Shown here: positions 1 to 64,000 of the stretch, in pieces
How positions within the stretch are numbered: the stretch's first letter is position 1
Layout: the number at the start of each line of letters is the position of its first letter
IMG/VR virus record: IMGVR_UViG_3300029288_000002
Coordinates: 1 to 64,000 of that record
Length of the DNA: 64,000 nt
Direction: 5' to 3' (one strand)
Source of the DNA: a virus
Lineage: Duplodnaviria > Caudoviricetes
Notes under the pieces: generated by a model
Told to the model about the DNA's origin: nothing
The model's database searches: none
What the model saw: the letters and a program-made list of their open reading frames with translations, nothing else
Position numbers and translations under genes: made by a program

Positions 1-34
1 TAACAATATCGCTTATTTGTGTTTGAGTTGCCAT
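1..34 (-). CDS. 5' fragment of a gene running off the window edge (MATQTQISDIV...)
   Basis: ATG at 34 preceded by AGGAG; frame open to position 1. Confidence 0.6.
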   Translation of the reverse strand, partial: MATQTQISDIV

Positions 35-55
35 ATTTTATCTCCTATATAATTC

Positions 56-1162
56 CTAATTAGTTTCAATCCACCCTCGCAATATTACATTACATGCGCC
101 AGCATCTACATAGCTAATACACCCGATACGAATATCTGTTTTTGAGGGTAGCTTTGTCGGTATTTCAAGAGGTATAACAACAGTTGTATTTTGCATCATT
201 ACCTCCGAAAATGGATAAAACAACGAACCAGTATTGAACTTTGTTGTAGGATCAATGTTTGCTTTTGTAAATATTCTCGCATATACATTTTTAGCACTTG
301 CCGCAGATACACCAAATCCAGCAACGTAACTTGTTACATATAATGTTTTACCTGTCGGGACAGTATATGCAATATTTCTTGCTCGTGTAAACCCAGCAAG
401 AATATAACTATATACAGGAGTATCAGCAGTTGCGCGAATAGATAAATTTCCTATTGATTTTTCAGTCGATCCTGCAAATAACACCCTGAAAGAATTGATA
501 CGATAAATATTAGTGTTTACCGTTGGAACAACGGTTGTACCATTGAGGACAACCAATTCCTTCTTTTCCGCGTGACTCCCGTCTAAATAATCAAATCCTA
601 CTATTTGCGCACCAGTATGAGCGGATTTGTCAATAACAGCGTAATAGCGAGACGTACCAGTTCCACCAGACGAAAACCCGTTTGATATTGTAAGAGTATG
701 CGCAGCAACTGTTGTTACAAAGCCATATTCAGGAGTTGTTCCGTGAGGATCGAGAATAATACAGTCCCCTGCTGCCACGGCTGTTGCTGCCGTGAAGTCT
801 ACATCGGCATCCAATAGGGTGGTTGTAGAACCTCCAGCATCACTTTGAACAGTGTTACCAGTAGCATCGCCTTTAATAACAGTTCCAATATCTTGAGTAT
901 TATCGCTACTAAGAATTTCCATTCCCGCTGCAGCTATAGGATAAATATAAACAGGCTGTGTTGCCCCATAACTCCAAACGTCTGATTCTACACTATTGCA
1001 GTTTGGAGTATATCCTATTTTTGTCCAAGCAATATGATTTGCCACATCTCCTTCAGCAATAGCTTGTAAATAAGGCCACACACCCATTGCCCCGTCTTCT
1101 GACAAGTATGAATGAGGAAGACCGTCAATACCAAGCATTTGTGTAGCTTGTATCTTTGTCAT
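56..1162 (-). CDS. putative virion structural / tail-associated protein
   Basis: 368 aa, T/G/A-rich beta-type composition, directly downstream of the tail fibre gene. Confidence 0.5.
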   Translation of the reverse strand: MTKIQATQMLGIDGLPHSYLSEDGAMGVWPYLQAIAEGDVANHIAWTKIGYTPNCNSVESDVWSYGATQPVYIYPIAAAGMEILSSDNTQDIGTVIKGDATGNTVQSDAGGSTTTLLDADVDFTAATAVAAGDCIILDPHGTTPEYGFVTTVAAHTLTISNGFSSGGTGTSRYYAVIDKSAHTGAQIVGFDYLDGSHAEKKELVVLNGTTVVPTVNTNIYRINSFRVLFAGSTEKSIGNLSIRATADTPVYSYILAGFTRARNIAYTVPTGKTLYVTSYVAGFGVSAASAKNVYARIFTKANIDPTTKFNTGSLFYPFSEVMMQNTTVVIPLEIPTKLPSKTDIRIGCISYVDAGACNVILRGWIETN

Positions 1163-1165
1163 TGT

Positions 1166-4100
1166 TTATGCCCACTTTCCCGATTCATAATCGGTTATAA
1201 CTAAATCTTCACCAGGGTATAGCGCTTGAGTAGTAGAGCCTTTTATTGTTTCACTACCGTCTGCATCAATTGTAACAACCACACCTGTAGTTCCCTCATT
1301 TGCAATACGATACGTTTGCCCTGAACCGGTTGCCGCTGGTAAAAACGCTGTGCCGCTTGCTGTAAAGACTACAAACTCATCATTAACGGTTAGCGCATAA
1401 TCCGTTGTTTTTACAGCTACAGCAACTTGTCTTCCCATTGTTTTAGCAACACCAGTACTCAGAACACTAAAATACTTTGCGCCAGTTATATCGCCAATAC
1501 GAGTAACATTGTTTATATCTATACCAGCACTTGTGCCAGTTGCTTTTAGGGTTGTTAAACCAGCACTCGATACATTCGTTTCAAAGTAATTGGATGTATC
1601 ATAAAGCAAAGTGCTTTTAAATGGATCAAGATACCATATGTCTGAAAGAGACGCTCCTCCATTATTTTCAAGTTTGGCAATTAGTCTACTTGTACGAGAA
1701 GCATGAGTCGAAGTACTCCAAATAAAATCAAATGCCCCTGCTGCTTGTCTGGCAGTAGTACTACTCATTAAATATGTGGATATTCTTGCACCAAAACCTG
1801 TTGCTGGAGTCCCGCTTGACTCGTGATCAACATTGAACATTTCAGTAATGGTGTTTGTTATAGCGTCAGTTCTTGTAGCACCTAAAGTACCGTTTATCAA
1901 AACAGATCGCCCCGCAGTACTAAAGTCCCCGTATATTAAAGGCGTTGCAGTATTAGTAACGTCTATCGCTAAAATATTACTTTGGGAAGTTAACCACGCC
2001 CCGCCAACGCCTGCTCCTATAATTACAGACGTTGACCCCGTATGATTTGGGGCAACGCCATGTCCAAAATAAGAATTACTTGATCCGTGTATATTGCTTA
2101 GACCAGCCTGTGTCCCCACTCCCACGTTGAGTAACCCGTCAGTTATACCATATAGGGCTTGTCTTCCAATAGCCACATTATAAGAGCCGGTTGTTATATT
2201 ACCAAGCGAATATGCTCCTACTGCCACTATTTGTGCTGCTGTGGTAATATTTGGTGCTGAATTTTGACCAAGAAGAACATTATCAATCAGGTACATCATT
2301 CTTATATTGTTTAAATAAAATGAACCGGCTGTGGTATTATCTCTTCCCTCGCTACGAACTGTTCCCAATGCAGAATCCGCTTTATTGTCAACATATGTGG
2401 TTGTAGTATTAGCTATTGTATCAAGCAAGTATGCTGCATATGCGCCTCCTGCTATAGAAGAGCGATATAACTTAATGTTTGTTACAGAAGGATTGGTACT
2501 GGCTACAACTGAAACATTGACTTTTCCATCAGTTGTATTGTCTGTAACCGTAACAACAGTTGACTTAGTACTAACCGCAGTTTCACCAAAGGCAGTCAAG
2601 TACGTAGCCCAATAATAATGATCTCCGTTATTTACACTCCCTGCGCCAGCACCAGCTAATGCCGCTGTTAACTGAGCAGGTTTAGTAACATTTTCAAAAT
2701 TGACATGCCCATTAGCAATATTTATTCTATGAGTATTGGTAATAGTATCAAAACTTGTTCTTCTATTGGTTGTATCAAAATTAGCAATTATTGTTGTGGC
2801 ATCTGCTTTAAGAATCTGTATAGCAGTTGTACTATCAGAAGCAGGATAAAATTTATTTCCGATTATGGTTGCAATAGTTTGTGCCTGAGTCCAAGTATGA
2901 GCAGTAGTCAATATGCTGTCTATTCTGGTCAATATTGAACTCAAATCAGTCAATCCAGTCAAATAGCCTGTTAGTCCGCTCGTAGTAATTGTAGACGAGT
3001 TTTGAGTATGATAAGCAGGGGTTTGTGCCGTAGCAAGTAGTCCAATAAGCCCTGTAACATTTATGACATCACTACCGCCCAATTGATGAGTAGCTTTATG
3101 TGCTAATGGGGTTTGTTTGTCTGCTAATAAACCAGATAAACCAGTTACAGATATTTCATCATCTCCACCATCTTCGTGTCTGGTGTGATGAGTAACCGGC
3201 GTTTGAGGGTCTGCCAATAATCCTGATAGCCCCACTACACTAATTTCATCAGCCCCAGCATTTTCGTGTCTACTTGCATGAGTAACCGGCGGAAATACAT
3301 ATCCTATTTCAGCAGGACTCATGCTTTGCCATTCACTTGTTACCACATACGGAATATCTCCGTTATCAACAGGAGTAATCATACCAGTACCAGATACAAT
3401 AGAAACAATTGTTCTATCATTTACAGGATCATCATCAAAATGAAACCCTTGAAAATCAAGAATGCTTCGTTTAGCTAAAGGAGTTTCATCGCTTTCTATT
3501 ATAGGAGTTTCGTCTGCTGGTTTCCATTTTGATGTTCCATCATCCCATTTCAACACTTGTGTATCAGTAGGAAGAGTTGAATCTACATCTCTCCCTTGTA
3601 ATTTATCCGCATCTTGTTTATCGGCAAGTACTCCCGATAATCCGGCAACACTAATTTCATCGCTTTCGCCGTTTTCGTGTTGAGTATGATGAATCAGAGC
3701 GGGTACTCCTGCAGTACCAGGCGCAGATTCTTCCCAATAACCGTCCACAACTACAGGTATGTATCCGTTAGTAGTGGCTGGCGGCAAGTGATATACATAG
3801 TTTTCAGCTTGTATGTCACTTGCATGTAATTTGGCAATTGCTACTGTTACATCCCATGCCGATCTATCGCTGGCTAAGGGTTCAACAGGTGATCCAACAT
3901 TGTTTATGACTTTTACACTATATAAATTAACAGTGTAACCGCTTACACCGTCATATCCTAATTCTCCTTCTAACGTGTTAAAATAAACATTAGCGGTGCC
4001 TGAAGCAGAAACATAAAGCGCAGTATTGCTTGACGAATACAGGTTACAATCTCTAATATTAGTAATACCATCGCCAGCACTTACAGCAACAGCACCAGTA

Positions 4101-4573
4101 CAATATACATTCAAAGTACTTATATTAGTTGTGCTTGTATCGCCTGTTTCAAGAGTACCTTGTAGAATAGTTGATAGTCCCTTACCAACAATGCTTACTC
4201 CCACAGGAATAGTCCAAGACGCTTCAGCAATTGTACCACCGGGTAACCACACTGTATCTCCAGTGGTACACGCTGCTAAACAAGAAGTTAAACCTGCACC
4301 GCTCATTGGATAAAATAGAGAATGTACACCTGTTCGTTGTAATTCTATTAAGCCGCCATTGTCTAAACTAATTTCGCCATTACTGTCATCTGTAAGAGTG
4401 CCGTTATTTACATTTATTGTAACAACATTTGCTACAGAAGGATTATGATCATATTCTCTTACAGTCAAAACATTACTTATGATACTATCAGTATATAGCT
4501 CTAAATCGGCGGTTGGTGCTTCTGGAAAATATAAATAAAAATCCTTCTGATTATCCATGCTAACTACTCGCAA
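1166..4573 (-). CDS. tail fibre / receptor-binding-like protein
   Basis: 1135 aa; beta-helix-like N-terminal part, ~30-aa HxxxH repeats, 'NVAIGRQAL/NVGVGTQAG' repeats; position after tail-tip genes. True start may be 4558 (MDNQ). Confidence 0.7.
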   Translation of the reverse strand: MRVVSMDNQKDFYLYFPEAPTADLELYTDSIISNVLTVREYDHNPSVANVVTINVNNGTLTDDSNGEISLDNGGLIELQRTGVHSLFYPMSGAGLTSCLAACTTGDTVWLPGGTIAEASWTIPVGVSIVGKGLSTILQGTLETGDTSTTNISTLNVYCTGAVAVSAGDGITNIRDCNLYSSSNTALYVSASGTANVYFNTLEGELGYDGVSGYTVNLYSVKVINNVGSPVEPLASDRSAWDVTVAIAKLHASDIQAENYVYHLPPATTNGYIPVVVDGYWEESAPGTAGVPALIHHTQHENGESDEISVAGLSGVLADKQDADKLQGRDVDSTLPTDTQVLKWDDGTSKWKPADETPIIESDETPLAKRSILDFQGFHFDDDPVNDRTIVSIVSGTGMITPVDNGDIPYVVTSEWQSMSPAEIGYVFPPVTHASRHENAGADEISVVGLSGLLADPQTPVTHHTRHEDGGDDEISVTGLSGLLADKQTPLAHKATHQLGGSDVINVTGLIGLLATAQTPAYHTQNSSTITTSGLTGYLTGLTDLSSILTRIDSILTTAHTWTQAQTIATIIGNKFYPASDSTTAIQILKADATTIIANFDTTNRRTSFDTITNTHRINIANGHVNFENVTKPAQLTAALAGAGAGSVNNGDHYYWATYLTAFGETAVSTKSTVVTVTDNTTDGKVNVSVVASTNPSVTNIKLYRSSIAGGAYAAYLLDTIANTTTTYVDNKADSALGTVRSEGRDNTTAGSFYLNNIRMMYLIDNVLLGQNSAPNITTAAQIVAVGAYSLGNITTGSYNVAIGRQALYGITDGLLNVGVGTQAGLSNIHGSSNSYFGHGVAPNHTGSTSVIIGAGVGGAWLTSQSNILAIDVTNTATPLIYGDFSTAGRSVLINGTLGATRTDAITNTITEMFNVDHESSGTPATGFGARISTYLMSSTTARQAAGAFDFIWSTSTHASRTSRLIAKLENNGGASLSDIWYLDPFKSTLLYDTSNYFETNVSSAGLTTLKATGTSAGIDINNVTRIGDITGAKYFSVLSTGVAKTMGRQVAVAVKTTDYALTVNDEFVVFTASGTAFLPAATGSGQTYRIANEGTTGVVVTIDADGSETIKGSTTQALYPGEDLVITDYESGKWA

Positions 4574-4922
4574 TCTGGGGCGATATAATTATAGTACCTT
4601 GCCCCAATATATAATCTTTGCTGGTAGCAGTTTCTTGTAATACTGGCTGATAAAGGTATTTGCCAAATAACGCCTCAGTATCTGCCGTAGCCAATGTAAC
4701 AGTAACAATATTAGGTAAAGTAACAACCCCGTTTACAGCTTTTGTTAAAACCGTTGTTTGTCCATATAGTGCCATTCTAAAAACGCATGTAAAACCAGTT
4801 AAATCAGCAGGATTAAGCAGTGAAGAGTCAGTAAAATAATGAAATGTAAATTCATATTCAGTACCAGCAATAAATGAAACTTCGCCTAAATTATTCAAAG
4901 TTTCGTATGATGTATAACTCAT
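4560..4922 (-). CDS. small baseplate/tail-associated protein (BppU N-terminal-like)
   Basis: 120 aa, 'PADLTGFT...VTLATADTEALFGKYLYQ' pattern; RBS AAGGAG. Confidence 0.55.
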   Translation of the reverse strand: MSYTSYETLNNLGEVSFIAGTEYEFTFHYFTDSSLLNPADLTGFTCVFRMALYGQTTVLTKAVNGVVTLPNIVTVTLATADTEALFGKYLYQPVLQETATSKDYILGQGTIIISPQIASS

Positions 4923-4924
4923 TG

Positions 4925-5092
4925 TTACTCCTTATTGGGGGCATTCAATAATTTAGCCACCTCTTTTATGTTGTTTTTTGCTATATATAATGCCTCCAAA
5001 TTAGTATCAGTTGCATCAATTTTTAAAATATTGAGGGCTTGATAGCACTCAGTTAAACACTTGTTGACTTTTTCTAATAATTCTTTTTCCAT
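4925..5092 (-). CDS. 55-aa hypothetical protein (MEKELLEKVNKCLTECYQALN...), below ORF-track cutoff
   Basis: Translated by hand; GGAG RBS, ATG 5092, TAA 4925; fills the intergenic gap. Confidence 0.75.
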   Translation of the reverse strand: MEKELLEKVNKCLTECYQALNILKIDATDTNLEALYIAKNNIKEVAKLLNAPNKE

Positions 5093-5103
5093 TTTAAAAT
5101 CTC

Positions 5104-6552
5104 CTAAACAATGACATTGATTAATAAACCTTTTTCAAAAACCAGTGTAACACCGCCGACAGGAACACTCGCTCCCATTGCATAATCAGTAGTATTTACT
5201 TTTATAGTAGAACATTGGGAAACATCTAATCCTAATTCGTTTATATATAAAGAACTTGTGCCTTGACCTAAAGAAATGTAGTTTCCTAAGACAGGATCGT
5301 CTACTTGCAATAATATTTCCACAAGTGACGGAGTTGGAGATGAAGCAATTAATTCCAATCCGTTATCTGTAACAATTCTTGGCAATCCAGTTCCCCCCAT
5401 TTCTATAGTGATGTGAGGCCCGTGCATACTGCCGCCATAAATAAAATCACCAACCATCAAATCACCACTAAACACAGGATCGCCCACACTGGTTGTAATA
5501 TTATCGGCATATATATTCCCACTAAATGTTGCAGTTGATCCACTTATGTCTAAAGCACCCCAATGTAAGTCTCCGTTACTCTTGAGATAGTTTACTAAGT
5601 CTGTAGTATATAAACCGTCTGATGTAATAAGTAAACCGCCAATATGACCTGTGGTTAGTTCTGCAGCATTACCGCTCAACGTACCAGTAAATATAACATT
5701 TCCATTTGGATCAGCATAAAACTGATCTTCGTATGTTCCTGTAACTAATTTCTGAATACGAAAACCCTCTGTTGGGCTAATTAGAATCTTAGTATTGTTG
5801 CTATTACCATAAACCGTAAAATCAGCATTGGTCAGAGTCGCGCCGTTGCCGTCCACTGAAAACGTAGCATCCTCATTTTCTATAACCAGTTTGTTACCTG
5901 CTAAAAGATGACCACAAATTACATCTCCTATAATAAGAAGCAATGAAGAATCTCGTTTATTATTTGTAATATTGTCAATTTCATTTTTTGACATAAATTC
6001 AATTCCGTTTTTTGAAATAAACCATATTTCACAAAACCCGCCAATCTCTTCACACACCAATTGTTTATACGTGTTTTTTATTACTGTTTTAACATTTCTC
6101 GACATTTCTAATTCTTTCTCTAAAATAGCAATAGCATTTTTACTTTTTATTCCGGCAGAAAAAATACACATATTTCCTTTTGTGGGGGATTCTAATTTAA
6201 TAACATTAAAACTATTATATTCTGATATTTGATATGCCTCTATTTCGTCATTGCTCATTTTTACAACAATAATTTCTATGTTAAAATAATCTTTTGACCT
6301 TTTTATACCAATGTTTTTTAGTTCGTTTGATATTTTATAAACGTCAATATGTTCTTGATTCTCAAATAATTTAATTACATCTTCTACAATTGATAATTTT
6401 CCAGAACAAAATATAAGAGCATTTTTTATATGGAATATTTTTTTATAATTATTACCCACTCGTTCCCCAACTCCGTTTATAATTGTGGACACAGCAGTAT
6501 CAGACGCCATAATTAAAGTATCTCCGTTATTTAATATAATACAGTTGCTCAT
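5104..6552 (-). CDS. fusion: N-terminal proteasome-beta/Ntn-hydrolase-like domain (~aa 1-205) + C-terminal half of the tail-tip protein
   Basis: After Met removal: Ser1, Asp17 (LIMASD), 'KKIF', 'FCSG', 'SAG', 'EEIGG..EIWFISKNG' parallel proteasome-beta motifs. From 'IIGDVICGHLLAGNKLVIENE' onward it is a G/T-rich tail-like sequence. Confidence 0.7.
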   Translation of the reverse strand: MSNCIILNNGDTLIMASDTAVSTIINGVGERVGNNYKKIFHIKNALIFCSGKLSIVEDVIKLFENQEHIDVYKISNELKNIGIKRSKDYFNIEIIVVKMSNDEIEAYQISEYNSFNVIKLESPTKGNMCIFSAGIKSKNAIAILEKELEMSRNVKTVIKNTYKQLVCEEIGGFCEIWFISKNGIEFMSKNEIDNITNNKRDSSLLLIIGDVICGHLLAGNKLVIENEDATFSVDGNGATLTNADFTVYGNSNNTKILISPTEGFRIQKLVTGTYEDQFYADPNGNVIFTGTLSGNAAELTTGHIGGLLITSDGLYTTDLVNYLKSNGDLHWGALDISGSTATFSGNIYADNITTSVGDPVFSGDLMVGDFIYGGSMHGPHITIEMGGTGLPRIVTDNGLELIASSPTPSLVEILLQVDDPVLGNYISLGQGTSSLYINELGLDVSQCSTIKVNTTDYAMGASVPVGGVTLVFEKGLLINVIV

Positions 6553-7506
6553 TTTATGATCTCCCCTTTTTTAAATAACCTTCTTGATTCCAATCTTTCA
6601 ATATCATATAAGAATACGCAAGATCATTATTAGCCAAAGTTTCTAAATTTAAAAATAATGTTTCAGGGTTCGGAATATTTTTTCCAGATTTTATTCTTAA
6701 TATTTTATATCCTTTTGTTTTTAAAAACTCGTCTCTTTTTCTATCCCTTTGTTCTTCATGCCAATACCAAGAATCGTATTCTACATTTATTTTAACATCA
6801 TTAATTATTACAACTATATCTAATAATAGTTTAGATTCTGGAACATTTGCAAACACATTTTTGCATCCATATTTATCAATTAATATTTCGCATACTTTTT
6901 TTTGTTGTGATGATTCGCATGTCCTTGTTAAAAATAAATTTTTACGACAAATATCTAATTGAAAAGCAAAATCAACACCATATTTTTTTCTATTGGTCTT
7001 CTTTGTTTTTTCCTTTTTTGCTAATTTCGCCTCTTTACTCATTGATTGTTGAGAATTTGATATTTTCTTAGCGATGTCTGGATTTTGAGAAATAAATTCT
7101 ACTCCGTATCTTGAAAACACTGTGCTTTTAATGGTGTCTTTTACAATTTGCCGATACATAGGACTGCTTACTCCATACAATGCCATATTAACTTCTTTAT
7201 CTTTTTTACCTATACACTGTTGACAGCAATCCTTTTTTATAACAGAATCGTTCCTTTCTCTAAATAACGTTTTATATATTTTGGTAAATTCTTTATAGCA
7301 ATAATCACACTTTAATAGCACTCTATAATGACTTCCTTTTGTCAAATGTTCTATTGGAACAATAATAATATCATATAGTTTAACATTATATCCCAAACGA
7401 TTGTAATGCTTTATGTTTTTTCCCCCTATTTTTACTTCTACAAATTCTGTTAAAATCATATTATTAGTTCCTTATGATATATTTTTTTTGAAATTGCCAT
7501 GTCTTT
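5929..7506 (-). mobile_element. coding insertion splitting the tail-tip gene (endonuclease + Ntn-protease-like domain)
   Basis: Both tail halves are in the same reading frame; removing these 1578 nt gives ...GSTAYGII|GDVICGHLLAG...; insert is visibly AT-richer than its flanks. Confidence 0.65.
6554..7459 (-). CDS. free-standing putative homing endonuclease (Zn-binding N-terminus, YGV repeats, DUF559/Vsr-like nuclease C-terminus)
   Basis: CDYC/CCQQC; three YGV repeats; 'VEYDSWYWH...DRKRDEFLKTKGYKILRI'; basic, AT-rich. Confidence 0.75.
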   Translation of the reverse strand: MILTEFVEVKIGGKNIKHYNRLGYNVKLYDIIIVPIEHLTKGSHYRVLLKCDYCYKEFTKIYKTLFRERNDSVIKKDCCQQCIGKKDKEVNMALYGVSSPMYRQIVKDTIKSTVFSRYGVEFISQNPDIAKKISNSQQSMSKEAKLAKKEKTKKTNRKKYGVDFAFQLDICRKNLFLTRTCESSQQKKVCEILIDKYGCKNVFANVPESKLLLDIVVIINDVKINVEYDSWYWHEEQRDRKRDEFLKTKGYKILRIKSGKNIPNPETLFLNLETLANNDLAYSYMILKDWNQEGYLKKGRS

Positions 7507-9501
7507 AATTATTCCATACGCAGTGCTACCATCAGGAGTATCTATTTTTCCCAATGCTAATTTGGCAGTATTCCAATTATCGTCTGTAAATGCCAACACT
7601 TGTGAAGTTAGCCAGCACTGTTCGTCTTTATATATACCAGGCACACCTGGCGTAGCGAGTTCTCTCCCTCGTAACCCGTGTTGATCTATTATAATTTCTT
7701 GATTTGTGCTATTCACTAAATTGTTCACAGTAGCATTTAACGCAGAAGTAATAAAAGTGGAAACACTACCTTTATACTCTTTATCCCAATTGTACCAACT
7801 ATATTGCCCAAAATCTACACTTGTTCCTGTCTTGACTGTTTGACCAACCAAATCACTGTACACAAACTTTCCATTGTCTAAGCGCAATCGGTTAGAAAAG
7901 CTCAATGTAAAATCTTCTGGATTATCATAGTCAATTGCAATTTCAAGAACAACTGTTGTAATCGTAGCAGGAATATAATTTGTAGTTTGCGGAATACTGG
8001 CATCAATTGTAATCTCACAACCAGGAGCTAATTGATTGGTGAAGTAAAAATAGTCTTTAATGAAGGGAAAGTTGATAGTGCTTGCAGTAAACTCATATCT
8101 TGGAAGAGCTACTTTCGCCAAAACTTCTTGACCTTGATCATATAGTTCCTGTGATGTTTCTTGTATTTCCACAAGTGTCATAGTGTCTGTTTGAATAAAG
8201 TTATTGTTTTGATACGTATTCTCAAATATAAAATTGTTCAACTCTGTTAATTGAGGGTCAGTAAAGTTTGTTTCAAAATCCAAAAGAGTATTTATAGCAG
8301 TTATTTGTGCTTCAACAGCAGTAATCTGAGCTTCTTTATTAGTAATTGCAACATTGTCATTTGCTACAACAATCTCAGCAGCGTCTAATTCTGCTTTTTT
8401 AGGTGCATAAAACAATACATAATTAGAAGCAGGGTCAGTCGAATAAGTACCCCAACCCGCATTAATCATTACTTTTAGTTCATCTTGTAATGTCGCCACA
8501 GTTCCTTCATCTGTAGTTAAAGTGGATTGTAATGTAACCAACTCCCCATTGTATGTTTTATATGATGTTATCAAATTAGCATAAGCTGTTTGATTTGCCG
8601 CTATCAGGGACTCCCAGGCAGAAATAGCACTTATTAACCCAGCAGACATCCATTCTGTTGACTTATAATAATTAAAATTATAAATCTTATTACCACCAAT
8701 GGGGTTTACAGAACGAATATCCATATCACCAGCACCATAAACATACAAAACAGTCGTTATTTCATCTGATAATTCTGTGAGACTTCCGCTTTTTAAAAGA
8801 TTATCGAAAGAAATGTAAATATCTGTGCTTGTTGCTGCGGTTGCTATTGCTTTTGCACTTACTGTTTTCAATGTTGTATCAAATATAAACACACATCCGT
8901 AGGTTGTTTCAACATCGTTCATTAGGAAATCATATACAGTAGTATCGTTTACATCTGTAAACGTTCTATATTTAGTCAACAATGCTCCATCTACAGTACC
9001 AATTGTCCAATTTGGAGCGTATGCTGTTAGTATTTTTCCAAGTAATCCGTTAGCAGGGGTTAATACATCGTGTAATGGTACAGCAGCAGTAGTACCAAAC
9101 GCTAATATTTTCTTATTGCTCAATTCCATTTCTATAGATTTTGCAGTTACCAGTTTGGTATCTATCTCATATCCTTCTTTTTGCTCTTCTACTTCAGTAA
9201 CAATAAAATATCCGACTCCCACCAATTCAATTATCTTTTTGCTAACGATGTGATTATATGGATAGTTGGCAGGAAGGTATTGACTGGCTGGTACAACTTG
9301 TATTTTCGGAATAGTAAACGTTAAATCTGAAGCAGAGTTATAGCGCAATGTTAATTTTACATTATTAGAAACACTATCAAGACAAAATTGACGCGAATAA
9401 TCAGGATTACATAGATATATACCTGGCTTTTCTAATCTGTTGAATTTGTCATATATTACATACATTTTACCCACCAACCTTTCTCGCAAGTTTATATACA
9501 A
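7456..9501 (-). CDS. tail-tip / tail-associated (Tal-like) protein, N-terminal half
   Basis: Follows Dit; central coiled coil; 'QCWLTSQVLAFTDDNWNTAKLALGKI' pattern; ends with short extension KDMAISKKIYHKELII. Probable start MYVIYDKF at 9465. Confidence 0.75.
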   Translation of the reverse strand: MYINLRERLVGKMYVIYDKFNRLEKPGIYLCNPDYSRQFCLDSVSNNVKLTLRYNSASDLTFTIPKIQVVPASQYLPANYPYNHIVSKKIIELVGVGYFIVTEVEEQKEGYEIDTKLVTAKSIEMELSNKKILAFGTTAAVPLHDVLTPANGLLGKILTAYAPNWTIGTVDGALLTKYRTFTDVNDTTVYDFLMNDVETTYGCVFIFDTTLKTVSAKAIATAATSTDIYISFDNLLKSGSLTELSDEITTVLYVYGAGDMDIRSVNPIGGNKIYNFNYYKSTEWMSAGLISAISAWESLIAANQTAYANLITSYKTYNGELVTLQSTLTTDEGTVATLQDELKVMINAGWGTYSTDPASNYVLFYAPKKAELDAAEIVVANDNVAITNKEAQITAVEAQITAINTLLDFETNFTDPQLTELNNFIFENTYQNNNFIQTDTMTLVEIQETSQELYDQGQEVLAKVALPRYEFTASTINFPFIKDYFYFTNQLAPGCEITIDASIPQTTNYIPATITTVVLEIAIDYDNPEDFTLSFSNRLRLDNGKFVYSDLVGQTVKTGTSVDFGQYSWYNWDKEYKGSVSTFITSALNATVNNLVNSTNQEIIIDQHGLRGRELATPGVPGIYKDEQCWLTSQVLAFTDDNWNTAKLALGKIDTPDGSTAYGIIKDMAISKKIYHKELII

Positions 9502-10258
9502 AGCTAATAGAAGAAATTTGTCCGCTTACAGTATATGCGTTGATTCCATTTAACAATCTTGGCCAAAAACCATTAAAATTGTCAAATATAGATAACCCGC
9601 TTGACGAATAGATCATTTGTAAATTTGAATTGATCGTTATAGTTTCATTAGCCACAATACTATTCTGAGTAGTGGTAATTACATCTGTATTATTTGTTAG
9701 TACTAAATTACCGCCACCTGTTCCGTTTACTACAGCAGTTACTACAGGATATGTGTAGTCAATGTTGTCAGTAATATTGTTTATTGTAAATGTGGCACTG
9801 GAAGGAGGAGTCGAGTATGTAACGGTATAAGGGTTAATATCCTGCCATCCCCAGGGGGAGTCACAATGGACAGTACAATCAAAGCCCACTATTTTATTAC
9901 CGATCCTTTGTATTTTCGGTTCTTTCAAAAAAACGTTAAAATAAATATCTTGCATATCATATTGCATAATTCTAAGTCTTTTCCATTGTAATTGCCCAAA
10001 TAACCATTTTTGTACCAAAGTTGTCTCCATTGCGGTTAGTTCTTCTGGTGTATAAATGGATACTGGAAATTCCAAAACTGGCGTTTGTTTAACGCCTAAT
10101 AGAAAAGGTGTTGATCTACGAAAAGGCATATCTGTTACAAGTTCAACATCATTCGCGCCATTTGTAGTAACATCGCCACCCGAAGGCGATGCTATATACA
10201 AATTATAAGTTTCACTTGGTATGCCATCAAATGTAAACGTGTGAGCAAAGAAACCCAT
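9467..10258 (-). CDS. distal tail protein (Dit-like)
   Basis: 263 aa immediately after the tape measure gene; 'FTFDGIPSETYNLYI', 'CDSPWGW', 'WPRLLNGINAY'. Confidence 0.75.
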   Translation of the reverse strand: MGFFAHTFTFDGIPSETYNLYIASPSGGDVTTNGANDVELVTDMPFRRSTPFLLGVKQTPVLEFPVSIYTPEELTAMETTLVQKWLFGQLQWKRLRIMQYDMQDIYFNVFLKEPKIQRIGNKIVGFDCTVHCDSPWGWQDINPYTVTYSTPPSSATFTINNITDNIDYTYPVVTAVVNGTGGGNLVLTNNTDVITTTQNSIVANETITINSNLQMIYSSSGLSIFDNFNGFWPRLLNGINAYTVSGQISSISFVYKLARKVGG

Positions 10259-10284
10259 TTATTCTCCTTTTATATAATAACAAG

Positions 10285-10317
10285 CCCTAAGTATTACTGT
10301 TTTAGTAATACTTAGGG
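10285..10317. terminator. 14-bp stem hairpin after the tape measure gene
   Basis: CCCTAAGTATTACT-GTTTT-AGTAATACTTAGGG; no strong U-tract. Confidence 0.5.
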
Positions 10318-10323
10318 TCTATA

Positions 10324-13300
10324 TTAAACTGAAAACGGTTTTGCTGTTCTGACAATACCGCGTGAACCTAAAGCACTATTCAATTTACCAACGACCTTAT
10401 TAGCTATTTTCTCTATGTCTGGTAAGACACTGCTATCAAGATTCCCTTGTACTGTTATTTCCATGACTTTGCCAATATTTGTTGCGGCATTGGCGATATT
10501 TGTTGCTGCTTGCCCCATCATAGATGGTAAAGTTTTAGTCATAAACGTGTTCATTTGTTGAGGATTTACCACTATCTCGCCATCTAATAACTTAGCCAAC
10601 TCTTCGTTGGATTTCATGGCAAATTGACCACCTACAACGCCCGATTTTACACCAGTATGTTTGCCGATAATACCGTTGCCATTCAGATCAAGACCGTAGT
10701 TTATTTCTTGCTGCCCCACATTAGATGTAGTATTGGCTAAAGAAGTGTCTAAATTACTAATAGCAGTTATCGTATTCGCTATTTCTTTTGCTGCGTTTTT
10801 GGCATTTTCAATAACTTCCAGCAATTTCAGCGAAGCATATTGATAATCTATTTGGTCATTAAGGTTCTTGTACTTCTCTAATACTGCGTATGTACTATCC
10901 CAAGCCTCTTTGACTGTAGCATCAATCCCGTCGCCATAAACTCTGTTCCATTCAATAAGACTCGCATAAAAAGCAGAAGACTTATTATTGATCATATCCA
11001 TTGCATCATTGGCAATCTGTCCGCTTTTCTCTAAATATTCTTCTATAACTCTGACTTTAGCGTCTATTACTGTTTCAAAATTCTTATAGTCTTGGTCAAG
11101 AGCTTCTTTTTCTTCGCTGTACTGGTGATCGCGTTGATACTTTGCTATTTCTTCTTTCTTTTTAGCTTCTTCATCTTGCAATGCTAATCTCTTTGCTTTA
11201 GCCTCTTCACTATCATCCATTGCTAAATCAATTAGCTCTTGCTGTATTGTAGCAAGGCTTTTGTTCTTATCTGCTAATTCGTCTTGAAAATCAGCTTCTT
11301 CTTTAAGATTATCAATATAATCTTTCTGAGTATCAATCAGTTTCTTAAAATCACTTAACTCAGTTTTCAGAGCATCTCTTTCTGCTTCTTTTTGCTGTTT
11401 TATCATTGATATTGTGATTTTAAGTAGATCGCCTAAAGCATCTAACGACTCTTTAGCAGCATCGCCTACATCTTTTGTGCTATCAGCCAAATCTTTTACA
11501 GCACTACTGGCTTTACCTGCAGTGCCTGTAATTTGATTAAACTTCTCTAAACCAAAAACATTAGCATTTAGTGTAAATGTTGTACTAAGTTCTGTAGCAC
11601 CTTGTCCTATTCCTTCAATAAAGTTAGCAATTTGACCACCAACATCACTACCAGAGAAGTCAATTTCAACGCCGTTCATAGACAAAACATTTATGTTTTT
11701 GCCAAAAACGTTAGCAGAAAGATCAAACTTTTCACCTGTTTGTTTGGGGTTAATGTTTATCTTTAAATCAAAGTTTCTAACAGTTTCGGCTAAACTATGT
11801 AGCATATTACCGATATTTGCCATTACATCACGAATAACATTTTGTACTGATATTGCTGTTTGTTGTGCCACTATTTCAAAGTTACCAGTACTTTGAGACA
11901 TATAGTTATATATGTCGTCTGATGTTTTTAGTATATTCCCCTGAACATCTGTAAACACTTCGCCAGATTGCGCGGCAGCATCAGCAACGATTCTCGTTTG
12001 TTCTTCGTAATCTTTTGTGCCGACTTGAATTGTTTCGTCTAATATTTTACCACGGGCAATATCTACAGACGATGCTAATTCTTGCATATTCTTTAGCTTT
12101 TCATTAGCAGCAGTAAGATTTTCTGTGTTTTTTATTCGTTCTGCACTATCTTCCGCGCTTTCATCACCATACCCCGCCATCATATTGTTTATAACGCCAA
12201 ATACATCTGTAAGTTTGGTAAGTTCACCCATATAGTCAACAATACCAATTTCACCAGAATCGAACATTGTATTTATTTGCTGTAATGATTCGCTTGCGTT
12301 ATAAACCAGTCCGCTAAAGAAGGTTTCGGCAGCTTCTTTGTTATCGCCAAATGTTTTCGTCATGTCAATACTTTCCAACTCGACTTTCAGTTGTTCAAAA
12401 TATTCATTTGACGAAATTACACCTTGCTCGTTTAGGTAATTAAGCTCTGTTAGTTGTTTGCCTATTTTCGCAAACTCTAAATTAACTTCACTGTAATCGG
12501 CTAAATCTATATCAGTAGTACTACCTGTTGTAGCAGTTAACGGTTTACTCTGAATCGCCATTAGCTTATTGGTTGCATTTAGTATATCTTGGAATGAATG
12601 AGCATACTCTTTATTATCCGGTGTTGCTCTTGCAACCTGATCTCGATAATTTTTCAATATCGCAGTTTCTTGTTCAGTAGCCCCTGCTGCCTCTCTCGCT
12701 ACTATTGCCTGATCTATTTTAGAAAGGTTATATTGTTTTACCGCATCTGTGTCTAATACAACCTGCCCACCTTCAACCTTTAAGGCTGAAATAAGGTCGG
12801 GATAAGTATTCATAAGATCAACAATATCAGTAAATTCTAATTTCCCTTCGAGAGCAGAAGAGCTTATTTTTGTTAGATTTGATATATCTTTGTTGAGCAA
12901 TGACAATGTTGAGGCTAAAGTTGAATATGCCTTATTTAGCTGTTCTATCCCCTCTACCATTGGAGAAACAATACCGTCTCGTATTTCTTTACCGTCTAAC
13001 AGCGATTGATCTTTTATTACGGACATTTCTGCTACAAAATGTTCAGCTAATACAATGGTCATACCATACATATTTTTACCAATGAGATCGCCGTTTTCAG
13101 ATATAGAAAGACCAACTTCGTTGGCAGCAGATATTATTTGGTCTTTATATTCTTGATAATTGGTAGAACTTTTTTGTAAAGCAATATTTAACTCAACTAA
13201 ACCCTTTTTAGCAATATCAGTATCGCTTACAAATGCCCACCCGAAAGCGTCCATACCACTTGCGCTTTCCCTTGCCGCTCTCATTGCTTTTATTGAGTTA

Positions 13301-16300
13301 GCATACGCATTAACTAAATCGCCAGCTTGTTTGCCTTCTTGTTGCAAGGATTTAAACATATTAGAAAAAGACGCTTCTACTTCTTTATTTCTTTTTTCTA
13401 ATTCTTGGCTTAATTCATATGCTTTAGTACCAGCATACACCATAGTAGTCAAAGCTATAACAAACAAACCTTGTGCAGCGTTTAATGCTAATTGAGCAAT
13501 TGTTTGTTTTACTGTTGCTCCCGTTAAACCAGTCAACATTGGTATAATGCTACCCAAAATACCAGGTAACGTTTTTATTAGAAACGTTTTGCTAACTTCA
13601 ACATTCAGCGCAATCATATCAATAACCAAAAGTTCAAGTATATCTACTACCATACGCAATGGCTCTGGTAGTTCGTCCACATAACCAATAATACCGTCCA
13701 AAGCATCTATCAAACCTATACCAACATCATATGCAGATTTGATAGCGTCTGAATTACCAATAAGCTGTACTAACTTTTCCCATGACTGTGTTAGTCTATT
13801 CGCTTTAGCTTCTACCGATTCAAGGTATATGCCAAAGCGTTGTGTTGCTGATCCCGTAGCGTCTTCTTGTATTTTTAAGAAGCCTACTTTACCAGCAGCG
13901 TTACCTATTACTTGGTCGTAGTTCGACATTAGGATCAAAAAATTTTCTCGCTGCCGGGTTGAATCTGTTACTTTTATGACTATCATGGTATACAATTACT
14001 TTATGATAGCGAATAGGAATCTCTTCCTACTTCTACAGTTTCATTATTATATTATATCTGTAGTCCAGATCATATCTTAGTCTTATTATAGACTGATGAC
14101 GTGGCTTTAGTTGTTACCAACTAAAGCCTGTTGATCGTTACGAGTTCTTATTTATAAACATTTTAAAAACATTGTCTAAGTTGTGTAAATCTTTTTCAAA
14201 TATTTCTATAAGAGGTATTTGACAATCCCTGCAAATAGCTCTTTTTATATTCATTCCTTCAACATAACTTTGCTTTTTAGGAAATCCGAAATATTCTACA
14301 ATAACATTGTCAATTACCCAATCGGTTCTTTTAAAACAACATCTTTCATCGTTGCAATATTTAGAATAATATTCTTCTTTCAAATAGTTTATTCCGTGTA
14401 AATATAAATAATCACATATTGCCACTTCTGCTTTTGAAAAACAATCATCCCCTCGCAAAGATGTTAGTATACTGTTTTCTCTTCCAAACGGAGAAAATAA
14501 AGTTTTTAATCCTACTGCTTTTTTTGCTTTTGTGTAACTTCCAAAATATCTCGCATATGCTTTTGGAGTCGGCAATCCGTACAAACTCAATTCAGCACCC
14601 AAAGGCGTTCTATTTAATTTAACAGATAGTTGTTTTAAATCTTCTAACATCTTTTCTTTATCATACCATTTTACACTCTTTTCTTTTGTTTTATGCAAAC
14701 CATTTTTCAAAGCCATTGTTCTTATACTATGAACTGCACGATTTGGAAAATACTTTTCTTTTAAATATTTGTTTGTGTAAAACGGATATACTTCCTTTAA
14801 AAGTTTCATATCCTCTTCAGTCCACTTTTCTACTCGTGTTAGATTTAGTTCTGACAATTTTTCATAAATTGTAAAAATATTTCTGCCTGTTTGTTTCGCA
14901 AGAGTTTCACAACTTTCTATTAGGTAATTATTCTTTAAATATTCAATTTCTTCTTCCGAAAATCTATACCCGTTGACCGTTATTCCTAACTCGGAGGCTT
15001 TATGGCGTATTGTATCCATTTTGTCTGTTTCTAATAATTTACACAATTTGTCATAGTTTCGAGTTGGATAAACTTCTCTTAAAATAGCTATTCTTTCTTC
15101 ATTCCAATGCCACTTTGTCATTATTATTCCTTTAAAATAATATTGTGATCAGCAACTTATTAAGGGATTGTTAATAAGTTTAAAATAAATGTTTATAAAC
15201 AAGTCTTCTCTCGGTATTGTCTGTATCCAGAGTTTCACCGATATGGTCATCTTCCAGTGATAATTACATCACCCGTATATCGCTATACGTTCTGGCACTC
15301 ATTTTACCAGCGATTGCAGCGGCGGTTGCGGATTTGTCTACATCAGTTAATGTGTTCCATTTCTTTGCAACATCATCTAACACATCTCCCATATTGCGGA
15401 ATGTGTCTTGACTATCTCTAATCTTAATATCGATTCTGGATAAAGCTCTTTCAACATCATTAATGCTTGCGCCTTCTTCATCCAATTTACCAAGTTTAAT
15501 ATTTTCCATGCGTGAGAACATTGTAGCGCACTTTGTTACTTTGCTATACAATAGCAAGGAGATACTTCTTCTGAAAGTGTCTTTACACTTGAGTATCTCT
15601 CACTATATTACTATAGTGATCAGACTGTTGCATTTTCATGTTTAAACATGAAATTGATTCGGTCAGTCTTTGCAACTGCACTCTATTATTAATAGATGCT
15701 TGTTGATCGTTATCCTCAATTAAGTAGGACTTTCGACATTAATTAGAATCAATTTTCATTAGAGTTTATGTGTTATGCTCTAATGCCTCCAACCCTTATC
15801 GGGAAAAGGAAGTTCCAATGGACTCCGCAGACCTTCTACTTATGGAACTCACAAGACCACAATCTGTTGCTTTTATGACCAATTTCATATTGGCGAGCAG
15901 GTATTTTTGCCTGCTTCCACACGTTCATTTAGGTTATATGTGTGGTTCGGAATAAATCATACCCCTCAAATAAGTAGGGGTGTTGGCGTGTGCATACTGT
16001 TACCAGGATGCAACTTATTCTCTACGGGTTCTGTTAATTGTCTAACAGCCTTGCCCTCGGAATCGTCCTGTCCATAGGAGTTTTTCCGATAAAAGCCAAC
16101 TTTACATTCATATATTACTATATGAAGACACTATTATTAATGTAAGCCACTAAGCGTTCCATACTTACACCCACGTTTTGTGCTGAAACAGCACTTCTTT
16201 GCATACCATCTGCTAATTCTGATGCACTGGTCGCAGCCACATTATCTCAAATCTGTTACTAAAGATTATGGCTAAATCTTTTAAGACCTATTTATTATAG

Positions 16301-17721
16301 GCGTTTAGGAATTTCTTCCTAAATCTGCAATTTTATACTTCGCATAGTATTTGCAGACCCGACTGAATATTAACCCTATTGTTGTAGGGTGATGACTTCA
16401 GAATATGTGTTACCACACACTCCCCGCAGTCTGTAGAGGTTCTCTATATAAATAGAGCCTTCCTTCGGTCTCTTCATTGCGAATTGACTTTGACCGATAT
16501 AGTCATCTGCTATCTGGTATAACCAGACCATATATTACTATATGTTTCGGCAAACTTTACCGCTATTAATTTATCCACCACGCCCACTGCATCTTTAGCT
16601 TCTAACTTGAAACCGTTAATAATACTCGTTAAATATTCCGTAGACTGAGCAGAATCCATATTGCCTAATTTAGATAACATCATAGATGCTTTCATTAACT
16701 CTGCTGATTCGGATATAGTCTTTCCCTGCCGAATCCAGGCCAAATTTCCTTCAGCAACTTCTAACGTAGTAGACCCTAACTCTTTAGCTAAACTATTATA
16801 ACTTTTAGCTAAACTATTAGCTTCATCTTTAGTCATACCCGTTACGACTCGCGCGTCAGTCATGGCTTTATCTAAATCTTTGATATACTGAACACCATTA
16901 CCTATTGCCTCTAATGCTCCGTTAATCAAACGAGAAGTAGCTGCAAACTCTACCGTAATCTTCATAGCATCGCCTAAACCAGTAATCCAATTACGAATAG
17001 AGAAGCCGCCAGACTTCAAAGAGGAATTTAGCACATCTAATTCTTTACTTAGTTTTCTTACCTTATCAATATCACCAGTACTTACTGCTGCCTTTAGTTG
17101 TTGTGCAATTCCTTTACCCTTTTCTACATCTGATCCGCCAATAGTTTTTGCCTTCTGTAGAAATTTATCGGCTTGAGTATTTGCCTTTTGCAGTTCTGCA
17201 TTTAGCGACTTTTCTCTGGCAATTTCGTTATCTGTATATTTGTTACTAACCAACCTAAACTCAGTTGCTTTTCCTGTTGCTTTAGATTCCTCTTCTGATA
17301 ACGACACCAGTTGATATTTTGCTGTTACTGCTCTTTGTAAAGCGTCTTGATATTGAATAGTGGCTCTGGTTACAGATTCACCGGTTACTTTATCTACATC
17401 AGTACTAACACTATATGACGCGACCTTAGTATTAACATTGGCGTTTATATCGTTGATTTTGTTTTGCAATTCTGTCAAAACATCTCTGGACTTTCCAACA
17501 TCAATTTTTATTTTTACATCTGCCGCTGAGGCTTTAGTTTTATCTATTTCTTGTTGTATGCCCGTTACAGCAGTTTTTGCTTGTTCCGCGCCCTGTGTAT
17601 TAAGTGTCACATTCAGATTAAAGTTATACTTCTTCTCTAACGCATCAATTTGAGACTGTATCTTACTTGCATCTAATACCGTCTCAAGCATTAGTCTATA
17701 TTTATTTGTATTTCCCGCCAT
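10324..17721 (-). CDS. tape measure protein, spliced from 5 exons (17721-16559, 16247-16140, 15859-15806, 15528-15306, 13959-10324); 1727 aa
   Basis: Exons total 5184 nt and join in frame: ...VDKLIAV|DNVAATSASELADGMQRS...LVAYI|GLVSSISRRSAESIGTSF|ATMFSRMEN...AAIAG|TRQRENFL..., a typical TMP core; long helical protein upstream of Dit. Confidence 0.9.
13960..15305 (-). mobile_element. group I intron 4 of tape measure gene (1346 nt) with endonuclease ORF looped out of P6
   Basis: P1 CUGGU|AAAAUGAGUGCCAG; P3 GAUGAC/GUCAUC; stem CUUGUUUAUAAACAUUU/AAAUGUUUAUAAAUAAG brackets the ORF; P7 ACGAUCA/UGAUCU; ends ...AGUAACAGAUUCA. Confidence 0.88.
14138..15121 (-). CDS. intron-encoded putative homing endonuclease
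   Basis: Repeated W/F-x-EE HTH-like units, 'KLNRTP...YARYFGSY' repeat, C-terminal 'S..E...RTDW...VEYFG' nuclease-like motif; own RBS AAAGGA inside intron 4. Confidence 0.8.
   Translation of the reverse strand: MTKWHWNEERIAILREVYPTRNYDKLCKLLETDKMDTIRHKASELGITVNGYRFSEEEIEYLKNNYLIESCETLAKQTGRNIFTIYEKLSELNLTRVEKWTEEDMKLLKEVYPFYTNKYLKEKYFPNRAVHSIRTMALKNGLHKTKEKSVKWYDKEKMLEDLKQLSVKLNRTPLGAELSLYGLPTPKAYARYFGSYTKAKKAVGLKTLFSPFGRENSILTSLRGDDCFSKAEVAICDYLYLHGINYLKEEYYSKYCNDERCCFKRTDWVIDNVIVEYFGFPKKQSYVEGMNIKRAICRDCQIPLIEIFEKDLHNLDNVFKMFINKNS
15529..15805 (-). ncRNA. group I intron 3 of tape measure gene (277 nt, ORF-less, lacks P7.1)
   Basis: P1 CCUU|...GAGG; P3 AUUGAUUC/GAAUCAAU; P6 CAAC/GUUG; P7 AAGACUG/CAGUCU; ends ...AGUAACAAAGUG. 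Confidence 0.85.
15860..16139 (-). ncRNA. group I intron 2 of tape measure gene (280 nt, ORF-less)
   Basis: P1 ACAU|UAAUAAUAGUGU; P3 GUUGGC/GCCAAC; P4 UCGGAA/UUCCGA; P7 GAGAAUA/UAUUCC; ends ...AGCAACAGAUUG. Confidence 0.9.
16248..16558 (-). ncRNA. group I intron 1 of tape measure gene (311 nt, ORF-less)
   Basis: P1 CGGU|AAAGUUUGCCG with U.G; P3 GAUGACU/AGUCAUC; P4 UCGGUC/GACCGA; P7 CAGACUG/CAGUCG; P7.1 hairpin; ends ...AGUAACAGAUUUG. Confidence 0.9.
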
Positions 17722-17734
17722 TTATCCTCCTTCT

Positions 17735-18784
17735 TTATTCACTTGGAGGATTCTCCTCCGGTACAGATTTCATTTTGTCAATCTCTTCTTGCATTTTGAT
17801 CAACTCTTTCCAACTTTTATCTGCAAATGTAGTATCATCATATACCTTTACCATATCTGCTGATTCCCACCCAAATATCTGTTGAATAAACTCGTGGGGC
17901 ATACCCAACTTAGACAGATACGTTGCGGCATAATGCCTGAGTGCATGTGGGTAAAATGGAACACCAACTATATCTTCGTAGTCTCTAATCCACGACCTTA
18001 CAGTTCCTTCTATAGCAGGAGTCCCGTCTGGTTTTACAAAAAGATAGTTGTGGTTCACGTGTCCTTTGTCTAATATCTTTCTGCGTTCTGGTATCCACGC
18101 CATATAATATGGTGCAAACAATTTCTTGATAATATATTTGGTCAGCATTTTACCACTTTTCGTTCTGCCTTTTGTTTTGATAGGCTTCTTACATTCAATA
18201 AATAGTCCGTTGAATTGAGTATGGTCTAAATCAATAATGTCCGTTGTAAATAATAGCAATTCGGCAAACCTCGCTCCACTTGCAATGGCTAACGTAAACC
18301 AGCAGGCTTCTTGATACTTCTTTTTATTCCAAAGATATTGCAATAGAACATCAATTTGCTTTTCGCTAAATATGGTTTTACTTCTAACACTGTCTCCTTT
18401 AGCTGGTTCAATAGTCTTCAAAATAATATTTCTAAAATTAGGAAATTCGTCATCTCTAACTTTCTCAATATAAATACTCATAGATGACAGACACGAGCGC
18501 ATTCTGTTAAATCGGTTACTACCCCATTTCAAAGTAGTAACACAAAAACCAAAATAGTTTATTAAGTCTGTCTTCTTAATATCAACGAAAAATTTATTGT
18601 CTGCATAATCTAAAATCCAGGTAAAGAATATAATCAAATCAGAATGATAGTTGTTGATTGTTTTATCACTGGCATTGATATTCTTTGCACGCAAAAAGGA
18701 CTCCATAAGATTCATGTTTGCAGGGTTGATTAACGCAGTTTTCTCTTTTGACGTTGTTTTTAGTTGAAACGTATTTCTTGGCAT
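17735..18784 (-). CDS. tyrosine recombinase / integrase-family protein
   Basis: SGARFAELL (R), KTKGR (K), HALRH, FGW, VKVY (Y). Confidence 0.9.
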   Translation of the reverse strand: MPRNTFQLKTTSKEKTALINPANMNLMESFLRAKNINASDKTINNYHSDLIIFFTWILDYADNKFFVDIKKTDLINYFGFCVTTLKWGSNRFNRMRSCLSSMSIYIEKVRDDEFPNFRNIILKTIEPAKGDSVRSKTIFSEKQIDVLLQYLWNKKKYQEACWFTLAIASGARFAELLLFTTDIIDLDHTQFNGLFIECKKPIKTKGRTKSGKMLTKYIIKKLFAPYYMAWIPERRKILDKGHVNHNYLFVKPDGTPAIEGTVRSWIRDYEDIVGVPFYPHALRHYAATYLSKLGMPHEFIQQIFGWESADMVKVYDDTTFADKSWKELIKMQEEIDKMKSVPEENPPSE

Positions 18785-18791
18785 TTCAAAA

Positions 18792-19271
18792 TTAGCCTTC
18801 TTCCCAGGCTATTACTCCTTGTTTATAAAAATAAACTATACCCAAAGCGAAACTATCACTTTGGTCAGTGTTCTCGAATTTAATATTGAACTTTCTTTCT
18901 AATACTTCTAACAATTCTTCTTTCTTTGCAGTGCCTTTTCCTGTTATAATTTTCTTGATAGTAGTAGGGGCATAAGTAAACAACTCACAATCTACAAAAA
19001 GATACTCCACAACTCCTCTGAGTTTGTAGAGTATCTGAGTGCTAACATTGTGTCGTGTAAAGCCGTTTTCTATCACTAAAACTGTGATCTCGTGCTTTGC
19101 TCTCAATTCAAGCAATTTGCTTGCAATTAGCTTCAATCTTTCCCCATGTGTTATACTAACTCCTTTGATTTTAGCTTCTGTTGGTATGCTAAAACAGAGT
19201 TCTAATTCTCCGTTTTCTTTAAATAAAGATACTCCTGTATTAGATAGGGACAAATCCAAGCACAATACCAT
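18792..19271 (-). CDS. ruvC: RuvC-like Holliday junction resolvase
   Basis: LCLDLSLSNTG, VIE, PTTIKKIITGKGTAKKEE, DQSDS. Confidence 0.85.
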   Translation of the reverse strand: MVLCLDLSLSNTGVSLFKENGELELCFSIPTEAKIKGVSITHGERLKLIASKLLELRAKHEITVLVIENGFTRHNVSTQILYKLRGVVEYLFVDCELFTYAPTTIKKIITGKGTAKKEELLEVLERKFNIKFENTDQSDSFALGIVYFYKQGVIAWEEG

Positions 19272-19283
19272 TTTATTTTCCTA

Positions 19284-19910
19284 TTATATTTCAGTAATTA
19301 TTAGTGCAGTATCAGCAGTAATATCCACTTCACCGCTTATTGTATATGCCCGTAATTTAACAACTGTGTCTACTGTAGGAGTAATAATTCCCATGTCTCC
19401 GCCTTTTGAACCGGATGTTGCTGCGCCATACGGATATAAACCCATTATAACAGTGTTGGGTATTATTACATTTGAAGAATCCACTATTGCCAATGTGGCA
19501 TAATCAGCCGTAGACTCATCTACTCCAAAAACGCACGTGAAAGAAATAGCATATGTTTTTCCACCCACAAGAGTTATAGAAGGCGTAGTAAAATCAATAT
19601 TTCCAGTACTATATTGAAACGATATGTCCTCTGCCCCACCCTCTGTTGTTAGTATTTGCATCGCTGTTTTCTTAACATACAGATATGTTCTATCTTGTTT
19701 TACTCCGACCACAGGTGATAAATTTAGCCAATCACTACCATCCCATTGATATAGTAAACTATTTGCAACACAATATCTACCAACAGTTTTGCGTTCAGGA
19801 TGAGTCGTATCAAACCAAGTATCTCTATCTCCAGTTGTTGCAAATATTTCATACGGGTCTACACTAATATGAATTGCACTTGCCGCTAATCCTCGTGCTA
19901 TTAAATCCAT
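19284..19910 (-). CDS. hypothetical, possibly virion-associated protein
   Basis: 208 aa with GGAGG RBS; beta-rich C-terminus. Confidence 0.5.
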   Translation of the reverse strand: MDLIARGLAASAIHISVDPYEIFATTGDRDTWFDTTHPERKTVGRYCVANSLLYQWDGSDWLNLSPVVGVKQDRTYLYVKKTAMQILTTEGGAEDISFQYSTGNIDFTTPSITLVGGKTYAISFTCVFGVDESTADYATLAIVDSSNVIIPNTVIMGLYPYGAATSGSKGGDMGIITPTVDTVVKLRAYTISGEVDITADTALIITEI

Positions 19911-19958
19911 TATACCCTCCTTTGGTCTTACTCTTCCTGAAACTTGCTATAAGGAAGT

Positions 19959-20291
19959 TTACTTAGTAAAATTAGCAGTTACGGTTACATAACCACCAGA
20001 TACACTTGCTACTCTCGCTCTAACTTTGTAAAACGCTGATACATCCCCACTATATAATGCAAACGATACTAACGAAGATGACATGGACAATGTTCCCAAA
20101 TTCATCACTGATACAGGGTAATACGTAGTCGAAGTGTTGCACAATAAACATTCTATTACTACTTCAAACGCTGTAGCTGTTCCTGTTACTTCAAGATTAA
20201 TTTGTTTCATGTCATTGATAACCGTAGAAACACCGTTTGCAGGTGCCACAACTGCACTTTGCAATACAATACCTTCTTTAAACGCTGTCAT
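19959..20291 (-). CDS. hypothetical small beta-rich protein
   Basis: Start moved to MTAFKEG (20291), which has an AAGGAG RBS. Confidence 0.55.
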   Translation of the reverse strand: MTAFKEGIVLQSAVVAPANGVSTVINDMKQINLEVTGTATAFEVVIECLLCNTSTTYYPVSVMNLGTLSMSSSLVSFALYSGDVSAFYKVRARVASVSGGYVTVTANFTK

Positions 20292-20312
20292 ACTATTCTC
20301 CTTTCCTCGCAC

Positions 20313-21137
20313 TTACAATTCTAATTTTGGTTGATTTTTATACTTGGCTATTCTGCGTTCGGCCAAATCACAGTATTCTTGGCTAACATCAAACCCAATA
20401 TAATTTCTATTGTTTAATACAGAAACTTTTCCTACAGTTCCCGAACCCATAAAGGGGTCTACTATTAAATCACCAGGCAAACTCCAAGAAAGCAAATGAT
20501 CTTCTACTAATTGCTCTGGAAACATTGCTGGATGTTCATATGCCTCTTTATCTTCAGTTGTGTGCATATAACCAGAGTCATAATGCCATATGCAACCGCG
20601 AGTCTTTGTTGGTCTTAAACAAGACTCTTCAACTCGTTTAATTCCTTTTTCGTCTAGTCTTGTTACTCTTCCGTCTGGTTGTCGTAAAGATTTTGTTTTT
20701 GCTTGATTTGGTTTAGTATTATATATCTTTGGAATCTTCAAAGGATTAAATGTTTTAACTTTTCCTTTAGACAACACAAACATAAATTCAAAGTCTTGAT
20801 TATATCTAACCAAAGCAGTATAAGGAATGTATCTATGAAATATCATGCTATCCCATATATTATACCCTAACTCTTTAAAACGCAGCACTTGTTTATATGG
20901 TACACATTCCTCACTTCCTCTGGTTGTTTTATCACCCACTACCCACACTACTACGCCACCAGGTTTTAATTTTTGCAACAATATTGTGGCTAGAGCATCA
21001 AAGTCCCAAGAATAAGAGTGATATTGCCGAAAATCTGCATAGGGGGGAGAGGTAATCACCAAATCAATGCAATTATCATCCAACAATTTCATTCCTTCTA
21101 CATTATCCATACAATAAATTTTGTTCAGTTCAAGCAT
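20313..21137 (-). CDS. DNA methyltransferase (N4-C/N6-A, beta class)
   Basis: TSPPY motif IV, HPAMFP, DPFMGSGT motif I; start MLELNK with GGAAGG RBS. Confidence 0.9.
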   Translation of the reverse strand: MLELNKIYCMDNVEGMKLLDDNCIDLVITSPPYADFRQYHSYSWDFDALATILLQKLKPGGVVVWVVGDKTTRGSEECVPYKQVLRFKELGYNIWDSMIFHRYIPYTALVRYNQDFEFMFVLSKGKVKTFNPLKIPKIYNTKPNQAKTKSLRQPDGRVTRLDEKGIKRVEESCLRPTKTRGCIWHYDSGYMHTTEDKEAYEHPAMFPEQLVEDHLLSWSLPGDLIVDPFMGSGTVGKVSVLNNRNYIGFDVSQEYCDLAERRIAKYKNQPKLEL

Positions 21138-21165
21138 ATTTCCTTCCAAAAACGACAAAAATATT

Positions 21166-21195
21166 AAAAATAGCTTCCGAAACGGAAGCTATTTT
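21166..21195 (-). terminator. intrinsic terminator
   Basis: AAAATAGCTTCCG-TTT-CGGAAGCTATTTTT on the minus strand. Confidence 0.8.
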
Positions 21196-21224
21196 GTGTG
21201 TAAAACCAATGTTTTAGTTATAAT

Positions 21225-21545
21225 TTAAATAATGTTTGCATCTACTAACCATAAATTATTTGTGACAAATTCTACTACAGGTAGAACGCATTGTTTAGTA
21301 AAACATTCGCGCCGCCACCGAAATCTTCCGCAATACACAATGTCAACTACAAATCCTGTTTCAATACGCTTTATTAACAACAATTTAGACTCGCTTCTCT
21401 TCTTAGAAACAATCGCCGTTTTGCATATCCACAAATTATAATTTTCATCAACCATCATTTCGTCTGGATTAATAAAGCCGAAGTCGTCTATTTCCATATG
21501 CTCAACATCTAACTCTTCAAACTTTTTTGGTAATTTGGCGTTCAT
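21225..21545 (-). CDS. hypothetical protein
   Basis: 106-aa ORF in a tightly packed unit. Confidence 0.6.
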   Translation of the reverse strand: MNAKLPKKFEELDVEHMEIDDFGFINPDEMMVDENYNLWICKTAIVSKKRSESKLLLIKRIETGFVVDIVYCGRFRWRRECFTKQCVLPVVEFVTNNLWLVDANII

Positions 21546-21547
21546 AT

Positions 21548-21757
21548 TTATTCGCTTGTTTGACTATCAAACAACTTATTTCCAAACAAGTCTTCTGGAA
21601 ACTGTTTATTATATCCAGCTACCACAAAATTATTCATTTCTGTTCTAAAGAATTTTAGCACAAAATAACAATATACAATTTCGTGAACCCAATCCTTGAA
21701 ATTGCAACAGTAAATACTTCTCCCAGGCACTTTCCATTCACACGTTTTAGTATCCAT
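21548..21757 (-). CDS. hypothetical protein
   Basis: Start MDTKTC with AAGGAG RBS. Confidence 0.55.
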   Translation of the reverse strand: MDTKTCEWKVPGRSIYCCNFKDWVHEIVYCYFVLKFFRTEMNNFVVAGYNKQFPEDLFGNKLFDSQTSE

Positions 21758-21758
21758 T

Positions 21759-22265
21759 TTACTCCTTCTTATATTGATATTGTATAACATTAACAACCTT
21801 TACAACGGGCAAATATGTATTAGCAAACAATTGTACATTCTTTTCAGTATTGCTTTTATCATCATAACTTAAAACAATAATGTTACTCTTTTCCCATCTA
21901 TGTATAACAGTATAAAAGTCAAAAGCCGATATGAAATGATCTTCATCTTTTACAAGTTCTGAAAATATATCTTTTTCTACAAAATCATTAACATAGTCAA
22001 TAACATCTTTTGTAAGTTTAGTTGCTTTATTTACCACGTCATTATAAAAAGTTAAGGTGTGTTGTTTTGGAAATTCTTCCCATATATCCGCATCAGCCAT
22101 AATAGCATATATCTCACCAACAATATTGCCAGCAATAGCCAACGAAAGCGAACCAGTCAATCTATCTACTGCAATCTTTGGCACAATCATATTGATGCGA
22201 TAAGCTAAACGCATTAGCTTTTCAACTCGTTCATTTCCTAATACTTCTCGTTCTGAGTTAACCAT
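21759..22265 (-). CDS. hypothetical protein
   Basis: 168 aa, AAGGAG RBS, own promoter. Confidence 0.65.
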   Translation of the reverse strand: MVNSEREVLGNERVEKLMRLAYRINMIVPKIAVDRLTGSLSLAIAGNIVGEIYAIMADADIWEEFPKQHTLTFYNDVVNKATKLTKDVIDYVNDFVEKDIFSELVKDEDHFISAFDFYTVIHRWEKSNIIVLSYDDKSNTEKNVQLFANTYLPVVKVVNVIQYQYKKE

Positions 22266-22299
22266 ATTTACTCCTTTTAGAATATTGTCTTACATTTGA

Positions 22300-22328
22300 A
22301 TTATAGCACAATTACAATATTCTGTCAA
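22300..22328 (-). promoter_or_regulatory. sigma70/sigA-type promoter
   Basis: TTGACA-17 nt-TATAAT with TG extension. Confidence 0.85.
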
Positions 22329-22337
22329 GTAGCAATA

Positions 22338-23129
22338 TTAGAACAACGACTCATCTTCTTTCATTAACCTTTGTCTTGCAATTTTACAATATTCTTCTTC
22401 TTTCTCTATTCCCCAACATTCACGCTTTAGCCGCTTTGCAGCTACAAGAGTTGTACCAGAACCACACGTAAAATCTAAAATAGTGTCGCCTTCTTTTGTA
22501 TATGTAGAAACCAAATATTCCATTAATTCTATTGGCTTTTGTGTTGGATGAAAAGAGTCCTGATTATTATTTGAAAACTTTATTACACTTCTTGGATACC
22601 GCTCCCCTTTATTATCGTTAAATCCGAGATACTCTTTTCTGTTACCTTTTTCCACATATCCAACACGAGGATCAGTAGCGTGTTTTTTATAATATGGTTT
22701 TCCTTGACTCATTTGAGGATAATATAGCATTTTTCGTTTGCTTCCATTTGCAGTAGTTCCGTTTGAAAATACCGATATAATTTCATGTGCTTTCAAGGGC
22801 TTATTTTTAGAATTTAAAAAATCTGACGCCCTTGTCTTTTCATAAATCCAATCGTATTTAAACCAATCAATATTTGACAATCTAAGATGACTACTGAATG
22901 GTTCAGTACCAAAAAGAAGTATTGCGCCTCTATCAACAATCAGTCCTTTTATACAATCCCACATAGGCTCAAATGAAATAATGTTATCCCATGCCGGAGT
23001 TATTGTACCGTAAGGAGGGTCAGTTAGTATCGAACTGAATTTTAAACCCTTTTCTACCATCTCTCTCATTACATCTAAACAATCGCCGTGAACAAGTGTA
23101 CAATACTCGTCTTCATAATAAACGTTCAT
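22338..23129 (-). CDS. DNA methyltransferase (N6-A/N4-C, beta class)
   Basis: TDPPY, HPTQKP, DFTCGSGTT. Confidence 0.92.
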   Translation of the reverse strand: MNVYYEDEYCTLVHGDCLDVMREMVEKGLKFSSILTDPPYGTITPAWDNIISFEPMWDCIKGLIVDRGAILLFGTEPFSSHLRLSNIDWFKYDWIYEKTRASDFLNSKNKPLKAHEIISVFSNGTTANGSKRKMLYYPQMSQGKPYYKKHATDPRVGYVEKGNRKEYLGFNDNKGERYPRSVIKFSNNNQDSFHPTQKPIELMEYLVSTYTKEGDTILDFTCGSGTTLVAAKRLKRECWGIEKEEEYCKIARQRLMKEDESLF

Positions 23130-23287
23130 TACACCTCAAAATCATCAAAATTGTATAAGAATTATATAAGAAAAACGCCATTTTGAAGGAAAAAATCAAG
23201 AAATTTTCCTGTTCGTTGTAAAGGTATTGTATTATTTTCTCGAAAAGTGTATGTAAAATGTCGCTTTTATCAATTGAGGGGTAAAAG

Positions 23288-23320
23288 TAGTAGGAAGTAA
23301 TTTTTTACTACTTCCTACTA
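23288..23320. terminator. hairpin after the holin gene
   Basis: TAGTAGGAAGTA...TACTTCCTACTA, followed on the minus strand by CTTTT. Confidence 0.6.
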
Positions 23321-23327
23321 AGACTAT

Positions 23328-23648
23328 TTACGTTTTCTTGATTACATCCACAGGAGTTACATTCACAGTTTTGTCAACTTTGTGGAAACTCTTCCCCGCA
23401 AATACCGATGTAAAGGTAACATATGCAATTGCAAAATAAGGGGCAATTGCATTAACCACATCTACTGGTACATATGTGAGTACCAAATATGCAGCTAAAG
23501 ATAAAACAAAAACAGCACCAGCATAAACATATTGTTTAACTTCCACAGTCTGTTTTTGATACCATGCTAATCTTTCTAATACCCAACTGGCTACAATAGC
23601 ATTGCCCCCTGAACTACCAAGCCACGTAAGAAACGATGTTAAATCCAT
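23328..23648 (-). CDS. putative holin
   Basis: 106 aa, ~3 hydrophobic segments, charged C-terminus. Confidence 0.65.
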   Translation of the reverse strand: MDLTSFLTWLGSSGGNAIVASWVLERLAWYQKQTVEVKQYVYAGAVFVLSLAAYLVLTYVPVDVVNAIAPYFAIAYVTFTSVFAGKSFHKVDKTVNVTPVDVIKKT

Positions 23649-24134
23649 TTATATTACTCCTCTGTTTTGTAGTGCTTCAGTAAACCATTTATCTAAATAT
23701 CCCCCATCAAATAACTGATCAGTAGTAACATCCCAATATGGTTCGTGATATACTGATAGAAACAAGTCAGACGAATATCCTTTTTTATTTAGTATGTCCG
23801 CTAAGGTTTCTCGTACATCGTTTGGATTTGAAACAATAGAACCATGCAACCATGTGGGAGCGTCATAAGACATATTCTCCCATTCTTGAAAAAGCTCTCT
23901 GGTAACTTCATTAGCAACTTTCGATATTCCACTTAATTTCCAGCTATATAAAAACTCATATGTGGGGTGTTTACTACCGTCATAATAATCTTTGTTTTTT
24001 CCATGAGTCCCGTAGGTATAACGAAGAATGTTCTTTCTTAGTTGCAATAGCATTTTTTCAGAAACTTCTTTTATTACATCTTCAAGTAAATCCCCCATTG
24101 CTTTTTCAAGATCAGATTGATTAGTAATATCCAT
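23649..24134 (-). CDS. hypothetical tail-module protein
   Basis: 161-aa ORF in the morphogenesis operon. Confidence 0.5.
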   Translation of the reverse strand: MDITNQSDLEKAMGDLLEDVIKEVSEKMLLQLRKNILRYTYGTHGKNKDYYDGSKHPTYEFLYSWKLSGISKVANEVTRELFQEWENMSYDAPTWLHGSIVSNPNDVRETLADILNKKGYSSDLFLSVYHEPYWDVTTDQLFDGGYLDKWFTEALQNRGVI

Positions 24135-24136
24135 AT

Positions 24137-24451
24137 TTACTCCATATCAGAATCTACTTGGCGTTTGCCCCCTTTAGCCTTTCGATGATTTCGCCACTGG
24201 TTTTTACTATTTTTATTTGATTTTTGCTCATATAAACAAACAGGGCAAACCTTTTTTATTTTCTTCACAGTGTATTCTTCTCCTTTTTCCATAAAAGAAA
24301 TATCTACACTACGTTCTTGCATGAGACTACCGCATTGCGGGCATCGTTCACTTAAAACTTTGCGCAATTTGCCTAAATTATTATTGCTTGATTGCTGTTG
24401 TTGAGCGTCCAACCTTTTTTCCTTTTGTTGCTTTCTCTTTGTTTGCTTCAT
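24137..24451 (-). CDS. small zinc-ribbon protein
   Basis: CPQC...CPVC; start uncertain (overlaps upstream gene). Confidence 0.55.
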   Translation of the reverse strand: MKQTKRKQQKEKRLDAQQQQSSNNNLGKLRKVLSERCPQCGSLMQERSVDISFMEKGEEYTVKKIKKVCPVCLYEQKSNKNSKNQWRNHRKAKGGKRQVDSDME

Positions 24452-25001
24452 TTAACACTTGACTAATCGGCGATTTGGCTAAATCTTCAGTAATCTCTTT
24501 TGCAGCCTTTTTTAGTTCCTCTAATTGAGCATCGTCAATTTTAAGATTGGTAAACCATTCCGCAGCTTCAATGACTTTTGAAACTGCACCCTCTAATACC
24601 TTGCCAACAGAATATTCTAATGCGATTTGTCTCTCTCTATCTTCTACTGTCTTATCGAGTACTTGTCTGAAATCAGAGAAATTATGGATCACCTCCCTTA
24701 CACGATTATACACATCATATAATTGCGATGATAGAAAAACATCTTCGCTAATACTATCAGTATCAATCGAAGTACAGTTTTCCAAAACATTGATCATTAA
24801 CATGGTCTCAGCACTTAATCTGCATAATCCTGATGCAAACGTTTCTCCGCTTTTTGGTTCTTTATATAAGTCATTCAAATACTGTGAAATGAGATACCCT
24901 TGAACGGCAGGAGAAATATATAACTCTGTTTCAATAACATTGTCAGCAAATAGAATTTGCCCTGTTGTTTTTTGCAAAAAATTCAATTTTTTCTTATCCA
25001 T
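24381..25001 (-). CDS. hypothetical protein
   Basis: 206 aa, GGAG RBS. Confidence 0.6.
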   Translation of the reverse strand: MDKKKLNFLQKTTGQILFADNVIETELYISPAVQGYLISQYLNDLYKEPKSGETFASGLCRLSAETMLMINVLENCTSIDTDSISEDVFLSSQLYDVYNRVREVIHNFSDFRQVLDKTVEDRERQIALEYSVGKVLEGAVSKVIEAAEWFTNLKIDDAQLEELKKAAKEITEDLAKSPISQVLNEANKEKATKGKKVGRSTTAIKQ

Positions 25002-25014
25002 TATACTCCAAAAC

Positions 25015-25545
25015 TTAAATACTTTTGGTCATTCCTCTTGTATACACGTGACTATAATAACCAGGAGGATCGTTAACGTTCAATTCTTCATCTAATGCTT
25101 CCATTTTAGCAGTCAAAGAAGTAACACTTGTGTTTCGAGTAGTACCTAACAATGTACCATCAGCAGCATAAGACTCCATTGTATAGGTCGGGTCTGTTGA
25201 TACATACTCCATATCGTACATTTGATATACCATCAACATTCCGGTAATATAATTTTTAGCTAATGCGGCACTCGTAATAGTTGTTTTATCAGCAGCAATT
25301 GTAATGCAGTTTGTAACCCCGCTAACTGCATATTTGCCAGCATAACCAGCAGTATCAATAGAGGCAAACGCAACTTCTTCCATATCAACCCCCTGAATAG
25401 AAATTGTTTGTAAGCCGCTAACTGTACCAGCATGTGTTTCCATATAATCAAAAGCATTCAAAACTATTAGTGCAACATTAGTACCAGCAGAGAAGGAATA
25501 AAAATCTTTCTCACCATCTATAAACACTCGTCTAAAGCCTGTCAT
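25015..25545 (-). CDS. hypothetical protein
   Basis: 176 aa, translationally coupled (TAATG). Confidence 0.6.
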   Translation of the reverse strand: MTGFRRVFIDGEKDFYSFSAGTNVALIVLNAFDYMETHAGTVSGLQTISIQGVDMEEVAFASIDTAGYAGKYAVSGVTNCITIAADKTTITSAALAKNYITGMLMVYQMYDMEYVSTDPTYTMESYAADGTLLGTTRNTSVTSLTAKMEALDEELNVNDPPGYYSHVYTRGMTKSI

Positions 25546-25991
25546 TAGTTTATCTCCTTCCCTAAAATATTAATGTCAGCATATTCAACTGGTATGCCAC
25601 CCAAATTTCTTACTTGCTCTTGTAATTTTCTAACTTGGTTTTCGAGGTTCTCTGTTTTTATCATTGATTGGAGAAATTGTTTGCGAAGAGATTCAAGTTG
25701 AATATTTAGAGAGGAAATTTCATTTTTGAACTTGGTTTCTGTCTCTTTTTTTTCAGTCAAATAAGCCTCATCCTTCGATTTTAATTCTTGTAAACTATTA
25801 ACTCGCATAACAGCCATTTCTGCTCGTAATTGTCTAACTTCATTTGCATATTCACTTGCAGCAGCCGCATAATTCTTCGCAGCTTCAGAATTACCTTTGT
25901 TTTCATCTACTCTTCTTAATTTGTATGCTGAAATCGCACCAATAAGCGTCGTCAAAGTCAATACACCGTTTATAAACATTTCCCAAGTCAT
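25545..25991 (-). CDS. membrane-anchored coiled-coil protein (lysis-associated?)
   Basis: N-terminal hydrophobic helix then coiled coil; start MTWEMF with GGGGG RBS. Confidence 0.5.
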   Translation of the reverse strand: MTWEMFINGVLTLTTLIGAISAYKLRRVDENKGNSEAAKNYAAAASEYANEVRQLRAEMAVMRVNSLQELKSKDEAYLTEKKETETKFKNEISSLNIQLESLRKQFLQSMIKTENLENQVRKLQEQVRNLGGIPVEYADINILGKEIN

Positions 25992-25998
25992 TTTATAG

Positions 25999-26313
25999 TT
26001 ACCCCCTTGAGAAATAATTAGTAAACATGCAAGCAATTATTAACAATAAAGTAATACCACCTCTTGCTAATTCGTCCGTGAAGACATTTATAGCAGGGTA
26101 CGGCGTTACAAATAAAAGGTATATCAGATACACTGATAAAATTGTCCAATACGCGCCAGTCAATAAAATAAATATTTTTGCGCCATAATCCCAATATTTT
26201 TTTCCACACATCTTCAATGATAAAAACGCCCTGTTTGTTAATGTTATTGAGAAAATAAGATTCGCGATTCTAAAAAACCACAGAAAGGGTGCTTCCATTG
26301 TACTTGTATCCAT
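25999..26313 (-). CDS. small membrane protein
   Basis: Three hydrophobic segments. Confidence 0.55.
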   Translation of the reverse strand: MDTSTMEAPFLWFFRIANLIFSITLTNRAFLSLKMCGKKYWDYGAKIFILLTGAYWTILSVYLIYLLFVTPYPAINVFTDELARGGITLLLIIACMFTNYFSRG

Positions 26314-26606
26314 TATAAAAGTCCCTTTATATCAATCATGTCTCCGAGTTTAACATCTTGTAATTTTGGGGTCTTATAATATATTTTCAATTTACCGTTA
26401 ACTCTAACCCCAAATCTTACCTTTGAAAGAAACTCCACAGGATATAAAACAGGTTCTTCTGTTACACTATTGTCTACTATTACCAACTCTAAAACGTTGT
26501 TTTCACCTTCTTCTCCTGTTTCCTCCTCAGCCTCTATTACATCTTCTAAGACTGTTTCGTCACTTTGCACCATTACCCGTTTTGATTTTTTCATTTTTCC
26601 ACCCAT
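26313..26606 (-). CDS. hypothetical acidic protein
   Basis: 97-aa ORF coupled to the next gene. Confidence 0.5.
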   Translation of the reverse strand: MGGKMKKSKRVMVQSDETVLEDVIEAEEETGEEGENNVLELVIVDNSVTEEPVLYPVEFLSKVRFGVRVNGKLKIYYKTPKLQDVKLGDMIDIKGLL

Positions 26607-26607
26607 A

Positions 26608-26640
26608 GTTAAGGAGGGGTTATATTAGCCCCTCCTTAAC
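26608..26640. terminator. hairpin after the tail tube gene
   Basis: GTTAAGGAGGGG-N9-CCCCTCCTTAAC perfect 12-bp stem. Confidence 0.6.
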
Positions 26641-26652
26641 AAATCTAAAATT

Positions 26653-27720
26653 TTAAGAAACAGTCACAGTACAAGCAGCAGTAATACCAGAAGCAGTAAG
26701 CGTAGTAATATATACAGTTAACGAAGTGCTTGTCGCGCCAATGCCTGTTACTAAACCAGTATGCTCCCCAATAGTAGCAACAGCATCAGAGGCAGAATCG
26801 AATGTTAAATCAGCATACGGAGGTCTAAACGTAGTACCGTTGGAGCGTACAGCTAAAACTTCAAGCGTATAAGTAGCACCTATAGCTAAAGCAAAGTCGC
26901 CATATTGAATACCAAGTGCAATCACGTCACTGTACCAATACGCGCCTGTTACACTGGTACTAATCGTAGCCAAAATATCCTGATTAAGACATCCTGCAGT
27001 TGTACTCGGATTGGGTGCAGCCAAAGCACGAGCATTGAACGGAGTCGTTGCTACACCGTCAGCCTTCATGCTAATAGTGAAGTTACCGGTCAACTTGGCG
27101 CGAGGAACAATAATTTGAGCAGTACCAATAGTATTAGTAAAGCCAACTTCACTCGTCTCAGCAACCTGAGTATCTAACACCAAGCGCACAATTTGAGGAA
27201 CATTGTTTGCGTATACAGTTACGTAATTGCTACTGGAATTGAGCGCATAGTAACGAACACAGACATATTCGTCAGAAGTACCCCAAGCAGAAGTAAACGT
27301 TTTAGTAGAGAATGTTACCCGTTCAGTTTGACCAGCATATGTTCCAGTGTTATGTGTAACCCATCCGTACAACGTAGTACCCTGAATAGCCAAAGGAGTA
27401 CCAGTGATTGTGCCTGTCAAACCTGCGGTTAACTGAATAGTCTCTTCTGTATAAATATTAATACCAGTGCCATGCGATTGACCTAAAGCAGAAGCAATGA
27501 AATCAAGATTCCACTGAGTATCTGTGATAGTCAACGTCAAATCAGCATCGTGCGTATAAATATACTGTAATTGATTACCTCTCCCGCCGCGAATATCAGT
27601 TGTAGCAGTCTTAAAGTCAAGGCTTGAATCTAAGTTAGTTTTGGCAGTAAAAAGTAAATTGTCATCATCATCATATGCCCAAACATCTGCTACGGAAACA
27701 AGAAATTGTTTTGTAGTCAT
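26653..27720 (-). CDS. major tail tube protein with C-terminal Ig-like domain
   Basis: 'DIRGGRGNQLQYIY.HD..L.LTITDTQW' pattern; C-terminal 'SASDAVATIG...GLVTG...CTVTVS'; position after neck genes. Confidence 0.75.
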   Translation of the reverse strand: MTTKQFLVSVADVWAYDDDDNLLFTAKTNLDSSLDFKTATTDIRGGRGNQLQYIYTHDADLTLTITDTQWNLDFIASALGQSHGTGINIYTEETIQLTAGLTGTITGTPLAIQGTTLYGWVTHNTGTYAGQTERVTFSTKTFTSAWGTSDEYVCVRYYALNSSSNYVTVYANNVPQIVRLVLDTQVAETSEVGFTNTIGTAQIIVPRAKLTGNFTISMKADGVATTPFNARALAAPNPSTTAGCLNQDILATISTSVTGAYWYSDVIALGIQYGDFALAIGATYTLEVLAVRSNGTTFRPPYADLTFDSASDAVATIGEHTGLVTGIGATSTSLTVYITTLTASGITAACTVTVS

Positions 27721-27723
27721 CTA

Positions 27724-28497
27724 TTAACCTCCCGATTTTTCTATTTTTTCAGTAAAAGATTGGGCATCTATTAATGTTCCCGAATCTTCTATGTTTTGTG
27801 TCAAATCTGCCATCCAATGTTTCAATGCAGATTTATCCTTAAATTCCACGAACCCGCTCATCGAAGCTGTTTTATTTATTTCATAATTGAGTTTATGATC
27901 AATTCTAAGCATCATTTTGTTGAACTTGCGAATAGTCATATTGTATATTTCTTCTAACTTATATCCTGTACTAATCGCAACACATATCATTTGATCTTCA
28001 AACGAACCCATTTTAAAAGTACTGGACTTGGCTTTGATTCTTTTAGATTCTTCTAATTTTAGTCTAAGGTTATAATCAATGTTTTGATCAGGTAATTCTA
28101 CATCATTAGACTCACAAATAATCTGTTTTATTTCTGCAAAGTCTTTGCCAGTATATAGGGTATCATCTATATTAATAACTCCTCGCCCTTCCTCGTCTCT
28201 AACATACGTGTTAACCGTAGGGACATCTTTTCGTAAAACAAGTCTAAGAAGAAGATGTAGCATTGACATATATCCGTTCTCTGTATTAGCAGTAGCATAA
28301 ATATATTCAAGATCACTCATAGTTAAAATTCGTTTTATGGTTTCAATGTCCCCCGTTATACCCTGCTTTTCTAAAATTAAGATTTGAGAAGCATAATTAA
28401 ACATATAAACATCTTTAACTAAAGCGGGATATATGAGTAAGTTTTTATACGGGACTGGAAGGTCAAAAGAAGTATATATGTCATATTTGCCTGTCAT
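27724..28497 (-). CDS. putative tail assembly chaperone-like protein
   Basis: 'GYKLEEIYNMTIRKF' motif; start MTGKYD coupled to the upstream stop. Confidence 0.5.
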   Translation of the reverse strand: MTGKYDIYTSFDLPVPYKNLLIYPALVKDVYMFNYASQILILEKQGITGDIETIKRILTMSDLEYIYATANTENGYMSMLHLLLRLVLRKDVPTVNTYVRDEEGRGVINIDDTLYTGKDFAEIKQIICESNDVELPDQNIDYNLRLKLEESKRIKAKSSTFKMGSFEDQMICVAISTGYKLEEIYNMTIRKFNKMMLRIDHKLNYEINKTASMSGFVEFKDKSALKHWMADLTQNIEDSGTLIDAQSFTEKIEKSGG

Positions 28498-29045
28498 TAT
28501 GCCACCTTGTTTGACATCAAGAGCCATCGCCCTTTAAACGGAGGAACACCAGTGGCGTCTGCTCTAACCTGATTATTCCCCATTAAGCTGAAACTCAATC
28601 TGCCAATTCCAAATACTTGCGCCCCGTTTAATATTTCCAACAGTCTCTCGATTATAGAATCAACTCTTGTTGTATAATTACTAAGAGTATTAATACGAAA
28701 ATGAGAATATACCTCAAATATCATATCAATTGTACCCACAGTTCTATTTTCTGGGAACATATTATAGGGAGATATTCTTAAAACACACGGCTGTTCAACC
28801 CATACGTCAGGTTGACCAGTATCCATAAATACTCTAAAGTCAGTCATTTCCCCCACACCTGCCCAAACAAGAGCAGCCTTTTCTGCGTGTGTTAAGTCTG
28901 TTTTCTCCCAAGCATCTGATGTTTCATATTTTAGTCGTTTCCATATTTCTTCATCGTTGTCCATTAAATAGCTAATGCACAAGTAACTAAGTTGGGAAAA
29001 TTGCCAATATTTATTATGACCTATTCTATCTATTATATCTGTCAT
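28497..29045 (-). CDS. putative tail terminator / neck protein
   Basis: 182 aa; position in the neck module. Confidence 0.5.
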   Translation of the reverse strand: MTDIIDRIGHNKYWQFSQLSYLCISYLMDNDEEIWKRLKYETSDAWEKTDLTHAEKAALVWAGVGEMTDFRVFMDTGQPDVWVEQPCVLRISPYNMFPENRTVGTIDMIFEVYSHFRINTLSNYTTRVDSIIERLLEILNGAQVFGIGRLSFSLMGNNQVRADATGVPPFKGRWLLMSNKVA

Positions 29046-29046
29046 A

Positions 29047-30354
29047 TTACCACATTCCTCTCAACTTAATAGTTATATCAACATAATATATACCTGAAGT
29101 CGCCCTAATTACCAAATCTTCACTTAAACTCATTTTTAGATTAGTTACATTGAACGAGTTTCCTGTCAGTGGAGTAATTAGATAACTCCCAAGAGGAACA
29201 CCTGTAGAAGTTACACTAAAAGTAAAGGTATCTGTTTGTACAACATTATTTTTATACAAATACACAGTGTATGTGAGATTATCAGTTTCAAGTATATAAT
29301 TTTGTTCTGGTAATACTACAATGTGATAATCCACAGAAGGGAATTGCGTTACACTAACAGGAATCGAGTCTGTAACGTTAGGGTTATTCAAAATAGTGCA
29401 AGTGATATTGCATGATCCCAAACTGTTTAAAACCAATAAACCGGTCTGAGTAACAATTGCTACTTCTTCATCATCGCTTGACCATTCTACAACCTTTGTA
29501 ACACTAACTCCGTTCAATGTCGTTATTGCATTTAGCTGTACTTCTCTACCTATATTTCCAGTAATAGCCGACTGATCAATTGTCACAGTGTATACTCGTT
29601 TTAGTACATCTGCTACGCCATTTACAATATCGTCGGTTTCATCATTAACATAATCTTTCATTAGCGACAATCTGATAAATCCGTTACTAAGATTATCTTC
29701 TGTTTGTTGATTATTTAAGTTGTTAACGCCGCCACCTAATATTTTATAAACTGCCCAATTATGAACAGTAGAACCTGTAAATCCGGCATTACCAAACAGA
29801 AAGCGTTGATTTGGAAATATTATGTTTGTGTCTTCGTTAAACTGAACAAATATGGTAGAAAAAGCAGAAGGAGCTACTAAAGAAGACTTTACAGTTTGAT
29901 AGTCTTTGTTTTCATCTAACTCATAATCTATAATACACGGGCAGGAATGATATGAGCCGTTATCATCAATCCAACGCAACACGTTATTACACCTACGCAC
30001 AACCACAGCAGCAGCAAGGTTCTTGACAATCTCAGTATTATTTACTAACCAGTAATTATCATCAAAATAGTACATATAACCAGGAGCAGTGGCATGGTCT
30101 ATATCTTTAAACAATATAGTTTTCCAGTCATCCCCCATATTTGTACCAGTTTGAGTATTGATAACGTGTGTGATTCTTACTTCTACTTCCTCATATTCAT
30201 TTGATCCCATAACTGTTTCTTCCAAAACAGTTTTATAATTGGTTGTAGCTTCTGCAAACCCGTCATTTAACATTTGCTGAAAGTCATCTCTCATTACTAA
30301 TGTTGCATCTGATTGTGTAGTTGTAAAGATATTTAAATAATCATACGATGACAT
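29047..30354 (-). CDS. putative head-closure protein with Ig-like domains
   Basis: 'GYMYYFDDNYWLV...RRCNNVLRW'; Ig motif 'VEWSSDDEEVAIV...G'. Confidence 0.6.
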   Translation of the reverse strand: MSSYDYLNIFTTTQSDATLVMRDDFQQMLNDGFAEATTNYKTVLEETVMGSNEYEEVEVRITHVINTQTGTNMGDDWKTILFKDIDHATAPGYMYYFDDNYWLVNNTEIVKNLAAAVVVRRCNNVLRWIDDNGSYHSCPCIIDYELDENKDYQTVKSSLVAPSAFSTIFVQFNEDTNIIFPNQRFLFGNAGFTGSTVHNWAVYKILGGGVNNLNNQQTEDNLSNGFIRLSLMKDYVNDETDDIVNGVADVLKRVYTVTIDQSAITGNIGREVQLNAITTLNGVSVTKVVEWSSDDEEVAIVTQTGLLVLNSLGSCNITCTILNNPNVTDSIPVSVTQFPSVDYHIVVLPEQNYILETDNLTYTVYLYKNNVVQTDTFTFSVTSTGVPLGSYLITPLTGNSFNVTNLKMSLSEDLVIRATSGIYYVDITIKLRGMW

Positions 30355-30365
30355 ACGCTGCTCCT

Positions 30366-30833
30366 TTATGCCATTAACGCAGCGGCAAATGCTGTCCAGT
30401 CATAATGTGCAACTTTATAGTCCATTAGTCTTTGAGAAACATCTTCTTGTATACTTTCTAACTCTGCCATCTTAGCAGTAAGATTTTGCGATTCGCTGTG
30501 TCTTGTAAAATCTTTATCTTGAACAACGTTTTTCATCTGCAATGAGTTTTGTGTTTCTTTTCTCATCCAATACTTTTGCATAATGAAACTTAACATTGCT
30601 GTATTTTCATCAGTTAAAACAAGATTGAATCGTTTTGCGATCCAATCAATTTGTGTTAAATCTTGAGTACAATAAGGAGTAAAATCAACTATTGCTAATT
30701 TTAGCCAAGCACCCAAGTAAGTTTCATAATCTGTTACTGATGATTGGTATAATGCCAATAATCTATAATCATCTACCAATGACATAAACTGAGCATATAT
30801 AACACTAAAATTAGTTATATCTCCATAACTCAT
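30366..30833 (-). CDS. putative head-tail adaptor
   Basis: Helical 155 aa, 'DKDFTRHSESQNL'; position after capsid genes. Confidence 0.55.
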   Translation of the reverse strand: MSYGDITNFSVIYAQFMSLVDDYRLLALYQSSVTDYETYLGAWLKLAIVDFTPYCTQDLTQIDWIAKRFNLVLTDENTAMLSFIMQKYWMRKETQNSLQMKNVVQDKDFTRHSESQNLTAKMAELESIQEDVSQRLMDYKVAHYDWTAFAAALMA

Positions 30834-30846
30834 TAGTATTCACTCC

Positions 30847-31515
30847 TTATTTTTGAGGAATCAATAAATCTTTAGACTGCTCTGCTAATTCAATTAATTT
30901 TATTCCAGCATCTCTTTCAAAAGCCACCAATAATCCCATGTCAACTGACTCTGGATTGTCTCTGATTTTAGAAATTAAGAAGTCACGAATAACTTCTTTT
31001 TGATACCTGTTAGCAGTATTATAAATCATAACAGCATCGGCTTTTCCCTCGATTGCCTTTTCCATTGCTTGTTTATTCAAAATGTTTTTATACATATCAT
31101 CAAAACCAAGTTGATGTACTGTTTTTGGACTGGCAATATATACATACCCTTTCTCAAAAAAAGAAGGTATTACGTTTACAATTTTAGATAAATCATTAAA
31201 CATAATGTTCTTCACATCACCAAATTTTAAGAAGGTATATTTTGTTCCCCTACCATATGCTTCAGTTGTTAAATTCAAAGTATATTTATACAATGAAATA
31301 ACAGGAACATATTCAAAACCATCTAACTTTTCGTTAAGTTTAGCATCATCTTTTTCAGCCAATTTAGAACGGAGACTTTTAATTTCATCCATCATCTCTC
31401 TCATTTGTGCTAAAACATCAACATCCCCATTACTATTTACTGGAATACTATCGCCAGTAGCAATAACATGGTTATCACTTGTATCACTTGATACAGCAGC
31501 AGTCTTTCTCGCCAT
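30847..31515 (-). CDS. hypothetical head-module protein
   Basis: Start MARKTA with AAGGA RBS; the longer ORF-track start lies inside a hairpin. Confidence 0.6.
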   Translation of the reverse strand: MARKTAAVSSDTSDNHVIATGDSIPVNSNGDVDVLAQMREMMDEIKSLRSKLAEKDDAKLNEKLDGFEYVPVISLYKYTLNLTTEAYGRGTKYTFLKFGDVKNIMFNDLSKIVNVIPSFFEKGYVYIASPKTVHQLGFDDMYKNILNKQAMEKAIEGKADAVMIYNTANRYQKEVIRDFLISKIRDNPESVDMGLLVAFERDAGIKLIELAEQSKDLLIPQK

Positions 31516-31550
31516 TTTAAAATTCCTTATATCTATTCTTCGTAAACAAT

Positions 31551-31640
31551 AATAGAGGTAGAAAATATCGAAGTGTATATCTTTCAATTTAGTAATTTTG
31601 GTTAAACCAAGATACTTTACTATTTCTATCTACCTCTATT
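31551..31640 (-). promoter_or_regulatory. extended stem-loop downstream of the major capsid gene
   Basis: AATAGAGGTAGA...TCTACCTCTATT 12-bp outer stem with further internal pairing. Confidence 0.5.
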
Positions 31641-31653
31641 TACATTTATAAAC

Positions 31654-32823
31654 TTAGGACAAAGTAATAACACCAGCCAGGCTGTTCGTAATAACAGCAG
31701 TACCCCAAGACTTCTGGAAGTTAGACTTCTGAGTCAGGTTACCGTTATCAAAAGGCCCATCAGTATTAGCCATCGTAGAACCTTCCAAAACAACCTTCAC
31801 GGGTTTATCAATACCGGCACAAAGCAGGTAAATCTTGGTGTCGTCCAGTGCTACTTTAAATTCAGTAGTCCAGTCTGCAACTTGCTCTAACTCGAAAATG
31901 TCCAATTGGCTAATCGTGCGAATATAACCAATCTTCACAAAATCGCTTTCCAAGTCGTAACGATAGTTAACATCGTCTGGTAAAATATTAGCCAAAGCTA
32001 AACGAGTACCGAGAATTTGGGGTTTTGCACCACCGTTCCACGCAGCCAACTTCTGAGCCAACTCAACCAACGTAGCCTGAGTATAACCAGCAAAGCGAAG
32101 AGCGTCATCGCCAGCATTGTCCAAAGCAGCCATACAAGTATTGAACGCAGCATACGCTTCCACAGTCACCTGGGACTCCATTGAGCGAATAGCCTTAGCA
32201 GTGAAATCAGCCAACGACTCCAAACCGCACAGTACACGATACAGAGAAACTTCAACACTCATAACATGATTGTCAGGGTTCAGCGTAACAGAAGTATTGA
32301 ACTGCTTGTTACCAACCCCTGCTTTCATAGCACGACCACTCTTCGACACAATGAACAGGTCACGAGGCTTAAGATCAAACTTTGCAGTATCACCCCAGCC
32401 AATATTGCGGACATCAGCGAAGAAGCCCAAAGAGTTAATCATAGTCTGAGGAAGTACCATATCAATAACAGCAGTAACTAAAGCATAAGCAGCCCACTGA
32501 ACATTTGGGTTCACAGACCACATGGCAGTTGAAATGCCGCCAGTATTGAAATTGGGAACATTTGCAGCTTCCGCAACCAGAGACCAGAACGTATCATTGA
32601 TGGTCTTTTCTTTAGCATCAAACGACAAAGAAGTATCAAACTGCAAAGGCATGAACTTCTTAGCACTCTTCATCCACATTTTCTTACCGTTGTGGTCTTC
32701 GCTCTGATTGTAATAATCAACAAAAGCATCTGCGAAATCCATAACCTTTTTACCAAAAGCGGAGTCGCCAGTTCCTTTAGTCTGAGCAAAGTTTAAAACA
32801 CTTACAGGATATTTATTAGCCAT
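31654..32823 (-). CDS. major capsid protein
   Basis: 389 aa after protease/decoration genes; 'FADVRNIGWGDTAKF', 'ILGTRLALANILP'; strongly biased codons; GGGAGG RBS. Confidence 0.85.
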   Translation of the reverse strand: MANKYPVSVLNFAQTKGTGDSAFGKKVMDFADAFVDYYNQSEDHNGKKMWMKSAKKFMPLQFDTSLSFDAKEKTINDTFWSLVAEAANVPNFNTGGISTAMWSVNPNVQWAAYALVTAVIDMVLPQTMINSLGFFADVRNIGWGDTAKFDLKPRDLFIVSKSGRAMKAGVGNKQFNTSVTLNPDNHVMSVEVSLYRVLCGLESLADFTAKAIRSMESQVTVEAYAAFNTCMAALDNAGDDALRFAGYTQATLVELAQKLAAWNGGAKPQILGTRLALANILPDDVNYRYDLESDFVKIGYIRTISQLDIFELEQVADWTTEFKVALDDTKIYLLCAGIDKPVKVVLEGSTMANTDGPFDNGNLTQKSNFQKSWGTAVITNSLAGVITLS

Positions 32824-32852
32824 TTTCTTATATTCCTCCCTTTCCTATACCA

Positions 32853-33410
32853 CTAATTATATAAAACTTCAAAACGATGGATCGTAACACGGTTAGTACC
32901 AATTGTATTGGTAATCGCAGATACAGGTAAACTGTAGTAATGATCCCCTAACAGTCTAAAGGAAGTAACGCTGGCAGTCTGAGTAGCACCCCAATACATA
33001 TTGTAGCCACCAGTAGTATCCGTAGCGTTTACAAAAGTATTAGACCCTTGAGTATTAGCCAAGCAAGCATCAGTCAACCAAATCTCATCTGCTACTTCGA
33101 GGTGAAACACCGAAAAGACCTTCGTACCAGCGGTATACGCTAAACGAGGATCAACATTGATGTTACGAACCGTGATATAGGTGTCAGTAATTTGCGATAC
33201 TTCAGGTTCATGCACCATCCACAGATTAGCCAAAGTACCAGTAGCGGGCTTTGCAGCCGTCCATAGATCACTCGATGTAGCAGTGATGCCAGTTAAAGCT
33301 ACCACCCAGCCATTATCAACAGCATCTGCAGCAGTCACGGCAGACCGATTCAACGATTCAATATTTTTTGCGGCAACTTTCGCGCCAATAACGAGACCAT
33401 GATAAGCCAT
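32853..33410 (-). CDS. putative capsid decoration protein
   Basis: 185 aa between scaffold and MCP; 'VDNGWVVAL'. Confidence 0.6.
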   Translation of the reverse strand: MAYHGLVIGAKVAAKNIESLNRSAVTAADAVDNGWVVALTGITATSSDLWTAAKPATGTLANLWMVHEPEVSQITDTYITVRNINVDPRLAYTAGTKVFSVFHLEVADEIWLTDACLANTQGSNTFVNATDTTGGYNMYWGATQTASVTSFRLLGDHYYSLPVSAITNTIGTNRVTIHRFEVLYN

Positions 33411-33423
33411 ATTATATTCTCCT

Positions 33424-35523
33424 TTACTTCTTTGTCTTCAATCTATCCCATACAGATAAATTTTCACTATTAACTTCTTCTTTCCCTAAATTGAACCAGG
33501 GTAAAGCAGCTTTAACAATATTGTCACCAGTAGATTTAGATGTTTTTAGTGCATAATTAAATGCCTTAGCTTTAGCTTTAGTTTCCCATTCGCTAATAGC
33601 AGCATAACCACACATATCTGCTTCTTCTTTGACTGATTTCATTTCTTCTTCTGGCATACCAGACGCTTTTAATTGAGCCATTACAGTGTCAATCGTTGCC
33701 ATTTTCTTTTGCTCTTCAACTGATGCGCGATACTTTTTTAGTTCATCGTTCTCAGCCATGTATGCTTTGTTTTCTTCATCCTTTTTGGATAAGTCTTCTG
33801 CCATTTTGCACATTTTAGTTTCAGCTTCTTTTGCTTTTACAGACATTTTCTTTACTAAAGCAAACATTCCGTTGACTGCCATTCGAGTATTGCAAAACTC
33901 GCCTTTTTTAACTTCATCAGCAGCCATTTTACACATGGCAAAATCCATATCCTCTAAGTCCTCTTTATGAGATTCTGTCTCAGCTTCAAGCATAGCTAAA
34001 AGATAAGCCATATCCACATAAGAATCCAAAGACATTTTCTCTTCTTTTTCATTGCCCCCCGTCTCTTCTTTCTTTTCCTCTTCAGGAGTTTCTTTTTTTT
34101 CTTCCTTTGGAGTCTCTTCCTTCTCTGGTACAACAGCCATTTCTTCTTTCTTGTCTTCTTCTAATTCATCCACACTCATTGCCTCCTTCTGGGGTTCTTC
34201 TACCCCCATTTTTTTGCGTATCCCATTTATTTTGCTTACTATTTCACTTTCACCTTCTTTTTCAGCATACCCTAACGCAGTGCCTAATGCCCCGCGATTA
34301 TATACTGCTGTGTCGCCCACAATTTGCATTACTGGATATTTCAGCAAGCCAGTATTCTTTTTATAGTCACCCGCCTCTATTTTCATATAAACAGCATGTA
34401 CTAATTCAGAATAGTTTTTAGCCTTCATTACCTTATGCAAAAGTGCAGTCTTATCTACATCGCCCCATGAGGAATTGCTCATTGAGTCTTTCGACTTGTC
34501 TATTTTTATAGTTTCGCCTGTCCCCCAATCTTCTGGATTTGCAAAATATGTAGCCATTCTTTTATCACTCTCCTCCATGTCACGCACTAACTTTGTTGCA
34601 AATGACATTCCTTCTCTACCCCCATGCAAAGCATATCTTATTGCTTCTGGCGACTCATTGTCTGAAAAATCGTGTATGGTTGTTCGTTTACTAAAGAAAT
34701 GACTCATTTGTCTAAGTTTTTCTTGTGACGCTTTTTCATTGTTCACTATATGTCGAGCAACAGACAACGATACAGCATTAGCTCCAACGCCTTTCTGCTT
34801 ATATAAGTCTAACCCTTTTTGAGCATTTGTTTTTACTTTAGCAGGAATCGTAAAATCTAAATTAGAATAATGACCAAATTCTAAACGATAGGCTTCTTCA
34901 TACTTTGCAGTTTCTTCTTTAGCAAAGAATAATATTTCCATAAAACTTTTTGGGCTTGCTTCTCTAATATCATCACCTAAAATTGTTACAGCCTCAAAGC
35001 TAAAATCTAACAACTCTTCTAATGTATCATTGTCAATCATTGCGCTATCATATACCAACATTTCAACTGATACACTCTTACGATTACCCTTAGATTGTCT
35101 AAACAACTCTAAGCATTTACCAGAGTACAATGACCAAATTAGAGCATCAACTTTAATTACTTTGCGAATACCATCTTCTGCATCTTCTACTCTGGCAGTA
35201 TTTGGTAATACAAATCCGCACGGGACAGTCGTTCTATTTTCGTTTCCATTACCATAATAGTCATCAAAGTTATTACCATTAGATGTTTGTATGCTATGCG
35301 ATCCGAAGTCGTTTTTATATTTGTTTAGTTCAAAGATAATAGGTTTATTATCTAATGTTCCTTTGGTTTTATCTAATGTCTCTGCACTGCAATATGTCTG
35401 GTGTAAACTAACGCCCGAATGAAACACGCTAAGAGTTGCACGAGCGAAAGAATGGGGCTTTTCATTTTCTTCATCTGCAAATTCTATTTTCTCTATCTCG
35501 AAAACTAATTTTTTTATTCCCAT
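33424..35523 (-). CDS. prohead protease / scaffold fusion
   Basis: 'KPIIF...DFGSH', 'KSVSVEM', 'AVTILG..IREA.P' protease-like motifs; acidic coiled-coil C-terminus; two extra central domains. Confidence 0.75.
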   Translation of the reverse strand: MGIKKLVFEIEKIEFADEENEKPHSFARATLSVFHSGVSLHQTYCSAETLDKTKGTLDNKPIIFELNKYKNDFGSHSIQTSNGNNFDDYYGNGNENRTTVPCGFVLPNTARVEDAEDGIRKVIKVDALIWSLYSGKCLELFRQSKGNRKSVSVEMLVYDSAMIDNDTLEELLDFSFEAVTILGDDIREASPKSFMEILFFAKEETAKYEEAYRLEFGHYSNLDFTIPAKVKTNAQKGLDLYKQKGVGANAVSLSVARHIVNNEKASQEKLRQMSHFFSKRTTIHDFSDNESPEAIRYALHGGREGMSFATKLVRDMEESDKRMATYFANPEDWGTGETIKIDKSKDSMSNSSWGDVDKTALLHKVMKAKNYSELVHAVYMKIEAGDYKKNTGLLKYPVMQIVGDTAVYNRGALGTALGYAEKEGESEIVSKINGIRKKMGVEEPQKEAMSVDELEEDKKEEMAVVPEKEETPKEEKKETPEEEKKEETGGNEKEEKMSLDSYVDMAYLLAMLEAETESHKEDLEDMDFAMCKMAADEVKKGEFCNTRMAVNGMFALVKKMSVKAKEAETKMCKMAEDLSKKDEENKAYMAENDELKKYRASVEEQKKMATIDTVMAQLKASGMPEEEMKSVKEEADMCGYAAISEWETKAKAKAFNYALKTSKSTGDNIVKAALPWFNLGKEEVNSENLSVWDRLKTKK

Positions 35524-35742
35524 TTATCCCCCTTTCGCCAGTTTTGAGTATAACCATTCTTGTAATTTTATTAGCGCAGGTTCTATTTTTAATAGATTGC
35601 GCAGTTCTTCTGTATCTGAAAACCAGTAAAAATCAGCGTCTTTATTTAGTGGAGGTAAGTTAAACTCTTCTGTTAGCCAATCACCAAGAGGATAATGACA
35701 TCGAAAAGTTCTTTTCATGTTTTGAGGATTTAATACTCTCAT
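35524..35742 (-). CDS. hypothetical protein
   Basis: 72 aa, GGAG RBS. Confidence 0.6.
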   Translation of the reverse strand: MRVLNPQNMKRTFRCHYPLGDWLTEEFNLPPLNKDADFYWFSDTEELRNLLKIEPALIKLQEWLYSKLAKGG

Positions 35743-35744
35743 GA

Positions 35745-36242
35745 CTATTTCTCCAGTAATAAGTATAGATTAAACCAATTATTACCAGAAAGGTTAACTC
35801 TATCTTGAAAAGTTGTACATTCCTCAGTCTCTTTAATTTGCCACATCAGCATTTCTCTCATTGCTCCTTCAACCAATGGCGCAGCAGGAGAAGGGTCATT
35901 TATCGCCAAATCTCTAATCGCAGTCAAACTCTCAGTAGTCTCTACTTCTCGTTCTACAAACTTGTCGCTAATATCAGAAGGTAACGTGATCGTAAAGTCG
36001 CCAGAGTCTATTTCACCAATAGAATAATCTACGTTCAAGTCAGTTAACAATTTTAGTATGTATAAACTGTGTTTAATTTCTTCTGCCGCTTGATCTAAAA
36101 ACACTTCATATGTTTTGTCAAATCCTCTAAACGCCAGAGCAGAGGCTATTCGTAAATACAAGGAGTTGTTAAATCTCTCACTACAGTATTGGTTCTGTAG
36201 CACTTCTATCAAACTATCGCTAAGTAATTTTGTTTCAGCCAT
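35745..36242 (-). CDS. ferritin-like protein
   Basis: 165 aa; 'Q..SE....LY', 'QAAEEIKH', 'EREVETT', 'QIKE' match ferritin ferroxidase spacing. Confidence 0.85.
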   Translation of the reverse strand: MAETKLLSDSLIEVLQNQYCSERFNNSLYLRIASALAFRGFDKTYEVFLDQAAEEIKHSLYILKLLTDLNVDYSIGEIDSGDFTITLPSDISDKFVEREVETTESLTAIRDLAINDPSPAAPLVEGAMREMLMWQIKETEECTTFQDRVNLSGNNWFNLYLLLEK

Positions 36243-36254
36243 TCATTTTCCTCC

Positions 36255-36488
36255 TTAATTTTCAGGAGGTACTTCTGCCTCCGATTTTGTAAACGGATGA
36301 GTCTTTTTATATTCATTCCATTCTTGTAATACTCTGTCTACATCTTCTGTTACGATATATAGTTTATACGGTCGCTTCGATACAGGATGTAAACCTTTTG
36401 TTTCATATCGCATGTCGTGTAACGCTAACCAATGATATAAGTGATCACTATAACAGTAAAATAGTCGCTGTGATTCTTGCTGTTCCAT
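36255..36488 (-). CDS. small conserved phage protein (DUF5659-like)
   Basis: 'FYCYS..L..WL....RY...G.HP' pattern; start MEQQES with AAGGA RBS. Confidence 0.55.
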   Translation of the reverse strand: MEQQESQRLFYCYSDHLYHWLALHDMRYETKGLHPVSKRPYKLYIVTEDVDRVLQEWNEYKKTHPFTKSEAEVPPEN

Positions 36489-36588
36489 GTAATATTCCTT
36501 TGTTAATAAGAGTAACCCCCTGTAATAGAAAAGAGAGTACATATACTGTACTCTCTTGTTGTAAGTGTTATTTTGTTGTAGACTGTGG

Positions 36589-37749
36589 CTATAGGTTAAG
36601 ATAGTCGGTTAAGATTTCTTCTATATCGTTGAAGTTTTTATAGGATATGCGCAGAAGAGGGATCGCATTGTCTGCACAATATTTTGTTTTGATAGAGTCG
36701 CGCCTTTTAATTTTTTCAAACTCCTTTTTTGCATGTTCTTCATCTTTTCCTGAAAAATCTATAGGAACAAAGTGTTGCTCCCCGTCTGCTTCAATCAAAC
36801 CCATTAGACAATTATTTTTATCAAAAACAGCAAAATCAAAAAATAAAGGCTTAATGTGTTTACAATATTTTATGGAATATTCATGAATATAACTAATATT
36901 TGCGTTTTTTAAAACTTTTTCCACTATTAGTTCGGCTTTTGAAGAATTACAATGAGGGCATCCTGTCTTTCTTTTGGCAGTTCTGTTATGGGGAGACGCT
37001 TCCCAACTTTTTCCACATTGTTTACACAACCACCAGTATTTTTTACAACTGGCAAAAGATATGTTGTTTATATCAACCCCTGTGTTTTTAATAATATCAA
37101 ACTCTTCTATTATTTCAGGAAACAATAACGCCAAACTGTTTTTGTCTGTAACCACATGCCCCGAACAAGAAGAACAAGTCTTATCTTGCATACTATGAAC
37201 ATCGCATTTCCATTCATATAAACAAACAGGACATTTCCAAAATACCGTTTTTCGGCTTCCTCTTGCTACTTCTTCCGGTAAAATAGTATTCTTTTCGTAA
37301 TCCCAATATTTTAAATATTTTTCATTTGTCATAACAATATTATAAAAATCACTACATTTTTCTCCGTTACAATAATAACAGCCATCACCCCGCCATATAC
37401 TTTCCCATATTTTAACAAACGTTTTATTACATTTATGGCATCTTAAATTTAGTTTGCTTTTACTACCGGAATATTTGTTATTGTCAGTTAATGAAAACGG
37501 TTTATTGTTTTCAATTAGCCATAAAGAAATGTTTTCTAAACTATATGGATTATGTACATCTACGCGGTTGGGGTTCTTGTGTACGTGTGATTTTTTACAA
37601 ATATGAGATAATACAAGATCATATTTATAACCTTGTTGATCACATATTATTACTCGAAGTTTTAAATTTTTGCTATAATAACTAATAAGAGAATATCCTT
37701 TATTTGCAAGAATATTCTCAATTTCATTCTTTGTTTTTCCGAATCTCAT
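36589..37749 (-). CDS. free-standing zinc-ribbon repeat endonuclease (putative homing endonuclease)
   Basis: Multiple CxxC ribbons ('VFWKCPVC', 'YWWLCKQCGKSWEA...GCPHC'); C-terminal 'SKAE...FDF...IEADGEQHF...RD..K..YC'; start MRFGK with AAGGAG. Confidence 0.8.
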   Translation of the reverse strand: MRFGKTKNEIENILANKGYSLISYYSKNLKLRVIICDQQGYKYDLVLSHICKKSHVHKNPNRVDVHNPYSLENISLWLIENNKPFSLTDNNKYSGSKSKLNLRCHKCNKTFVKIWESIWRGDGCYYCNGEKCSDFYNIVMTNEKYLKYWDYEKNTILPEEVARGSRKTVFWKCPVCLYEWKCDVHSMQDKTCSSCSGHVVTDKNSLALLFPEIIEEFDIIKNTGVDINNISFASCKKYWWLCKQCGKSWEASPHNRTAKRKTGCPHCNSSKAELIVEKVLKNANISYIHEYSIKYCKHIKPLFFDFAVFDKNNCLMGLIEADGEQHFVPIDFSGKDEEHAKKEFEKIKRRDSIKTKYCADNAIPLLRISYKNFNDIEEILTDYLNL

Positions 37750-37779
37750 ATTGCTCCTTTTATACTTAGACATTATTGT

Positions 37780-37808
37780 ATTATAACACACACTAATGTA
37801 TTTGTCAA
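37780..37808 (-). promoter_or_regulatory. sigma70/sigA-type promoter of the endonuclease gene
   Basis: TTGACA-17 nt-TATAAT with TG extension. Confidence 0.85.
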
Positions 37809-37822
37809 GGATCAATATTTAC

Positions 37823-38500
37823 TTACATCCCCATCATAGCAATCCACAATATCTTTGTGCCATTTGGTGTTCCGGCAGTTACATACAAATTTTTACTAAT
37901 ATCAGTTGCATCTACTGATACAGTAAAACCTGTATCTACAGTACCATAAAAACTTCCAGCAATAACTTGTGCAGTATTACTCAGTCGGATTGGGAGTCCA
38001 AAAGTATTAACTGTTCCAATCGTAATCGCATCACTGGCGGCACCACGAGTCGGAACAACTGCTTGGGAGATCGTCTTGAACGATTTTACAGAATTTACAG
38101 TTGCAGTTCCGTTGATTACGAGAGTGTCTGAAATTACAACACCCTCAATGTCTGTCCCTGTCAAAACAAGGTTTCCTGTACATGTCGCTTGATTCCCCGT
38201 AACACTAACTAAACGAGGAAACGTAATAGCTGAAAAGCCAGTAGTTACAGTAGTAGTACCTGATGTCGGTTGTGTAATGCTGGCATGAACCAATGCTGCG
38301 CCAGCATTAGCAGGAGCAAAAGTATAGTAAACCAAATAACCAGTACCATAAGTTGAACCTGTAGGCATCGTAGTTACCAGAGTACCTGCGTCTTGCATTT
38401 TCTTCGCCAATGTACCCAGTCCGCCAGCGAACTCGCGTTGAGCGCGTCCTGATTTATCCAATTTTGTTGCTTGACTTGTAGTTGCAATCGTAATAGTCAT
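37823..38500 (-). CDS. putative virion structural protein
   Basis: T/G/A-rich; start MTITIA with GGGAGG RBS. Confidence 0.55.
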   Translation of the reverse strand: MTITIATTSQATKLDKSGRAQREFAGGLGTLAKKMQDAGTLVTTMPTGSTYGTGYLVYYTFAPANAGAALVHASITQPTSGTTTVTTGFSAITFPRLVSVTGNQATCTGNLVLTGTDIEGVVISDTLVINGTATVNSVKSFKTISQAVVPTRGAASDAITIGTVNTFGLPIRLSNTAQVIAGSFYGTVDTGFTVSVDATDISKNLYVTAGTPNGTKILWIAMMGM

Positions 38501-38592
38501 AATTCTAAACCTCCCTGAATTATTATATATATTATCATACATATAACATAATGCAATTATTCCGCTACTTCATTATAGAATAGCCTTTCCAT

Positions 38593-39513
38593 TTATTCCA
38601 CTACTTTCTGCAAATAAGTTCTATTATTGTCCTGCACGCAACACCACTTTGCATCAGTAGGCGAAATTTGAACCCAAGCACCACCAAATGCACCAGCCAC
38701 ATTGTACACGCTAACCACATCACCCTTTTTCAACTTATACAACGATGCGCCATTAGTACTCGGCAAACTACGCACGTTTAGCGTATCAACAATAACCTTC
38801 ATTTTCAACATATCACAACCATCCTCTATTGGTACTGGAATCGGTATAGGATCAATAACAACTGGCGTTTTACTATACTGATTGAAATATTCAATTTTCA
38901 TATAGTTCATATCTAAAGACTTAGACTCCATGCCATATTTCAACCCGTCTCCATTAGAAGTATATTGCCAAAGAAAACAATCAGTCCAGGGTTTAGGCAT
39001 TTCTGCTAAAGTAGGATAAGTTGTATTATAATGAGCAAGCCATAATTTATAACTCCCCCAATATGAGTCTGCTCCATTAGAATACTGATCAAAAAACGAC
39101 TTTGCGGTGTAGATCATAATATCTGAACTTTTCTTTCCAGATATAGTCTTAAATCTTTCAAGAAAATTGTACAATATGTCATAAGCATTAGGTGGCACAG
39201 TACTCCACCATTCCCAATCGTCAACAACTGGTAATTCGCCTGGATCATCTTTTATAGTTTCCCAAAAGAACTCTGCCTGTTTTATTGGATTATCCCACGT
39301 CATAAAGTGATAACTTCCAATAAGCAAAGGAGTTTTACGACAATTTGCGCGATCTCGTTTATAATTAGAATCAGCATACACGTTCTGACTTGCTTTGATA
39401 TAGTTGAATCTCATTCCCTGGTCATACGCTTTTTGAAAATCTGGTACATAACTGGTTTCTGCTATATCATCCCAAACTGAGGAATCCATACCTAAAATTA
39501 AGTTATCAGTCAT
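38593..39513 (-). CDS. endolysin: GH25 muramidase + SH3-like cell-wall-binding domain
   Basis: 'GMDSSVW', 'YIKASQ', 'GSYHF', 'DWE', 'LWLAHY', 'LWQYT', 'LDMN'; C-terminal 'LNVRSLP'. Confidence 0.9.
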   Translation of the reverse strand: MTDNLILGMDSSVWDDIAETSYVPDFQKAYDQGMRFNYIKASQNVYADSNYKRDRANCRKTPLLIGSYHFMTWDNPIKQAEFFWETIKDDPGELPVVDDWEWWSTVPPNAYDILYNFLERFKTISGKKSSDIMIYTAKSFFDQYSNGADSYWGSYKLWLAHYNTTYPTLAEMPKPWTDCFLWQYTSNGDGLKYGMESKSLDMNYMKIEYFNQYSKTPVVIDPIPIPVPIEDGCDMLKMKVIVDTLNVRSLPSTNGASLYKLKKGDVVSVYNVAGAFGGAWVQISPTDAKWCCVQDNNRTYLQKVVE

Positions 39514-39522
39514 AATATAATC

Positions 39523-41166
39523 CTATTTCTCTACAGTATTCTGACCAGTACTACGAGTTGATTCCCCGCCTTCTGATAATTTATCATCTTCTACCTGTGG
39601 TCTACCGCCGGTAGATGCACCTGCTTTACCCATAGTAAACGAAGTTTGAATTGGGGTCAGTTTATCAACAAATCCCATTGCTTTACCCTCTTCTATCATT
39701 CTCAGGAAATTATGATATTCCATACCTAAACTTGATGCAAGCTTCTGTGGCATACAAATACCAAGACTAAGCAAATCCTTTTGAGTTTGAAACTTCTTTT
39801 CATAATCACCAGGAAAACGGCAACCCTCAAATTCAAACGAGAACTTGTTTTTAGTTCTCATATTGATATAATAGTCCATAAAATCGTTGAACTGAGGATA
39901 TAAGGATTCAACCAATTGTTCATCTACTGCTAAACTTAACAGACTCTCCTGAACATTAGCTTTTACATCTGATGTAAATATTAGCGATGTGTTGATACCA
40001 CTTGTAGCTAACGCAGATTTTAAATATGAATTATAGACTTTAGAGTTATCACCAACTAAATCAAAACTCTTAGTCTCCATATTAGTTAGTGGAGCAGCAG
40101 CAACCTTAATAACTTCGCTATTTATTGCCTGTTTCACCAAATTCATAAATATATTAAGCTCTTGCGGTGACAGTGCTAACATATCACTAATCTTCAAGGC
40201 TTTAGTGTCTTTGTTTAGCATAGGTATCTCACCTACAATTAGTTTGCTGGCAGCAGCAATAAATATATTCCGCTGAAGTCCTCTCATCAAAGGTTGCAAA
40301 ACCAAATCTGAATACATAGAGCTAAAAAAGGGAACAATTGACGCCATCTCAGGACTAAGTTTGAATACAAAGAAACCCAAGTCTGGTTCACAACCGCACC
40401 ATTGAGCAAAGACATTTTCGGTTCTGTGGTTTAAAGCAATATGAGGATTATAAAAATAAGACGCTTCTCCCTTAGAACGTTCCTTTGCTTCTTTCGCATT
40501 CATATGAAACGTGTTCATAAACATAGTCTTAAAAATAGGTGGATAAAGATCAATATCAACTGTTGGTTGCAAAAACCAAGTCATATCAAAATCAAAAAGA
40601 AATCCATATCCAAAACGACCTGTTAACAAGCATCTGTCAGTAGGAAGTTGTTGAATAAAATATCTATCCCCCTCAGCCCATAAACAACCATAAAAGATTT
40701 CCTCTTTTAGCAATTGTTTAGTGACCATTCTAAATTGTTTTTCGGCTTTGAACTTAGTCATAAAGTCAGTAATAGTCTTTACATCTTTTTTATAGGCTTT
40801 GCTATTATAGTCATCAGTATCAGACGTATAAGTATAATCAAAAGCTAACATATTAGCAAGATATTCTATAATCCTTTTAAACGGCATACTCGCAGTATAG
40901 AAATATTCAGAATATCCTCGTAACGTTTTTTCATTAGAACGAGGATCAAGCATTGCCGCGTCTATATTCTCTTGTGTTGCAACTACAGGGTTATAGTTAA
41001 TATTTTGCATTTGGGCATTTATTGTTTGAGGAGTCCAAGCACCTCCACCATAAATACCAGGAAAATTAGCAGTAATAGCATTTGCAAAAGTAAGTATCTT
41101 TACAACTTGATCTACAGTCATTTCTTCAACATTCTCAGTCTCATTTTTTACATTTTCTTCACTCAA
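39523..41166 (-). CDS. portal protein
   Basis: 547 aa directly after TerL; C-terminal 'GGRP' tail. Confidence 0.8.
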   Translation of the reverse strand: MSEENVKNETENVEEMTVDQVVKILTFANAITANFPGIYGGGAWTPQTINAQMQNINYNPVVATQENIDAAMLDPRSNEKTLRGYSEYFYTASMPFKRIIEYLANMLAFDYTYTSDTDDYNSKAYKKDVKTITDFMTKFKAEKQFRMVTKQLLKEEIFYGCLWAEGDRYFIQQLPTDRCLLTGRFGYGFLFDFDMTWFLQPTVDIDLYPPIFKTMFMNTFHMNAKEAKERSKGEASYFYNPHIALNHRTENVFAQWCGCEPDLGFFVFKLSPEMASIVPFFSSMYSDLVLQPLMRGLQRNIFIAAASKLIVGEIPMLNKDTKALKISDMLALSPQELNIFMNLVKQAINSEVIKVAAAPLTNMETKSFDLVGDNSKVYNSYLKSALATSGINTSLIFTSDVKANVQESLLSLAVDEQLVESLYPQFNDFMDYYINMRTKNKFSFEFEGCRFPGDYEKKFQTQKDLLSLGICMPQKLASSLGMEYHNFLRMIEEGKAMGFVDKLTPIQTSFTMGKAGASTGGRPQVEDDKLSEGGESTRSTGQNTVEK

Positions 41167-41192
41167 AATATTATACCTCCTTTACTGCTAAT

Positions 41193-43022
41193 TTAGACAA
41201 CACACACAAATTGACTTAAATAATCTAACATTGATTCTTCTTTTTGTTCTTTGAGTAGGTTTATATCGAAACAATTAGCTATAATATAGTTCGCGTACAG
41301 CATTGTCGTAAATCTATCTTTTACATGACCGGATTGTTCAGTTAATCTAACTAAGCCATTTACAATGCTCATATCCAAATTAACACACTCGTTTATCAAC
41401 AAGTTTGTTTGAGTATATGGATTCATCAAATAGCTATAAGTGTCAGGGTCTTCGTTTGAAGCTAAAAATTCTTTGTTGTTTTTTAATAGCCATACTTCGG
41501 CATCACTGTCTGTAATAAGAAACTTCCACATTTTGCGTTGTAATGACGCCCTCAATGACGCTGCCATTACACTGTTTAATTGCTGAGTTGCTCTAATTGG
41601 ATATATTACTGGTAACGCATCTACCCCCATTGTTGCAGCCCGTAATTCCTTAGCTAAAATATCATCTACAATAAGATCATCAACTACTGTAAACGCAGGA
41701 TAGGGAATCCCTCGTTCTTCGTGTGTCAAAGATTGGCTAAGTATGTCGAATACTGACTTCCCTGCTTGTTGCAAATCAAGAACAACATAATCTGCCCCAA
41801 AATCAAAAAATGTTTCTTTTATTTTTTGAGATTGTAAAACAACATTTGCCCCTTTATATGATTCCATACCTACCAAATATCTATCGTATCCTTTTCCTTG
41901 CATTGGCAGTAGGCGAATGGTTGATATAACAGAGTTATCATTCCCTCTTCCTGCACGAGTAGCAATATCTACTGATACTATTCTAATCTCACCAAGAGCT
42001 TTAGGCATAGATAATGTGGTTTTACGCTTATTGAAATCTTCGTTTTTTGTGACATAAAAAGCACGACTAACATTTCGAGTAAAAAACGCTGGCTTGAAAT
42101 AACTTTTTCCACTTGTACCAGAAGGAATATTTAAATATTCCATTTGTACAGCCATAGGGTCAGTATCTTTCATTTCATTGCGTAGCATTAGCTTAGTCTT
42201 AATATTATGATGTATTGCAACACTATAATCCAACGCCATAAACTTATTGCTAACGTCCCCTGCTACCATAGACTTAATTACAGATTTCACTGCACTAAAC
42301 CAATATTCTGATTTATACCACGCAGACGTAATATAACTAATTCTACCTTCTTCAATATACCTTTTATCGTTAGTATATTGTTTGTCAGTTCTAAATAAAG
42401 GAGTGCGCGAATATAAAAAAGGTCGAAGAACCGACTCGATAATTTCTCGCGGTACTAACTTAGATTCTTCAACAATAATATAATTTGCTCTGTGACCTAA
42501 ACTATTAACACTTGCTGAAACAACTTCGATTGTCGAACCGCAATTAAAATATGCTTTATATTCGTTAGAGTTAGTAGTAATTTTAGTAATTTCTCTGGCC
42601 ACATTAGAATATTTATCTTGAAGACTTTTCAGTTTATCACTTAAAATTAAACCACCTTGCTTGATTGTCTTAGCACATATAACCACTTGCATACCAGGAT
42701 ACAATACAGCCAGTGTTAAAGCCCAAACAGCAATAATCCACGATTTACCAATAGCGCGTGATGCCACAATATATGCAATATTACTATTGTTTAGCATCCA
42801 TATCATAACAACTTGATAAGGATATAACTTTATTTGAAAGTATTGCTCAATAAAGATATGCGGGTTTTGTCGGTAAAATGTTATCCAGCGTTTTAGTCTT
42901 TCTTTCTTTTTATCACTAATAGTATCAGCAAGAGTCTTAGAACCGCCTAATGGTTTTGAGGCAGGATTTTTACTCTTTGCTCTTTGTAAATATTCGTTTT
43001 GATAATTTTTTACAGAAGGCAT
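41193..43022 (-). CDS. terL: terminase large subunit
   Basis: LYPYQ, Walker A 'ASRAIGKS', Walker B 'IIVEE', 'ITSA', 'MEY', nuclease 'VSVDIA', 'KDR'. Confidence 0.92.
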   Translation of the reverse strand: MPSVKNYQNEYLQRAKSKNPASKPLGGSKTLADTISDKKKERLKRWITFYRQNPHIFIEQYFQIKLYPYQVVMIWMLNNSNIAYIVASRAIGKSWIIAVWALTLAVLYPGMQVVICAKTIKQGGLILSDKLKSLQDKYSNVAREITKITTNSNEYKAYFNCGSTIEVVSASVNSLGHRANYIIVEESKLVPREIIESVLRPFLYSRTPLFRTDKQYTNDKRYIEEGRISYITSAWYKSEYWFSAVKSVIKSMVAGDVSNKFMALDYSVAIHHNIKTKLMLRNEMKDTDPMAVQMEYLNIPSGTSGKSYFKPAFFTRNVSRAFYVTKNEDFNKRKTTLSMPKALGEIRIVSVDIATRAGRGNDNSVISTIRLLPMQGKGYDRYLVGMESYKGANVVLQSQKIKETFFDFGADYVVLDLQQAGKSVFDILSQSLTHEERGIPYPAFTVVDDLIVDDILAKELRAATMGVDALPVIYPIRATQQLNSVMAASLRASLQRKMWKFLITDSDAEVWLLKNNKEFLASNEDPDTYSYLMNPYTQTNLLINECVNLDMSIVNGLVRLTEQSGHVKDRFTTMLYANYIIANCFDINLLKEQKEESMLDYLSQFVCVV

Positions 43023-43024
43023 TT

Positions 43025-44110
43025 TTATTCATCTCCTTCTTCTACTGGCATATCCTCGTCAACATCTTGCGATTCGTCTGTATCTCCCAAATCATCATCA
43101 ACACCAGAATAATCACGAGAACCAGTAATAAACGATTTTATAGGTCTTGTAATATGCTTATTAAAATAATACTCTATATTATCAACGTCTTTAAACACTT
43201 CCCGCCCTTCAAGCCAATCGGCAGGTTCGGTTTCTTCTATCATATTTACAAATCCACTAAATGTTTGTGCAGCTTGTCCACCATTAGCAGCACTAACTTT
43301 ACCAGGGTCAATGCTTGCGGTTTTCATCAAATCCTGCAACTGCTTTACACCATCGCGTAGTTCTTTCCAATCCCCTTCGAGTCTACACTTCTGAATGTGC
43401 AATTCCTCAAAGCATATTTGTCGTAGCAAACTTACTTCGGGAGCAGTACTACTTCTGCATGTGGCTGAATATTCTGCAAACTTATTCTCTAAAAATAAAT
43501 AATCTCCATATTCATAACCATCACCCCAAGTTTGAGCAAAGGTGCGCTTTGCATCATCAAATGCTTCTGCTTCATCTATGCTTTTTTCAGAGGACTCGTC
43601 ATAGCTATAGCATAATGACTTTTCTTCTTCTGTATCTGCATCTTTTATAGATAGCATCAACAGCTTTTTGTATTCGCCAAAAACCTTTTCGTCATCTAAA
43701 GACTTGTGTTGTAATTCAAGATTTTGTTTCATGAACACAACAGTCTCATGTGAATATTTTACATTGATCATTCTACACAGTCTATTTAGAGTGTTGTTGA
43801 TGTCATATTTCTCTTCTTGAAATATAGTTTTATATAGTGTATTGATACATTCTTGACAAATAGACATATATCCATTTGTGTCTAACGGATCAACAGCCGC
43901 ATAAAACTTTGCTTTAGGTAAATCCCGTTGACATTTACGACAATATAATTTCTTCTTTGCAGTCTTAGTTGCTTGTGCGATTTTGCCAAAATCAGGTACA
44001 CCCTCAGTAGTAGTAGCCATTGGGGGTCTACCACGATGTAATCCCATTAGACTTCTTCCTGTCTCTGGAATATCAGAATTTTCAAAATTATTCGCTTTAT
44101 CTCTGGTCAT
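43025..44110 (-). CDS. putative terminase small subunit
   Basis: Immediately upstream of TerL; CxxC...CxxC; helical and acidic C-terminus. Confidence 0.55.
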   Translation of the reverse strand: MTRDKANNFENSDIPETGRSLMGLHRGRPPMATTTEGVPDFGKIAQATKTAKKKLYCRKCQRDLPKAKFYAAVDPLDTNGYMSICQECINTLYKTIFQEEKYDINNTLNRLCRMINVKYSHETVVFMKQNLELQHKSLDDEKVFGEYKKLLMLSIKDADTEEEKSLCYSYDESSEKSIDEAEAFDDAKRTFAQTWGDGYEYGDYLFLENKFAEYSATCRSSTAPEVSLLRQICFEELHIQKCRLEGDWKELRDGVKQLQDLMKTASIDPGKVSAANGGQAAQTFSGFVNMIEETEPADWLEGREVFKDVDNIEYYFNKHITRPIKSFITGSRDYSGVDDDLGDTDESQDVDEDMPVEEGDE

Positions 44111-44562
44111 TGTTCACCTATATCACTTTCAATACCAATATTATCAGATTTACTGGAATCAAAAAGACCAGATAAGTCTGGTCTTTGAGAAGTTATTACT
44201 TTTTCGGTTTCACTCATTTGTCTAAGTATTCTTTTCCCATATTGAAAAGGAAACAGAATCTCTTTTTCATCTTCTGGTACACGCCAATCCACATATCTAA
44301 TTAACTCTCGCATGGCAGAAAATGTATTCAGAGCAAAAGATATAAACTGCGCATATTCGTAAGAAGGTTTGCCAGTAAAAGGGTTTCGTATATCCTTTGC
44401 TATAATCCATTCTTCTTTATGATACCAGACATTTTTTCTTTTACTGGTTGGTATTGCAGATTTAATCCTTACTCTTGTTCTAATTTCAGCATATATATTA
44501 TATACAAGCTGGTTATTTTCATCTAATGAACTTTCCGATACCCATTTAATTTCATCGCCCAT
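44107..44562 (-). CDS. hypothetical protein
   Basis: 151 aa, ATGA overlap with the next gene. Confidence 0.6.
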   Translation of the reverse strand: MGDEIKWVSESSLDENNQLVYNIYAEIRTRVRIKSAIPTSKRKNVWYHKEEWIIAKDIRNPFTGKPSYEYAQFISFALNTFSAMRELIRYVDWRVPEDEKEILFPFQYGKRILRQMSETEKVITSQRPDLSGLFDSSKSDNIGIESDIGEQ

Positions 44563-44568
44563 AACTAA

Positions 44569-45576
44569 TTATACAAGCAATATTTTACGCTTCTCCTTCG
44601 TTAATAAATTAGTCTTAGCTCTGCCCATGCTACCGCAATTATCACAATGACAAACTTGATATTTTGCAGTAGCAGTATAGTAATAGTCATTTCCCCAAAC
44701 AAGAACGTCACTACCGCAATTCTTACAAACTGGCTGTTCGCCTTCTACCCAAACATTTAAATTCGGGTGATTAGTAATCCAGGGAAGAATCTTCAAGTAC
44801 AACATCTCAGTAATAGCAACATCGTTCTTATTATACTTTTGCATAGTGGCTAATGCTTCACTATCGCCAAAATAACACTTCTTCCAAAGCTCAAAGCCAC
44901 CAGTTTCAATTTTTTGTTCAAGACCAAGAAAGGCATTCACATAATCAAGTTTATTACTGGTCATAGAGAACTTGCTCTTCATCACCTTATACAAATCAAC
45001 AGAATGCTTATACTGGTTTGGCAGTAACAAACCATTCTTGATAAATCTACTATTCAACTTCTTTAAATCAAAACTATCGCCATTATATGTAACAACAATG
45101 TCTGCTTCATTGATCAGATTCCAAATTGACCTACAAATCCTATCATCATCGTGACTATTAGCTTCATCCGACGTTAGAACATCTGACATAATTTCTTTTT
45201 CAAATAACCATTTTGCCGACCAAGAAAACATTACATAGTCTTGAATGATATTACTTGGCTGAATTGTTTGATCATACGCACCCCACACAAACGCCAATAG
45301 AGGAGAGGTTTCAATATCAAAAACTAAAATCTTAGGTAAATCTTTTTTGGCTATTGTCTTTTGAGTAGTATACTCAGAAGTATTATCTAATGTATCAAAA
45401 TTACTTTGCTTAATTTTCAAGGATAAACCACGCGCTTTTCTTGCACGCTGGTACTTCTTACGCAAAGCATTTGCTGAACTAAATCCATAGAATAATGCTA
45501 ACTTATTCCAAAACTCTTTCTCATTAGCCTCATAGTGCTTAGAACACTCGTTAAATAATTCGTCATTCATTTTCAA
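44569..45576 (-). CDS. DEDD / RNase H-like 3'-5' exonuclease with C-terminal Zn ribbon
   Basis: FDIETSP, TYNGDSFD, KLDYV, YNKNDV; CKNC...CDNC. Confidence 0.88.
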   Translation of the reverse strand: MKMNDELFNECSKHYEANEKEFWNKLALFYGFSSANALRKKYQRARKARGLSLKIKQSNFDTLDNTSEYTTQKTIAKKDLPKILVFDIETSPLLAFVWGAYDQTIQPSNIIQDYVMFSWSAKWLFEKEIMSDVLTSDEANSHDDDRICRSIWNLINEADIVVTYNGDSFDLKKLNSRFIKNGLLLPNQYKHSVDLYKVMKSKFSMTSNKLDYVNAFLGLEQKIETGGFELWKKCYFGDSEALATMQKYNKNDVAITEMLYLKILPWITNHPNLNVWVEGEQPVCKNCGSDVLVWGNDYYYTATAKYQVCHCDNCGSMGRAKTNLLTKEKRKILLV

Positions 45577-46259
45577 TATCCTTTAATATCCTTTCCATAT
45601 TTAATCTCATAATAGAGATTTTCGTTTTCGTTATTCAACCTTGTTATTGCATCCATTGTATCTGTCACTTTAGCATTAAGCGCAAGCTCTTCTTTAGAAA
45701 CAACATCCCCTGTTTCAAGATCAGTACACACAATGTATAACATATTATCCTCTGGAATATCCTCAATGTCTAAATTATCATTGCTGAATTCGTCTTTTAC
45801 CATTGTTAAGTCTAATACAGGCAGTGGTCTTTTGAAAGCAGTCTCTTGTCGTATATCATCAGGTAAACTACTATCAGTATATCGTTCATTCCTTAGCCAT
45901 TTAGCTTTACGCATAAAATGCGAAGCAGTAAATCTAACATAGTCAACGCCTTCAATTACTCTATCGTAAAGATTAGACTTCCACTTATCGCCCTTATGAT
46001 ACACTCTCATTGCAAAGAAATTATTCCAATTTACTCCGTTACCCTCAGAAGCAGCTAAAAGAAAGAACTCTTCTATGCCTCTGATAACAAGATCAACCTT
46101 TTTCATTGGAATACCTGTTTGTTTTGATACCCATCTAACAAAGTGTTTACGCGCATATCTGCACGCAGTAACAGGGGGTTCTTTTCTACCTTTACCTTTG
46201 AAATTTCGGTAATTTGGATTCACACCAAGTTTCACTGTAATTATACCTACGCCTTTCAC
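45573..46259 (-). CDS. protein with HU/IHF-like domain
   Basis: 'FVRWVSKQTGIPMKKVDLVI...EG.GV.W.NF...VRFTAS' resembles the HU fold; acidic extension. Confidence 0.5.
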   Translation of the reverse strand: MKGVGIITVKLGVNPNYRNFKGKGRKEPPVTACRYARKHFVRWVSKQTGIPMKKVDLVIRGIEEFFLLAASEGNGVNWNNFFAMRVYHKGDKWKSNLYDRVIEGVDYVRFTASHFMRKAKWLRNERYTDSSLPDDIRQETAFKRPLPVLDLTMVKDEFSNDNLDIEDIPEDNMLYIVCTDLETGDVVSKEELALNAKVTDTMDAITRLNNENENLYYEIKYGKDIKGY

Positions 46260-46342
46260 TATGCTTTTGTACCAATTTATATGTTTCTTCGTTACATTAT
46301 CATATTATACGAAGTCATTTTATTATGATTACACGAAAATAC

Positions 46343-46939
46343 TTAATAATTTAATTCGTATAAAAAATTAAAAATATTTCCTTTTGTATTAAACCTATAA
46401 ACTGCACACTTATAATATTTATGATTCTTTATATAAGATGCGTTTATAGTAGATGTTTCTTCATTATCGCTTATCTTAGAAATCTCTTTTTCAATGTCTT
46501 TTAATCTAACAGAAAACACTTTGCAGGTCTTCTTGCTTTCGTTAACAATTGAAAATACAATCCACACAGGAGTCGTTCTCTTTTGTATTTCGATATATTG
46601 TCTAATTTTGTATACCTCAACGTCTATGGTTGAATACGAATCATTTCCAGAAGCCTTACTTTCAACCCAAAAATAAAAATCTCTTTTTGACTTAAACAAC
46701 ATATCAGGCATTATAAATATAGCATCTTCAAATAAAAGCCTGTGACCATGCAAAATGCCATATTCATCATAACCAGGTTCAATATATTGACAATTAAACC
46801 TGTTTTCAATAAACTCATAATTTTCTACTTCACCATCTTTTGCGCCAGCTATAAATTCCCATCCCTTAATTTCATATAACGAATCTCGCAAAAAGTTTTC
46901 AATGTTTTGTCCAAAAGAGTCTGTTTTTGATTTATTCAT
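46343..46939 (-). CDS. PD-(D/E)xK nuclease-like protein (paralog of 52890-53471)
   Basis: 'MPDMLF...WVESK'. Confidence 0.65.
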   Translation of the reverse strand: MNKSKTDSFGQNIENFLRDSLYEIKGWEFIAGAKDGEVENYEFIENRFNCQYIEPGYDEYGILHGHRLLFEDAIFIMPDMLFKSKRDFYFWVESKASGNDSYSTIDVEVYKIRQYIEIQKRTTPVWIVFSIVNESKKTCKVFSVRLKDIEKEISKISDNEETSTINASYIKNHKYYKCAVYRFNTKGNIFNFLYELNY

Positions 46940-47367
46940 TTGTTGCGAATATAACCCCTTTCTACTTTAGTATAGTTTGAGTTATTTTCAATAGTTTCTT
47001 TATAAACCTCGTCATCCTCTAATTCAGCAAATGTAATTAGTACTGGCTGATAACTTTGTTCAACTTCTCTTCGATATTTAGTGTCAAACTTCAAACAATC
47101 ATTCCAAGTTAAATCATCTTCGTGATTGAATGTGTATTTCTTCCATCTCTTCAATAACGCATTCTTTGGATTGGAACAACTTTGCCAAGATAGATATTTG
47201 CGAATAGCCTTTTCGGGAATCAAATAGTCTGGCGAACCTACCATAGTAAACTTAATTTCCATATAAACAAAAAGAATTGTTTGATAGGTTGATTTCCCAA
47301 AATACTGTAGTGATAAAGATTCTAAGTTTTCCAAATATAGAATTTCTTCTAAATCTTCATTGGTCAT
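46936..47367 (-). CDS. hypothetical protein (paralog of 53464-53874)
   Basis: 'LSLQYFGK..QTI', 'PEKAIRKY..WQS', 'H.DDLTW..C.K.D'. Confidence 0.7.
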   Translation of the reverse strand: MTNEDLEEILYLENLESLSLQYFGKSTYQTILFVYMEIKFTMVGSPDYLIPEKAIRKYLSWQSCSNPKNALLKRWKKYTFNHEDDLTWNDCLKFDTKYRREVEQSYQPVLITFAELEDDEVYKETIENNSNYTKVERGYIRNK

Positions 47368-47399
47368 ATTATCATCTCCTTTTAGACTCGACTATCTGT

Positions 47400-47428
47400 A
47401 GTATACACCCTCCCACTTACTTTGTCAA
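47400..47428 (-). promoter_or_regulatory. sigma70/sigA-type promoter
   Basis: TTGACA-17 nt-TATACT. Confidence 0.75.
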
Positions 47429-48225
47429 GTACCAGTTTCTTTCCCTCTAAACCTTTTCACATTTTGTCTAACCTTTTCCTTGCGCCGTAATTCTGCACAG
47501 TCTTTACAATACTTCTGATTTCTACGTTTAACAAACTCTTTACCACATGACTCACACGTGATTTTATCACCTAAATAACGATTACATTTGTCTAAAATAT
47601 CTATTTTACTTTTTATGTCTATTTCAAATGCAAACTCTGATGTATCATTTGCATATAACACCTTGATACTATCCATTTCACCAGCAATACCATCTATCAA
47701 TCCCCTTTGGTAAAACTCATATAACCATTCTTGTGTAACCTTTTTCTTACTTATGCTAATGTGTGCAGTCTGGATAATCTCCCATATATATTTGTTTGCA
47801 ACATAGTACCCATACATCTTTGGATATTCGTTCTCAATATCTCTTTTAGCAGTTGTGTATTTTAAAATCTTCGCATAACATAAAAGAATAAGTAGAAACT
47901 TGCGCTTTACAAAACCTTCTATTGACATAATCTTATCTACTTCGCCTTTTGTTATTGTCATACCTCCTACCTTTCTTAATTTAAATCTCATTCCTTGCTT
48001 TACTGCATTCTGAATTGCTTTGGCTTTCTTATATTCGTTGAAGTCGTTATAAGCCAATTCACATGCCGCAACTAACATTTGTTCTATTCGCACTTCGCCA
48101 AATCCTAAATTTCTTAGATGTTTAGCAAGTAAGGCAACTTGCCAAAAGGTAAAGTTGCCTACTTCTAAACCACACGTATAATATTGCTCTGCTAAGTCAT
48201 ATTCATTATAAATGTACTTTTGCAT
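47425..48225 (-). CDS. hypothetical protein with C-terminal Zn finger, coupled to the RNA polymerase gene
   Basis: CESCG...QKYCKDC; TAATG coupling. Confidence 0.65.
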   Translation of the reverse strand: MQKYIYNEYDLAEQYYTCGLEVGNFTFWQVALLAKHLRNLGFGEVRIEQMLVAACELAYNDFNEYKKAKAIQNAVKQGMRFKLRKVGGMTITKGEVDKIMSIEGFVKRKFLLILLCYAKILKYTTAKRDIENEYPKMYGYYVANKYIWEIIQTAHISISKKKVTQEWLYEFYQRGLIDGIAGEMDSIKVLYANDTSEFAFEIDIKSKIDILDKCNRYLGDKITCESCGKEFVKRRNQKYCKDCAELRRKEKVRQNVKRFRGKETGT

Positions 48226-50909
48226 TATTCTCCAAGTTTTGTTTCAACGAGTTTATACTTTCCCCATAAATATTCTATATCGCCATCATCATCTTGTACA
48301 TACTCTTTCACTATCCCGCTACTATTAGATATAATGTTCAACAGTAACCCTTCTGGAAACATCTTCCATGCGAAATCTAAACTCTTATTGTTCTGATAGG
48401 TTACTAATACTGCGAGAGTCGCTAACTCTTGTTCATTACTCAAAATATCCAATGCTTCATTGTGTAATTCAAGCAAATATCCAGATAAATCTTCTTTGTC
48501 ATGCTTATTGTGCTTTATGGAAATATACTTCTTTAGTAAACCTTTCATCTTTTCTTCGTTTTCTAAACAATAGTTATCACCATTACCTAATAAAACATGC
48601 CAATCATAATCATTATTGCTTTTCCCATTCTTCTTTTGAATATATTCTAATTGTGACTGCATGTAATGGCTAATATTATTCATTAGACTATTGTTGTCTA
48701 TAAAATAACTAAACCGCTTGTATCTTTGCGATAATTCTAACGACTCTTCTGTCTTATCTTCTAATTTTTCATTGAAAGACTTCCCGTATCTAAGATAACA
48801 TAAATTATCATAACTGCGAATTTCTTTTCTATACTTCTTTAGATAATGAGGATATAGCCAAGTAAAGAAATAAGGTCTTTGTAATACTGCCACTCGATTG
48901 TTAAACTTTGCTTTTTCTATTTCGTCATCACTCATATCAGTAGTTGTTTTAGTATACTGAGTCCAATGTGCGGGCATCTTCTCTAATGTTCCAGTTTTAG
49001 CTCTATCAATCTCACTACCTTGATAAAATCGAGTAAGCAATATTCTGTGCCGCAATTCTACTGCTTCTGGGCTATTCACATCAAATTCAGCCAATAGAGT
49101 CTGCATTGATGTACTGGTATTCGTAATATAACCAATTGCAGTACCCAAACTCTTTTTCTCAGTATCCCTTAATCTATTTTCTGTAATGAGAACCTTTTCA
49201 GCAATCAGTTTATCATAATATACTGGATTACCGCCTCTTGCAGCTTTTCGTATAACTTCACTATCGGTAGAACAACATAAGTCGCCATCCCAATCACTGT
49301 CGGCATGTCGTAATACTGAGTCGTCGCGAATATTGTAGATTATACCCGAAGTAATATAACTATACCAGTCATTCTTTTCATATACGAAACTTAGCTTTTT
49401 CACATTAACTTCTGATGCAATAGTTAATGGTGCGCGGAACAAAGTTATTTCAGCAGGCATGTTTTCTACAAACAACCAATAATAACTATATGCTTCTCCC
49501 TCTTTCAATAATCCTTCAACTCTTTTACCACATATCCATTCCATCTGTGCTACAGGATCACTTATCATTATTTGATAGTTACCGTGTACTAAAAGATTAC
49601 CCAAATATGACTCTTTGACTTTTCCTATTAAATCGCGTTGTATTCTTTGTCTTACATATGGGTCGTTTGCTACTTCTGAATTTACACTCATCGCTCTAAT
49701 AACTATATCAACTGTGTTATCCTTTAGAAAGTTTTGCTTTTGTGTACACTCGCCTGCAAGAAACAATAACGCCATATCAGACTCATTGTTTGCAACATTG
49801 TTTATCCAAGTTACTGTGTCTTGACACAACAATGGTATTTCTTCTTTGGCTATATCAAGAGTCTGCAAAAATTGGTAATTCATAAACGAATGAGTTTTGT
49901 CTCTTTCAGGAGCATAACGCGATACACCAAAGTATAAATCGTTTATGTAACATCCTTCAAGCCATTGTTCGCAAGAGTCATAGCATTGCCACATTTTCAT
50001 TTGACTCGCAGATAAAAACACGTCTACAGTTTCAATCCTGTGTTTCTTTCCCCACACATCGGTAACATATTCTGCATTACTAACTTGCGCAAATTTACGA
50101 GTATCAAATGTAACAAGATTACCTTTCGTCCAGTTACCGCGTATAATGAACCAGGAAGGCACATAAGCCAAATCTAATTCATCAGCCCATTGTCTTGCAT
50201 ATTCTTTAGATATAAGCCCCTGACCATCAAAACAATTGAACTCAATTGGTACTACTTCTTCTGTTATTGTAGCACCGTGATCTTTTACATAGTCTACTTT
50301 TGTATTGCGTGTTATCTTATAATCAGGCACTACTACAATGTTGGGAGTAGACACTCTAAGCGTTGCACTCGAATTGAGTCCCATATATGCAAGGAACTTA
50401 GCAGGTACAATCTTTACATTTTCGTTTCTATCATTATTTAACGTTGTAAAAACTGCTTTGCGAATAGACTCTTCTACAAAAAATATAGTGCTTCTGCGTA
50501 AACTACCAGAAGAAGACAATAGTCTAATAAAACGTTTACCGTTTATCTCAAACCCGTTTACAATCTTATCGTAATGTTTATTACTATCAAACATAACCGA
50601 GACTAAATAAGGGCAGTATAGCATTCCGTCAATTTCACTATTTAATTTTAGTAATCTCTCTCTGTTGCTTTCATTATCTGGCAACCTTGCTATTCTTTCT
50701 TTCTCTTTAATTTTCCAATCTAACAGTTCTTGATTATGATACTTCCCTGTGATTTGGCGTATTGTATCTAATAATTGACAATTACCTATTCTTACAATTT
50801 CACCATTGTTACGAAAATCAGCAAGACTACCCACAATTTTTAGTTTGCTGTGGCGTAGCCTTGTTGATGTTAGTTTGACTATTTCAAAAGATTGTAGTTT
50901 TCTTGACAA
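48225..50909 (-). CDS. yonO: YonO-like single-subunit double-psi-barrel RNA polymerase
   Basis: 894 aa; 'FDGQGLIS', 'IIRGNWTKG', 'FRAP', catalytic 'DSDWDGD', 'IGYITN', 'QGSEIDRAK'. Confidence 0.88.
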   Translation of the reverse strand: MSRKLQSFEIVKLTSTRLRHSKLKIVGSLADFRNNGEIVRIGNCQLLDTIRQITGKYHNQELLDWKIKEKERIARLPDNESNRERLLKLNSEIDGMLYCPYLVSVMFDSNKHYDKIVNGFEINGKRFIRLLSSSGSLRRSTIFFVEESIRKAVFTTLNNDRNENVKIVPAKFLAYMGLNSSATLRVSTPNIVVVPDYKITRNTKVDYVKDHGATITEEVVPIEFNCFDGQGLISKEYARQWADELDLAYVPSWFIIRGNWTKGNLVTFDTRKFAQVSNAEYVTDVWGKKHRIETVDVFLSASQMKMWQCYDSCEQWLEGCYINDLYFGVSRYAPERDKTHSFMNYQFLQTLDIAKEEIPLLCQDTVTWINNVANNESDMALLFLAGECTQKQNFLKDNTVDIVIRAMSVNSEVANDPYVRQRIQRDLIGKVKESYLGNLLVHGNYQIMISDPVAQMEWICGKRVEGLLKEGEAYSYYWLFVENMPAEITLFRAPLTIASEVNVKKLSFVYEKNDWYSYITSGIIYNIRDDSVLRHADSDWDGDLCCSTDSEVIRKAARGGNPVYYDKLIAEKVLITENRLRDTEKKSLGTAIGYITNTSTSMQTLLAEFDVNSPEAVELRHRILLTRFYQGSEIDRAKTGTLEKMPAHWTQYTKTTTDMSDDEIEKAKFNNRVAVLQRPYFFTWLYPHYLKKYRKEIRSYDNLCYLRYGKSFNEKLEDKTEESLELSQRYKRFSYFIDNNSLMNNISHYMQSQLEYIQKKNGKSNNDYDWHVLLGNGDNYCLENEEKMKGLLKKYISIKHNKHDKEDLSGYLLELHNEALDILSNEQELATLAVLVTYQNNKSLDFAWKMFPEGLLLNIISNSSGIVKEYVQDDDGDIEYLWGKYKLVETKLGE

Positions 50910-50974
50910 TAGTTTATCTCCTTTAGATACGGTTTTAGACTATCCCTCGACGCTCTCTTGCATAAACCCGCCTT

Positions 50975-51445
50975 TTAGTAGTATATTTCTTCAATAATCT
51001 TTTGAATATCAATCTTCTTCCAATAGCTCAAATCCATATTAGCATCTAAATATCTGGTTAGAATTTCCAGCTTCTCATTCTTACCAACCATATACCAATC
51101 TCTGCATTCGCACAACTTATAGTTTATATCATCTTTGGGAATGTGAACATATTCTGTAAACGACACCTTTTCGTTGCGGTTGTATACAGTGTCGCGTCTG
51201 TAAAACAAACACGCTGGTTCTTCACCATCACCGCCATCCATATATGCAGCTATATAAACCTCTGTTTTATTATCTCCTGTAACAGTACTGTCCTTCCAAT
51301 CAGCAATAATTTGTCCGTTTTCATACTCTTCGATCAATCCTGTTTCTAAAAGAATATTTGACAACACATCTCTCATTGCCAAAGTAAACTCACTAAAAGC
51401 ATAGTATTCTACCGTAATCTTGCCTGCCAAATTCGTAATATCCAT
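50975..51445 (-). CDS. hypothetical protein
   Basis: 156 aa, AAGGAG RBS. Confidence 0.65.
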   Translation of the reverse strand: MDITNLAGKITVEYYAFSEFTLAMRDVLSNILLETGLIEEYENGQIIADWKDSTVTGDNKTEVYIAAYMDGGDGEEPACLFYRRDTVYNRNEKVSFTEYVHIPKDDINYKLCECRDWYMVGKNEKLEILTRYLDANMDLSYWKKIDIQKIIEEIYY

Positions 51446-51455
51446 ATTCTTCTCC

Positions 51456-51806
51456 TTATATAACCCAACAAGTATAATTTATTACAAACGGTTTCTCAAT
51501 AGATAAAAAGAAACTCTCGCTATAACCAAACCAAATCGCTACACTTTCAGGAAGTCCGACCACATCTGCGATCTGTTCCCCTTTTGTTTTTAATAATACA
51601 ACATTGAATTCTGAATTATAGCCGGTATAATCCTTATCCTCAAAACGAATAACACTATTGTAGCAACAGCCACCACTCATAGAGACTTTAAAATATTGTG
51701 CTGTGGACTCTTTATATGAGCAAAGAGTAACAGAATTATCGCTTAGAAACTCTACCCCTTGAATAACAGAACCTCGCAAATCTTGTAAACATTCTCGCAT
51801 GTTCAT
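51456..51806 (-). CDS. hypothetical protein (loose family B)
   Basis: Start MNMREC coupled to the upstream stop; 'LRGSVIQGVEF'. Confidence 0.6.
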   Translation of the reverse strand: MNMRECLQDLRGSVIQGVEFLSDNSVTLCSYKESTAQYFKVSMSGGCCYNSVIRFEDKDYTGYNSEFNVVLLKTKGEQIADVVGLPESVAIWFGYSESFFLSIEKPFVINYTCWVI

Positions 51807-52195
51807 TAGTATGAATATTCTCCCTTTTCGCCTTTCCACATGAAGTATTCATAGTTTGCAGGAATATCTTCTGGCGCAAGAGACATCCACAACTCATAGT
51901 CTTCTTTTTCTAACATAATTAGTAAACCGATATCATCTATAAAAACCACATCTGTTACAGTCATGGGCAAACAATCGTTGTCCTCAAACACAGACATCAT
52001 ATTCGTCTCAATTGTTCCAGTAGTTATAAAAGTATAAACCCGATCAAACATGCTCCAGGCATTACCGTCTCTATCAGTTGTTGTACGAATAAATGTTAAT
52101 TGGGTTATACCTTCCGCGTATTCCGCCTTAGCTAATTCTACATGGAAATTATCACCGTTAGCAGTAATTTCATTTATAAACTGTTGTTTATTCAT
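51806..52195 (-). CDS. hypothetical protein
   Basis: 129 aa, ATGA overlap. Confidence 0.6.
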   Translation of the reverse strand: MNKQQFINEITANGDNFHVELAKAEYAEGITQLTFIRTTTDRDGNAWSMFDRVYTFITTGTIETNMMSVFEDNDCLPMTVTDVVFIDDIGLLIMLEKEDYELWMSLAPEDIPANYEYFMWKGEKGEYSY

Positions 52196-52464
52196 TTCTT
52201 TTCAATCCTTGTTATTTTACCACACTGATCAAACCATATAACACAAATAACCTTTATACTATTATCTTCCAATATTTGAAAAATACGAAACCAATTATCG
52301 TTTAAACTTTGTGACCAAATGTATTCGGACAAATTAATCTTTACGCCATTAGCTAACAAAAGGTGGGCATCGTTTTTATAACTATATAAATTTTCCCATG
52401 CGACACCCACATAATCAAACGAGTTTTCTAAAAAGGAGAGTAGTGTAATTTCGTAATATCCCAT
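52192..52464 (-). CDS. hypothetical protein
   Basis: Start MGYYEI with AAAGG RBS. Confidence 0.55.
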   Translation of the reverse strand: MGYYEITLLSFLENSFDYVGVAWENLYSYKNDAHLLLANGVKINLSEYIWSQSLNDNWFRIFQILEDNSIKVICVIWFDQCGKITRIEKK

Positions 52465-52465
52465 A

Positions 52466-52898
52466 TTATTGCCTTTCTGGTGTATAAGTAACACTATTAT
52501 TGCTAAACAAATAAGTACCCTTCCCATAATCTCTAACTATAACATCAAATTTATAAGTAGATATACTTACAGGAATATAGTCTTCCCCGTTGTAGTATAA
52601 ACACAAAAATACTTCATCTGCTGAAACTCGATTTAATACAAAAATATGTTTAATGTTGAGATCAACAGATTGAGATAATGCTGTCATAGCATCTAATATA
52701 TCGTTATTCGCATAGCCTTCCCGTTGGACTTATACTTTAGAAGTTAAACCTTTCCCCGCAAAGATTAGTGTTACATCATTTTGCTGTAAACTAATTTCCG
52801 TTAGCGATTTACCAACTAAACATTGAAACATACTTTTTAAATTTTCTTGTAAAACATATTCGTCATCAGTTAGTTTCATTTCGTTATCTTTAATCATA
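52466..52898 (-). pseudogene. family-B gene interrupted by a single in-frame TAA (52730-52732)
   Basis: ORFs 52730..52915 and 52466..52687 share a frame; ...TSKV*VQREGYANNDILDAMTALSQ... reads through. Confidence 0.6.
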
Positions 52899-53471
52899 TT
52901 CGCCTTCGTATACAAAATAAAAACAATCCCAAATTGTATTTACTCTATAACATTCTTTTCCCCAACATTGGTTTTCTGCTTTTATAACGTGTTCCGAATT
53001 AAATAATACAACATCATAAATTTTATCTATTTCGCCAAGATATACTTTGCATTTGTTTTTATTTTTGAGAATAATACAAATCCAAACATCTGTATGAGTA
53101 GCCGCTCTAAACATCCAATACTCGTGAAATCTGTCACACGGAATATCAACACTTTGGTAGTTTTCATTATTGTTTAGTTTGCTTTCAATCCAAAGAAAGC
53201 CTTCTAAATCTCTTTTTCTAAACAACATATCAGGCAATGTATATATAACATCATTCAATAATACTTGTGGCCCATGAGAATCACTGGTATAAGTATCATC
53301 GTCTGGTGAAATGTAAACGCACTTAAATATTTCTTCAATTAATTCTGTGTTTACCATTTTGCCATCATGATTTCCGGCAACAAAAGAATATCCCTTCTTG
53401 GGAAAAAGTCTACTTAAGAAGTTCTCGCCGCGACTTCCTTTCTCATAGTTTTCTTTAAATTTATTAGCCAT
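52890..53471 (-). CDS. PD-(D/E)xK nuclease-like protein (paralog of 46343-46939)
   Basis: 'G..GE', 'LPDMLF...WIESK'. Confidence 0.65.
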   Translation of the reverse strand: MANKFKENYEKGSRGENFLSRLFPKKGYSFVAGNHDGKMVNTELIEEIFKCVYISPDDDTYTSDSHGPQVLLNDVIYTLPDMLFRKRDLEGFLWIESKLNNNENYQSVDIPCDRFHEYWMFRAATHTDVWICIILKNKNKCKVYLGEIDKIYDVVLFNSEHVIKAENQCWGKECYRVNTIWDCFYFVYEGEYD

Positions 53472-53874
53472 TTAAGCAATCCATATTGAAATCTGTTTTT
53501 TGATTAGCACTCAGTTTTGCATTTGCTTCTCTATCATCCTCGCGCAATAAAGCGTCTGCTTTTGCACATTCTAACCAAGTCAAGTCATCTTTGTGATCAA
53601 AAGGAACATCGCCAAAAGCATATAAAAGAGAATGCTTCTTTGGAAAACTTCGGGATTGCCATTTGAAGAATTTGCGTAGTACCTTTTCCGAAGGCACATA
53701 CCCTTCAACCTTTTCAATGGTTGCAGAATGTTCCAAAGTGAAAAACATAATTGTTTGGCAGTTAACTTTGCCAAAATATTGCAAAGACAATTCTGTAATA
53801 TGCTTACGATAGCGAATTTCTAATTGGTTATTCAACTCTGCTGGATCGGTAATTGTGCGCAGATCTATTTCCAT
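53464..53874 (-). CDS. hypothetical protein (paralog of 46936-47367)
   Basis: 'LSLQYFGK..QTI', 'PSEKVLRKF..WQS', 'HKDDLTW..C.K.D'. Confidence 0.7.
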   Translation of the reverse strand: MEIDLRTITDPAELNNQLEIRYRKHITELSLQYFGKVNCQTIMFFTLEHSATIEKVEGYVPSEKVLRKFFKWQSRSFPKKHSLLYAFGDVPFDHKDDLTWLECAKADALLREDDREANAKLSANQKTDFNMDCLNG

Positions 53875-53893
53875 ATCATTTCTCCTTTCTTGT

Positions 53894-53922
53894 ATTATAC
53901 ACCTTTATTTTATACTTGTCAA
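53894..53922 (-). promoter_or_regulatory. sigma70/sigA-type promoter
   Basis: TTGACA-17 nt-TATAAT. Confidence 0.85.
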
Positions 53923-53925
53923 GGA

Positions 53926-54243
53926 CTAAATATAACCCGCGTTATATTCAAAAGGAGTATTGACATACAACCGCAAATTATCATTGTCAAAACGAATAAT
54001 CGTAACTGTTGATAACTCTTCAACCTTTGTTACTAACACCTTTTTAGCTAAATAAAATTTGTAGCGATATTCGTCATCTATTATGATAATATTACTTGCA
54101 CCGGCTATTGTTAGTCCAGAGGTGTTTGATATTGTAATTGACATCAGAGTCGTTTTATTTCTAAAGTTTAGAATGATAGTATTGTTGCTTGTATACCAAA
54201 GGTTATATAGCTCAAATCCAGTTAGATTATATAGATCGCTCAT
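53926..54243 (-). CDS. hypothetical protein (loose family B)
   Basis: 105 aa, ATGA overlap; 'LTGFELYNLW'. Confidence 0.6.
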   Translation of the reverse strand: MSDLYNLTGFELYNLWYTSNNTIILNFRNKTTLMSITISNTSGLTIAGASNIIIIDDEYRYKFYLAKKVLVTKVEELSTVTIIRFDNDNLRLYVNTPFEYNAGYI

Positions 54244-55724
54244 AGCCCTAATCTTTCCTTTACAATATCATAATATTTTTGTTCTTTCTCTATTCCAATA
54301 AATCTACGATTTAAGTTCTTACACGCGAGTCCTGTAGTACCCGAACCCATACAATTGTCTAAAACTAAATCCTCTTCGTTTGTATACATCTTGACTAAGT
54401 ATTTTAATAAAGACAAAGGTTTCTGAGTTGGATGTAGTTTATTCTTTTGATCCGCATTTGAAAAACTAATAATTGAAGTTGGATAATATAGGTTGTTAAT
54501 TGTTATCAAGTCATTTGTATTATTATAGCAACCTTTATTACCAGCTTGATAACCGCCCTTCTTTCTTGGTTTACCTCTTTCTACCATTTGAGGGTTATAT
54601 TTGATCTTATTTTTACCAAAAACGAGAACGTGTTCGTGCTGTCGTAGGGGCATTATTTTAGAATTTAGAAATCCTGTTGTACTAATCTTATTCCAAATAA
54701 TATCATACTTATACCAATCAGGGTTTGATAACATGCACAATCCAGTAAAGATTCCGTCTGCGTGTAATAGTATCGCGCAGTTATCTTTTATAATTCGTTT
54801 ATATTGTAACCATAATGGTTCAAAAGGAATTATTATATCCCATTTGTTTTTAGTTATAGAAAATGGCAAATCGCAAATTATAGAGTCTACACTTTTATCT
54901 GGTATTTGAGGCATTAGGTCTAAACAATTGCCAAGCCATAATTCTATATCATTCATAGTTAACAGTATCGGGTCTACTCGTTCTTGTGCCAGTTTGCAAT
55001 ATTCTTCTTCCTTCTCTATGCCTACACAATTCATATTCAACTTTTTGCATACGATTGCGGTTGTACCACTGTCAAGAAAACAGTCTAATACAGTATCGCC
55101 TTCTTTGCAATGTGCTTTGATGATACGATCTATAGCTTTTTCGGGTTTTGGTGTATAATGTAACTTGGTTGTATTTTGATTAGAATACCTCTTTACTCCA
55201 CTATCACCTAATGAAACTTCTGTTATATCTACCCAAACATTAGAATGTCTAAGAACATCTCTTCCGGTTCTTTCAATATCAGATTTAGTAAACCCTGTTT
55301 CAGATCGTTTAGTTTCACTGTACTGATTTTCAATATTCCATGTGAAACATTTGTTATTTTTCACAAACCACATAATCTCTTCGCGTGTGTACAACCAACC
55401 TTTGCGCATACCTATACCGCGTTGTTTCTTCCAAGTTATCAAATCTTTAAAATGCCACTCGTTTGAGAAAACAGGAAACCATTGTATCAGCGATTGACTC
55501 TTTTCACCTATACCGCACCAAACATATAATGAGCAAGAGTCTTTGGCTATTCTAAACAATTGTTTAGACAATTCTTCGTTTACTTGTTCTACCTTATCCC
55601 ACTTCTCTTTTGTAACTAAATATGGAGGATCACAAATAATTAAGTCTACGCTATTATCCGCTAATTTAGGCAATTCGTCTTGCCATGTCCCGTTTATAAT
55701 TTGAATATTGCTCATTGCATACAA
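54240..55724 (-). CDS. tandem double-domain DNA methyltransferase (two beta-class domains fused)
   Basis: Domain 1: DPPY, HYTPKP, DCFLDSGTT. Domain 2: DLPF, HPTQKP, DNCMGSGTTG. Confidence 0.9.
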   Translation of the reverse strand: MYAMSNIQIINGTWQDELPKLADNSVDLIICDPPYLVTKEKWDKVEQVNEELSKQLFRIAKDSCSLYVWCGIGEKSQSLIQWFPVFSNEWHFKDLITWKKQRGIGMRKGWLYTREEIMWFVKNNKCFTWNIENQYSETKRSETGFTKSDIERTGRDVLRHSNVWVDITEVSLGDSGVKRYSNQNTTKLHYTPKPEKAIDRIIKAHCKEGDTVLDCFLDSGTTAIVCKKLNMNCVGIEKEEEYCKLAQERVDPILLTMNDIELWLGNCLDLMPQIPDKSVDSIICDLPFSITKNKWDIIIPFEPLWLQYKRIIKDNCAILLHADGIFTGLCMLSNPDWYKYDIIWNKISTTGFLNSKIMPLRQHEHVLVFGKNKIKYNPQMVERGKPRKKGGYQAGNKGCYNNTNDLITINNLYYPTSIISFSNADQKNKLHPTQKPLSLLKYLVKMYTNEEDLVLDNCMGSGTTGLACKNLNRRFIGIEKEQKYYDIVKERLGL

Positions 55725-56080
55725 TTTTTATATTCATCATATGACGAATATTTAGATAACCTGAAAAACGGGAACAAATCGTTCTGTTTTACTAATCTAA
55801 TTTTATCAAGAAGCCACTCAATAGGGAAGAAATCAATTACTATAATTTCTTGAGAATATTTTCTTCCTATAATTTTAGTTTTACTATCGTATTGAAACAC
55901 AACTCTTTTTCCAGTTGTAATATCTTTGTTTATCTCTTTCCTGAATAGTTTAAAATGCAATGTCTGAAAAGTTTTAAAACTCGGATATAATTTTATATTA
56001 TCTTTTAAATAATTCTTTCTTTCTTTGTACAGCAAAAATAATATAATCAAAACACATAATACAAAATTAGCAATTATCAT
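55712..56080 (-). CDS. hypothetical protein with N-terminal membrane anchor
   Basis: Hydrophobic N-terminus; AAGGAG RBS. Confidence 0.6.
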   Translation of the reverse strand: MIIANFVLCVLIILFLLYKERKNYLKDNIKLYPSFKTFQTLHFKLFRKEINKDITTGKRVVFQYDSKTKIIGRKYSQEIIVIDFFPIEWLLDKIRLVKQNDLFPFFRLSKYSSYDEYKNCMQ

Positions 56081-56147
56081 TCAATTTCTCCTTTTTATGA
56101 ATTTATCTGTTTATAACTTGTCATTTCGTAAAAGTACCATTTTGCTT

Positions 56148-56528
56148 TTACCTACTCACCAAATTATAGTCTCTATCAAAATACCGCCAAATATCGCTTA
56201 TACAAATTCCAATGTCTCCAATAATATCTATTTCGGCACCGTAATGCTCATTACAAATCCATATACCTAAATAAACACGGTCATATATAATATAATGAAC
56301 ATTTTCAACAACACAATCTATATAATCTGGCATTCCCATTATATCTATTATAGAATTAAAATGCTCGCCTCTATAATTAAACCATCGTAAAATGCTTTTT
56401 TCTTTATTATTATAAAACTCAAATTCGGCATACTCCTTAACAATTGTAATCTTGTTTAATTTCGTTCCTTTTAAAATATTCAGTAACAAAGAAGCATCTT
56501 TAATGTTTTTTAGTATTTTATCATCCAT
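56148..56528 (-). CDS. hypothetical protein (loose family B)
   Basis: 'LKGTKLNKITI'. Confidence 0.6.
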   Translation of the reverse strand: MDDKILKNIKDASLLLNILKGTKLNKITIVKEYAEFEFYNNKEKSILRWFNYRGEHFNSIIDIMGMPDYIDCVVENVHYIIYDRVYLGIWICNEHYGAEIDIIGDIGICISDIWRYFDRDYNLVSR

Positions 56529-56544
56529 AATATCAATCCTTTAT

Positions 56545-56982
56545 TTAGCCACAAATAGCAATAGTATATTCTGCAATCTGACAATCTTCTAACTCCCACA
56601 CCTCTGGCTTTAAGTTATCAGTTAGTATAAACGACTTCCCACAAAAGCACAAATCGCAATATAACTTGTAAACACTCTCTCCATTTTGTACTTCTAATTC
56701 TATATAGTTTACATCTCGATTATCACGAAACTCGACATTGATTTTATTCACAATGGAATTGCATCGCCTTCGCCCATCAAATATAATCTCATTCATGTAT
56801 TTTTGTAAAAATATGCTATAGGGCGAATACAAACATTCTAACTCAAAACTCTTGTCGTTCTCTTTTAGAAACAAATATACTACTTTATCTGCGTGACAAC
56901 TAATCTTAGCAAGATTACAGTCAATCAATTGATCAAATATGTTTTGTAAGTTTGTTTTAGAAAGTTTTGTATAAATTTTCAT
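56545..56982 (-). CDS. hypothetical protein (loose family B)
   Basis: 'LIDCNLAKISC'; AAGGAG RBS. Confidence 0.6.
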   Translation of the reverse strand: MKIYTKLSKTNLQNIFDQLIDCNLAKISCHADKVVYLFLKENDKSFELECLYSPYSIFLQKYMNEIIFDGRRRCNSIVNKINVEFRDNRDVNYIELEVQNGESVYKLYCDLCFCGKSFILTDNLKPEVWELEDCQIAEYTIAICG

Positions 56983-56986
56983 ATTG

Positions 56987-57174
56987 TCACTCCTTAAACT
57001 TGTAGTAACTCATTTCGTGCCAGCGATTGTCTAAACTATAGGAGTCTAATATCACAGACTCCTGATCATCAGACTCTACATCATAGTACCAACAAGAGTC
57101 GTCTGCTACTACAAATTCGTCCCACATCCAAACTAAATCAACAGATAATATGCCGCGACTCGGATAATCCTCAT
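56987..57174 (-). CDS. small hypothetical protein (start and frame uncertain)
   Basis: Gap between two genes, covered by the 3' part of ORF 56987..57226. Confidence 0.35.
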
Positions 57175-57656
57175 AATTCGTCTTTGGGTGTGTTTTCCTC
57201 ATGAGGAATACTCCTAACTTCATCACGATAAATAACCTCTTGACACTTCGGACATTGCAAAACGATCCAATTTTCTTTTGGTACTACAATATCTAACCCA
57301 CACTTACGACAAACAATAGTCATCTTGTTTTCATCTTTGACTCTCGCAGCACGTTGAACAGGGCAATTGCAGTCAATCCCATCACCAAATATATCGTTGG
57401 CTGTTATAAACATAACATCGCCACCATCTTGATTTTGCAATACCATTATACCTTGAATTGTATATGTTTCATAGCTGTTGTCAAGGTATGTTTCTGCCAA
57501 CATTCGTGCTTCATCAAAACTACTGGCTAAAAAGTGAAATTGTTCAGTTGACATAATGGCGCGATCTTCATATGTGTCACCTGTTTCAGCTTCTATAGCC
57601 GCAACCTCTTCTTCTGTCAATTGAACATCCACAAACACCCGCCATCCTTTTTGCAT
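57171..57656 (-). CDS. hypothetical acidic protein with C-terminal Zn ribbon
   Basis: CRKC...CPKC; AAGGAG RBS. Confidence 0.65.
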   Translation of the reverse strand: MQKGWRVFVDVQLTEEEVAAIEAETGDTYEDRAIMSTEQFHFLASSFDEARMLAETYLDNSYETYTIQGIMVLQNQDGGDVMFITANDIFGDGIDCNCPVQRAARVKDENKMTIVCRKCGLDIVVPKENWIVLQCPKCQEVIYRDEVRSIPHEENTPKDEL

Positions 57657-57691
57657 ATCTTTGTTACTCCTTTTATACTAAAATTCACTTT

Positions 57692-59185
57692 TTATGACTC
57701 TAACTGCTTCTTTGTATAGTTGAATTTTTCTATAATTACAAAAGTTGTTTCACCAGCAGTCACCTGCCAACCTTCAAAGTATATTTCCCAATAAACATAC
57801 TGTGAATTTGGTACATATTCGCTTGTATGAATTATCTTTTGGATAATTTCTTGCTCGACTAACTTCTCTGATAATTCTATGTCTGTATGGTTTCGTACAA
57901 TGTTGCTCTCGCTAACATATAACTGCCCCTCATCGTTTACGTCTACACTGCAATTACCAGCAAAATTTATAATATTCATGCAATCTCCTTTTATTCTTCT
58001 GCATATTCATACGGATCAACTTTAATATACTCTAACCACACGTATCGAGTACCATTTTTGATTGTCAAACAACCTTGAAAATAGATTTCCCAAATCTTTA
58101 ATCCTGGAAATTCTTTTTGCATTTGAATTTTATTGACTATTTCTGATTTGAGTTCACTCCATAACGGAGGTATACTATAATCTTCGCAAACTAAATCTAA
58201 ATAGCCATCACATAACCAGAAGTCGGAGTTTGCATATTTGACTACGGTATTACCAGCAAAATGTAGAACCTGTGGCACAATGTTCATTCCATCTCCTGAA
58301 TATTCAAATATTGAAATGTTACCTTATATTTTTCATCTATTAGCGAAGGTTCAACCACATTTCCAAAAGCGTACACTAACCAAGAATGCCCTTCTTCATG
58401 ATTATTCCACAATGGATAATTCCTTTTAATTCTTTCACTTACAGCTTCTTCAATAATATTAACATCTGTAGAGGAGTCTTCCAGTAATTCACCAAAATTT
58501 TCCTCCCAATCATCTATTAGCAATTCTCCCCCTTCTAATGCCACACAACAACTAATTGCAAAATGAGCAGTCATATTATAACCTCTTTATTCCATCTACA
58601 TAAAAGTCTTGTAGCAATATCCCCGCAGTTTCATCATATCTTACCACACCATCTTCTATTGTTTGGCTAATATCGTATATAATGCTTCCTGTAAAATAAA
58701 CATAGTATATCGCGTTGCTTTCTGGACTTTCTTTTGTATTGTACGCTCGCCAGATTTCCTCTTTTAGTTTACTATTATCTAATAATGCTAATGGAGTTTG
58801 TATTACTCTGGTCAATCCATAGATTACATCGCCAATTATATAGCATTGCCCTGAAAACTTTACTTCCTGCATATTATTCTTCCTCTGCATCAGTGTACGG
58901 ATCAGAACTAAGATAGTTTATATAAAACGAGTTTTTGTTTTTATTATGCACTCCCTCAAAAAATATACGCGACTCTTTATATCTCTTGTAATTACTTGCC
59001 CCTTTAATTTTTTCTATTAGTTCTTTTTCAACATCTAAAATAGTAAAACTGAGCAAGTCCCCGTCTTCTTGTATAATGTTATATATACCCAATATAAGAT
59101 TATCATTTTCTACTTCAACTGAGCAAACCCCCGCAAACTTTGTAATATTTCGTTCCATTCTACCTCCTTTTCGACTTTGATACAT
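57692..59185 (-). repeat. tandem array of five paralogous ~95-105-aa genes (57692-57979, 57991-58287, 58284-58574, 58576-58890, 58874-59185)
   Basis: Shared N-terminal F-A/S-G-x-C motif and C-terminal (W/Y)x(I/V)YFxG motif. Confidence 0.75.
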
Positions 59186-59187
59186 TG

Positions 59188-59216
59188 ATTATAGCATAGT
59201 ATATTAATCTTGTCAA
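59188..59216 (-). promoter_or_regulatory. leftward sigma70/sigA promoter
   Basis: TTGACA-17 nt-TATAAT with TG extension; AAGGAGG RBS downstream. Confidence 0.9.
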
Positions 59217-59232
59217 GTACCAATATTCCTAC

Positions 59233-59261
59233 TTGACAAGGCAATAACATCGTGCTATACT
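59233..59261 (+). promoter_or_regulatory. rightward sigma70/sigA promoter
   Basis: TTGACA-17 nt-TATACT with TG extension; AAAGGAG RBS before ATG 59281. Confidence 0.88.
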
Positions 59262-59280
59262 ATAACAGAAAGGAGAGCAT

Positions 59281-59533
59281 ATGACAACAATACTACAAAA
59301 GCGTACAGAAGGCGGCTTCATAACTGTAAAACCAGAAAACGAAGTTTGGTTTTTAAAACTATTTGACATGGACTTCGGTTATCTTGTAACTCTACCAGTT
59401 ACCAGTATCAGATAAGATTATCAAACGATATTATGAGTTGGTGGAAATAGGCAGACTCGATCCTGTTAATTTTCAAGTTGTTGATGTAAACTGGTCGAAT
59501 TCGACCAGTTTAGAAAAAGGAGACTCCTTGTGA
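59281..59533 (+). pseudogene. 81-aa gene frameshifted by a 7-bp tandem duplication
   Basis: TACCAGT-TACCAGT at 59393-59406 causes a stop at 59413-59415; removing one copy opens the frame to TGA 59533, overlapping the next GTG start. Confidence 0.7.
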
Positions 59534-59862
59534 AGTATTATAGACTAATCAAATATGGTAATATTCGTTCTGCTGTATTCTTTGGTGAATACGGTAATTA
59601 TCTTTTTATTCCAGAGCCTGTTGCTCGGAATAGCAATTACGAAGGCTGTAATTGGGAATCTATTGAGGACTTGATGATTCACAGTGAGAATTTTATGCCC
59701 GATTCCCATAACTACTTTGGACTGTTGCATTTGTATTATGAATTGCAGACTTACGAAGATGACCAGCTTGTAGAAACTGCTTCTTTTTCTACTCGAAATG
59801 AGTTTCTAAAGATTATCTTTCCACTGTTACCTGCTATTGGTGAATATTTCAGAGAGGTGTAG
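59530..59862 (+). CDS. hypothetical protein
   Basis: 110 aa, AAAGGAG RBS. Confidence 0.65.
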   Translation: MKYYRLIKYGNIRSAVFFGEYGNYLFIPEPVARNSNYEGCNWESIEDLMIHSENFMPDSHNYFGLLHLYYELQTYEDDQLVETASFSTRNEFLKIIFPLLPAIGEYFREV

Positions 59863-59865
59863 CTA

Positions 59866-60123
59866 ATGCTATATTCAACTTGTCTTATGGATGTCCCTTC
59901 AAAAAGCTATGAAACTTTTAGCATAGCTAAAGTGTGTGAGTTAACGTATAACTCGGATACTAAGTGCATTGTCGCTACATATGGAACTTGGTATTTTGAT
60001 ACTATCCCACAATCTGGTAGTTGGATTGGCACTCAGCATTTAGAAACTTATCTAAATGCTACTATGGAAAACTATAACCTGGCTATTGAAAACTTATTGA
60101 ATAAAGGATATACTAAACTATGA
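59866..60123 (+). CDS. hypothetical protein
   Basis: 85 aa, GAGGTG RBS; ends 'LLNKGY'. Confidence 0.65.
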   Translation: MLYSTCLMDVPSKSYETFSIAKVCELTYNSDTKCIVATYGTWYFDTIPQSGSWIGTQHLETYLNATMENYNLAIENLLNKGYTKL

Positions 60124-60344
60124 ATACGCAAGAGTTCACTTATTTAAAAACATCTCTAAATAAAGTCTACAGAATCTCATGGACTTATGATGTTGAAGCC
60201 GAAACAATTATCGCAACGTCTCAAACTGAAACAACTAATGGTAAAATTTCAGATTATACCTGGAATATTTATCCAAATATAACAGAAAAGGAAATGATTG
60301 CTATGCAAAAAGATTTGTATAGAAAAGGATTCAGTCTTCAATGA
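60120..60344 (+). CDS. hypothetical protein
   Basis: 74 aa, ATGA overlap; ends 'LYRKGF'. Confidence 0.65.
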   Translation: MNTQEFTYLKTSLNKVYRISWTYDVEAETIIATSQTETTNGKISDYTWNIYPNITEKEMIAMQKDLYRKGFSLQ

Positions 60345-60685
60345 TTAAAAATTTTGTATTGCTAAAACAAAAGCATTTTGTTTCTACTGACTTGAGCATT
60401 GATTATCATTTGTACTTTTTAGTTTATTGTAATTATGACTGCCAAAAGTGGGTAGATTACCGCATTAAGGATAATGAGTGCCGCAAGGTTATCGGAGTCT
60501 ATTCGCAAGATGTTATTGATGATCTAAACTCTAAAGAAGATATTACATTAGAAGAAATTGAAAACCTCGCTTATGTAGATACTGTCTTTTGGGAGTGGTC
60601 TATGGAAGTTGTAGAGCCGGGTCGCTTTATGCGTAATCTAATTGCAGATGGTTATAGCCTAATTTATAAAGAAGAAGTAGACTAA
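60341..60685 (+). CDS. hypothetical protein
   Basis: 114 aa, ATGA overlap; ends 'LIADGY'. Confidence 0.65.
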   Translation: MIKNFVLLKQKHFVSTDLSIDYHLYFLVYCNYDCQKWVDYRIKDNECRKVIGVYSQDVIDDLNSKEDITLEEIENLAYVDTVFWEWSMEVVEPGRFMRNLIADGYSLIYKEEVD

Positions 60686-60689
60686 ATAT

Positions 60690-60722
60690 AAAACACCCAA
60701 AGAAGAAATTCTGAGGGTGTTT
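60690..60722 (+). terminator. probable terminator of the plus-strand operon
   Basis: AAAACACCC...GGGTGTTTT stem just after the last stop codon. Confidence 0.55.
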
Positions 60723-61544
60723 AACTTTTTATCACTAACCAGTACAACCGTCTATGTGAAAGTTGAATTATTTATACTTTTTAACAAAGCCCTTATGCCA
60801 AATTCAACAATTATTTTACTGTTAATTTGTGCCTTTTATAACATTGCTATACGAACCTCGTTAGTTTTTTATTATGCAAAGTCTTGTGAATTTATTTAAT
60901 TTTGTGGTGCTAATATGGTGTCACTTTATCCCGTTTATTATCTCTTTTTTGCAGGATTCTTCAATCTCAATTATGATTACATTGCTTCTATGTTTATGGA
61001 TGTATCACTATATAGTTTACTGTAGTCACTATATGCCTTGTAATTATTTTAAATACCATATAGCTAAAAAAAGACATTGTAATAAAATTGATAAACTTCA
61101 CAGGAAGCCCCACAATCAACGAAAATCTCTTCAAGGTCAAATACTACCTGTTTGAATTTTTCTTTCGTCTCAAGCCTTCCTGTGAGCCTACAAAGGCAAT
61201 CTCGCGTTATATTCTAACTCAATTTTATAGTTGTAATTTCATATCAAGTTTCAACTGCTTTGTAATGCTTTTGTAACTAAAAAAAGTTAGTGCAGCGTTA
61301 CCTGAAATTAAGGGCGAAAAAGTTGAACAAAATTCGCAAAAATAATGCTCCGCTATATCGTAAAAATACGATTTTACTCAGTGAAACTTTTTCGCCTATT
61401 TAATATAATATATAGTTTATTGTGATTAATTAAATATATTCTAAAATATAGTATTATTTCTTTATTATAGAATCTATAGTATATTTTAGATTGATCTTAA
61501 TTAATCAGATTGATCTCTTTATAATATGATCTTAAATACTCTTT

Positions 61545-61670
61545 AAGTATAAAAAATGGATATTATGAAATAATATCCATTTTTTTATACTTTAAAGACT
61601 CTTTTAATAGACTCTTATAGACTCTTTTATACTTTAAAGACTCTTTTAGAATAGACTATGAGAGTCTATA
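61545..61670. repeat. AT-rich inverted repeat plus AGACTCTT direct repeats in non-coding DNA
   Basis: ~22-bp stem AAGTATAAAAAATGGATATTAT-GAA-ATAATATCCATTTTTTTATACTT; four AGACTCTT copies; TATACTTTAAAGACTCTTTTA twice. Confidence 0.75.
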
Positions 61671-62413
61671 ATTAAATTATGTGTGCTTACCTAAACCACC
61701 ACCCATACTAACCCTAACCAAGTATTATCACACTCAATGCTGTTATCCTATTTGGCTATACCGCCTTTTATATTGTAAATAATTTGATGCTTTTCTCGTT
61801 GTATTTTTTGACTAATTTGCAGGATTGTTATATCTTTTCTATAAATTTAAGGTGCTAATACGACACCACCAGTAGTGTCACTTTAGCTATTTTTTACGTC
61901 TTTTGCTGGTTATCATTTTAGAAAACTAAGCCTTATTTCGTATATCAAAATAATAAAAATTCAACAATTTGCTTGACGACTTTTGTTGAATCTAATCCTA
62001 TTATTTATATAATTTTTATGCCTTCTTTAGTACATTTGTCTATATGCTGTTTTCTTCAATTATATAGATTCTTATACGATTCTTATAAAAGCGACTTGTT
62101 CTTTTGGCGATTGTTTGTTACATTTGTATATTCTTTGTCACTCAACTATCATATTTAGCTATTTTAGTAACATAATATATAACAACTGCCCATATCCAAT
62201 AATATACATTCTTTGTATACTATCCAATATGGGCTGTTCCTTTTTAGCTATTTTTCTGAAAATAAAGGTGAGAGTAAGACGCTTGCTAAAGACTACGCCA
62301 ACTTCGTTCCTGCGCGTCTTACGCTACGCGGTAAATGCTATACAGTGGATACACACAAATCAACTTCACCCGTCACTAAAAAATTATACCACACATTGCC
62401 ATTTTCCTTTAGT

Positions 62414-62725
62414 CTATTTCTCTGTACTCGGTGTGAGGGCAGCCATAATTATATTTTCGCTAATCCCTAATTCTATACACTTATCTATCAATTCTATAAT
62501 CTTGTTGTGACTTGTGTTATACCCTATCAGAAAATAATATAGATTCATATACCCTCTCGGTACTGCATTGTCTACAACTTTACCAATATTATATTCTAAA
62601 TTATCACTAACATTATACCCTAATGCCGATGCTATACCTTTTAGTGTATCCCTCAACTTTTTCTGATATTCTGCTTCCGGTAAATCTTCTCGCTCTCTAT
62701 GTAATTCGCTCAATGTGTATGACAT
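62414..62725 (-). CDS. hypothetical protein
   Basis: 103 aa, AAAGGA RBS. Confidence 0.6.
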   Translation of the reverse strand: MSYTLSELHREREDLPEAEYQKKLRDTLKGIASALGYNVSDNLEYNIGKVVDNAVPRGYMNLYYFLIGYNTSHNKIIELIDKCIELGISENIIMAALTPSTEK

Positions 62726-62800
62726 TATATTCCTTTTACTTAACTTATATCCAGATAAAGACGCTGCGTAAACTTGCGTCTTTCCCGCTATCGCGGGATT

Positions 62801-63211
62801 CTACCCCTCTGTTTCTCCTTTTAACTTGTTGTGCGGGCAATATCCATAGAACCCCTTTGCACAGTTACAGTTGTGACATAATATTTGATATTCAGGAGGA
62901 TAGTCATGATCTACTATATGTTTGTATATTTTTATGCTACCTCCTAATCTCTTCCTGTCTTCTGCTCCATCATTGTTTACATGATCTATCGCTAAAAACT
63001 CATATGTGCTTTCACCACAGCACGCACATTTACCACCGTAATGCTCTATACATAAGTCTCTGTATCTTTTGTTGTTTCTTCTCGCCCTCGCATTATCTTT
63101 CTCTTTGTATTTCTCATGATAATTTTTGTTTTGTTCACTCCTCGCTATCTTTTGCCTTTCTTCTTCTGGCATAGCTTTCCATTCCTTAGTGTTATGTCTC
63201 CAACGTGCCAT
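62801..63211 (-). CDS. HNH endonuclease
   Basis: CACCG...LAIDHVNNDG...QILCHNCNCAKG; start MARWRH with GAGGG RBS. Confidence 0.85.
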   Translation of the reverse strand: MARWRHNTKEWKAMPEEERQKIARSEQNKNYHEKYKEKDNARARRNNKRYRDLCIEHYGGKCACCGESTYEFLAIDHVNNDGAEDRKRLGGSIKIYKHIVDHDYPPEYQILCHNCNCAKGFYGYCPHNKLKGETEG

Positions 63212-63248
63212 ATCCCTCTCCTTTGTTTTGGTTATTCCCCTCGCTATT

Positions 63249-63276
63249 ATTGTACCATATATGCACAGTTTGTCAA
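63249..63276 (-). promoter_or_regulatory. sigma70-like promoter of the HNH gene
   Basis: TTGACA-16 nt-TACAAT with TG extension. Confidence 0.6.
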
Positions 63277-64000
63277 GTACCACTATCTGTTACTGTATCA
63301 GTGATCCCGTTTCGTGTCTAATTCTATATCAGTGTCTATACATCTGAGTCTGTGTGCGCGTGTTATAGTTCCTATCTATTTCGTCTAATAGTGTATAGTG
63401 TTTTGTGTAATCATCTATACCTATTTTTTGTGTAAATGCGCGAGAGTTATTACTTTCTGTACACTTTATTATATTATACTGTTAATTCTAACTTATGATG
63501 CGTGAGTTTTATGTAAAATTGTTTATACGTCGTTTTATCTAATAGTGCGTGAGAGAATGTGCTATATGCCATGATACGCCTGCTACCAGACCTGACACGT
63601 ATACCTACCCCTACTCATCATATCCAACTATAATGATACTAACATCCTATACTCTTGTACATGCTACTATCTATCTAACACTAACACACAATATACTCTG
63701 ATTCCGATCCTGCTGTCATATCAGTAGCAATGTTACACGCATAGAACATATGTACTACAATGTGATACTGCGACATTGCTATTATATGAAGAGAGTATCA
63801 TCTACTGGATAGCGATTGTACATAGTGATACTGTATAGTTGTTATGATACTATCTATTGTTATAGTTGTATAGGTGTATGTGTATGTGATGATACTGGTA
63901 GGTTGGAGGCGTGTATAATATGTGATTATCATTAAATAGGACTATAATAAGAGATTAATTGTAATAGTACTACAATATACTACTATCATATGTAGCATTA

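Follow-up and report, generated by a model that had tools for sequence, protein, structure and literature searches.

In a complete phage genome of 165 kb, the Tal-like tail-tip gene carries a 1578-nt low-GC cassette on the minus strand (positions 5923-7500 of the window, that is, the whole 64,000-nt stretch analyzed). The cassette consists of 14 extra codons that end in a stop, the gene of a homing endonuclease (DUF7487, putatively Vsr-like), and a 210-aa domain that opens the C-half ORF. It lies in the most conserved motif of the gene. From this anatomy, we tentatively propose that the domain is a Ser1 N-terminal-nucleophile (Ntn) enzyme that ligates the two protein halves in a Connectase-like manner. 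Protein-level repair by an Ntn enzyme had been suggested in the initial annotation of this DNA; this suggestion is partly supported, the cleavage or ligation itself being inferred from the anatomy and by analogy with Connectase.

Structure of the Split Tail-Tip Gene

The features of the locus are as follows.

9467..10258, minus strand: distal tail protein (Dit), the upstream neighbor (PF20195, PF20753)
7456-9501, minus strand: N-half ORF as listed
7501..9501, minus strand: N-extein, the host part of the Tal-like tail-tip protein, ending at Asp667 of the listed ORF
7456..7500, minus strand: cassette-encoded N-half tail, 14 codons and stop; the low GC begins exactly at 7500
6554-7459 (6554..7459), minus strand: ORF of the free-standing homing endonuclease, 301 aa, overlapping the N-half stop by 4 nt; DUF7487 at the N-terminus and a putative Vsr/DUF559-like nuclease part at the C-terminus
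5104-6552, minus strand: C-half ORF, beginning 1 nt past the endonuclease stop
5962..6552, minus strand: predicted proteasome-beta-fold Ntn domain, C-half aa 1-197 (AF2 model, structural alignment)
5923..5961, minus strand: linker and pre-sequence ending in IIGD, resembling the last N-extein residues (aa 198-210, pLDDT below 50)
5104..5922, minus strand: C-extein, the distal part of the tail-tip protein, aa 211-482 and stop (homolog alignment, GC)

The three ORFs, the entirely coding insert and the tight junctions (4-nt overlap and 1-nt gap) described initially were borne out. The GC content is 0.35-0.38 in the host parts, 0.26-0.27 over exactly 5923-7500, and 0.38 again in the C-extein; this drop defines the borders of the cassette. 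The N-extein matches phrog_6211, a minor tail protein (E 8e-68, profile positions 10-622 of 1168), and shows 38-47% identity to unsplit homologs of 875-940 aa with 98% of its length covered. The C-extein aligns with the unsplit homologs from residues 620-687 onward. Since the upstream neighbor is Dit, the split gene was assigned to the Tal position, and the same order of Dit and split gene is found in L002, L003, L006, L012, L014, and L019. Present phage annotations, for example that of phage Perkons, treat the halves as separate "tail" and "tail fiber" proteins.

The listed start of the N-half is a TTG at 9501. The ATG at 9465 (Met13) fits the consensus of 65 homologs and, judging from this alignment, is probably the true start. 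With this start, the N-half has approximately 669 aa and a joined product would have approximately 927 aa, not the approximately 940 aa given in the initial annotation.

The protein of the middle gene matches PF24308 (36.9 bits, cut-off 27) and phrog_12131, a homing endonuclease family (E 2e-20), which confirms its earlier assignment as a homing-endonuclease homolog. DUF559 was matched with 22 bits, barely exceeding the cut-off of 20.6, and MTES_1575 with 29.4 bits, under the cut-off of 38.2. The protein is 30-54% identical to that of the same-position gene in nine other loci. No solved structural relative was found by sequence.

The Domain Opening the C-Half

The AF2 model of the domain has a pLDDT of 88.8 and a pTM of 0.85. 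Foldseek matched it to 20S beta subunits (E 1e-10, probability 1.0), and VIA-align superposed it on beta subunits with Z scores of 20.1-19.3 and an rmsd of 2.4-2.7 over 173-176 residues. The structure prediction that had been recommended for this domain was run, and the model, Foldseek and VIA-align (Z ~20) agree with the proteasome-like Ntn domain suspected beforehand. With high confidence, the domain is modeled as a four-layer alpha-beta-beta-alpha proteasome beta fold. Residue 2 of the model (Ser2) superposes on residue 1 of mature beta subunits, HslV, and Connectase (VIA-align). Ser2 is the predicted nucleophile, which the presumed removal of the initiator Met would expose.

The motifs quoted in the initial annotation (IIKD, IIGD, KKIF, CSG, SAG, and EEIGG) are present, and the Asp is residue 17 after Met removal. 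D18, K38, G51, and GG171-172 are conserved in all 117 family sequences, and the set of D18, R31, K38, G51, G134, and GG171-172 is invariant or nearly so across them. Ser2, too, counts with D18, K38, and G51 among the residues that do not vary in the family. D18, K38, and G51 were assigned as the equivalents of Asp17, Lys33, and Gly47 by spacing and overall superposition, not by residue-level structural alignment. Most of the best 150 family representatives (133) begin with Met/Leu/Val-Ser, and six more have an internal Met/Ile-Ser, where the start was probably miscalled. All of these best 150 representatives carry the domain at their very N-terminus, and in none is it internal. It is joined in frame to the C-extein in more than 100 clusters, and it occurs at one and the same tail-protein motif in at least 247 sequence clusters. 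One family member comes from Paenibacillus tianmuensis.

Junction Motif and Its Mimicry at the Cassette Ends

The cassette interrupts the best conserved stretch of the tail protein. Alignment to uninterrupted homologs, a check proposed at the outset, placed the insertion point within a motif that is continuous in approximately 100 unsplit proteins. The motif reads hydrophobic-hydrophobic-[AG]-[DE], followed by V-I-V-G. The +1 residue of the C-extein is usually Val, as it is here; together with Thr, Arg, and Ala, Val accounts for most members. In the model of the unsplit homolog P0004, the junction is located at a domain boundary, where the strand 616-622 ends and a coil follows; according to this model, a plain break there would leave no obvious interface.

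IIKD corresponds to N-half aa 664-667 (7512..7501) and IIGD to C-half aa 207-210 (5934..5923). The duplication of IIxD pointed out initially is therefore present. However, it is wider than these four residues, since the mimicry spans approximately 8 residues before and 8 after the junction, in register, and it is confined to the protein level, as only 18 of 75 nt are identical.

At the C-half side, the linker (aa 198-210) is modeled as disordered, and Asp210/Val211 is proposed as the candidate scissile bond. P1 of the pre-sequence is Asp or Glu in 98 of the 117 family members, and P6-P2 are conserved. At the N-half side, the first approximately 8 residues of the tail resemble the start of the C-extein in register. 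The BLOSUM total of N-half P8-P1 against the pre-sequences is +86, which none of 20000 shuffles reaches, and the in-register BLOSUM62 score of the N-half tails from 11 loci is +19 over the first 8 residues (0 of 3000 shuffles; other offsets all negative), although both shuffle statistics overstate independence because the loci share ancestry. The rest of the tail holds the Shine-Dalgarno sequence of the endonuclease, visible in every tail, and its start codon, which overlaps the stop. Thus, the 3' half and the constant length of the tail are explained by the translation signals of the endonuclease, and the remaining mimicry is mostly a hydrophobic pattern.

Distribution of the Cassette

Approximately 100 homologous tail proteins are unsplit, and the cassette is sporadic among them. 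The layout N-half, endonuclease, Ntn-C-half is found in 11 loci, namely the window and 10 others, including the cultured Psychrobacillus phage Perkons. In the survey of co-occurrence that had been called for, 13 contexts of the Ntn domain were examined, and 11 of them also contain the endonuclease together with a split tail gene. In L007, the endonuclease is lost; the Ntn domain and a relic of the ribosome-binding site and start of the endonuclease are kept. L008, L015, and L017 are free-standing relatives of the Ntn domain with no adjoining split gene, and L018 is an orphan Ntn-C-half in a Paenibacillus chromosome, in an island near AbiH.

Stand-alone C-half (C-extein) genes were searched for, and none was found. 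This result counts in favor of the initial interpretation. The tail protein had been noted to resume in the same frame. However, an N-half lies directly upstream in 12 loci, the window included, and only four of these have both halves in one frame. Thus, the shared frame in the window is a coincidence.

Proposed Mechanism and Alternatives

The enzyme probably either trims or re-joins the two protein halves, as far as the anatomy indicates. We lean, with some reservation, towards a proteasome-fold Ser1 transpeptidase that would recombine the halves of the broken gene, the motif mimics at the cassette ends being the leaving groups. The order of the cassette is a short tail with stop, the homing endonuclease, the Ser1 Ntn enzyme, and a short pre-sequence. 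After Met removal, Ser1 would recognize the approximately 16-residue motif common to both halves and cut after the acidic P1 of each, at Asp667 in the N-half and Asp210 in the C-half. The acyl group of the N-half would then be handed to the freed amine of Val211, as in the ping-pong reaction of Connectase. The result would be a continuous tail-tip protein of approximately 927 aa, with the tail peptide and the enzyme discarded. The endonuclease would cut this motif in unsplit alleles and so propagate the cassette. Since an Ntn enzyme depends on a free nucleophile at its N-terminus, translation has to start anew within the cassette, which leaves two ORFs. Mimicry at both cassette ends is what an exchange between two substrates with the same recognition sequence requires, as in Connectase. 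Several points count against this reading. In structure, the modeled domain resembles hydrolytic beta subunits (Z ~20) more than it resembles Connectase (Z 10.3-10.4). Part of the N-half tail is accounted for by the translation signals of the endonuclease, the rest of the mimicry is largely a hydrophobic pattern, and the loci have common ancestry. Further points are the N-half P1, which is Asn in two loci, the free-standing relatives, and the orphan L018.

Cleavage only is a rather unlikely alternative, in which the Ntn enzyme would free itself from the C-half at Asp210/Val211 and perhaps trim the N-half tail, and the halves would assemble non-covalently in the baseplate. Tail proteins are commonly built from separate subunits. 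The fold and the catalytic residues are of hydrolase type, the pre-sequence with its acidic P1 is conserved, and there are known cases of endonuclease-split phage genes whose halves function without a covalent link (Aeh1 NrdA, PMC3045599; an SbcD-like case, PMC2677866). However, cleavage only leaves the C-extein-start pattern in the first approximately 8 tail residues unexplained, it would keep a 200-aa enzyme merely for self-removal, and the break lies at a domain boundary without an evident interface. It is improbable that the domain is instead a virion or infection protease, acting for example against host envelope or defense proteins, and that the halves are two subunits with no repair role. 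Tail-tip proteins often bear enzymatic domains, and the relatives outside split genes and the copy kept in the Paenibacillus island suit such a cargo. However, the domain is always exactly at the break, it is retained after endonuclease loss (L007), and in 117 sequences it is followed by the same host motif with the mimic of the N-extein end.

Still more doubtful is a one-step tether, in which Ser1 would attack the N-half after P1 and the acyl group would shift to the Ser1 amine, giving a continuous N-half-Ntn-C-half with the blocked domain as an internal insert. Recognition of the N-half motif alone would suffice, the Ser1 of the domain is always free, and an amide-linked enzyme-substrate state is documented for Connectase, although only a small fraction of Connectase is in this state (PMC7980362). 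The conserved pre-sequence ahead of the C-extein would be unexplained. Removal before or during translation, by an intron, ribosomal bypass or read-through that restores one frame, is hardly credible. The common frame of the halves in the window would fit, but the frames agree in so few loci, the insert codes for two conserved proteins whose catalytic residues are invariant, and in more than 100 clusters the Ntn domain reads in frame into the C-extein. No Rfam intron match was found in 4800-17000 at E up to 1, and no Hint/intein Pfam match on any of the three proteins at E up to 0.1, in line with the earlier statement that neither signal is present. An intein or split intein was rejected, because there is no Hint match, the modeled fold is that of proteasome beta, and the +1 residue is Val here, where an intein would have Cys, Ser, or Thr.

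If the proposed ligation is true, it would be a new protein-splicing principle, and the cassette would join introns and inteins as a third type of self-repairing selfish insertion. Phages would then have a natural system for sequence-specific trans-ligation of proteins, Connectase-type chemistry would gain a biological rationale, and the enzyme, with its new recognition sequence, would be a candidate tool for scarless protein ligation. Cleavage only would still be a new solution to gene fracturing. The availability of Perkons in culture opens the question to a direct test.

Comparison with Known Systems

Known ways to spare a host gene are RNA splicing by introns, Hint-domain protein splicing by inteins and split inteins, and tolerated splits. 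A proteasome-like Ntn enzyme as the apparently obligatory companion of a homing endonuclease is an enzyme class outside these routes. No published description of the cassette was found in the literature.

In fractured genes (Dassa et al. 2009, PMC2677866), a split intein flanks a free-standing, often Vsr-like, homing endonuclease. The window locus shares much of this arrangement: coding junctions overlap, and the invading element brings a stop and a new start codon; the nuclease may also be related to Vsr/DUF559. However, no split-intein halves lie beside the endonuclease; there is one 200-aa domain of predicted proteasome fold, on the C-half only, and the host gene is a structural tail gene instead of a DNA-metabolism gene. 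In Aeh1 nrdA (PMC3045599), a free-standing endonuclease likewise splits an essential phage gene, which in Aeh1 is still functional, its halves assembling without ligation. The window cassette carries a catalytic domain, whereas Aeh1-type cassettes carry none.

With 20S beta subunits, HslV, Anbu, and BPH, the domain shares the modeled fold, the nucleophile at position 1, the Asp17/Lys33/Gly47 equivalents, and a GG near the C-terminus. In contrast to them, it has no propeptide, so that Met removal would expose the nucleophile, it has Ser instead of Thr, and it bears a tail-protein extension of 270-1250 aa. By fold, nucleophile position, and the Asp/Lys/Gly equivalents it is a predicted member of MEROPS T1/clan PB. 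The family is probably the proteasome homolog FC4 cataloged by Fuchs, Alva, Lupas and co-workers in 2021 (PMC8665760; representative WP_076223917.1), to judge from its description. FC4 is a Firmicute-restricted proteasome-like domain with C-terminal domains resembling phage tail proteins, and its model was withheld as unreliable. The split gene, the endonuclease, and the insertion motif seen here are absent from that account.

Connectase is an archaeal proteasome-like transpeptidase with an Ntn fold and Ser1 or Thr1. Its two substrates bear the same approximately 20-residue recognition sequence and are cut after Asp; at the site KD/PGA, recognition covers 5 residues before and 10 after (PMC7980362). 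The domain is not a close relative of Connectase (DUF2121): the structural match is distant (Z 10.3-10.4, compared with ~20 for beta subunits), the model retains the first helix pair (helices 53-64 and 71-81) that is missing from Connectase (PMC8665760), and the junction motif has no KDPGA. Unlike Connectase, it is fused to its putative substrate and encoded in a mobile cassette. A Connectase-type exchange of two C-terminal parts would yield exactly the product needed in the window.

Organization of the split tail gene

The phage genome from which the window comes is complete, 165 kb long, and bears direct terminal repeats. The tail module on its minus strand runs from the tape measure gene through Dit to three tightly packed ORFs, which encode the N-terminal part of a tail-tip protein (N-half), a homing endonuclease and the C-terminal part (C-half).

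Features of the tail module
9467-10258, minus strand, Dit (PF20195 and PF20753)
7456-9501, minus strand, N-half, 681 aa as listed, matching the first half of the 'minor tail protein' profile phrog_6211 (positions 10-622 of 1168, E 8e-68)
6554-7459, minus strand, homing endonuclease ORF, 301 aa (phrog_12131, E 2e-20; PF24308 DUF7487 above the cut-off; DUF559 just above the cut-off)
5104-6552, minus strand, C-half, 482 aa, the third ORF

The endonuclease start overlaps the N-half stop by 4 nt, and the third ORF begins after a 1-nt gap behind the endonuclease stop. Every motif quoted in the initial annotation is present in the window. The listed TTG start at 9501 puts the N-half 35 nt into the Dit gene. 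An ATG at 9465, 1 nt past the Dit stop, fits the consensus N-terminus of 65 homologs. The TTG start is probably an artefact, and the N-half from 9465 would comprise about 669 aa; residue numbers in this text follow the listed ORF.

The two flanking parts have a GC content of 0.35 and 0.38, compared with 0.26-0.27 in between, with an abrupt step at 7500 and the other near 5900. The cassette (5923-7500) consists of the N-half tail with its stop, the endonuclease and an Ntn domain (C-half residues 1-210). At the DNA level, neither a target duplication nor terminal repeats of the cassette were found, and flanking repeats are absent. The two cassette junctions agree at 18 of 75 nt, which amounts to no similarity.

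Unsplit homologs and the insertion point

About 100 of the 120 best N-half relatives are encoded as one uninterrupted protein of 875-940 aa. Both the final 75 residues of the N-half and the part of the C-half that starts at residue 207 match these unsplit relatives, with alignments overlapping by ~18 residues, and the unsplit proteins are continuous across the junction. The junction motif comprises an aromatic residue, Gly, two hydrophobics, Ala and Asp, then V-I-V-G and a Leu-Ala-Gly-Asn stretch. Conservation in the tail-protein family is highest here, with several invariant columns in the motif. All short relatives examined (proteins P0017 and P0025, and the N-halves of loci L009 and L010) have the same cassette downstream. 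A word-index search of limited sensitivity found no stand-alone proteins (149-476 aa) of the host-derived part of the C-half (C-extein); its sole match was another Ntn-fused C-half. Because the relatives are mostly unsplit, the cassette follows the short ones and no stand-alone C-exteins were found, the halves are not normally two genes without the cassette, an arrangement that the initial annotation had named as contrary to its proposal.

When the unsplit homolog P0004 is modelled (pLDDT 76.5), a small beta domain closes with strand 616-622, and the junction Asp623-Val624 falls where that strand ends. Beyond it come 12 residues of non-regular structure and a beta-rich distal part. Judged from this position, the break lies at a domain boundary between a baseplate-proximal part and a distal, presumably receptor-binding part.

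The second residue before the junction bond (P2; window 7504-7506) is Ala in unsplit homologs, and Lys, Gly, Thr, Cys or Asn in the split N-halves (the window and L001-L014), among which only L014 keeps Ala. In two loci, Asn occupies the junction position as well. These changes at the N-half junction may be an adaptation to the enzyme or a way of escaping the endonuclease.

Fold and family of the Ntn domain

The AlphaFold model of C-half residues 1-210 is confident (pLDDT 88.8, pTM 0.85), with residues 198-210 disordered. Foldseek matched it to 20S proteasome beta subunits (E 1e-10, probability 1.0). An exhaustive VIA-align search also retrieved beta subunits (Z 20.1-19.3, rmsd 2.4-2.7 over 173-176 residues), followed by Anbu (Z 16.9), HslV (Z 15.9), BPH (Z 13.8) and the archaeal transpeptidase Connectase (Z 10.3-10.4). 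Residue 1 of the mature enzymes coincides with model residue 2 in VIA-align. The match of the Ntn profile to beta5 among PDB sequences was borderline (E 0.03), and the fold assignment is based on the structure searches; both of these bear out the proteasome-like domain recognized earlier from sequence.

Exhaustive HMMER analysis of 1.84 billion cluster representatives gave 247 relatives of the domain at E up to 0.001. In all of the best 150 of these, the domain sits at the very N-terminus. The N-terminus is Met/Leu/Val-Ser in 133 of the 150, in a further six a Met-Ser or Ile-Ser lies internally, downstream of a start that was probably miscalled, and the remainder are apparently N-terminally truncated. 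Protein length in the family has a median of 532 aa and a maximum of 1461 aa. D18, K38, G51 and the GG pair at 171-172 do not vary among 117 aligned members, and R31 and G134 hardly do. These features are those of an active Ntn enzyme without a propeptide, whose Ser is unmasked by Met removal, and such activity is predicted. Because a free N-terminal Ser is needed, the element splits the gene and cannot sit in frame like an intein.

Recurrence and mobility of the cassette

The order N-half, DUF7487 endonuclease and Ntn-C-half also occurs in comparison loci L001, L002, L003/L004, L006, L009, L010, L011, L012/L013, L014 and L019. L001 (MT325768, 3297-8646) belongs to the cultured Psychrobacillus phage Perkons; its N-half (ORF187) is annotated as 'tail protein', its endonuclease (ORF186) as 'hypothetical protein' and its 881-aa Ntn-C-half (ORF185) as 'putative tail fiber protein'. 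Perkons was the sole cassette carrier in 50,697 phage records searched by tblastn with three queries. Megablast of the region gave no match, and a narrower domain alignment in the locus search returned only 3 viral contigs.

The endonucleases of all loci are homologous, with 30-54% identity to that of the window, and comparison of the endonuclease with PDB sequences gave no meaningful match. The GC content of the endonuclease is below that of the host parts in every locus. The same applies to the Ntn segment in all loci except L014, where it is below the N-half only. For distant host genes (N-halves 21-33% identical), the endonuclease is 28-47% and the Ntn domain 26-39% identical, whereas in close hosts (43-55%) the cassette is conserved no better than the host gene. 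From this comparison, the history of the cassette appears partly uncoupled from that of the host gene.

In L007 (700-820), the endonuclease is lost and the Ntn domain kept, with 40 nt between the N-half stop and the Ntn start. The N-half tail there still ends with the ribosome-binding site of the lost endonuclease and its ATGTTAA start/stop overlap. This retention of the domain argues that the host gene needs the domain and not the nuclease, in parallel with mini-inteins.

Several relatives occur in other settings. In L018 (Paenibacillus tianmuensis chromosome, FMTT01000016, 5001-8216), an orphan Ntn-C-half of 1071 aa has neither an N-half nor tail genes in its vicinity. The surrounding island holds AbiH, an HNH/NUMOD4 nuclease, SocA/Panacea and an AEP-TOTE primase-like gene, and the orphan may represent a prophage in decay or a protein put to a new use. 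Free-standing relatives of 196-221 aa with their own stop codons were found at L008 (1447-2037), L015 (3214-3816; L015/L016) and L017 (440-1105). One of them directly follows an unsplit tail gene, one follows a Mu gp48-type baseplate module, and the third adjoins a transposase remnant and an acyltransferase. The domain may have been drawn from this pool of relatives, or they may be versions of it that act in trans. The cassette-bearing tail proteins of L019 and L007 also end in a Peptidase_S74 intramolecular-chaperone domain, which would place two different self-processing modules on one polypeptide.

Motif mimicry at the junctions

In the 117 members, a short, variable linker connects the Ntn domain to a conserved pre-sequence (His or aromatic, Leu or Ser, two hydrophobics, Ala or Gly, then Asp or Glu), after which the native V-I-V-G begins directly. 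The pre-sequence mimics the end of the host-derived part of the N-half: over P8-P1 in 10 loci the BLOSUM total is +86, which 0 of 20000 shuffles reached. On the other side, the first 8 residues of the cassette-encoded N-half tail mimic the C-extein start in register (11 loci, total +19, reached in 0 of 3000 shuffles; all other offsets negative). Both statistics are to be read with the loci being related by descent, and a hydrophobic pattern makes up most of the residual signal in the tail.

The Shine-Dalgarno sequence and start codon of the endonuclease account for the final 5-7 codons of the tail, which also fixes the tail length at 12-15 codons. The entire 14-residue tail as a functional mimic was therefore rejected in part, for its 3' half.

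Proposed mechanism and alternatives

The selfish cassette, the intact Ntn catalytic residues with a free Ser1 position and the mimicry on both sides are shown. By analogy with Connectase, we infer that the enzyme would process both copies of the motif, one on each half. The two substrates of Connectase share a ~20-residue recognition sequence and are cut after Asp; Ser1 or Thr1 retains the N-terminal portion, which is next passed to the amine of the C-terminal segment of the other substrate (PMC7980362). The arrangement in the window, with the same motif on both substrates, matches these needs. Such an exchange would yield the native tail protein and an 'enzyme-tail' waste product, and virion assembly could pull the equilibrium. 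Ligation of the halves is tentatively proposed on this analogy; Connectase is farther from the fold of the domain than the hydrolytic subunits are, which counts against it. Cleavage followed by non-covalent assembly of the halves seems somewhat unlikely. A cargo function of the Ntn domain unrelated to the split is improbable, and a permanent amide tether even more so. A complex prediction with the Ntn domain and the last 50 N-half residues (score 0.01) speaks neither for nor against binding.

Repair of the split gene at the RNA or translational level had seemed conceivable from the common reading frame of the halves, to which the initial annotation drew attention. The frame is shared in 4 of 12 loci, as by chance, and was ruled out as a meaningful feature. 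An Rfam scan of window 4800-17000 (E up to 1) gave no intron match, which runs against an earlier claim of four group I introns in the tape-measure gene (13951-16558), and the Ntn domain is fused in frame to the C-extein in over 100 clusters. Together, these three results argue strongly against such repair, which we regard as extremely improbable.

Thus, the observation is confirmed and extended. The computational tests proposed for it were all favourable, with only the shared frame proving meaningless. The interpretation as a cassette that repairs, at the protein level, the gene it breaks is partly supported, with a chemical step that we infer. Since the cultured phage Perkons carries the cassette, split-gene processing can be tested simply.

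Relation to known systems

The proteasome homolog cluster FC4 of Fuchs et al. (PMC8665760) is probably the Ntn-domain family; their report mentions neither the split gene nor the endonuclease and withholds the structural model. A full-text literature search on DUF7487, and on proteasome-like domains in connection with tail proteins and homing endonucleases, turned up no account of the cassette, and the phage Perkons papers do not discuss its ORFs. The composition of the element is without described precedent. In the 'fractured genes' of Dassa et al., a free-standing, often Vsr-like endonuclease lies between split-intein halves (PMC2677866). Whereas those genes have split-intein halves and the window cassette has no Hint domain, the genetic logic of the two is the same.

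Follow-up and report, generated by a model that had tools for sequence, protein, structure and literature searches.

A homing-endonuclease cassette splitting a phage tail gene pairs a proteasome-like Ntn domain with a peptide mimic of the host junction: a possible protein-splicing element

Introduction

Why should a phage tail gene that has been cut in two carry similar short peptides at both edges of the break? The window analyzed here is the whole 64,000-nucleotide stretch of viral DNA IMGVR_UViG_3300029288_000002:1-64000, in which the Tal (tail hub) gene, at positions 5,104-9,501, is cut in two by a mobile endonuclease cassette. A first-pass annotation had noticed an I-I-x-D motif at both cassette junctions, suggested that both copies are recognition sites for one enzyme, and cautioned that the match could be chance. 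We asked whether the motif recurs in related loci, where its upstream copy came from, and which enzyme, if any, might act on it.

Results

Anatomy of the split tail gene

Features of the locus are collected in Table 1. The N-half matches the minor tail protein family phrog_6211 (E 8e-68, profile positions 10-622 of 1168), and the C-terminal part of the C-half aligns with the last ~290 residues of intact homologues of ~900 aa. Four parts make up the cassette between them, namely a peptide mimic closed by its stop codon, the Vsr-like homing endonuclease, the Ser1 Ntn domain and a linker. It is inserted at the hub/fibre boundary, where the conserved segment h-h-[A/G]-[D/E] x-h-h-G-[K/R]-h-h directly follows. 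The cassette's first 11-18 codons are a diverged copy of the host segment that follows its right end. Since the cassette opens with this copy, each product bears one putative recognition element: the N-half ends in the mimic tail, and the second product runs from Ntn domain through linker and native element to the C-half.

Table 1. Features of the split tail gene, numbered from the first nucleotide of the window
Feature	Position	Strand	Remarks
N-half of Tal / baseplate-hub tail protein, 681 aa including cassette-borne tail	7456..9501	-	phrog_6211
Upstream (N) copy of element, P4-P7', residues 664-674	7480..7512	-	begins IIKD
14-residue basic tail past Asp667, with stop codon	7456..7500	-	ATGA overlap with endonuclease start
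Free-standing homing endonuclease, 301 aa	6554..7459	-	Vsr-like nuclease in C-terminal part
Whole C-half ORF, 482 aa	6552-5104	-	
Proteasome-like Ntn domain, residues 1-191 of C-half	5980..6552	-	AF2 fold, 20S beta match
Ntn catalytic codon Ser2	6549-6547	-	
Ntn catalytic codon Asp18	6501-6499	-	
Ntn catalytic codon Lys38	6441-6439	-	
Ntn catalytic codon Gly51	6402-6400	-	
Low-confidence linker, residues 192-206	5935..5979	-	from Ntn fold to resumed host sequence
Downstream (C) copy of element, P4-P7', residues 207-217	5902..5934	-	begins IIGD; native host
C-terminal fibre-like part of tail protein, residues 207-482, with stop codon	5104..5934	-	

The endonuclease, whose start is overlapped by the final codons of the N-half tail, matches DUF7487 (4.9e-9), DUF559 (1.5e-4) and MTES_1575 in Pfam and the homing endonuclease family phrog_12131 (2e-20). 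In the AF2 model the linker is without regular structure (pLDDT 66-79). The predicted structure of an intact homologue (P0227) resembles tail-associated lysin and hub structures; its P5-P2 closes the last beta-hairpin of the hub, and P1-P11' is a coil of lower confidence (pLDDT 64-74) that would form an accessible domain boundary. A group I intron was considered and rejected, as Rfam returned nothing for 4800-9600 at E up to 0.1 and the insert is translated and conserved as protein.

The element recurs at both junctions of related cassettes

On the minus strand of the window, ATA ATT AAA GAC (7512-7501) encodes I664 I665 K666 D667 of the N-half, and ATT ATA GGA GAT (5934-5923) encodes I207 I208 G209 D210 of the C-half. 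Codons differ at all three residues common to IIKD and IIGD, and the two copies are identical at 12 of 36 nt over P5-P7'. The duplication thus lies in the protein and not in the DNA, as had been proposed, and is no fresh target-site duplication; nor is it a recent gene conversion, given the DNA divergence of the copies both here and in the locus pair described below. The repeat is longer than had been noted, the two tetrapeptides opening a degenerate direct repeat that spans 11-18 codons. II.D arises by chance in the window at 5e-4 per position, or ~1% within +/-10 positions, so that for the window alone the match could indeed be chance.

This caution did not carry over to other loci. The h-h-x-[D/E] element is found at both junctions in 16 non-redundant loci, and altogether in 22 distinct N-half ends and 105 Ntn-fused C-halves; judged from these sequences, its recurrence is not chance. 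Uninterrupted homologues (n = 79) have the element once, whereas it occurs twice in all 9 split N-halves returned by the same search and in 22/22 loci examined, always with the Ntn gene downstream. The first-pass annotation had held that its reading would fall if homologous cassettes failed to conserve the motif at both ends, and these 22 loci do conserve it.

The basic tail beyond the upstream copy, which had been envisaged as a leaving group or docking peptide, is likewise a real feature. Scored against a profile of the intact proteins, N-half tails reach -3.35 compared with -7.64 +/- 0.71 for shuffled tails, a position-by-position resemblance to native P1'-P7' some 6 sd above shuffles. P2', P5' and P7' are retained, with Lys/Arg at P5' in 14/22 N-copies. 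Two positions set the tail apart: P1' is Lys in 15/22 N-copies but in 0/79 intact proteins, and P4', which is Gly in 78/79 intact proteins, is Gly in only 2/22 N-copies, Ser/Cys in its stead being part of the tail signature. The P1' residue of C-copies varies (V23 R20 T18 A10 F10 Q8 and others), and is Val in the window. Paired copies resemble one another across P4-P1 more within a locus (2.19/4 identical) than between loci (1.29; permutation p 1e-4), and covariation within loci across P1'-P7' was not significant (p 0.1). A resemblance to the KD dipeptide used by Connectase had also been suggested, but it is coincidental, as KD occurs in only 3/22 N-copies.

The upstream copy travels with the cassette

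A near-isogenic pair of loci, intact L037 and split L006 (flanks 82% identical in DNA), reveals which copy is foreign. Host homology on the N side stops at the Gly preceding the motif and restarts on the C side at the motif's first residue (P4). The downstream copy of L006 differs from L037 only synonymously, while its upstream copy matches the host at 0-2 nt per codon (2, 1, 1 and 1 across P4-P1, and mostly 0-1 in tail codons). By homology to this pair, IIKD of the window would belong to the cassette-borne copy and IIGD to resumed host sequence. Since the DNA of the upstream copy is unlike that of the host and the pattern is nevertheless kept, the mimic moves with the cassette and is retained as a peptide; selection on the peptide, as originally suggested, accounts best for this copy.

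Split alleles are scattered on the tree of the host protein (N-half), requiring at least 8 changes for 9 rows, as would be expected of a mobile element. Of the 22 loci, 16 have an intact endonuclease, 4 have a remnant or none at all, and in 2 it has been replaced; whatever the state of the endonuclease, the Ntn domain and tail persist in all 22. Two loci, L023 and L031, have one N-half and two alternative C-halves, both beginning with the element. One C-half has its own ribosome-binding site, starts with Met followed by P3-P1 of the element, and overlaps the 7-residue tail of the N-half by 11 residues; the second, Ntn-fused C-half adjoins.

An N-terminal Ntn domain with a proteasome-type catalytic signature

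Kinship of the Ntn domain with the proteasome is visible only by predicted fold and catalytic residues. A Pfam search of the domain gave no match at E up to 1, Proteasome included, a PDB sequence-profile search gave no match, and among PHROGs there was only a weak match to phrog_1040, 'peptidase HslV family' (3e-5). The AF2 model (pLDDT 91), by contrast, matches 20S beta subunits with Z 15.5-19.1 (rmsd 2.8 and 176 aligned at Z 19.1), Anbu with Z 16.2, HslV with Z 14.6 and Connectase with Z 9.8-9.9. For the proteasome-like fold, Foldseek gave E about 1e-9. Both helix pairs are present in the model (53-64, 71-81, 137-150 and 154-165). Against ligation we counted two traits of the fold, its closer likeness to HslV and the hydrolytic proteasome beta subunits than to Connectase, and its retention of both helix pairs.

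Ser2 of the model superposes on Thr1 of 20S beta. Across 129 sequences D18, K38 and G51 (equivalents of Asp17, Lys33 and Gly47), together with G171 and G172, are invariant, and M1 and S2 are found in at least 90%. All 120 representatives with Asp18 have an initiator codon (read M, L or V) followed by Ser. The domain begins at the called N-terminus, or no more than a few residues from it, in nearly all of the 150 matches listed; the others resemble truncated ORFs or gene calls extended at the 5' end.

Modeling of the Ntn domain with each junction peptide had been put forward as a check. We predicted a complex between Ntn residues 2-200 and N-half residues 632-681 in 3 runs, with 3 controls. The ipSAE was 0.56 (runs 0.56, 0.00 and 0.65) against 0.00 for the best control; the runs agreed in at least 19% of contacts, with partner pLDDT of at least 25. 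Of 80 solved complexes, 58 attained the ipSAE mark, as did 2 of 110 mismatches; values of 0.60 or under comprised only 7 of the 80 solved complexes and both mismatches. The tool grades the prediction for the N-half peptide as weak support, and one of its three runs stood at zero.

Discussion

Rejoining by transpeptidation

We propose, with confidence a little short of even, that the two copies are recognition sites for a transpeptidation that puts the C-half in place of the tail. Once the initiator Met is removed, Ser1 of the Ntn domain would attack the element in the N-half and expel the basic tail as leaving group. The C-half would be cut loose from the Ntn domain by the same chemistry, either in cis or in trans, and the amino group newly exposed at its N-terminus would then resolve the acyl intermediate. 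The net outcome would be full-length Tal and a by-product of Ntn domain joined to tail, in a Connectase-style ping-pong reaction performed by a different branch of the proteasome family. The scissile bond would lie either after the acidic residue or at the host/cassette boundary. The splicing reading demands two cleavages from one active site, which we counted against it. The Perkons paper, consulted for processing of the protein in virions, contains no virion mass spectrometry.

If this proposal holds, a broken tail protein is repaired at the protein level, two chains being recombined at a common element, and in L023 and L031 there is a hint that one hub could, by this chemistry, be fitted with different receptor-binding ends. 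The cassette might then represent a new, intein-free class of selfish protein-splicing element composed of endonuclease, proteasome-family transpeptidase and peptide mimic, a classification that we advance tentatively and consider possible rather than probable.

Weighing the alternatives

An unlikely alternative is cleavage that no ligation follows: the mimic tail would hold the N-half to the Ntn domain or to the C-half, the Ntn domain would hydrolyse the element in both proteins, shedding the tail and itself, and the halves would stay non-covalently associated in the trimeric tail tip. One protease would fit a shared recognition element at two sites, the fold and catalytic set match those of hydrolytic proteasome beta subunits and HslV, and endonuclease-split genes can function as non-covalent pieces (Aeh1 nrdA and the SbcD-like locus, cited in PMC2677866). 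Under hydrolysis, however, the N-half could stop at P1 and the C-half begin at P1', and every split allele bears the cost of a 200-residue enzyme. Tails instead extend 7-20 residues past the acidic position, and at least 7 in 25/25 loci or clusters. A leaving group is required by a transpeptidase but not by a hydrolase or a purely structural domain, so the tail favors a transpeptidase.

Quite unlikely, in our estimation, is a purely structural repeat, in which each half needs its own break-spanning element, for strand complementation or as a trimer-nucleating segment, and the Ntn domain does not act on the motif. Part of the element's conservation needs no enzyme: it is conserved in intact proteins that lack an Ntn domain, where hydrophobic P4/P3 and acidic P1 (D40 E33 of 79) are already native, so that P1 conservation alone does not mark a cleavage site, and split N-halves also have Asn and Ser at P1. 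The aromatic-Gly that precedes the N-copy falls, together with P5-P2, in the last hub beta-hairpin of the model. P2, small (A, G, S) in 78/79 intact proteins, is relaxed in N-copies (K, T, R, C), which suits a structural repeat and counts against splicing, since the same constraint would be expected if P4-P1 of the N-copy entered the mature protein. Yet P1-P11' is unpaired with the P side in the model, which would leave the tail without a partner in the N-half and the P side of the C-copy likewise without one in the C-half. Nor does a structural role account for tail-specific Lys at P1' and Ser/Cys at P4', and it offers no substrate for which Ser2, Asp18, Lys38 and Gly51 would be invariant or the N-terminal position obligate.

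We regard as very unlikely that the Ntn domain is a virion-borne tail-tip peptidase aimed at the host envelope, with the repeat a by-product of insertion and the split no more than a consequence of the free N-terminus that an Ntn enzyme requires. That requirement would force a split, Tal proteins often have lytic domains, and homologues are annotated 'tail endopeptidase', but the constant link to a homing endonuclease and the selected, cassette-borne mimic would go unexplained. Proteasome-type sites act on extended L-peptides, and peptidoglycan stems would be an unusual target for one. Scarcely probable, finally, is a neutral relic, in which an old duplication, or read-through into the endonuclease 5' region, left the upstream copy behind to decay, constrained solely by the ribosome-binding site and start codon of that gene: the distal tail does evolve fast and overlaps the endonuclease start by 4-23 nt across loci, and DNA identity of the copies is near random, but similarity to the native P' side stands well above shuffles, the signature is common to cassette lineages with only ~30% Ntn identity, no tail is shorter than 7 residues despite an AT-rich, stop-prone context, and the tail outlasts the endonuclease in L013, L016 and L023.

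Comparison with known systems

Among endonuclease-split genes without an intein, Aeh1 nrdA/mobE and the SbcD-like locus (cited in PMC2677866) resemble the present locus in that an essential phage gene has been divided by a homing endonuclease, with short extra peptides added to both pieces at the break; their pieces are without an enzyme domain and without reported mimicry between extension and partner start. Fractured genes pair a split intein with a Vsr-like or GIY-YIG homing endonuclease of the free-standing kind (Dassa et al. 2009, PMC2677866). Here, too, the two halves of a broken phage gene lie on either side of a free-standing Vsr-like endonuclease (16/22 loci), the upstream ORF acquires a short extension and stop codon from the invading element, the downstream start is supplied by the element, and coding regions abut or overlap. 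In contrast to fractured genes, there is no HINT/intein fold (no intein Pfam matches) and a proteasome-like module stands downstream, what the upstream extension imitates is host sequence and not an intein N-fragment, and V, R, T, A or F follows the putative junction in place of the obligatory Cys/Ser/Thr of split inteins.

Within the proteasome family, HslV and 20S beta are the best structural matches, with equivalents of Thr1, Asp17, Lys33 and Gly47 conserved; unlike them, the phage domain is fused to a tail fibre and shows no sign of an ATPase partner. Its family is probably the FC4 cluster (around WP_076223917.1), likened to it by description: FC4 proteasome homologues are confined to Firmicutes and resemble phage tail proteins in their C-terminal regions (Fuchs, Alva, Lupas 2021, PMC8665760), and that study gives no function, structure model, split-gene context, endonuclease link or junction repeat for them.

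Connectase recombines two proteins bearing one ~20-residue recognition sequence, and does so by way of an amide intermediate on its N-terminal Thr1/Ser1 (PMC7980362). The phage system shares with it the Ntn fold, an N-terminal Ser/Thr bared by Met removal, (proposed) action on two proteins with the same ~20-residue recognition sequence, (putative) cleavage after an acidic residue, and a primary substrate whose short leaving peptide resembles the N-terminus of the incoming partner. It differs in fold, the phage Ntn domain scoring Z 9.8 against Connectase versus 19 against 20S beta and having, in the model, both helix pairs, whereas Connectase lacks the first (PMC8665760). It differs also in the element, which is h-h-x-[D/E] followed by x-h-x-x-[K/R]-x-h, with no KDPGA and no PGA, and in organization, for the phage enzyme is fused to its own (proposed) substrate and carried on a mobile endonuclease cassette.

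Organization of the interrupted tail gene

The window comes from a complete phage record of 165 kb. On its minus strand, three adjoining genes encode a tail protein (the N-half), an endonuclease and a protein in which the remainder of the tail protein (the C-half) is fused behind a proteasome-like Ntn domain. No near DNA match was found, and a phage tblastn search with the C-half gave no match. The structure model of an uninterrupted homologue matched tail-associated lysin and baseplate-hub structures, identifying the host gene as Tal; in this model, the predicted end of the hub and start of a fibre-like extension is where the gene is broken. An intron was considered and rejected, with no match in Rfam.

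Genes and repeated peptides of the cassette region in the window
Feature	Position	Strand	Remarks
Tail protein N-half, 681 aa	9501-7456	-	matches positions up to 622 of 1168 of a PHROG minor-tail profile
Upstream copy, IIKD	7512-7501	-	end of N-half
Homing endonuclease, 301 aa	7459-6554	-	DUF7487 and Vsr-like DUF559 domain
Ntn-C-half, 482 aa	6552-5104	-	first ~190 residues proteasome-like, remainder continues the tail protein
Downstream copy, IIGD	5934-5923	-	in Ntn-C-half

The repeated element in homologous cassettes

The first-pass annotation had pointed to a peptide repeated at both cassette junctions, IIKD and IIGD. Their codons are exactly as it reported, and the residues that they share do differ in codon, with 12 nt in common over the two 36-nt stretches. 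In the window alone, a 3-of-4 residue match is expected by chance at ~1%, so the weight of evidence rests on other genomes. There, the motif is present at both ends of homologous cassettes in 22 loci, a recurrence that rules out a chance match. The order N-half, endonuclease (or remnant), Ntn-C-half recurs in Psychrobacillus phage Perkons and in 20 loci of metagenomic or viral origin; sources included IMG/VR (3 loci), a genome-contig collection (1) and a phage collection (Perkons only). For the three Perkons genes (MT325768.1 98362-103711), the annotation gives tail protein, hypothetical protein and putative tail fiber protein, and mentions neither a proteasome-like domain nor an endonuclease.

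Across loci, the repeated 36 nt have 11-22 nt in common, bearing out the view that they are no fresh target-site duplication. Such a duplication, or a recent gene conversion, was rejected because codons matched at only 21 of 53 identical residues. The two copies agreed at 2.19 of the 4 positions P4-P1 (P1 being the acidic residue) within a locus vs 1.29 of 4 between loci (permutation p 1e-4), a difference possibly inflated by kinship among loci. The proposal that 'KD' is a Connectase-like cue did not hold up, as it is not conserved: Lys occupies P2 in 3 of 22 N-copies. These are the N-half ends of the window (7501-7506), P0201 and P0204, and none of 79 intact proteins has it; P2 is generally relaxed in the upstream copy.

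The upstream copy is a cassette-borne mimic of host residues

We sought intact relatives by searching with the C-terminal 200 residues of the N-half. Of the 96 proteins found, 79 had a length of ~900 aa and a junction that could be recognised, and 9 ended shortly past the motif. The element occurs once per intact protein, in the pattern G, L, V, A/G, D/E, then V, I, V, G, R/N, L, L. Gly was found at P4' in 78 of the 79 and Lys at P1' in none, and three phage records gave the same picture.

In the N-half tree, built with FastTree, the intact protein P0170 (locus L037) is sister of the split pair P0168/P0169 (locus L006). Comparison of the two loci at the DNA level revealed that N-side homology stops at the Gly preceding the motif and that C-side homology restarts at the motif's first residue, with an insert of 1565 nt. 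By codon, the downstream copy of L006 has synonymous differences only from the intact allele, whereas the upstream copy has 0-2 nt per codon in common with it. In a more distant pair involving locus L036, the right boundary was identical and the left one less clear-cut. The L037/L006 comparison thus indicates that the upstream copy is cassette DNA imitating, as peptide, the host residues 3' of the cassette. This also shifts the junction: by homology, IIKD starts the mimic and is not where host sequence ends. The first-pass annotation's view that selection acts on the peptide draws its strongest support from this cassette-borne copy.

Among 22 distinct N-half ends, P1 was Glu in 10, Asp in 9, Asn in 2 and Ser in 1. 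Lys was found at P1' in 15, Lys or Arg at P5' in 14 and Ile, Leu or Val at P7' in 21, while P4' was Ser or Cys instead of Gly. The tail past P1 measured 7-20 residues, never fewer than 7, and scored -3.35 against the native P' profile, far better than its own shuffles (-7.64, sd 0.71). The Ntn-fused copies (n=105) were native-looking.

Mobility and endonuclease decay

On the N-half tree, the split state required at least 8 changes for 9 rows, not fewer than with random labels. The split allele P0201 (L036) and the intact allele P0170 (L037) of related phages come from the same sequencing run and co-occur in one sample, a situation where homing could happen.

An intact endonuclease is present in 16 loci. 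In L012 (1874-1953) it is deleted in frame, so that the N-half tail leads into what appear to be the last ~15 endonuclease residues, after which the Ntn gene begins with an overlap of 8 nt. A 123-nt spacer in L016 (622-744) still encodes fragments of the endonuclease N- and C-terminus, L030 (1420-1629) retains a C-terminal remnant of 69 aa, and L013 (4429-4500) has a 72-nt spacer with no endonuclease trace. The Ntn domain and the tail are kept in all four of these loci. In L023 (1960-2940) and L031 (3020-3990), the N-half has a 7-residue tail. Behind it lie a ribosome-binding site and an Ntn-less C-half, which is translated separately and opens with Met and then P3-P1 of the element; a second, Ntn-fused C-half comes next, with no endonuclease. 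In this layout, a single hub has two C-terminal modules as alternatives.

The Ntn domain

A HMMER search for the Ntn domain among 1.8 billion representatives yielded 246 clusters. Among the 150 listed, nearly all have the domain beginning no more than a few residues from the called N-terminus; the others resemble gene calls that were extended or ORFs that were cut short. D18, K38, G51, G171 and G172 are invariant, M1 and S2 nearly so, and all representatives with Asp at position 18 (n=120) have Ser directly after an initiator codon. The structure model (pLDDT 91) places residue 2 on Thr1 of 20S beta subunits (Z 19); other matches were Anbu (16.2), HslV (14.6), BPH (12.9) and Connectase (9.8). 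A PDB profile search gave no match and an NCBIfam search nothing meaningful. A Firmicute cluster with phage-tail-like C-termini, 'FC4', was described with no function given (Fuchs et al. 2021, PMC8665760); judged by that description, it is probably the same family.

Free-standing Ntn genes of ~200 aa were discounted as mostly contig truncations. The only candidate with a stop inside its contig (L030:1626-2300) has an Ntn ORF that ends at 209 aa, overlapped in another frame by a C-half ORF from ~10 residues ahead of the element; this could be a true free-standing enzyme or a sequencing frameshift. In L013 (4501-6654), a Peptidase_S74 (intramolecular chaperone) domain forms the end of the Ntn-fused C-half, so one tail protein would carry two self-processing modules.

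Candidate mechanism and alternatives

The obligately N-terminal catalytic Ntn domain, the leaving-group-like mimic that is never lost, the presence of the element on both chains and the link to a selfish endonuclease together would fit a transpeptidase, which would recognise the element on both proteins and swap partners. We give this ligation of the two halves somewhat less than an even chance. A cut after the acidic residue would make P1 alike in type at both sites and leave four cassette residues in the product, while a cut at the host/cassette boundary would give a scarless product but unlike P1 residues (Gly vs Leu/Ser). For the Ntn domain paired with the end of the N-half, complex prediction returned an ipSAE of 0.56 vs 0.00 in controls, rated by the tool as weak support.

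Against ligation, the acidic P1 is native in origin, P2 is relaxed in N-copies and the fold is hydrolase-like. Docking and cleavage with no joining of the halves is unlikely. A purely structural repeat is somewhat less likely still. We consider it improbable that the upstream copy is a neutral relic, and equally so that the Ntn domain acts as a virion enzyme.

If ligation is true, protein splicing has arisen on a second occasion, this time on a proteasome scaffold, with a mobile element of large Bacillota phages as its carrier. Ligation would then be the first biological role for a phage branch of the proteasome family and a natural case of Connectase-like protein recombination, would offer a candidate ligase that is sequence-specific and uses an 11-residue tag, and might account for exchange of tail-tip receptor modules. 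Should ligation fail, an explanation would still be needed for a mimic peptide that is conserved and a catalytic domain that is obligately N-terminal. Perkons, a cassette carrier, is in culture.

Comparison with known systems

In the literature, we found no described phage proteasome-like ligase, split tail gene or such arrangement. An intein was rejected for its wrong fold and wrong +1 residue, and the Ntn domain is neither an intein nor a member of the Connectase family. Connectase exchanges partners between proteins bearing its own recognition tag (PMC7980362), and the transpeptidase reading proposed for the phage cassette is similar, with the element on both chains and partners exchanged. 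Dassa's fractured genes (PMC2677866) have the same layout as the phage cassette, which differs from them in that a proteasome-like domain and a host-mimicking tail replace the split intein.

Follow-up and report, generated by a model that had tools for sequence, protein, structure and literature searches.

How can one tail protein be encoded by a gene that is interrupted four times around only 385 nt (about 390) of exon sequence? The question is raised by a 165-kb phage genome that has direct terminal repeats and whose completeness is estimated at 100; a 64-kb stretch of it (the window) was analysed. The tape measure protein (TMP) gene on the minus strand of this window is broken by insertions of 311, 280, 277 and 1346 nt. 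A first-pass annotation had described these insertions as introns, and their sizes and coordinates were confirmed (Table 1). With a probability of roughly 0.87, they are four group I introns that interrupt the PF10145 core of the TMP and are spliced out to yield a 1727-aa ruler protein. Each transcribed intron would fold and bind guanosine at a G-C pair in P7. The intron would then be cut at the P1 U.G pair and the flanking exons ligated. Every 5' splice site is followed by an in-frame stop within 17 codons. Because each retained intron adds such an early stop, only the fully spliced mRNA would encode the 1727-aa protein. A homing-endonuclease-like gene sits in the P6 loop of intron 4.

Table 1. 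Predicted exons, introns and intron-encoded reading frame of the TMP gene.
Feature	Positions	Strand	Size or content	Remarks
TMP exon 1	16559..17721	-	387 codons + 2 bases of Val codon	From translation
Intron 1	16248..16558	-	311 nt	Group IA-like, without ORF; P1 CGGU/GCCG; end ...AACAGAUUUG
TMP exon 2	16140..16247	-	108 nt	tblastn E down to 9e-8
Intron 2	15860..16139	-	280 nt	Group IA-like, without ORF; P1 ACAU/GUGU; P7 GAAUA/UAUUC; end ...AACAGAUUG
TMP exon 3	15806..15859	-	54 nt	...VSSISRRSAESIGTSF
Intron 3	15529..15805	-	277 nt	Group I subtype without P7.1; P1 CCUU/GAGG; end ...AACAAAGUG
TMP exon 4	15306..15528	-	223 nt	tblastn E about 1e-16 to 6e-22
Intron 4	13960..15305	-	1346 nt	Group IA-like, ORF in P6 loop; P1 CUGGU/GCCAG; P7 GAUCA/UGAUC
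Intron-encoded ORF	14138..15121	-	327 aa	Homing-endonuclease-like, in P6 loop of intron 4
TMP exon 5	10324..13959	-	1211 codons + stop	Begins TRQRENFLILMSNY; from ORF list and spliced frame

Joining the five exons produces 5184 nt that encode 1727 aa and end in a single terminal stop. The restored frame that had been proposed is therefore confirmed, and it is collinear with intronless TMPs. In the alignment that the first-pass annotation had suggested as a check, all seven intronless homologues (35-41% identity) matched exons 1, 2, 3 and 4 with consecutive segments in tblastn searches, and at least three of the seven likewise matched exon 5. Exon 3 is 59-76% identical to homologue segments flanked by the ones that match exons 2 and 4, and a separate alignment found the exon 4/5 junction to be collinear with 60 homologues. 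The Pfam profile is divided in the same manner. Positions 2-83 of PF10145 fall on residues 310-386 in exon 1, positions 87-119 on exon 2 and positions 146-201 on exon 4. One PF10145 domain is spread in order over the TMP exons, and its partition among exons 1, 2 and 4 bears out the earlier placement of the introns in a conserved TMP core.

The PF10145 (PhageMin_Tail TMP) assignment is accompanied by 160 longer homologues, many of which bear TMP as their name, and a gene encoding the distal tail protein Dit follows immediately downstream. As is typical of TP901-type TMPs, the protein is long, contains a PhageMin_Tail domain and is encoded beside tail genes. As a tail ruler, it predicts a tail of about 260 nm by rule-of-thumb arithmetic.

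Introns 1, 2 and 4 share an elaborate architecture. Two half covariance models, R1 and R2, were built from IMG/VR relatives only, with no window sequence included. R1 matches intron 1 with 123.4 bits (E 3e-28, 16438-16246), intron 2 with 108 bits (E 2e-24, 16027-15857) and intron 4 with 122.3 bits (14143-13958). R2 matches the same introns with 87.5 bits (16566-16426), 59 bits (16146-16015) and 63.9 bits (15311-15175), respectively. All three align end to end to the R1/R2 structure models, and their architecture runs P1, P2, P3, P4, P5, P6, P7, P7.1, P3', P8, P7', P9, P9.1, P9.2. A search of the 165-kb genome with the models found no further copies. The structure is supported by an alignment of 19 IMG/VR relatives (A2), in which 96.0% of cells are paired, compared with 32-40% when the partners are slid. 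Compensatory changes occur at 47 of the 62 pairs, and the observed values were reached in none of 500 shuffles. These changes include 5/6 pairs in P3, 4/4 in P5, 6/8 in P6, 5/5 in P8 and 2/6 in P7, and covariation backs the helices P2-P9.1 as well as the P3-P7 pseudoknot.

Subgroup IA introns are distinguished by a P7.1 hairpin (and P7.2) that follows the 5' strand of P7 and precedes P3'. Introns 1, 2 and 4, together with the rest of the family, have a P7.1, a 10-bp helix with a GNRA loop in which nine of the ten pairs show compensatory changes. These three introns are paralogous members of one family, widespread among uncultivated phages. A relative carrying an endonuclease ORF splits the TMP gene of Thomasclavelia phage TR-TP1 (R1, 135.6 bits).

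Intron 3 is a different subtype. R1 gives it just 16.5 bits with filters off, and its fold was worked out from the intron sequence itself, with P3 formed by UUGAUUC/GAAUCAA and P7 by GACUG/CAGUC. An initial alternative with P7 as GAUCA/UGAUC and a P1 lacking U.G was dropped, since the model alignment and the homologues give GACUG/CAGUC and CCUU/GAGG. Homologues were found at the identical TMP codon of another phage (L065:5910-6201) and in L377 and L378. In the resulting alignment of only four sequences (A6), 96.9% of cells are paired and 30 of the 68 pairs are compensatory, versus 2-7 in slid controls. P7.1 is absent from intron 3 and its three homologues, which places this intron outside subgroup IA, and its P4-P5 helices are reduced to 4 bp each. 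Scans for two patterns, the R...S pair of intron 3 and the R element as found in introns 3 and 4, returned chance matches only.

Several features unite the four insertions, which differ in sequence. A P1 U.G pair is present at every 5' splice site, as had been reported, and also in 18 of the 19 relatives when their 5' ends are read by eye. P10 is present in each intron. The P3 and P7 helices that had been described for all four are backed by family covariation in introns 1, 2 and 4 and by the A6 alignment in intron 3. In P7, a one-base bulge followed by G-C and then A-U occurs in introns 1-4 and in every one of the 19 relatives (alignment columns 198-204 with 275-280), and sequences similar to the R and S elements of the RF00028 consensus (AGACU... 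and AUA.AGUC) are present. The 12-nt palindrome TATAGYRATATA occurs four times in the 64-kb window, once per intron, where 0.16 copies are expected. This evidence supports four group I-type introns within or at the end of the PF10145 core. The original group I reading is upheld, with three introns assigned to a covariation-supported IA-like family and the fourth to a related subtype with compensatory changes of its own.

Standard resources do not recover these elements. The Rfam model RF00028 gave no match in the window, in a 3.5-kb region or in intron 1 alone, whether the gathering threshold or a cut-off as lax as E 10 was applied. Among 17 loci with family markers examined as a control, its only match was to a different intron in one contig (L023). 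Because family introns in these marker-bearing loci were missed as well, the silence of Rfam is a failure of sensitivity. The covariance-model check was thus falsely negative with Rfam, while the family models R1 and R2 match introns 1, 2 and 4 strongly. Rfam and GISSD models have been described as incomplete for phage introns (PMC11878797). R1 has no significant match to the experimentally proven introns of T4, Twort and SPO1 and finds nothing in LL-H, JCL1032, r1t, Bastille or DT1. Since R1 misses proven phage introns, the family of introns 1, 2 and 4 appears to be without a characterised member. When the region was compared with 50,697 phage genomes by megablast and blastn, the sole match was 63 nt long, between the 3' end of intron 2 and Thomasclavelia phages, and blastn of another family member (L079) found nothing.

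The 327-aa ORF of intron 4 is a candidate homing endonuclease. It matches PF18780, a DNA-binding 'homing endonuclease associated repeat' (E 2e-11), and scores 0.97 against Atlas clusters of PF18780 viral proteins. A C-terminal nuclease domain is only hinted at. The C-terminus weakly resembles that of a TR-TP1 intron protein annotated as 'HNH endonuclease' (27% over 118 aa, E 0.024), and the other nuclease leads are DUF2726 (E 0.15) and DUF559 clusters (0.84-0.85). No match was found in PDB and no close relatives in IMG/VR. Presumably, endonuclease activity allowed such introns to home into conserved TMP sites.

The weak point of this explanation is intron 4, which has an A at the omega position. 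Group I introns normally end in an invariant guanosine, omega-G. Introns 1-3 have this G, and intron 4 has A13960 as its last base at the homology-defined junction. It is conceivable, though doubtful, that introns 1-3 are normal while intron 4 is defective in ligation, using G13954 instead or splicing poorly, or that the A reflects a minority variant or a mistake in assembly or sequencing. In the R1 alignment the omega-G column falls on C13961, and because P7 keeps its canonical G-C and A-U pairs, with the guanosine-binding pair unaltered, the missing omega-G is uncompensated. Changing omega-G to A in the Tetrahymena ribozyme strongly impairs the second step and activates nearby cryptic sites. 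The nearest in-frame G here is 13954, located 6 nt downstream of the intron end, and only a junction after this G would keep the frame while also providing P1 U.G and a G at the intron end. However, the resulting 1725-aa TMP would lack a Thr-Arg found in 60/60 homologues, and this site was rejected. A junction at G13965, which offers good P10-like pairing but breaks the frame, was also discarded.

The same 60 homologues all retain the junction AG-x-RQ without an indel, and the window encodes AGTRQRENF at this place. P10 of intron 4 pairs with ACCCG at four of five positions, including a change that is compensatory to the orthologous L065 intron, and the orthologue has its omega-G right before the xRQ codon. 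Protein homology, P10 and the L065 orthologue together seem to require a junction with a terminal A. A lethal consensus mutation would also be unlikely in a complete genome with direct terminal repeats. A metagenome scan with the P9.1 sequence of intron 4 for a sibling genome gave one chance match, inside coding sequence. Intron 4 may naturally ligate with an omega A and a canonical G-C site, or an inefficient second step may throttle late production of the ruler, but we consider this an unlikely outcome. If intron 4 does ligate in this way, P10 and P9.0 would select its 3' splice site in place of omega-G. With its omega A, the intron is in any case a natural test case for how 3' splice sites are defined.

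Other explanations question splicing more broadly. The insertions might be RNA-structured selfish elements that do not self-splice and need a cofactor, for example the product of the intron 4 ORF acting as a maturase. No experimentally tested relative was found, and the short P4-P5 helices of intron 3 would fit such dependence. However, the core helices and conserved junction sequences are preserved, with compensatory selection acting on them in many phages, and the ORF is absent from three of the four introns, which makes this alternative improbable. Still less credible is a fractured TMP gene or pseudogene, whose pieces either give separate polypeptides or go untranslated, or an assembly artefact. 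Exons of 36 and 18 codons have no start codon or ribosome binding site of their own, while exon order and frame are perfect. The inserts are not a collapsed repeat, because their four sequences differ, and the independent contig L065 has the same organisation. In view of in-frame stops, the sizes of the elements and the lack of start codons and ribosome binding sites, we rejected inteins, group II introns, translational bypassing and separate translation.

The four TMP introns are an unusually dense case of a known parasite of phage genes. Between them, this phage and a relative use six to seven separate insertion points in a stretch of about 390 nt, with a smallest exon of 54 nt here and of 33 nt in the relative. 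The locus illustrates the density that homing introns can reach inside a single conserved domain when the host gene is an essential late one. Because these introns lie close together and share the same codon phase, exon skipping is possible. Gene callers will overlook exons 2 and 3 and under-predict tail length. Moreover, the standard Rfam model overlooks this phage group I intron lineage although it is abundant, and for this reason the TMP genes of such phages appear in annotations as fragments; Thomasclavelia phage TR-TP1 is an example.

Individual features of this arrangement are found in known systems. The T4 td intron (IA2) carries P7.1/P7.2 between P7 and P3' and loops an endonuclease ORF from P6, as intron 4 does. 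It differs in occupying a nucleotide-metabolism gene, and the best R1 match in T4 (E 0.054) is not significant. The first-pass annotation had stated that phage group I introns are less often known from late genes. This is accurate, but it understates the precedent, as TMP introns have already been published (PMC2504315, PMC10448857). Prophages of the Bacillus cereus group carry the group I introns TMP-IVS1, IVS2, IVS3a and IVS3b (Tourasse & Kolsto 2008, PMC2504315). Like those described here, they are group IA, in frame and located in conserved parts of a TMP of more than 1200 aa. Paralogues at different sites vary mainly in P1, some harbour endonuclease genes, and stops occur early in the intron. 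As described in PMC2504315, they occupy three sites and no gene has more than two of them, compared to four here within 385 nt of exon sequence. JCL1032 is listed with a TMP intron (PMC2504315), and R1 finds nothing in JCL1032. The TMP gene of Vibrio phage ICP1 is also split by an intron with an endonuclease gene and needs transcript splicing (Barth et al. 2023, PMC10448857). ICP1 belongs to a different phage lineage and has a single intron with an HNH endonuclease of another class; its splicing is backed by RNA-seq and RT-PCR (PMC10448857), whereas splicing of the four introns here is predicted from sequence.

Multiple introns in one essential gene also have parallels. As cited in PMC11878797, Twort orf142 contains three group I introns and undergoes exon skipping (Landthaler & Shub 1999). 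In Bastillevirinae, polymerase and terminase genes contain as many as three introns together with a mini-exon (PMC11878797). The Twort and Bastillevirinae genes resemble the TMP locus in their short internal exons and in the homing endonuclease ORFs carried in intron loops. They are other host genes with three introns rather than a TMP with four, and their splicing, predicted here, has been demonstrated by experiment. They also represent a different intron lineage, with R1 reaching E values of about 0.1-0.9 in Twort and finding nothing in Bastille. A second IMG/VR phage likewise has four introns in its TMP core. The locus is a new and dense member of a known group, preceded both by TMP introns and by phage genes with three introns.

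The 165,307-bp source record has direct terminal repeats and 34% G+C, and the window is its first 64 kb. The tape measure protein (TMP) gene runs from 17721 to 10324 on the minus strand, where the ORF list contains only three large pieces of 403, 327 and 1223 aa. The first-pass annotation had proposed that four group I introns of 311, 280, 277 and 1346 nt interrupt a single 1727-aa frame. Joining the five exons reproduces this result exactly, yielding 5184 nt with one stop, at the end. Each intron contains an in-frame stop no more than 17 codons past its 5' splice site, so full-length TMP cannot be made from unspliced RNA.

TMP exons and introns in the window, with matches to the half-intron models R1 and R2, and introns of the related IMG/VR contig L065
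Feature	Position or site	Strand	Remark	R1 (bits)	R2 (bits)
TMP exon 1	17721-16559	minus	joined frame		
TMP exon 2	16247-16140	minus	joined frame		
TMP exon 3	15859-15806	minus	joined frame		
TMP exon 4	15528-15306	minus	joined frame		
TMP exon 5	13959-10324	minus	joined frame		
Intron 1				123.4	87.5
Intron 2				108.0	59.0
Intron 4				122.3	63.9
L065 intron	two codons upstream of window's intron-1 site		endonuclease-bearing		
L065 intron	between ATSAA and ELAK		no intron in window; internal exon there ~33 nt		
L065 intron	window's intron-3 codon				
L065 intron	window's intron-4 codon		ORF-less		

Judged by protein homology, the exon junctions are not arbitrary. Segments 2-83, 87-119 and 146-201 of the PF10145 (PhageMin_Tail) profile match exons 1, 2 and 4 with their order kept. 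Consecutive segments of all seven intronless TMP homologues retrieved with exon 1 map to exons 1, 2, 3 and 4 by tblastn, and three of the seven also reach exon 5 among the matches listed. At the last junction, AG-x-RQ is present in 60 of 60 homologues with zero indels (AGTRQRENF in the window). The restored frame, the split profile and this collinearity with intronless proteins, a comparison the first-pass annotation had proposed, confirm the observation of four insertions.

The Dit gene adjoins TMP directly downstream. Directly upstream (17735-23129, minus strand) lie genes for an integrase-like tyrosine recombinase (349 aa), a RuvC-like resolvase and two DNA methyltransferases, a stretch that is an odd insertion in the tail gene block.

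Two covariance models were built from IMG/VR relatives only, with the window sequence excluded. R2 spans P1 to the R element, and R1 spans the R element to the 3' end. R1 matches introns 1, 2 and 4 over its full length (E ~1e-24 to 1e-28), and across the 165-kb genome the two models find no copies beyond these three. No significant R1 match exists in phages T4, Twort, SPO1, LL-H, JCL1032, r1t, Bastille or DT1, which argues that this lineage is one without an experimentally studied member.

Rfam reports no group I intron in the TMP region or in intron 1 alone, and relaxing the cutoff from the gathering score to E <=10 changes nothing. Taken literally, this Rfam silence is half of what the first-pass annotation had named as refuting the introns, so its meaning was checked with a control. 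Two family motifs, one in P4 and one of 17 nt at the 3' end of the introns, were searched in IMG/VR, and each retrieved more than 100 loci. In 17 motif-bearing loci, including that of a Thomasclavelia phage, the marker sites of the family draw no intron call from the Rfam group I model RF00028. Rfam and GISSD models are also reported to under-detect phage introns in a study of Bastillevirinae (PMC11878797), and the Rfam silence is therefore a failure of sensitivity. The sole RF00028 match in the 17 loci is another group I intron (L023:1139-1489, minus strand). The family's 3' motif lies ~600 nt away on that contig, which therefore holds introns of unrelated lineages.

The fold of introns 1, 2 and 4 was derived from 19 distinct ORF-less IMG/VR relatives. 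RNAalifold recovers P3, P4, P5, P6, P7.1, P8, P9 and P9.1, and P2 and the pseudoknotted P7 were added before pairs were counted. Pairing occupies 96.0% of cells versus 32-40% after a shift of the 3' partners by 1-3 columns, compensatory changes occur in 47 of 62 pairs, and none of 500 shuffles reaches the observed value of any pairing measure. Five of the six P3 pairs covary. In P7, the G-C, A-U, C-G and U-A pairs are invariant and the two outer pairs covary, with a one-base bulge beside the G-C pair in the arrangement of a guanosine-binding site. The RF00028 consensus has R and S elements similar to the strands that flank P7. The helix order, P1-P2-P3-P4-P5-P6-P7-P7.1-P3'-P8-P7'-P9-P9.1-P9.2, is that of what we take to be a subgroup IA intron under the Michel-Westhof classification.

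Intron 3 is unmatched by R1 and R2 with default filters, and with filters off R1 aligns to its P7 and 3' tail only (16.5 bits). When the spliced TMP core was compared with multi-intron loci by tblastn, L065 proved to carry an insert of ~290 nt at exactly the intron 3 codon. Two further homologues (L377 and L378) came from a search with a pattern that both inserts share. The four-sequence alignment supports P2, P3, P4, P5, P6/P6a, P7, P8, P9 and P9.1, and the lack of P7.1 makes intron 3 a different subtype. Pairing fills 96.9% of cells, a value inflated because the structure was drawn on intron 3 itself. Compensatory changes affect 30 of 68 pairs versus 2-7 in slid controls, and those seen in the three homologues are free of this inflation. 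P1 is CCUU/GAGG, its U.G pair lying at the splice site, and the last base is G. The proposed P1 U.G splice pair is present in all four introns, and their assignment to group I is supported by the independent models for introns 1, 2 and 4 and by covariation, including the P3-P7 pseudoknot, in both subtypes.

A GUAA-loop hairpin containing the palindrome TATAGTAATATA serves as P2 in introns 1 (16531-16546) and 2 (16111-16126) and as P9, not P2, in intron 3 (15604-15621; all minus strand). The intron 4 P2 hairpin is a TATAGCGATATA version. Nucleotides 94-108 of intron 3 share 14 of 15 bases with the intron 4 R element, yet form P4'/P6 in intron 3. These sequence likenesses suggest that modules have been exchanged between neighbouring introns.

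The four-intron arrangement is not unique to the window. L065 (IMGVR_UViG_3300037493_002946), a 52-kb phage contig with 59% identity to the window's TMP in exon 1, has four R1 and three R2 matches inside 2.8 kb (3945-6757) of the same TMP core, with internal exons of ~33, 134 and 226 nt. Two larger IMG/VR phage contigs, 128 kb and 175 kb long, have three family introns apiece in ~1.8 kb adjoining TMP-like exons (L172:8453-10259 and L140:2188-3929).

In intron 4, the R2 and R1 halves are kept apart by a 327-aa ORF (15121-14138) in the P6 loop. Its product matches PF18780 'homing endonuclease associated repeat' (E 2e-11) and falls in Atlas clusters of PF18780 viral proteins (0.97); a nuclease domain is only hinted at. 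Introns 1-3 end in the normally invariant omega-G, and intron 4 ends in A. Its P1 (CUGGU/GCCAG) sets the 5' splice site after GGT, and protein homology demands ACC CGG CAG as the next codons, preceded by A13960 in the intron end ...AACAGAUUCA (13951-13975, minus strand). The omega-G column of R1 falls on C13961. The ORF-less L065 orthologue at this site resumes with GTT CGG CAA after GGT and an intron ending in AAATG, placing G directly before the conserved xRQ codons. P10 pairs at four of five positions with ACCCG, and its second pair has changed on both sides, from U-A in L065 to C-G. Homology, P10 and the orthologue thus agree on a junction between 13960 and 13959 with A at omega.

A13960 might be a sequence error or a variant; a sibling genome for checking it was sought and not found. 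Changing omega-G to A is established to impair exon ligation in ribozymes, and ligation of intron 4 may be inefficient for this reason, or the intron may tolerate A. The P7 G-C and A-U pairs of intron 4 are unchanged, and the guanosine-binding pair is canonical. Splicing could instead use a cryptic G. G13954 offers the sole in-frame G junction, but its use would remove the Thr-Arg that 60 of 60 homologues retain. The junction after A13960 is the one these comparisons indicate.

We infer that the four introns self-splice and home, and that tail assembly depends on four splicing events. The proposed tail length of 260 nm is a rule-of-thumb product of 1727 aa and 0.15 nm. Introns 1-3 each split a codon after base 2, and exons 2 and 3 measure 108 and 54 nt (15806-16247, minus strand). 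Skipping one or both, as reported for Twort and SIOphi, would preserve the frame and shorten TMP by 36, 18 or 54 residues.

Precedents for these features exist in other phages. Phage genes with three introns include Twort orf142 and polymerase and terminase genes of Bastillevirinae, and mini-exons and exon skipping also have precedents there (PMC11878797). A non-exhaustive literature search by phrases naming four or five group I introns returned no title on a four-intron phage gene. In Thomasclavelia phage TR-TP1 (PQ571309.1, 28535-30047), a family intron missing from the annotation (R1, 135.6 bits) holds a gene annotated 'HNH endonuclease' and divides the annotated TMP. Its 'tail length tape measure protein', its 'HNH endonuclease' and the 'hypothetical protein' after them seem to make up a single intron-split TMP. 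A second R1 match lies elsewhere in this genome (71917-72090, 36 bits, E 6e-7). TMP genes of Bacillus cereus-group prophages are described as carrying one or two group I introns each, at three sites (PMC2504315), and one in Vibrio phage ICP1 TMP has been shown to splice (PMC10448857). The window's TMP gene is a dense instance of these already known phage TMP introns, with the A at omega of intron 4 as its one unusual detail.
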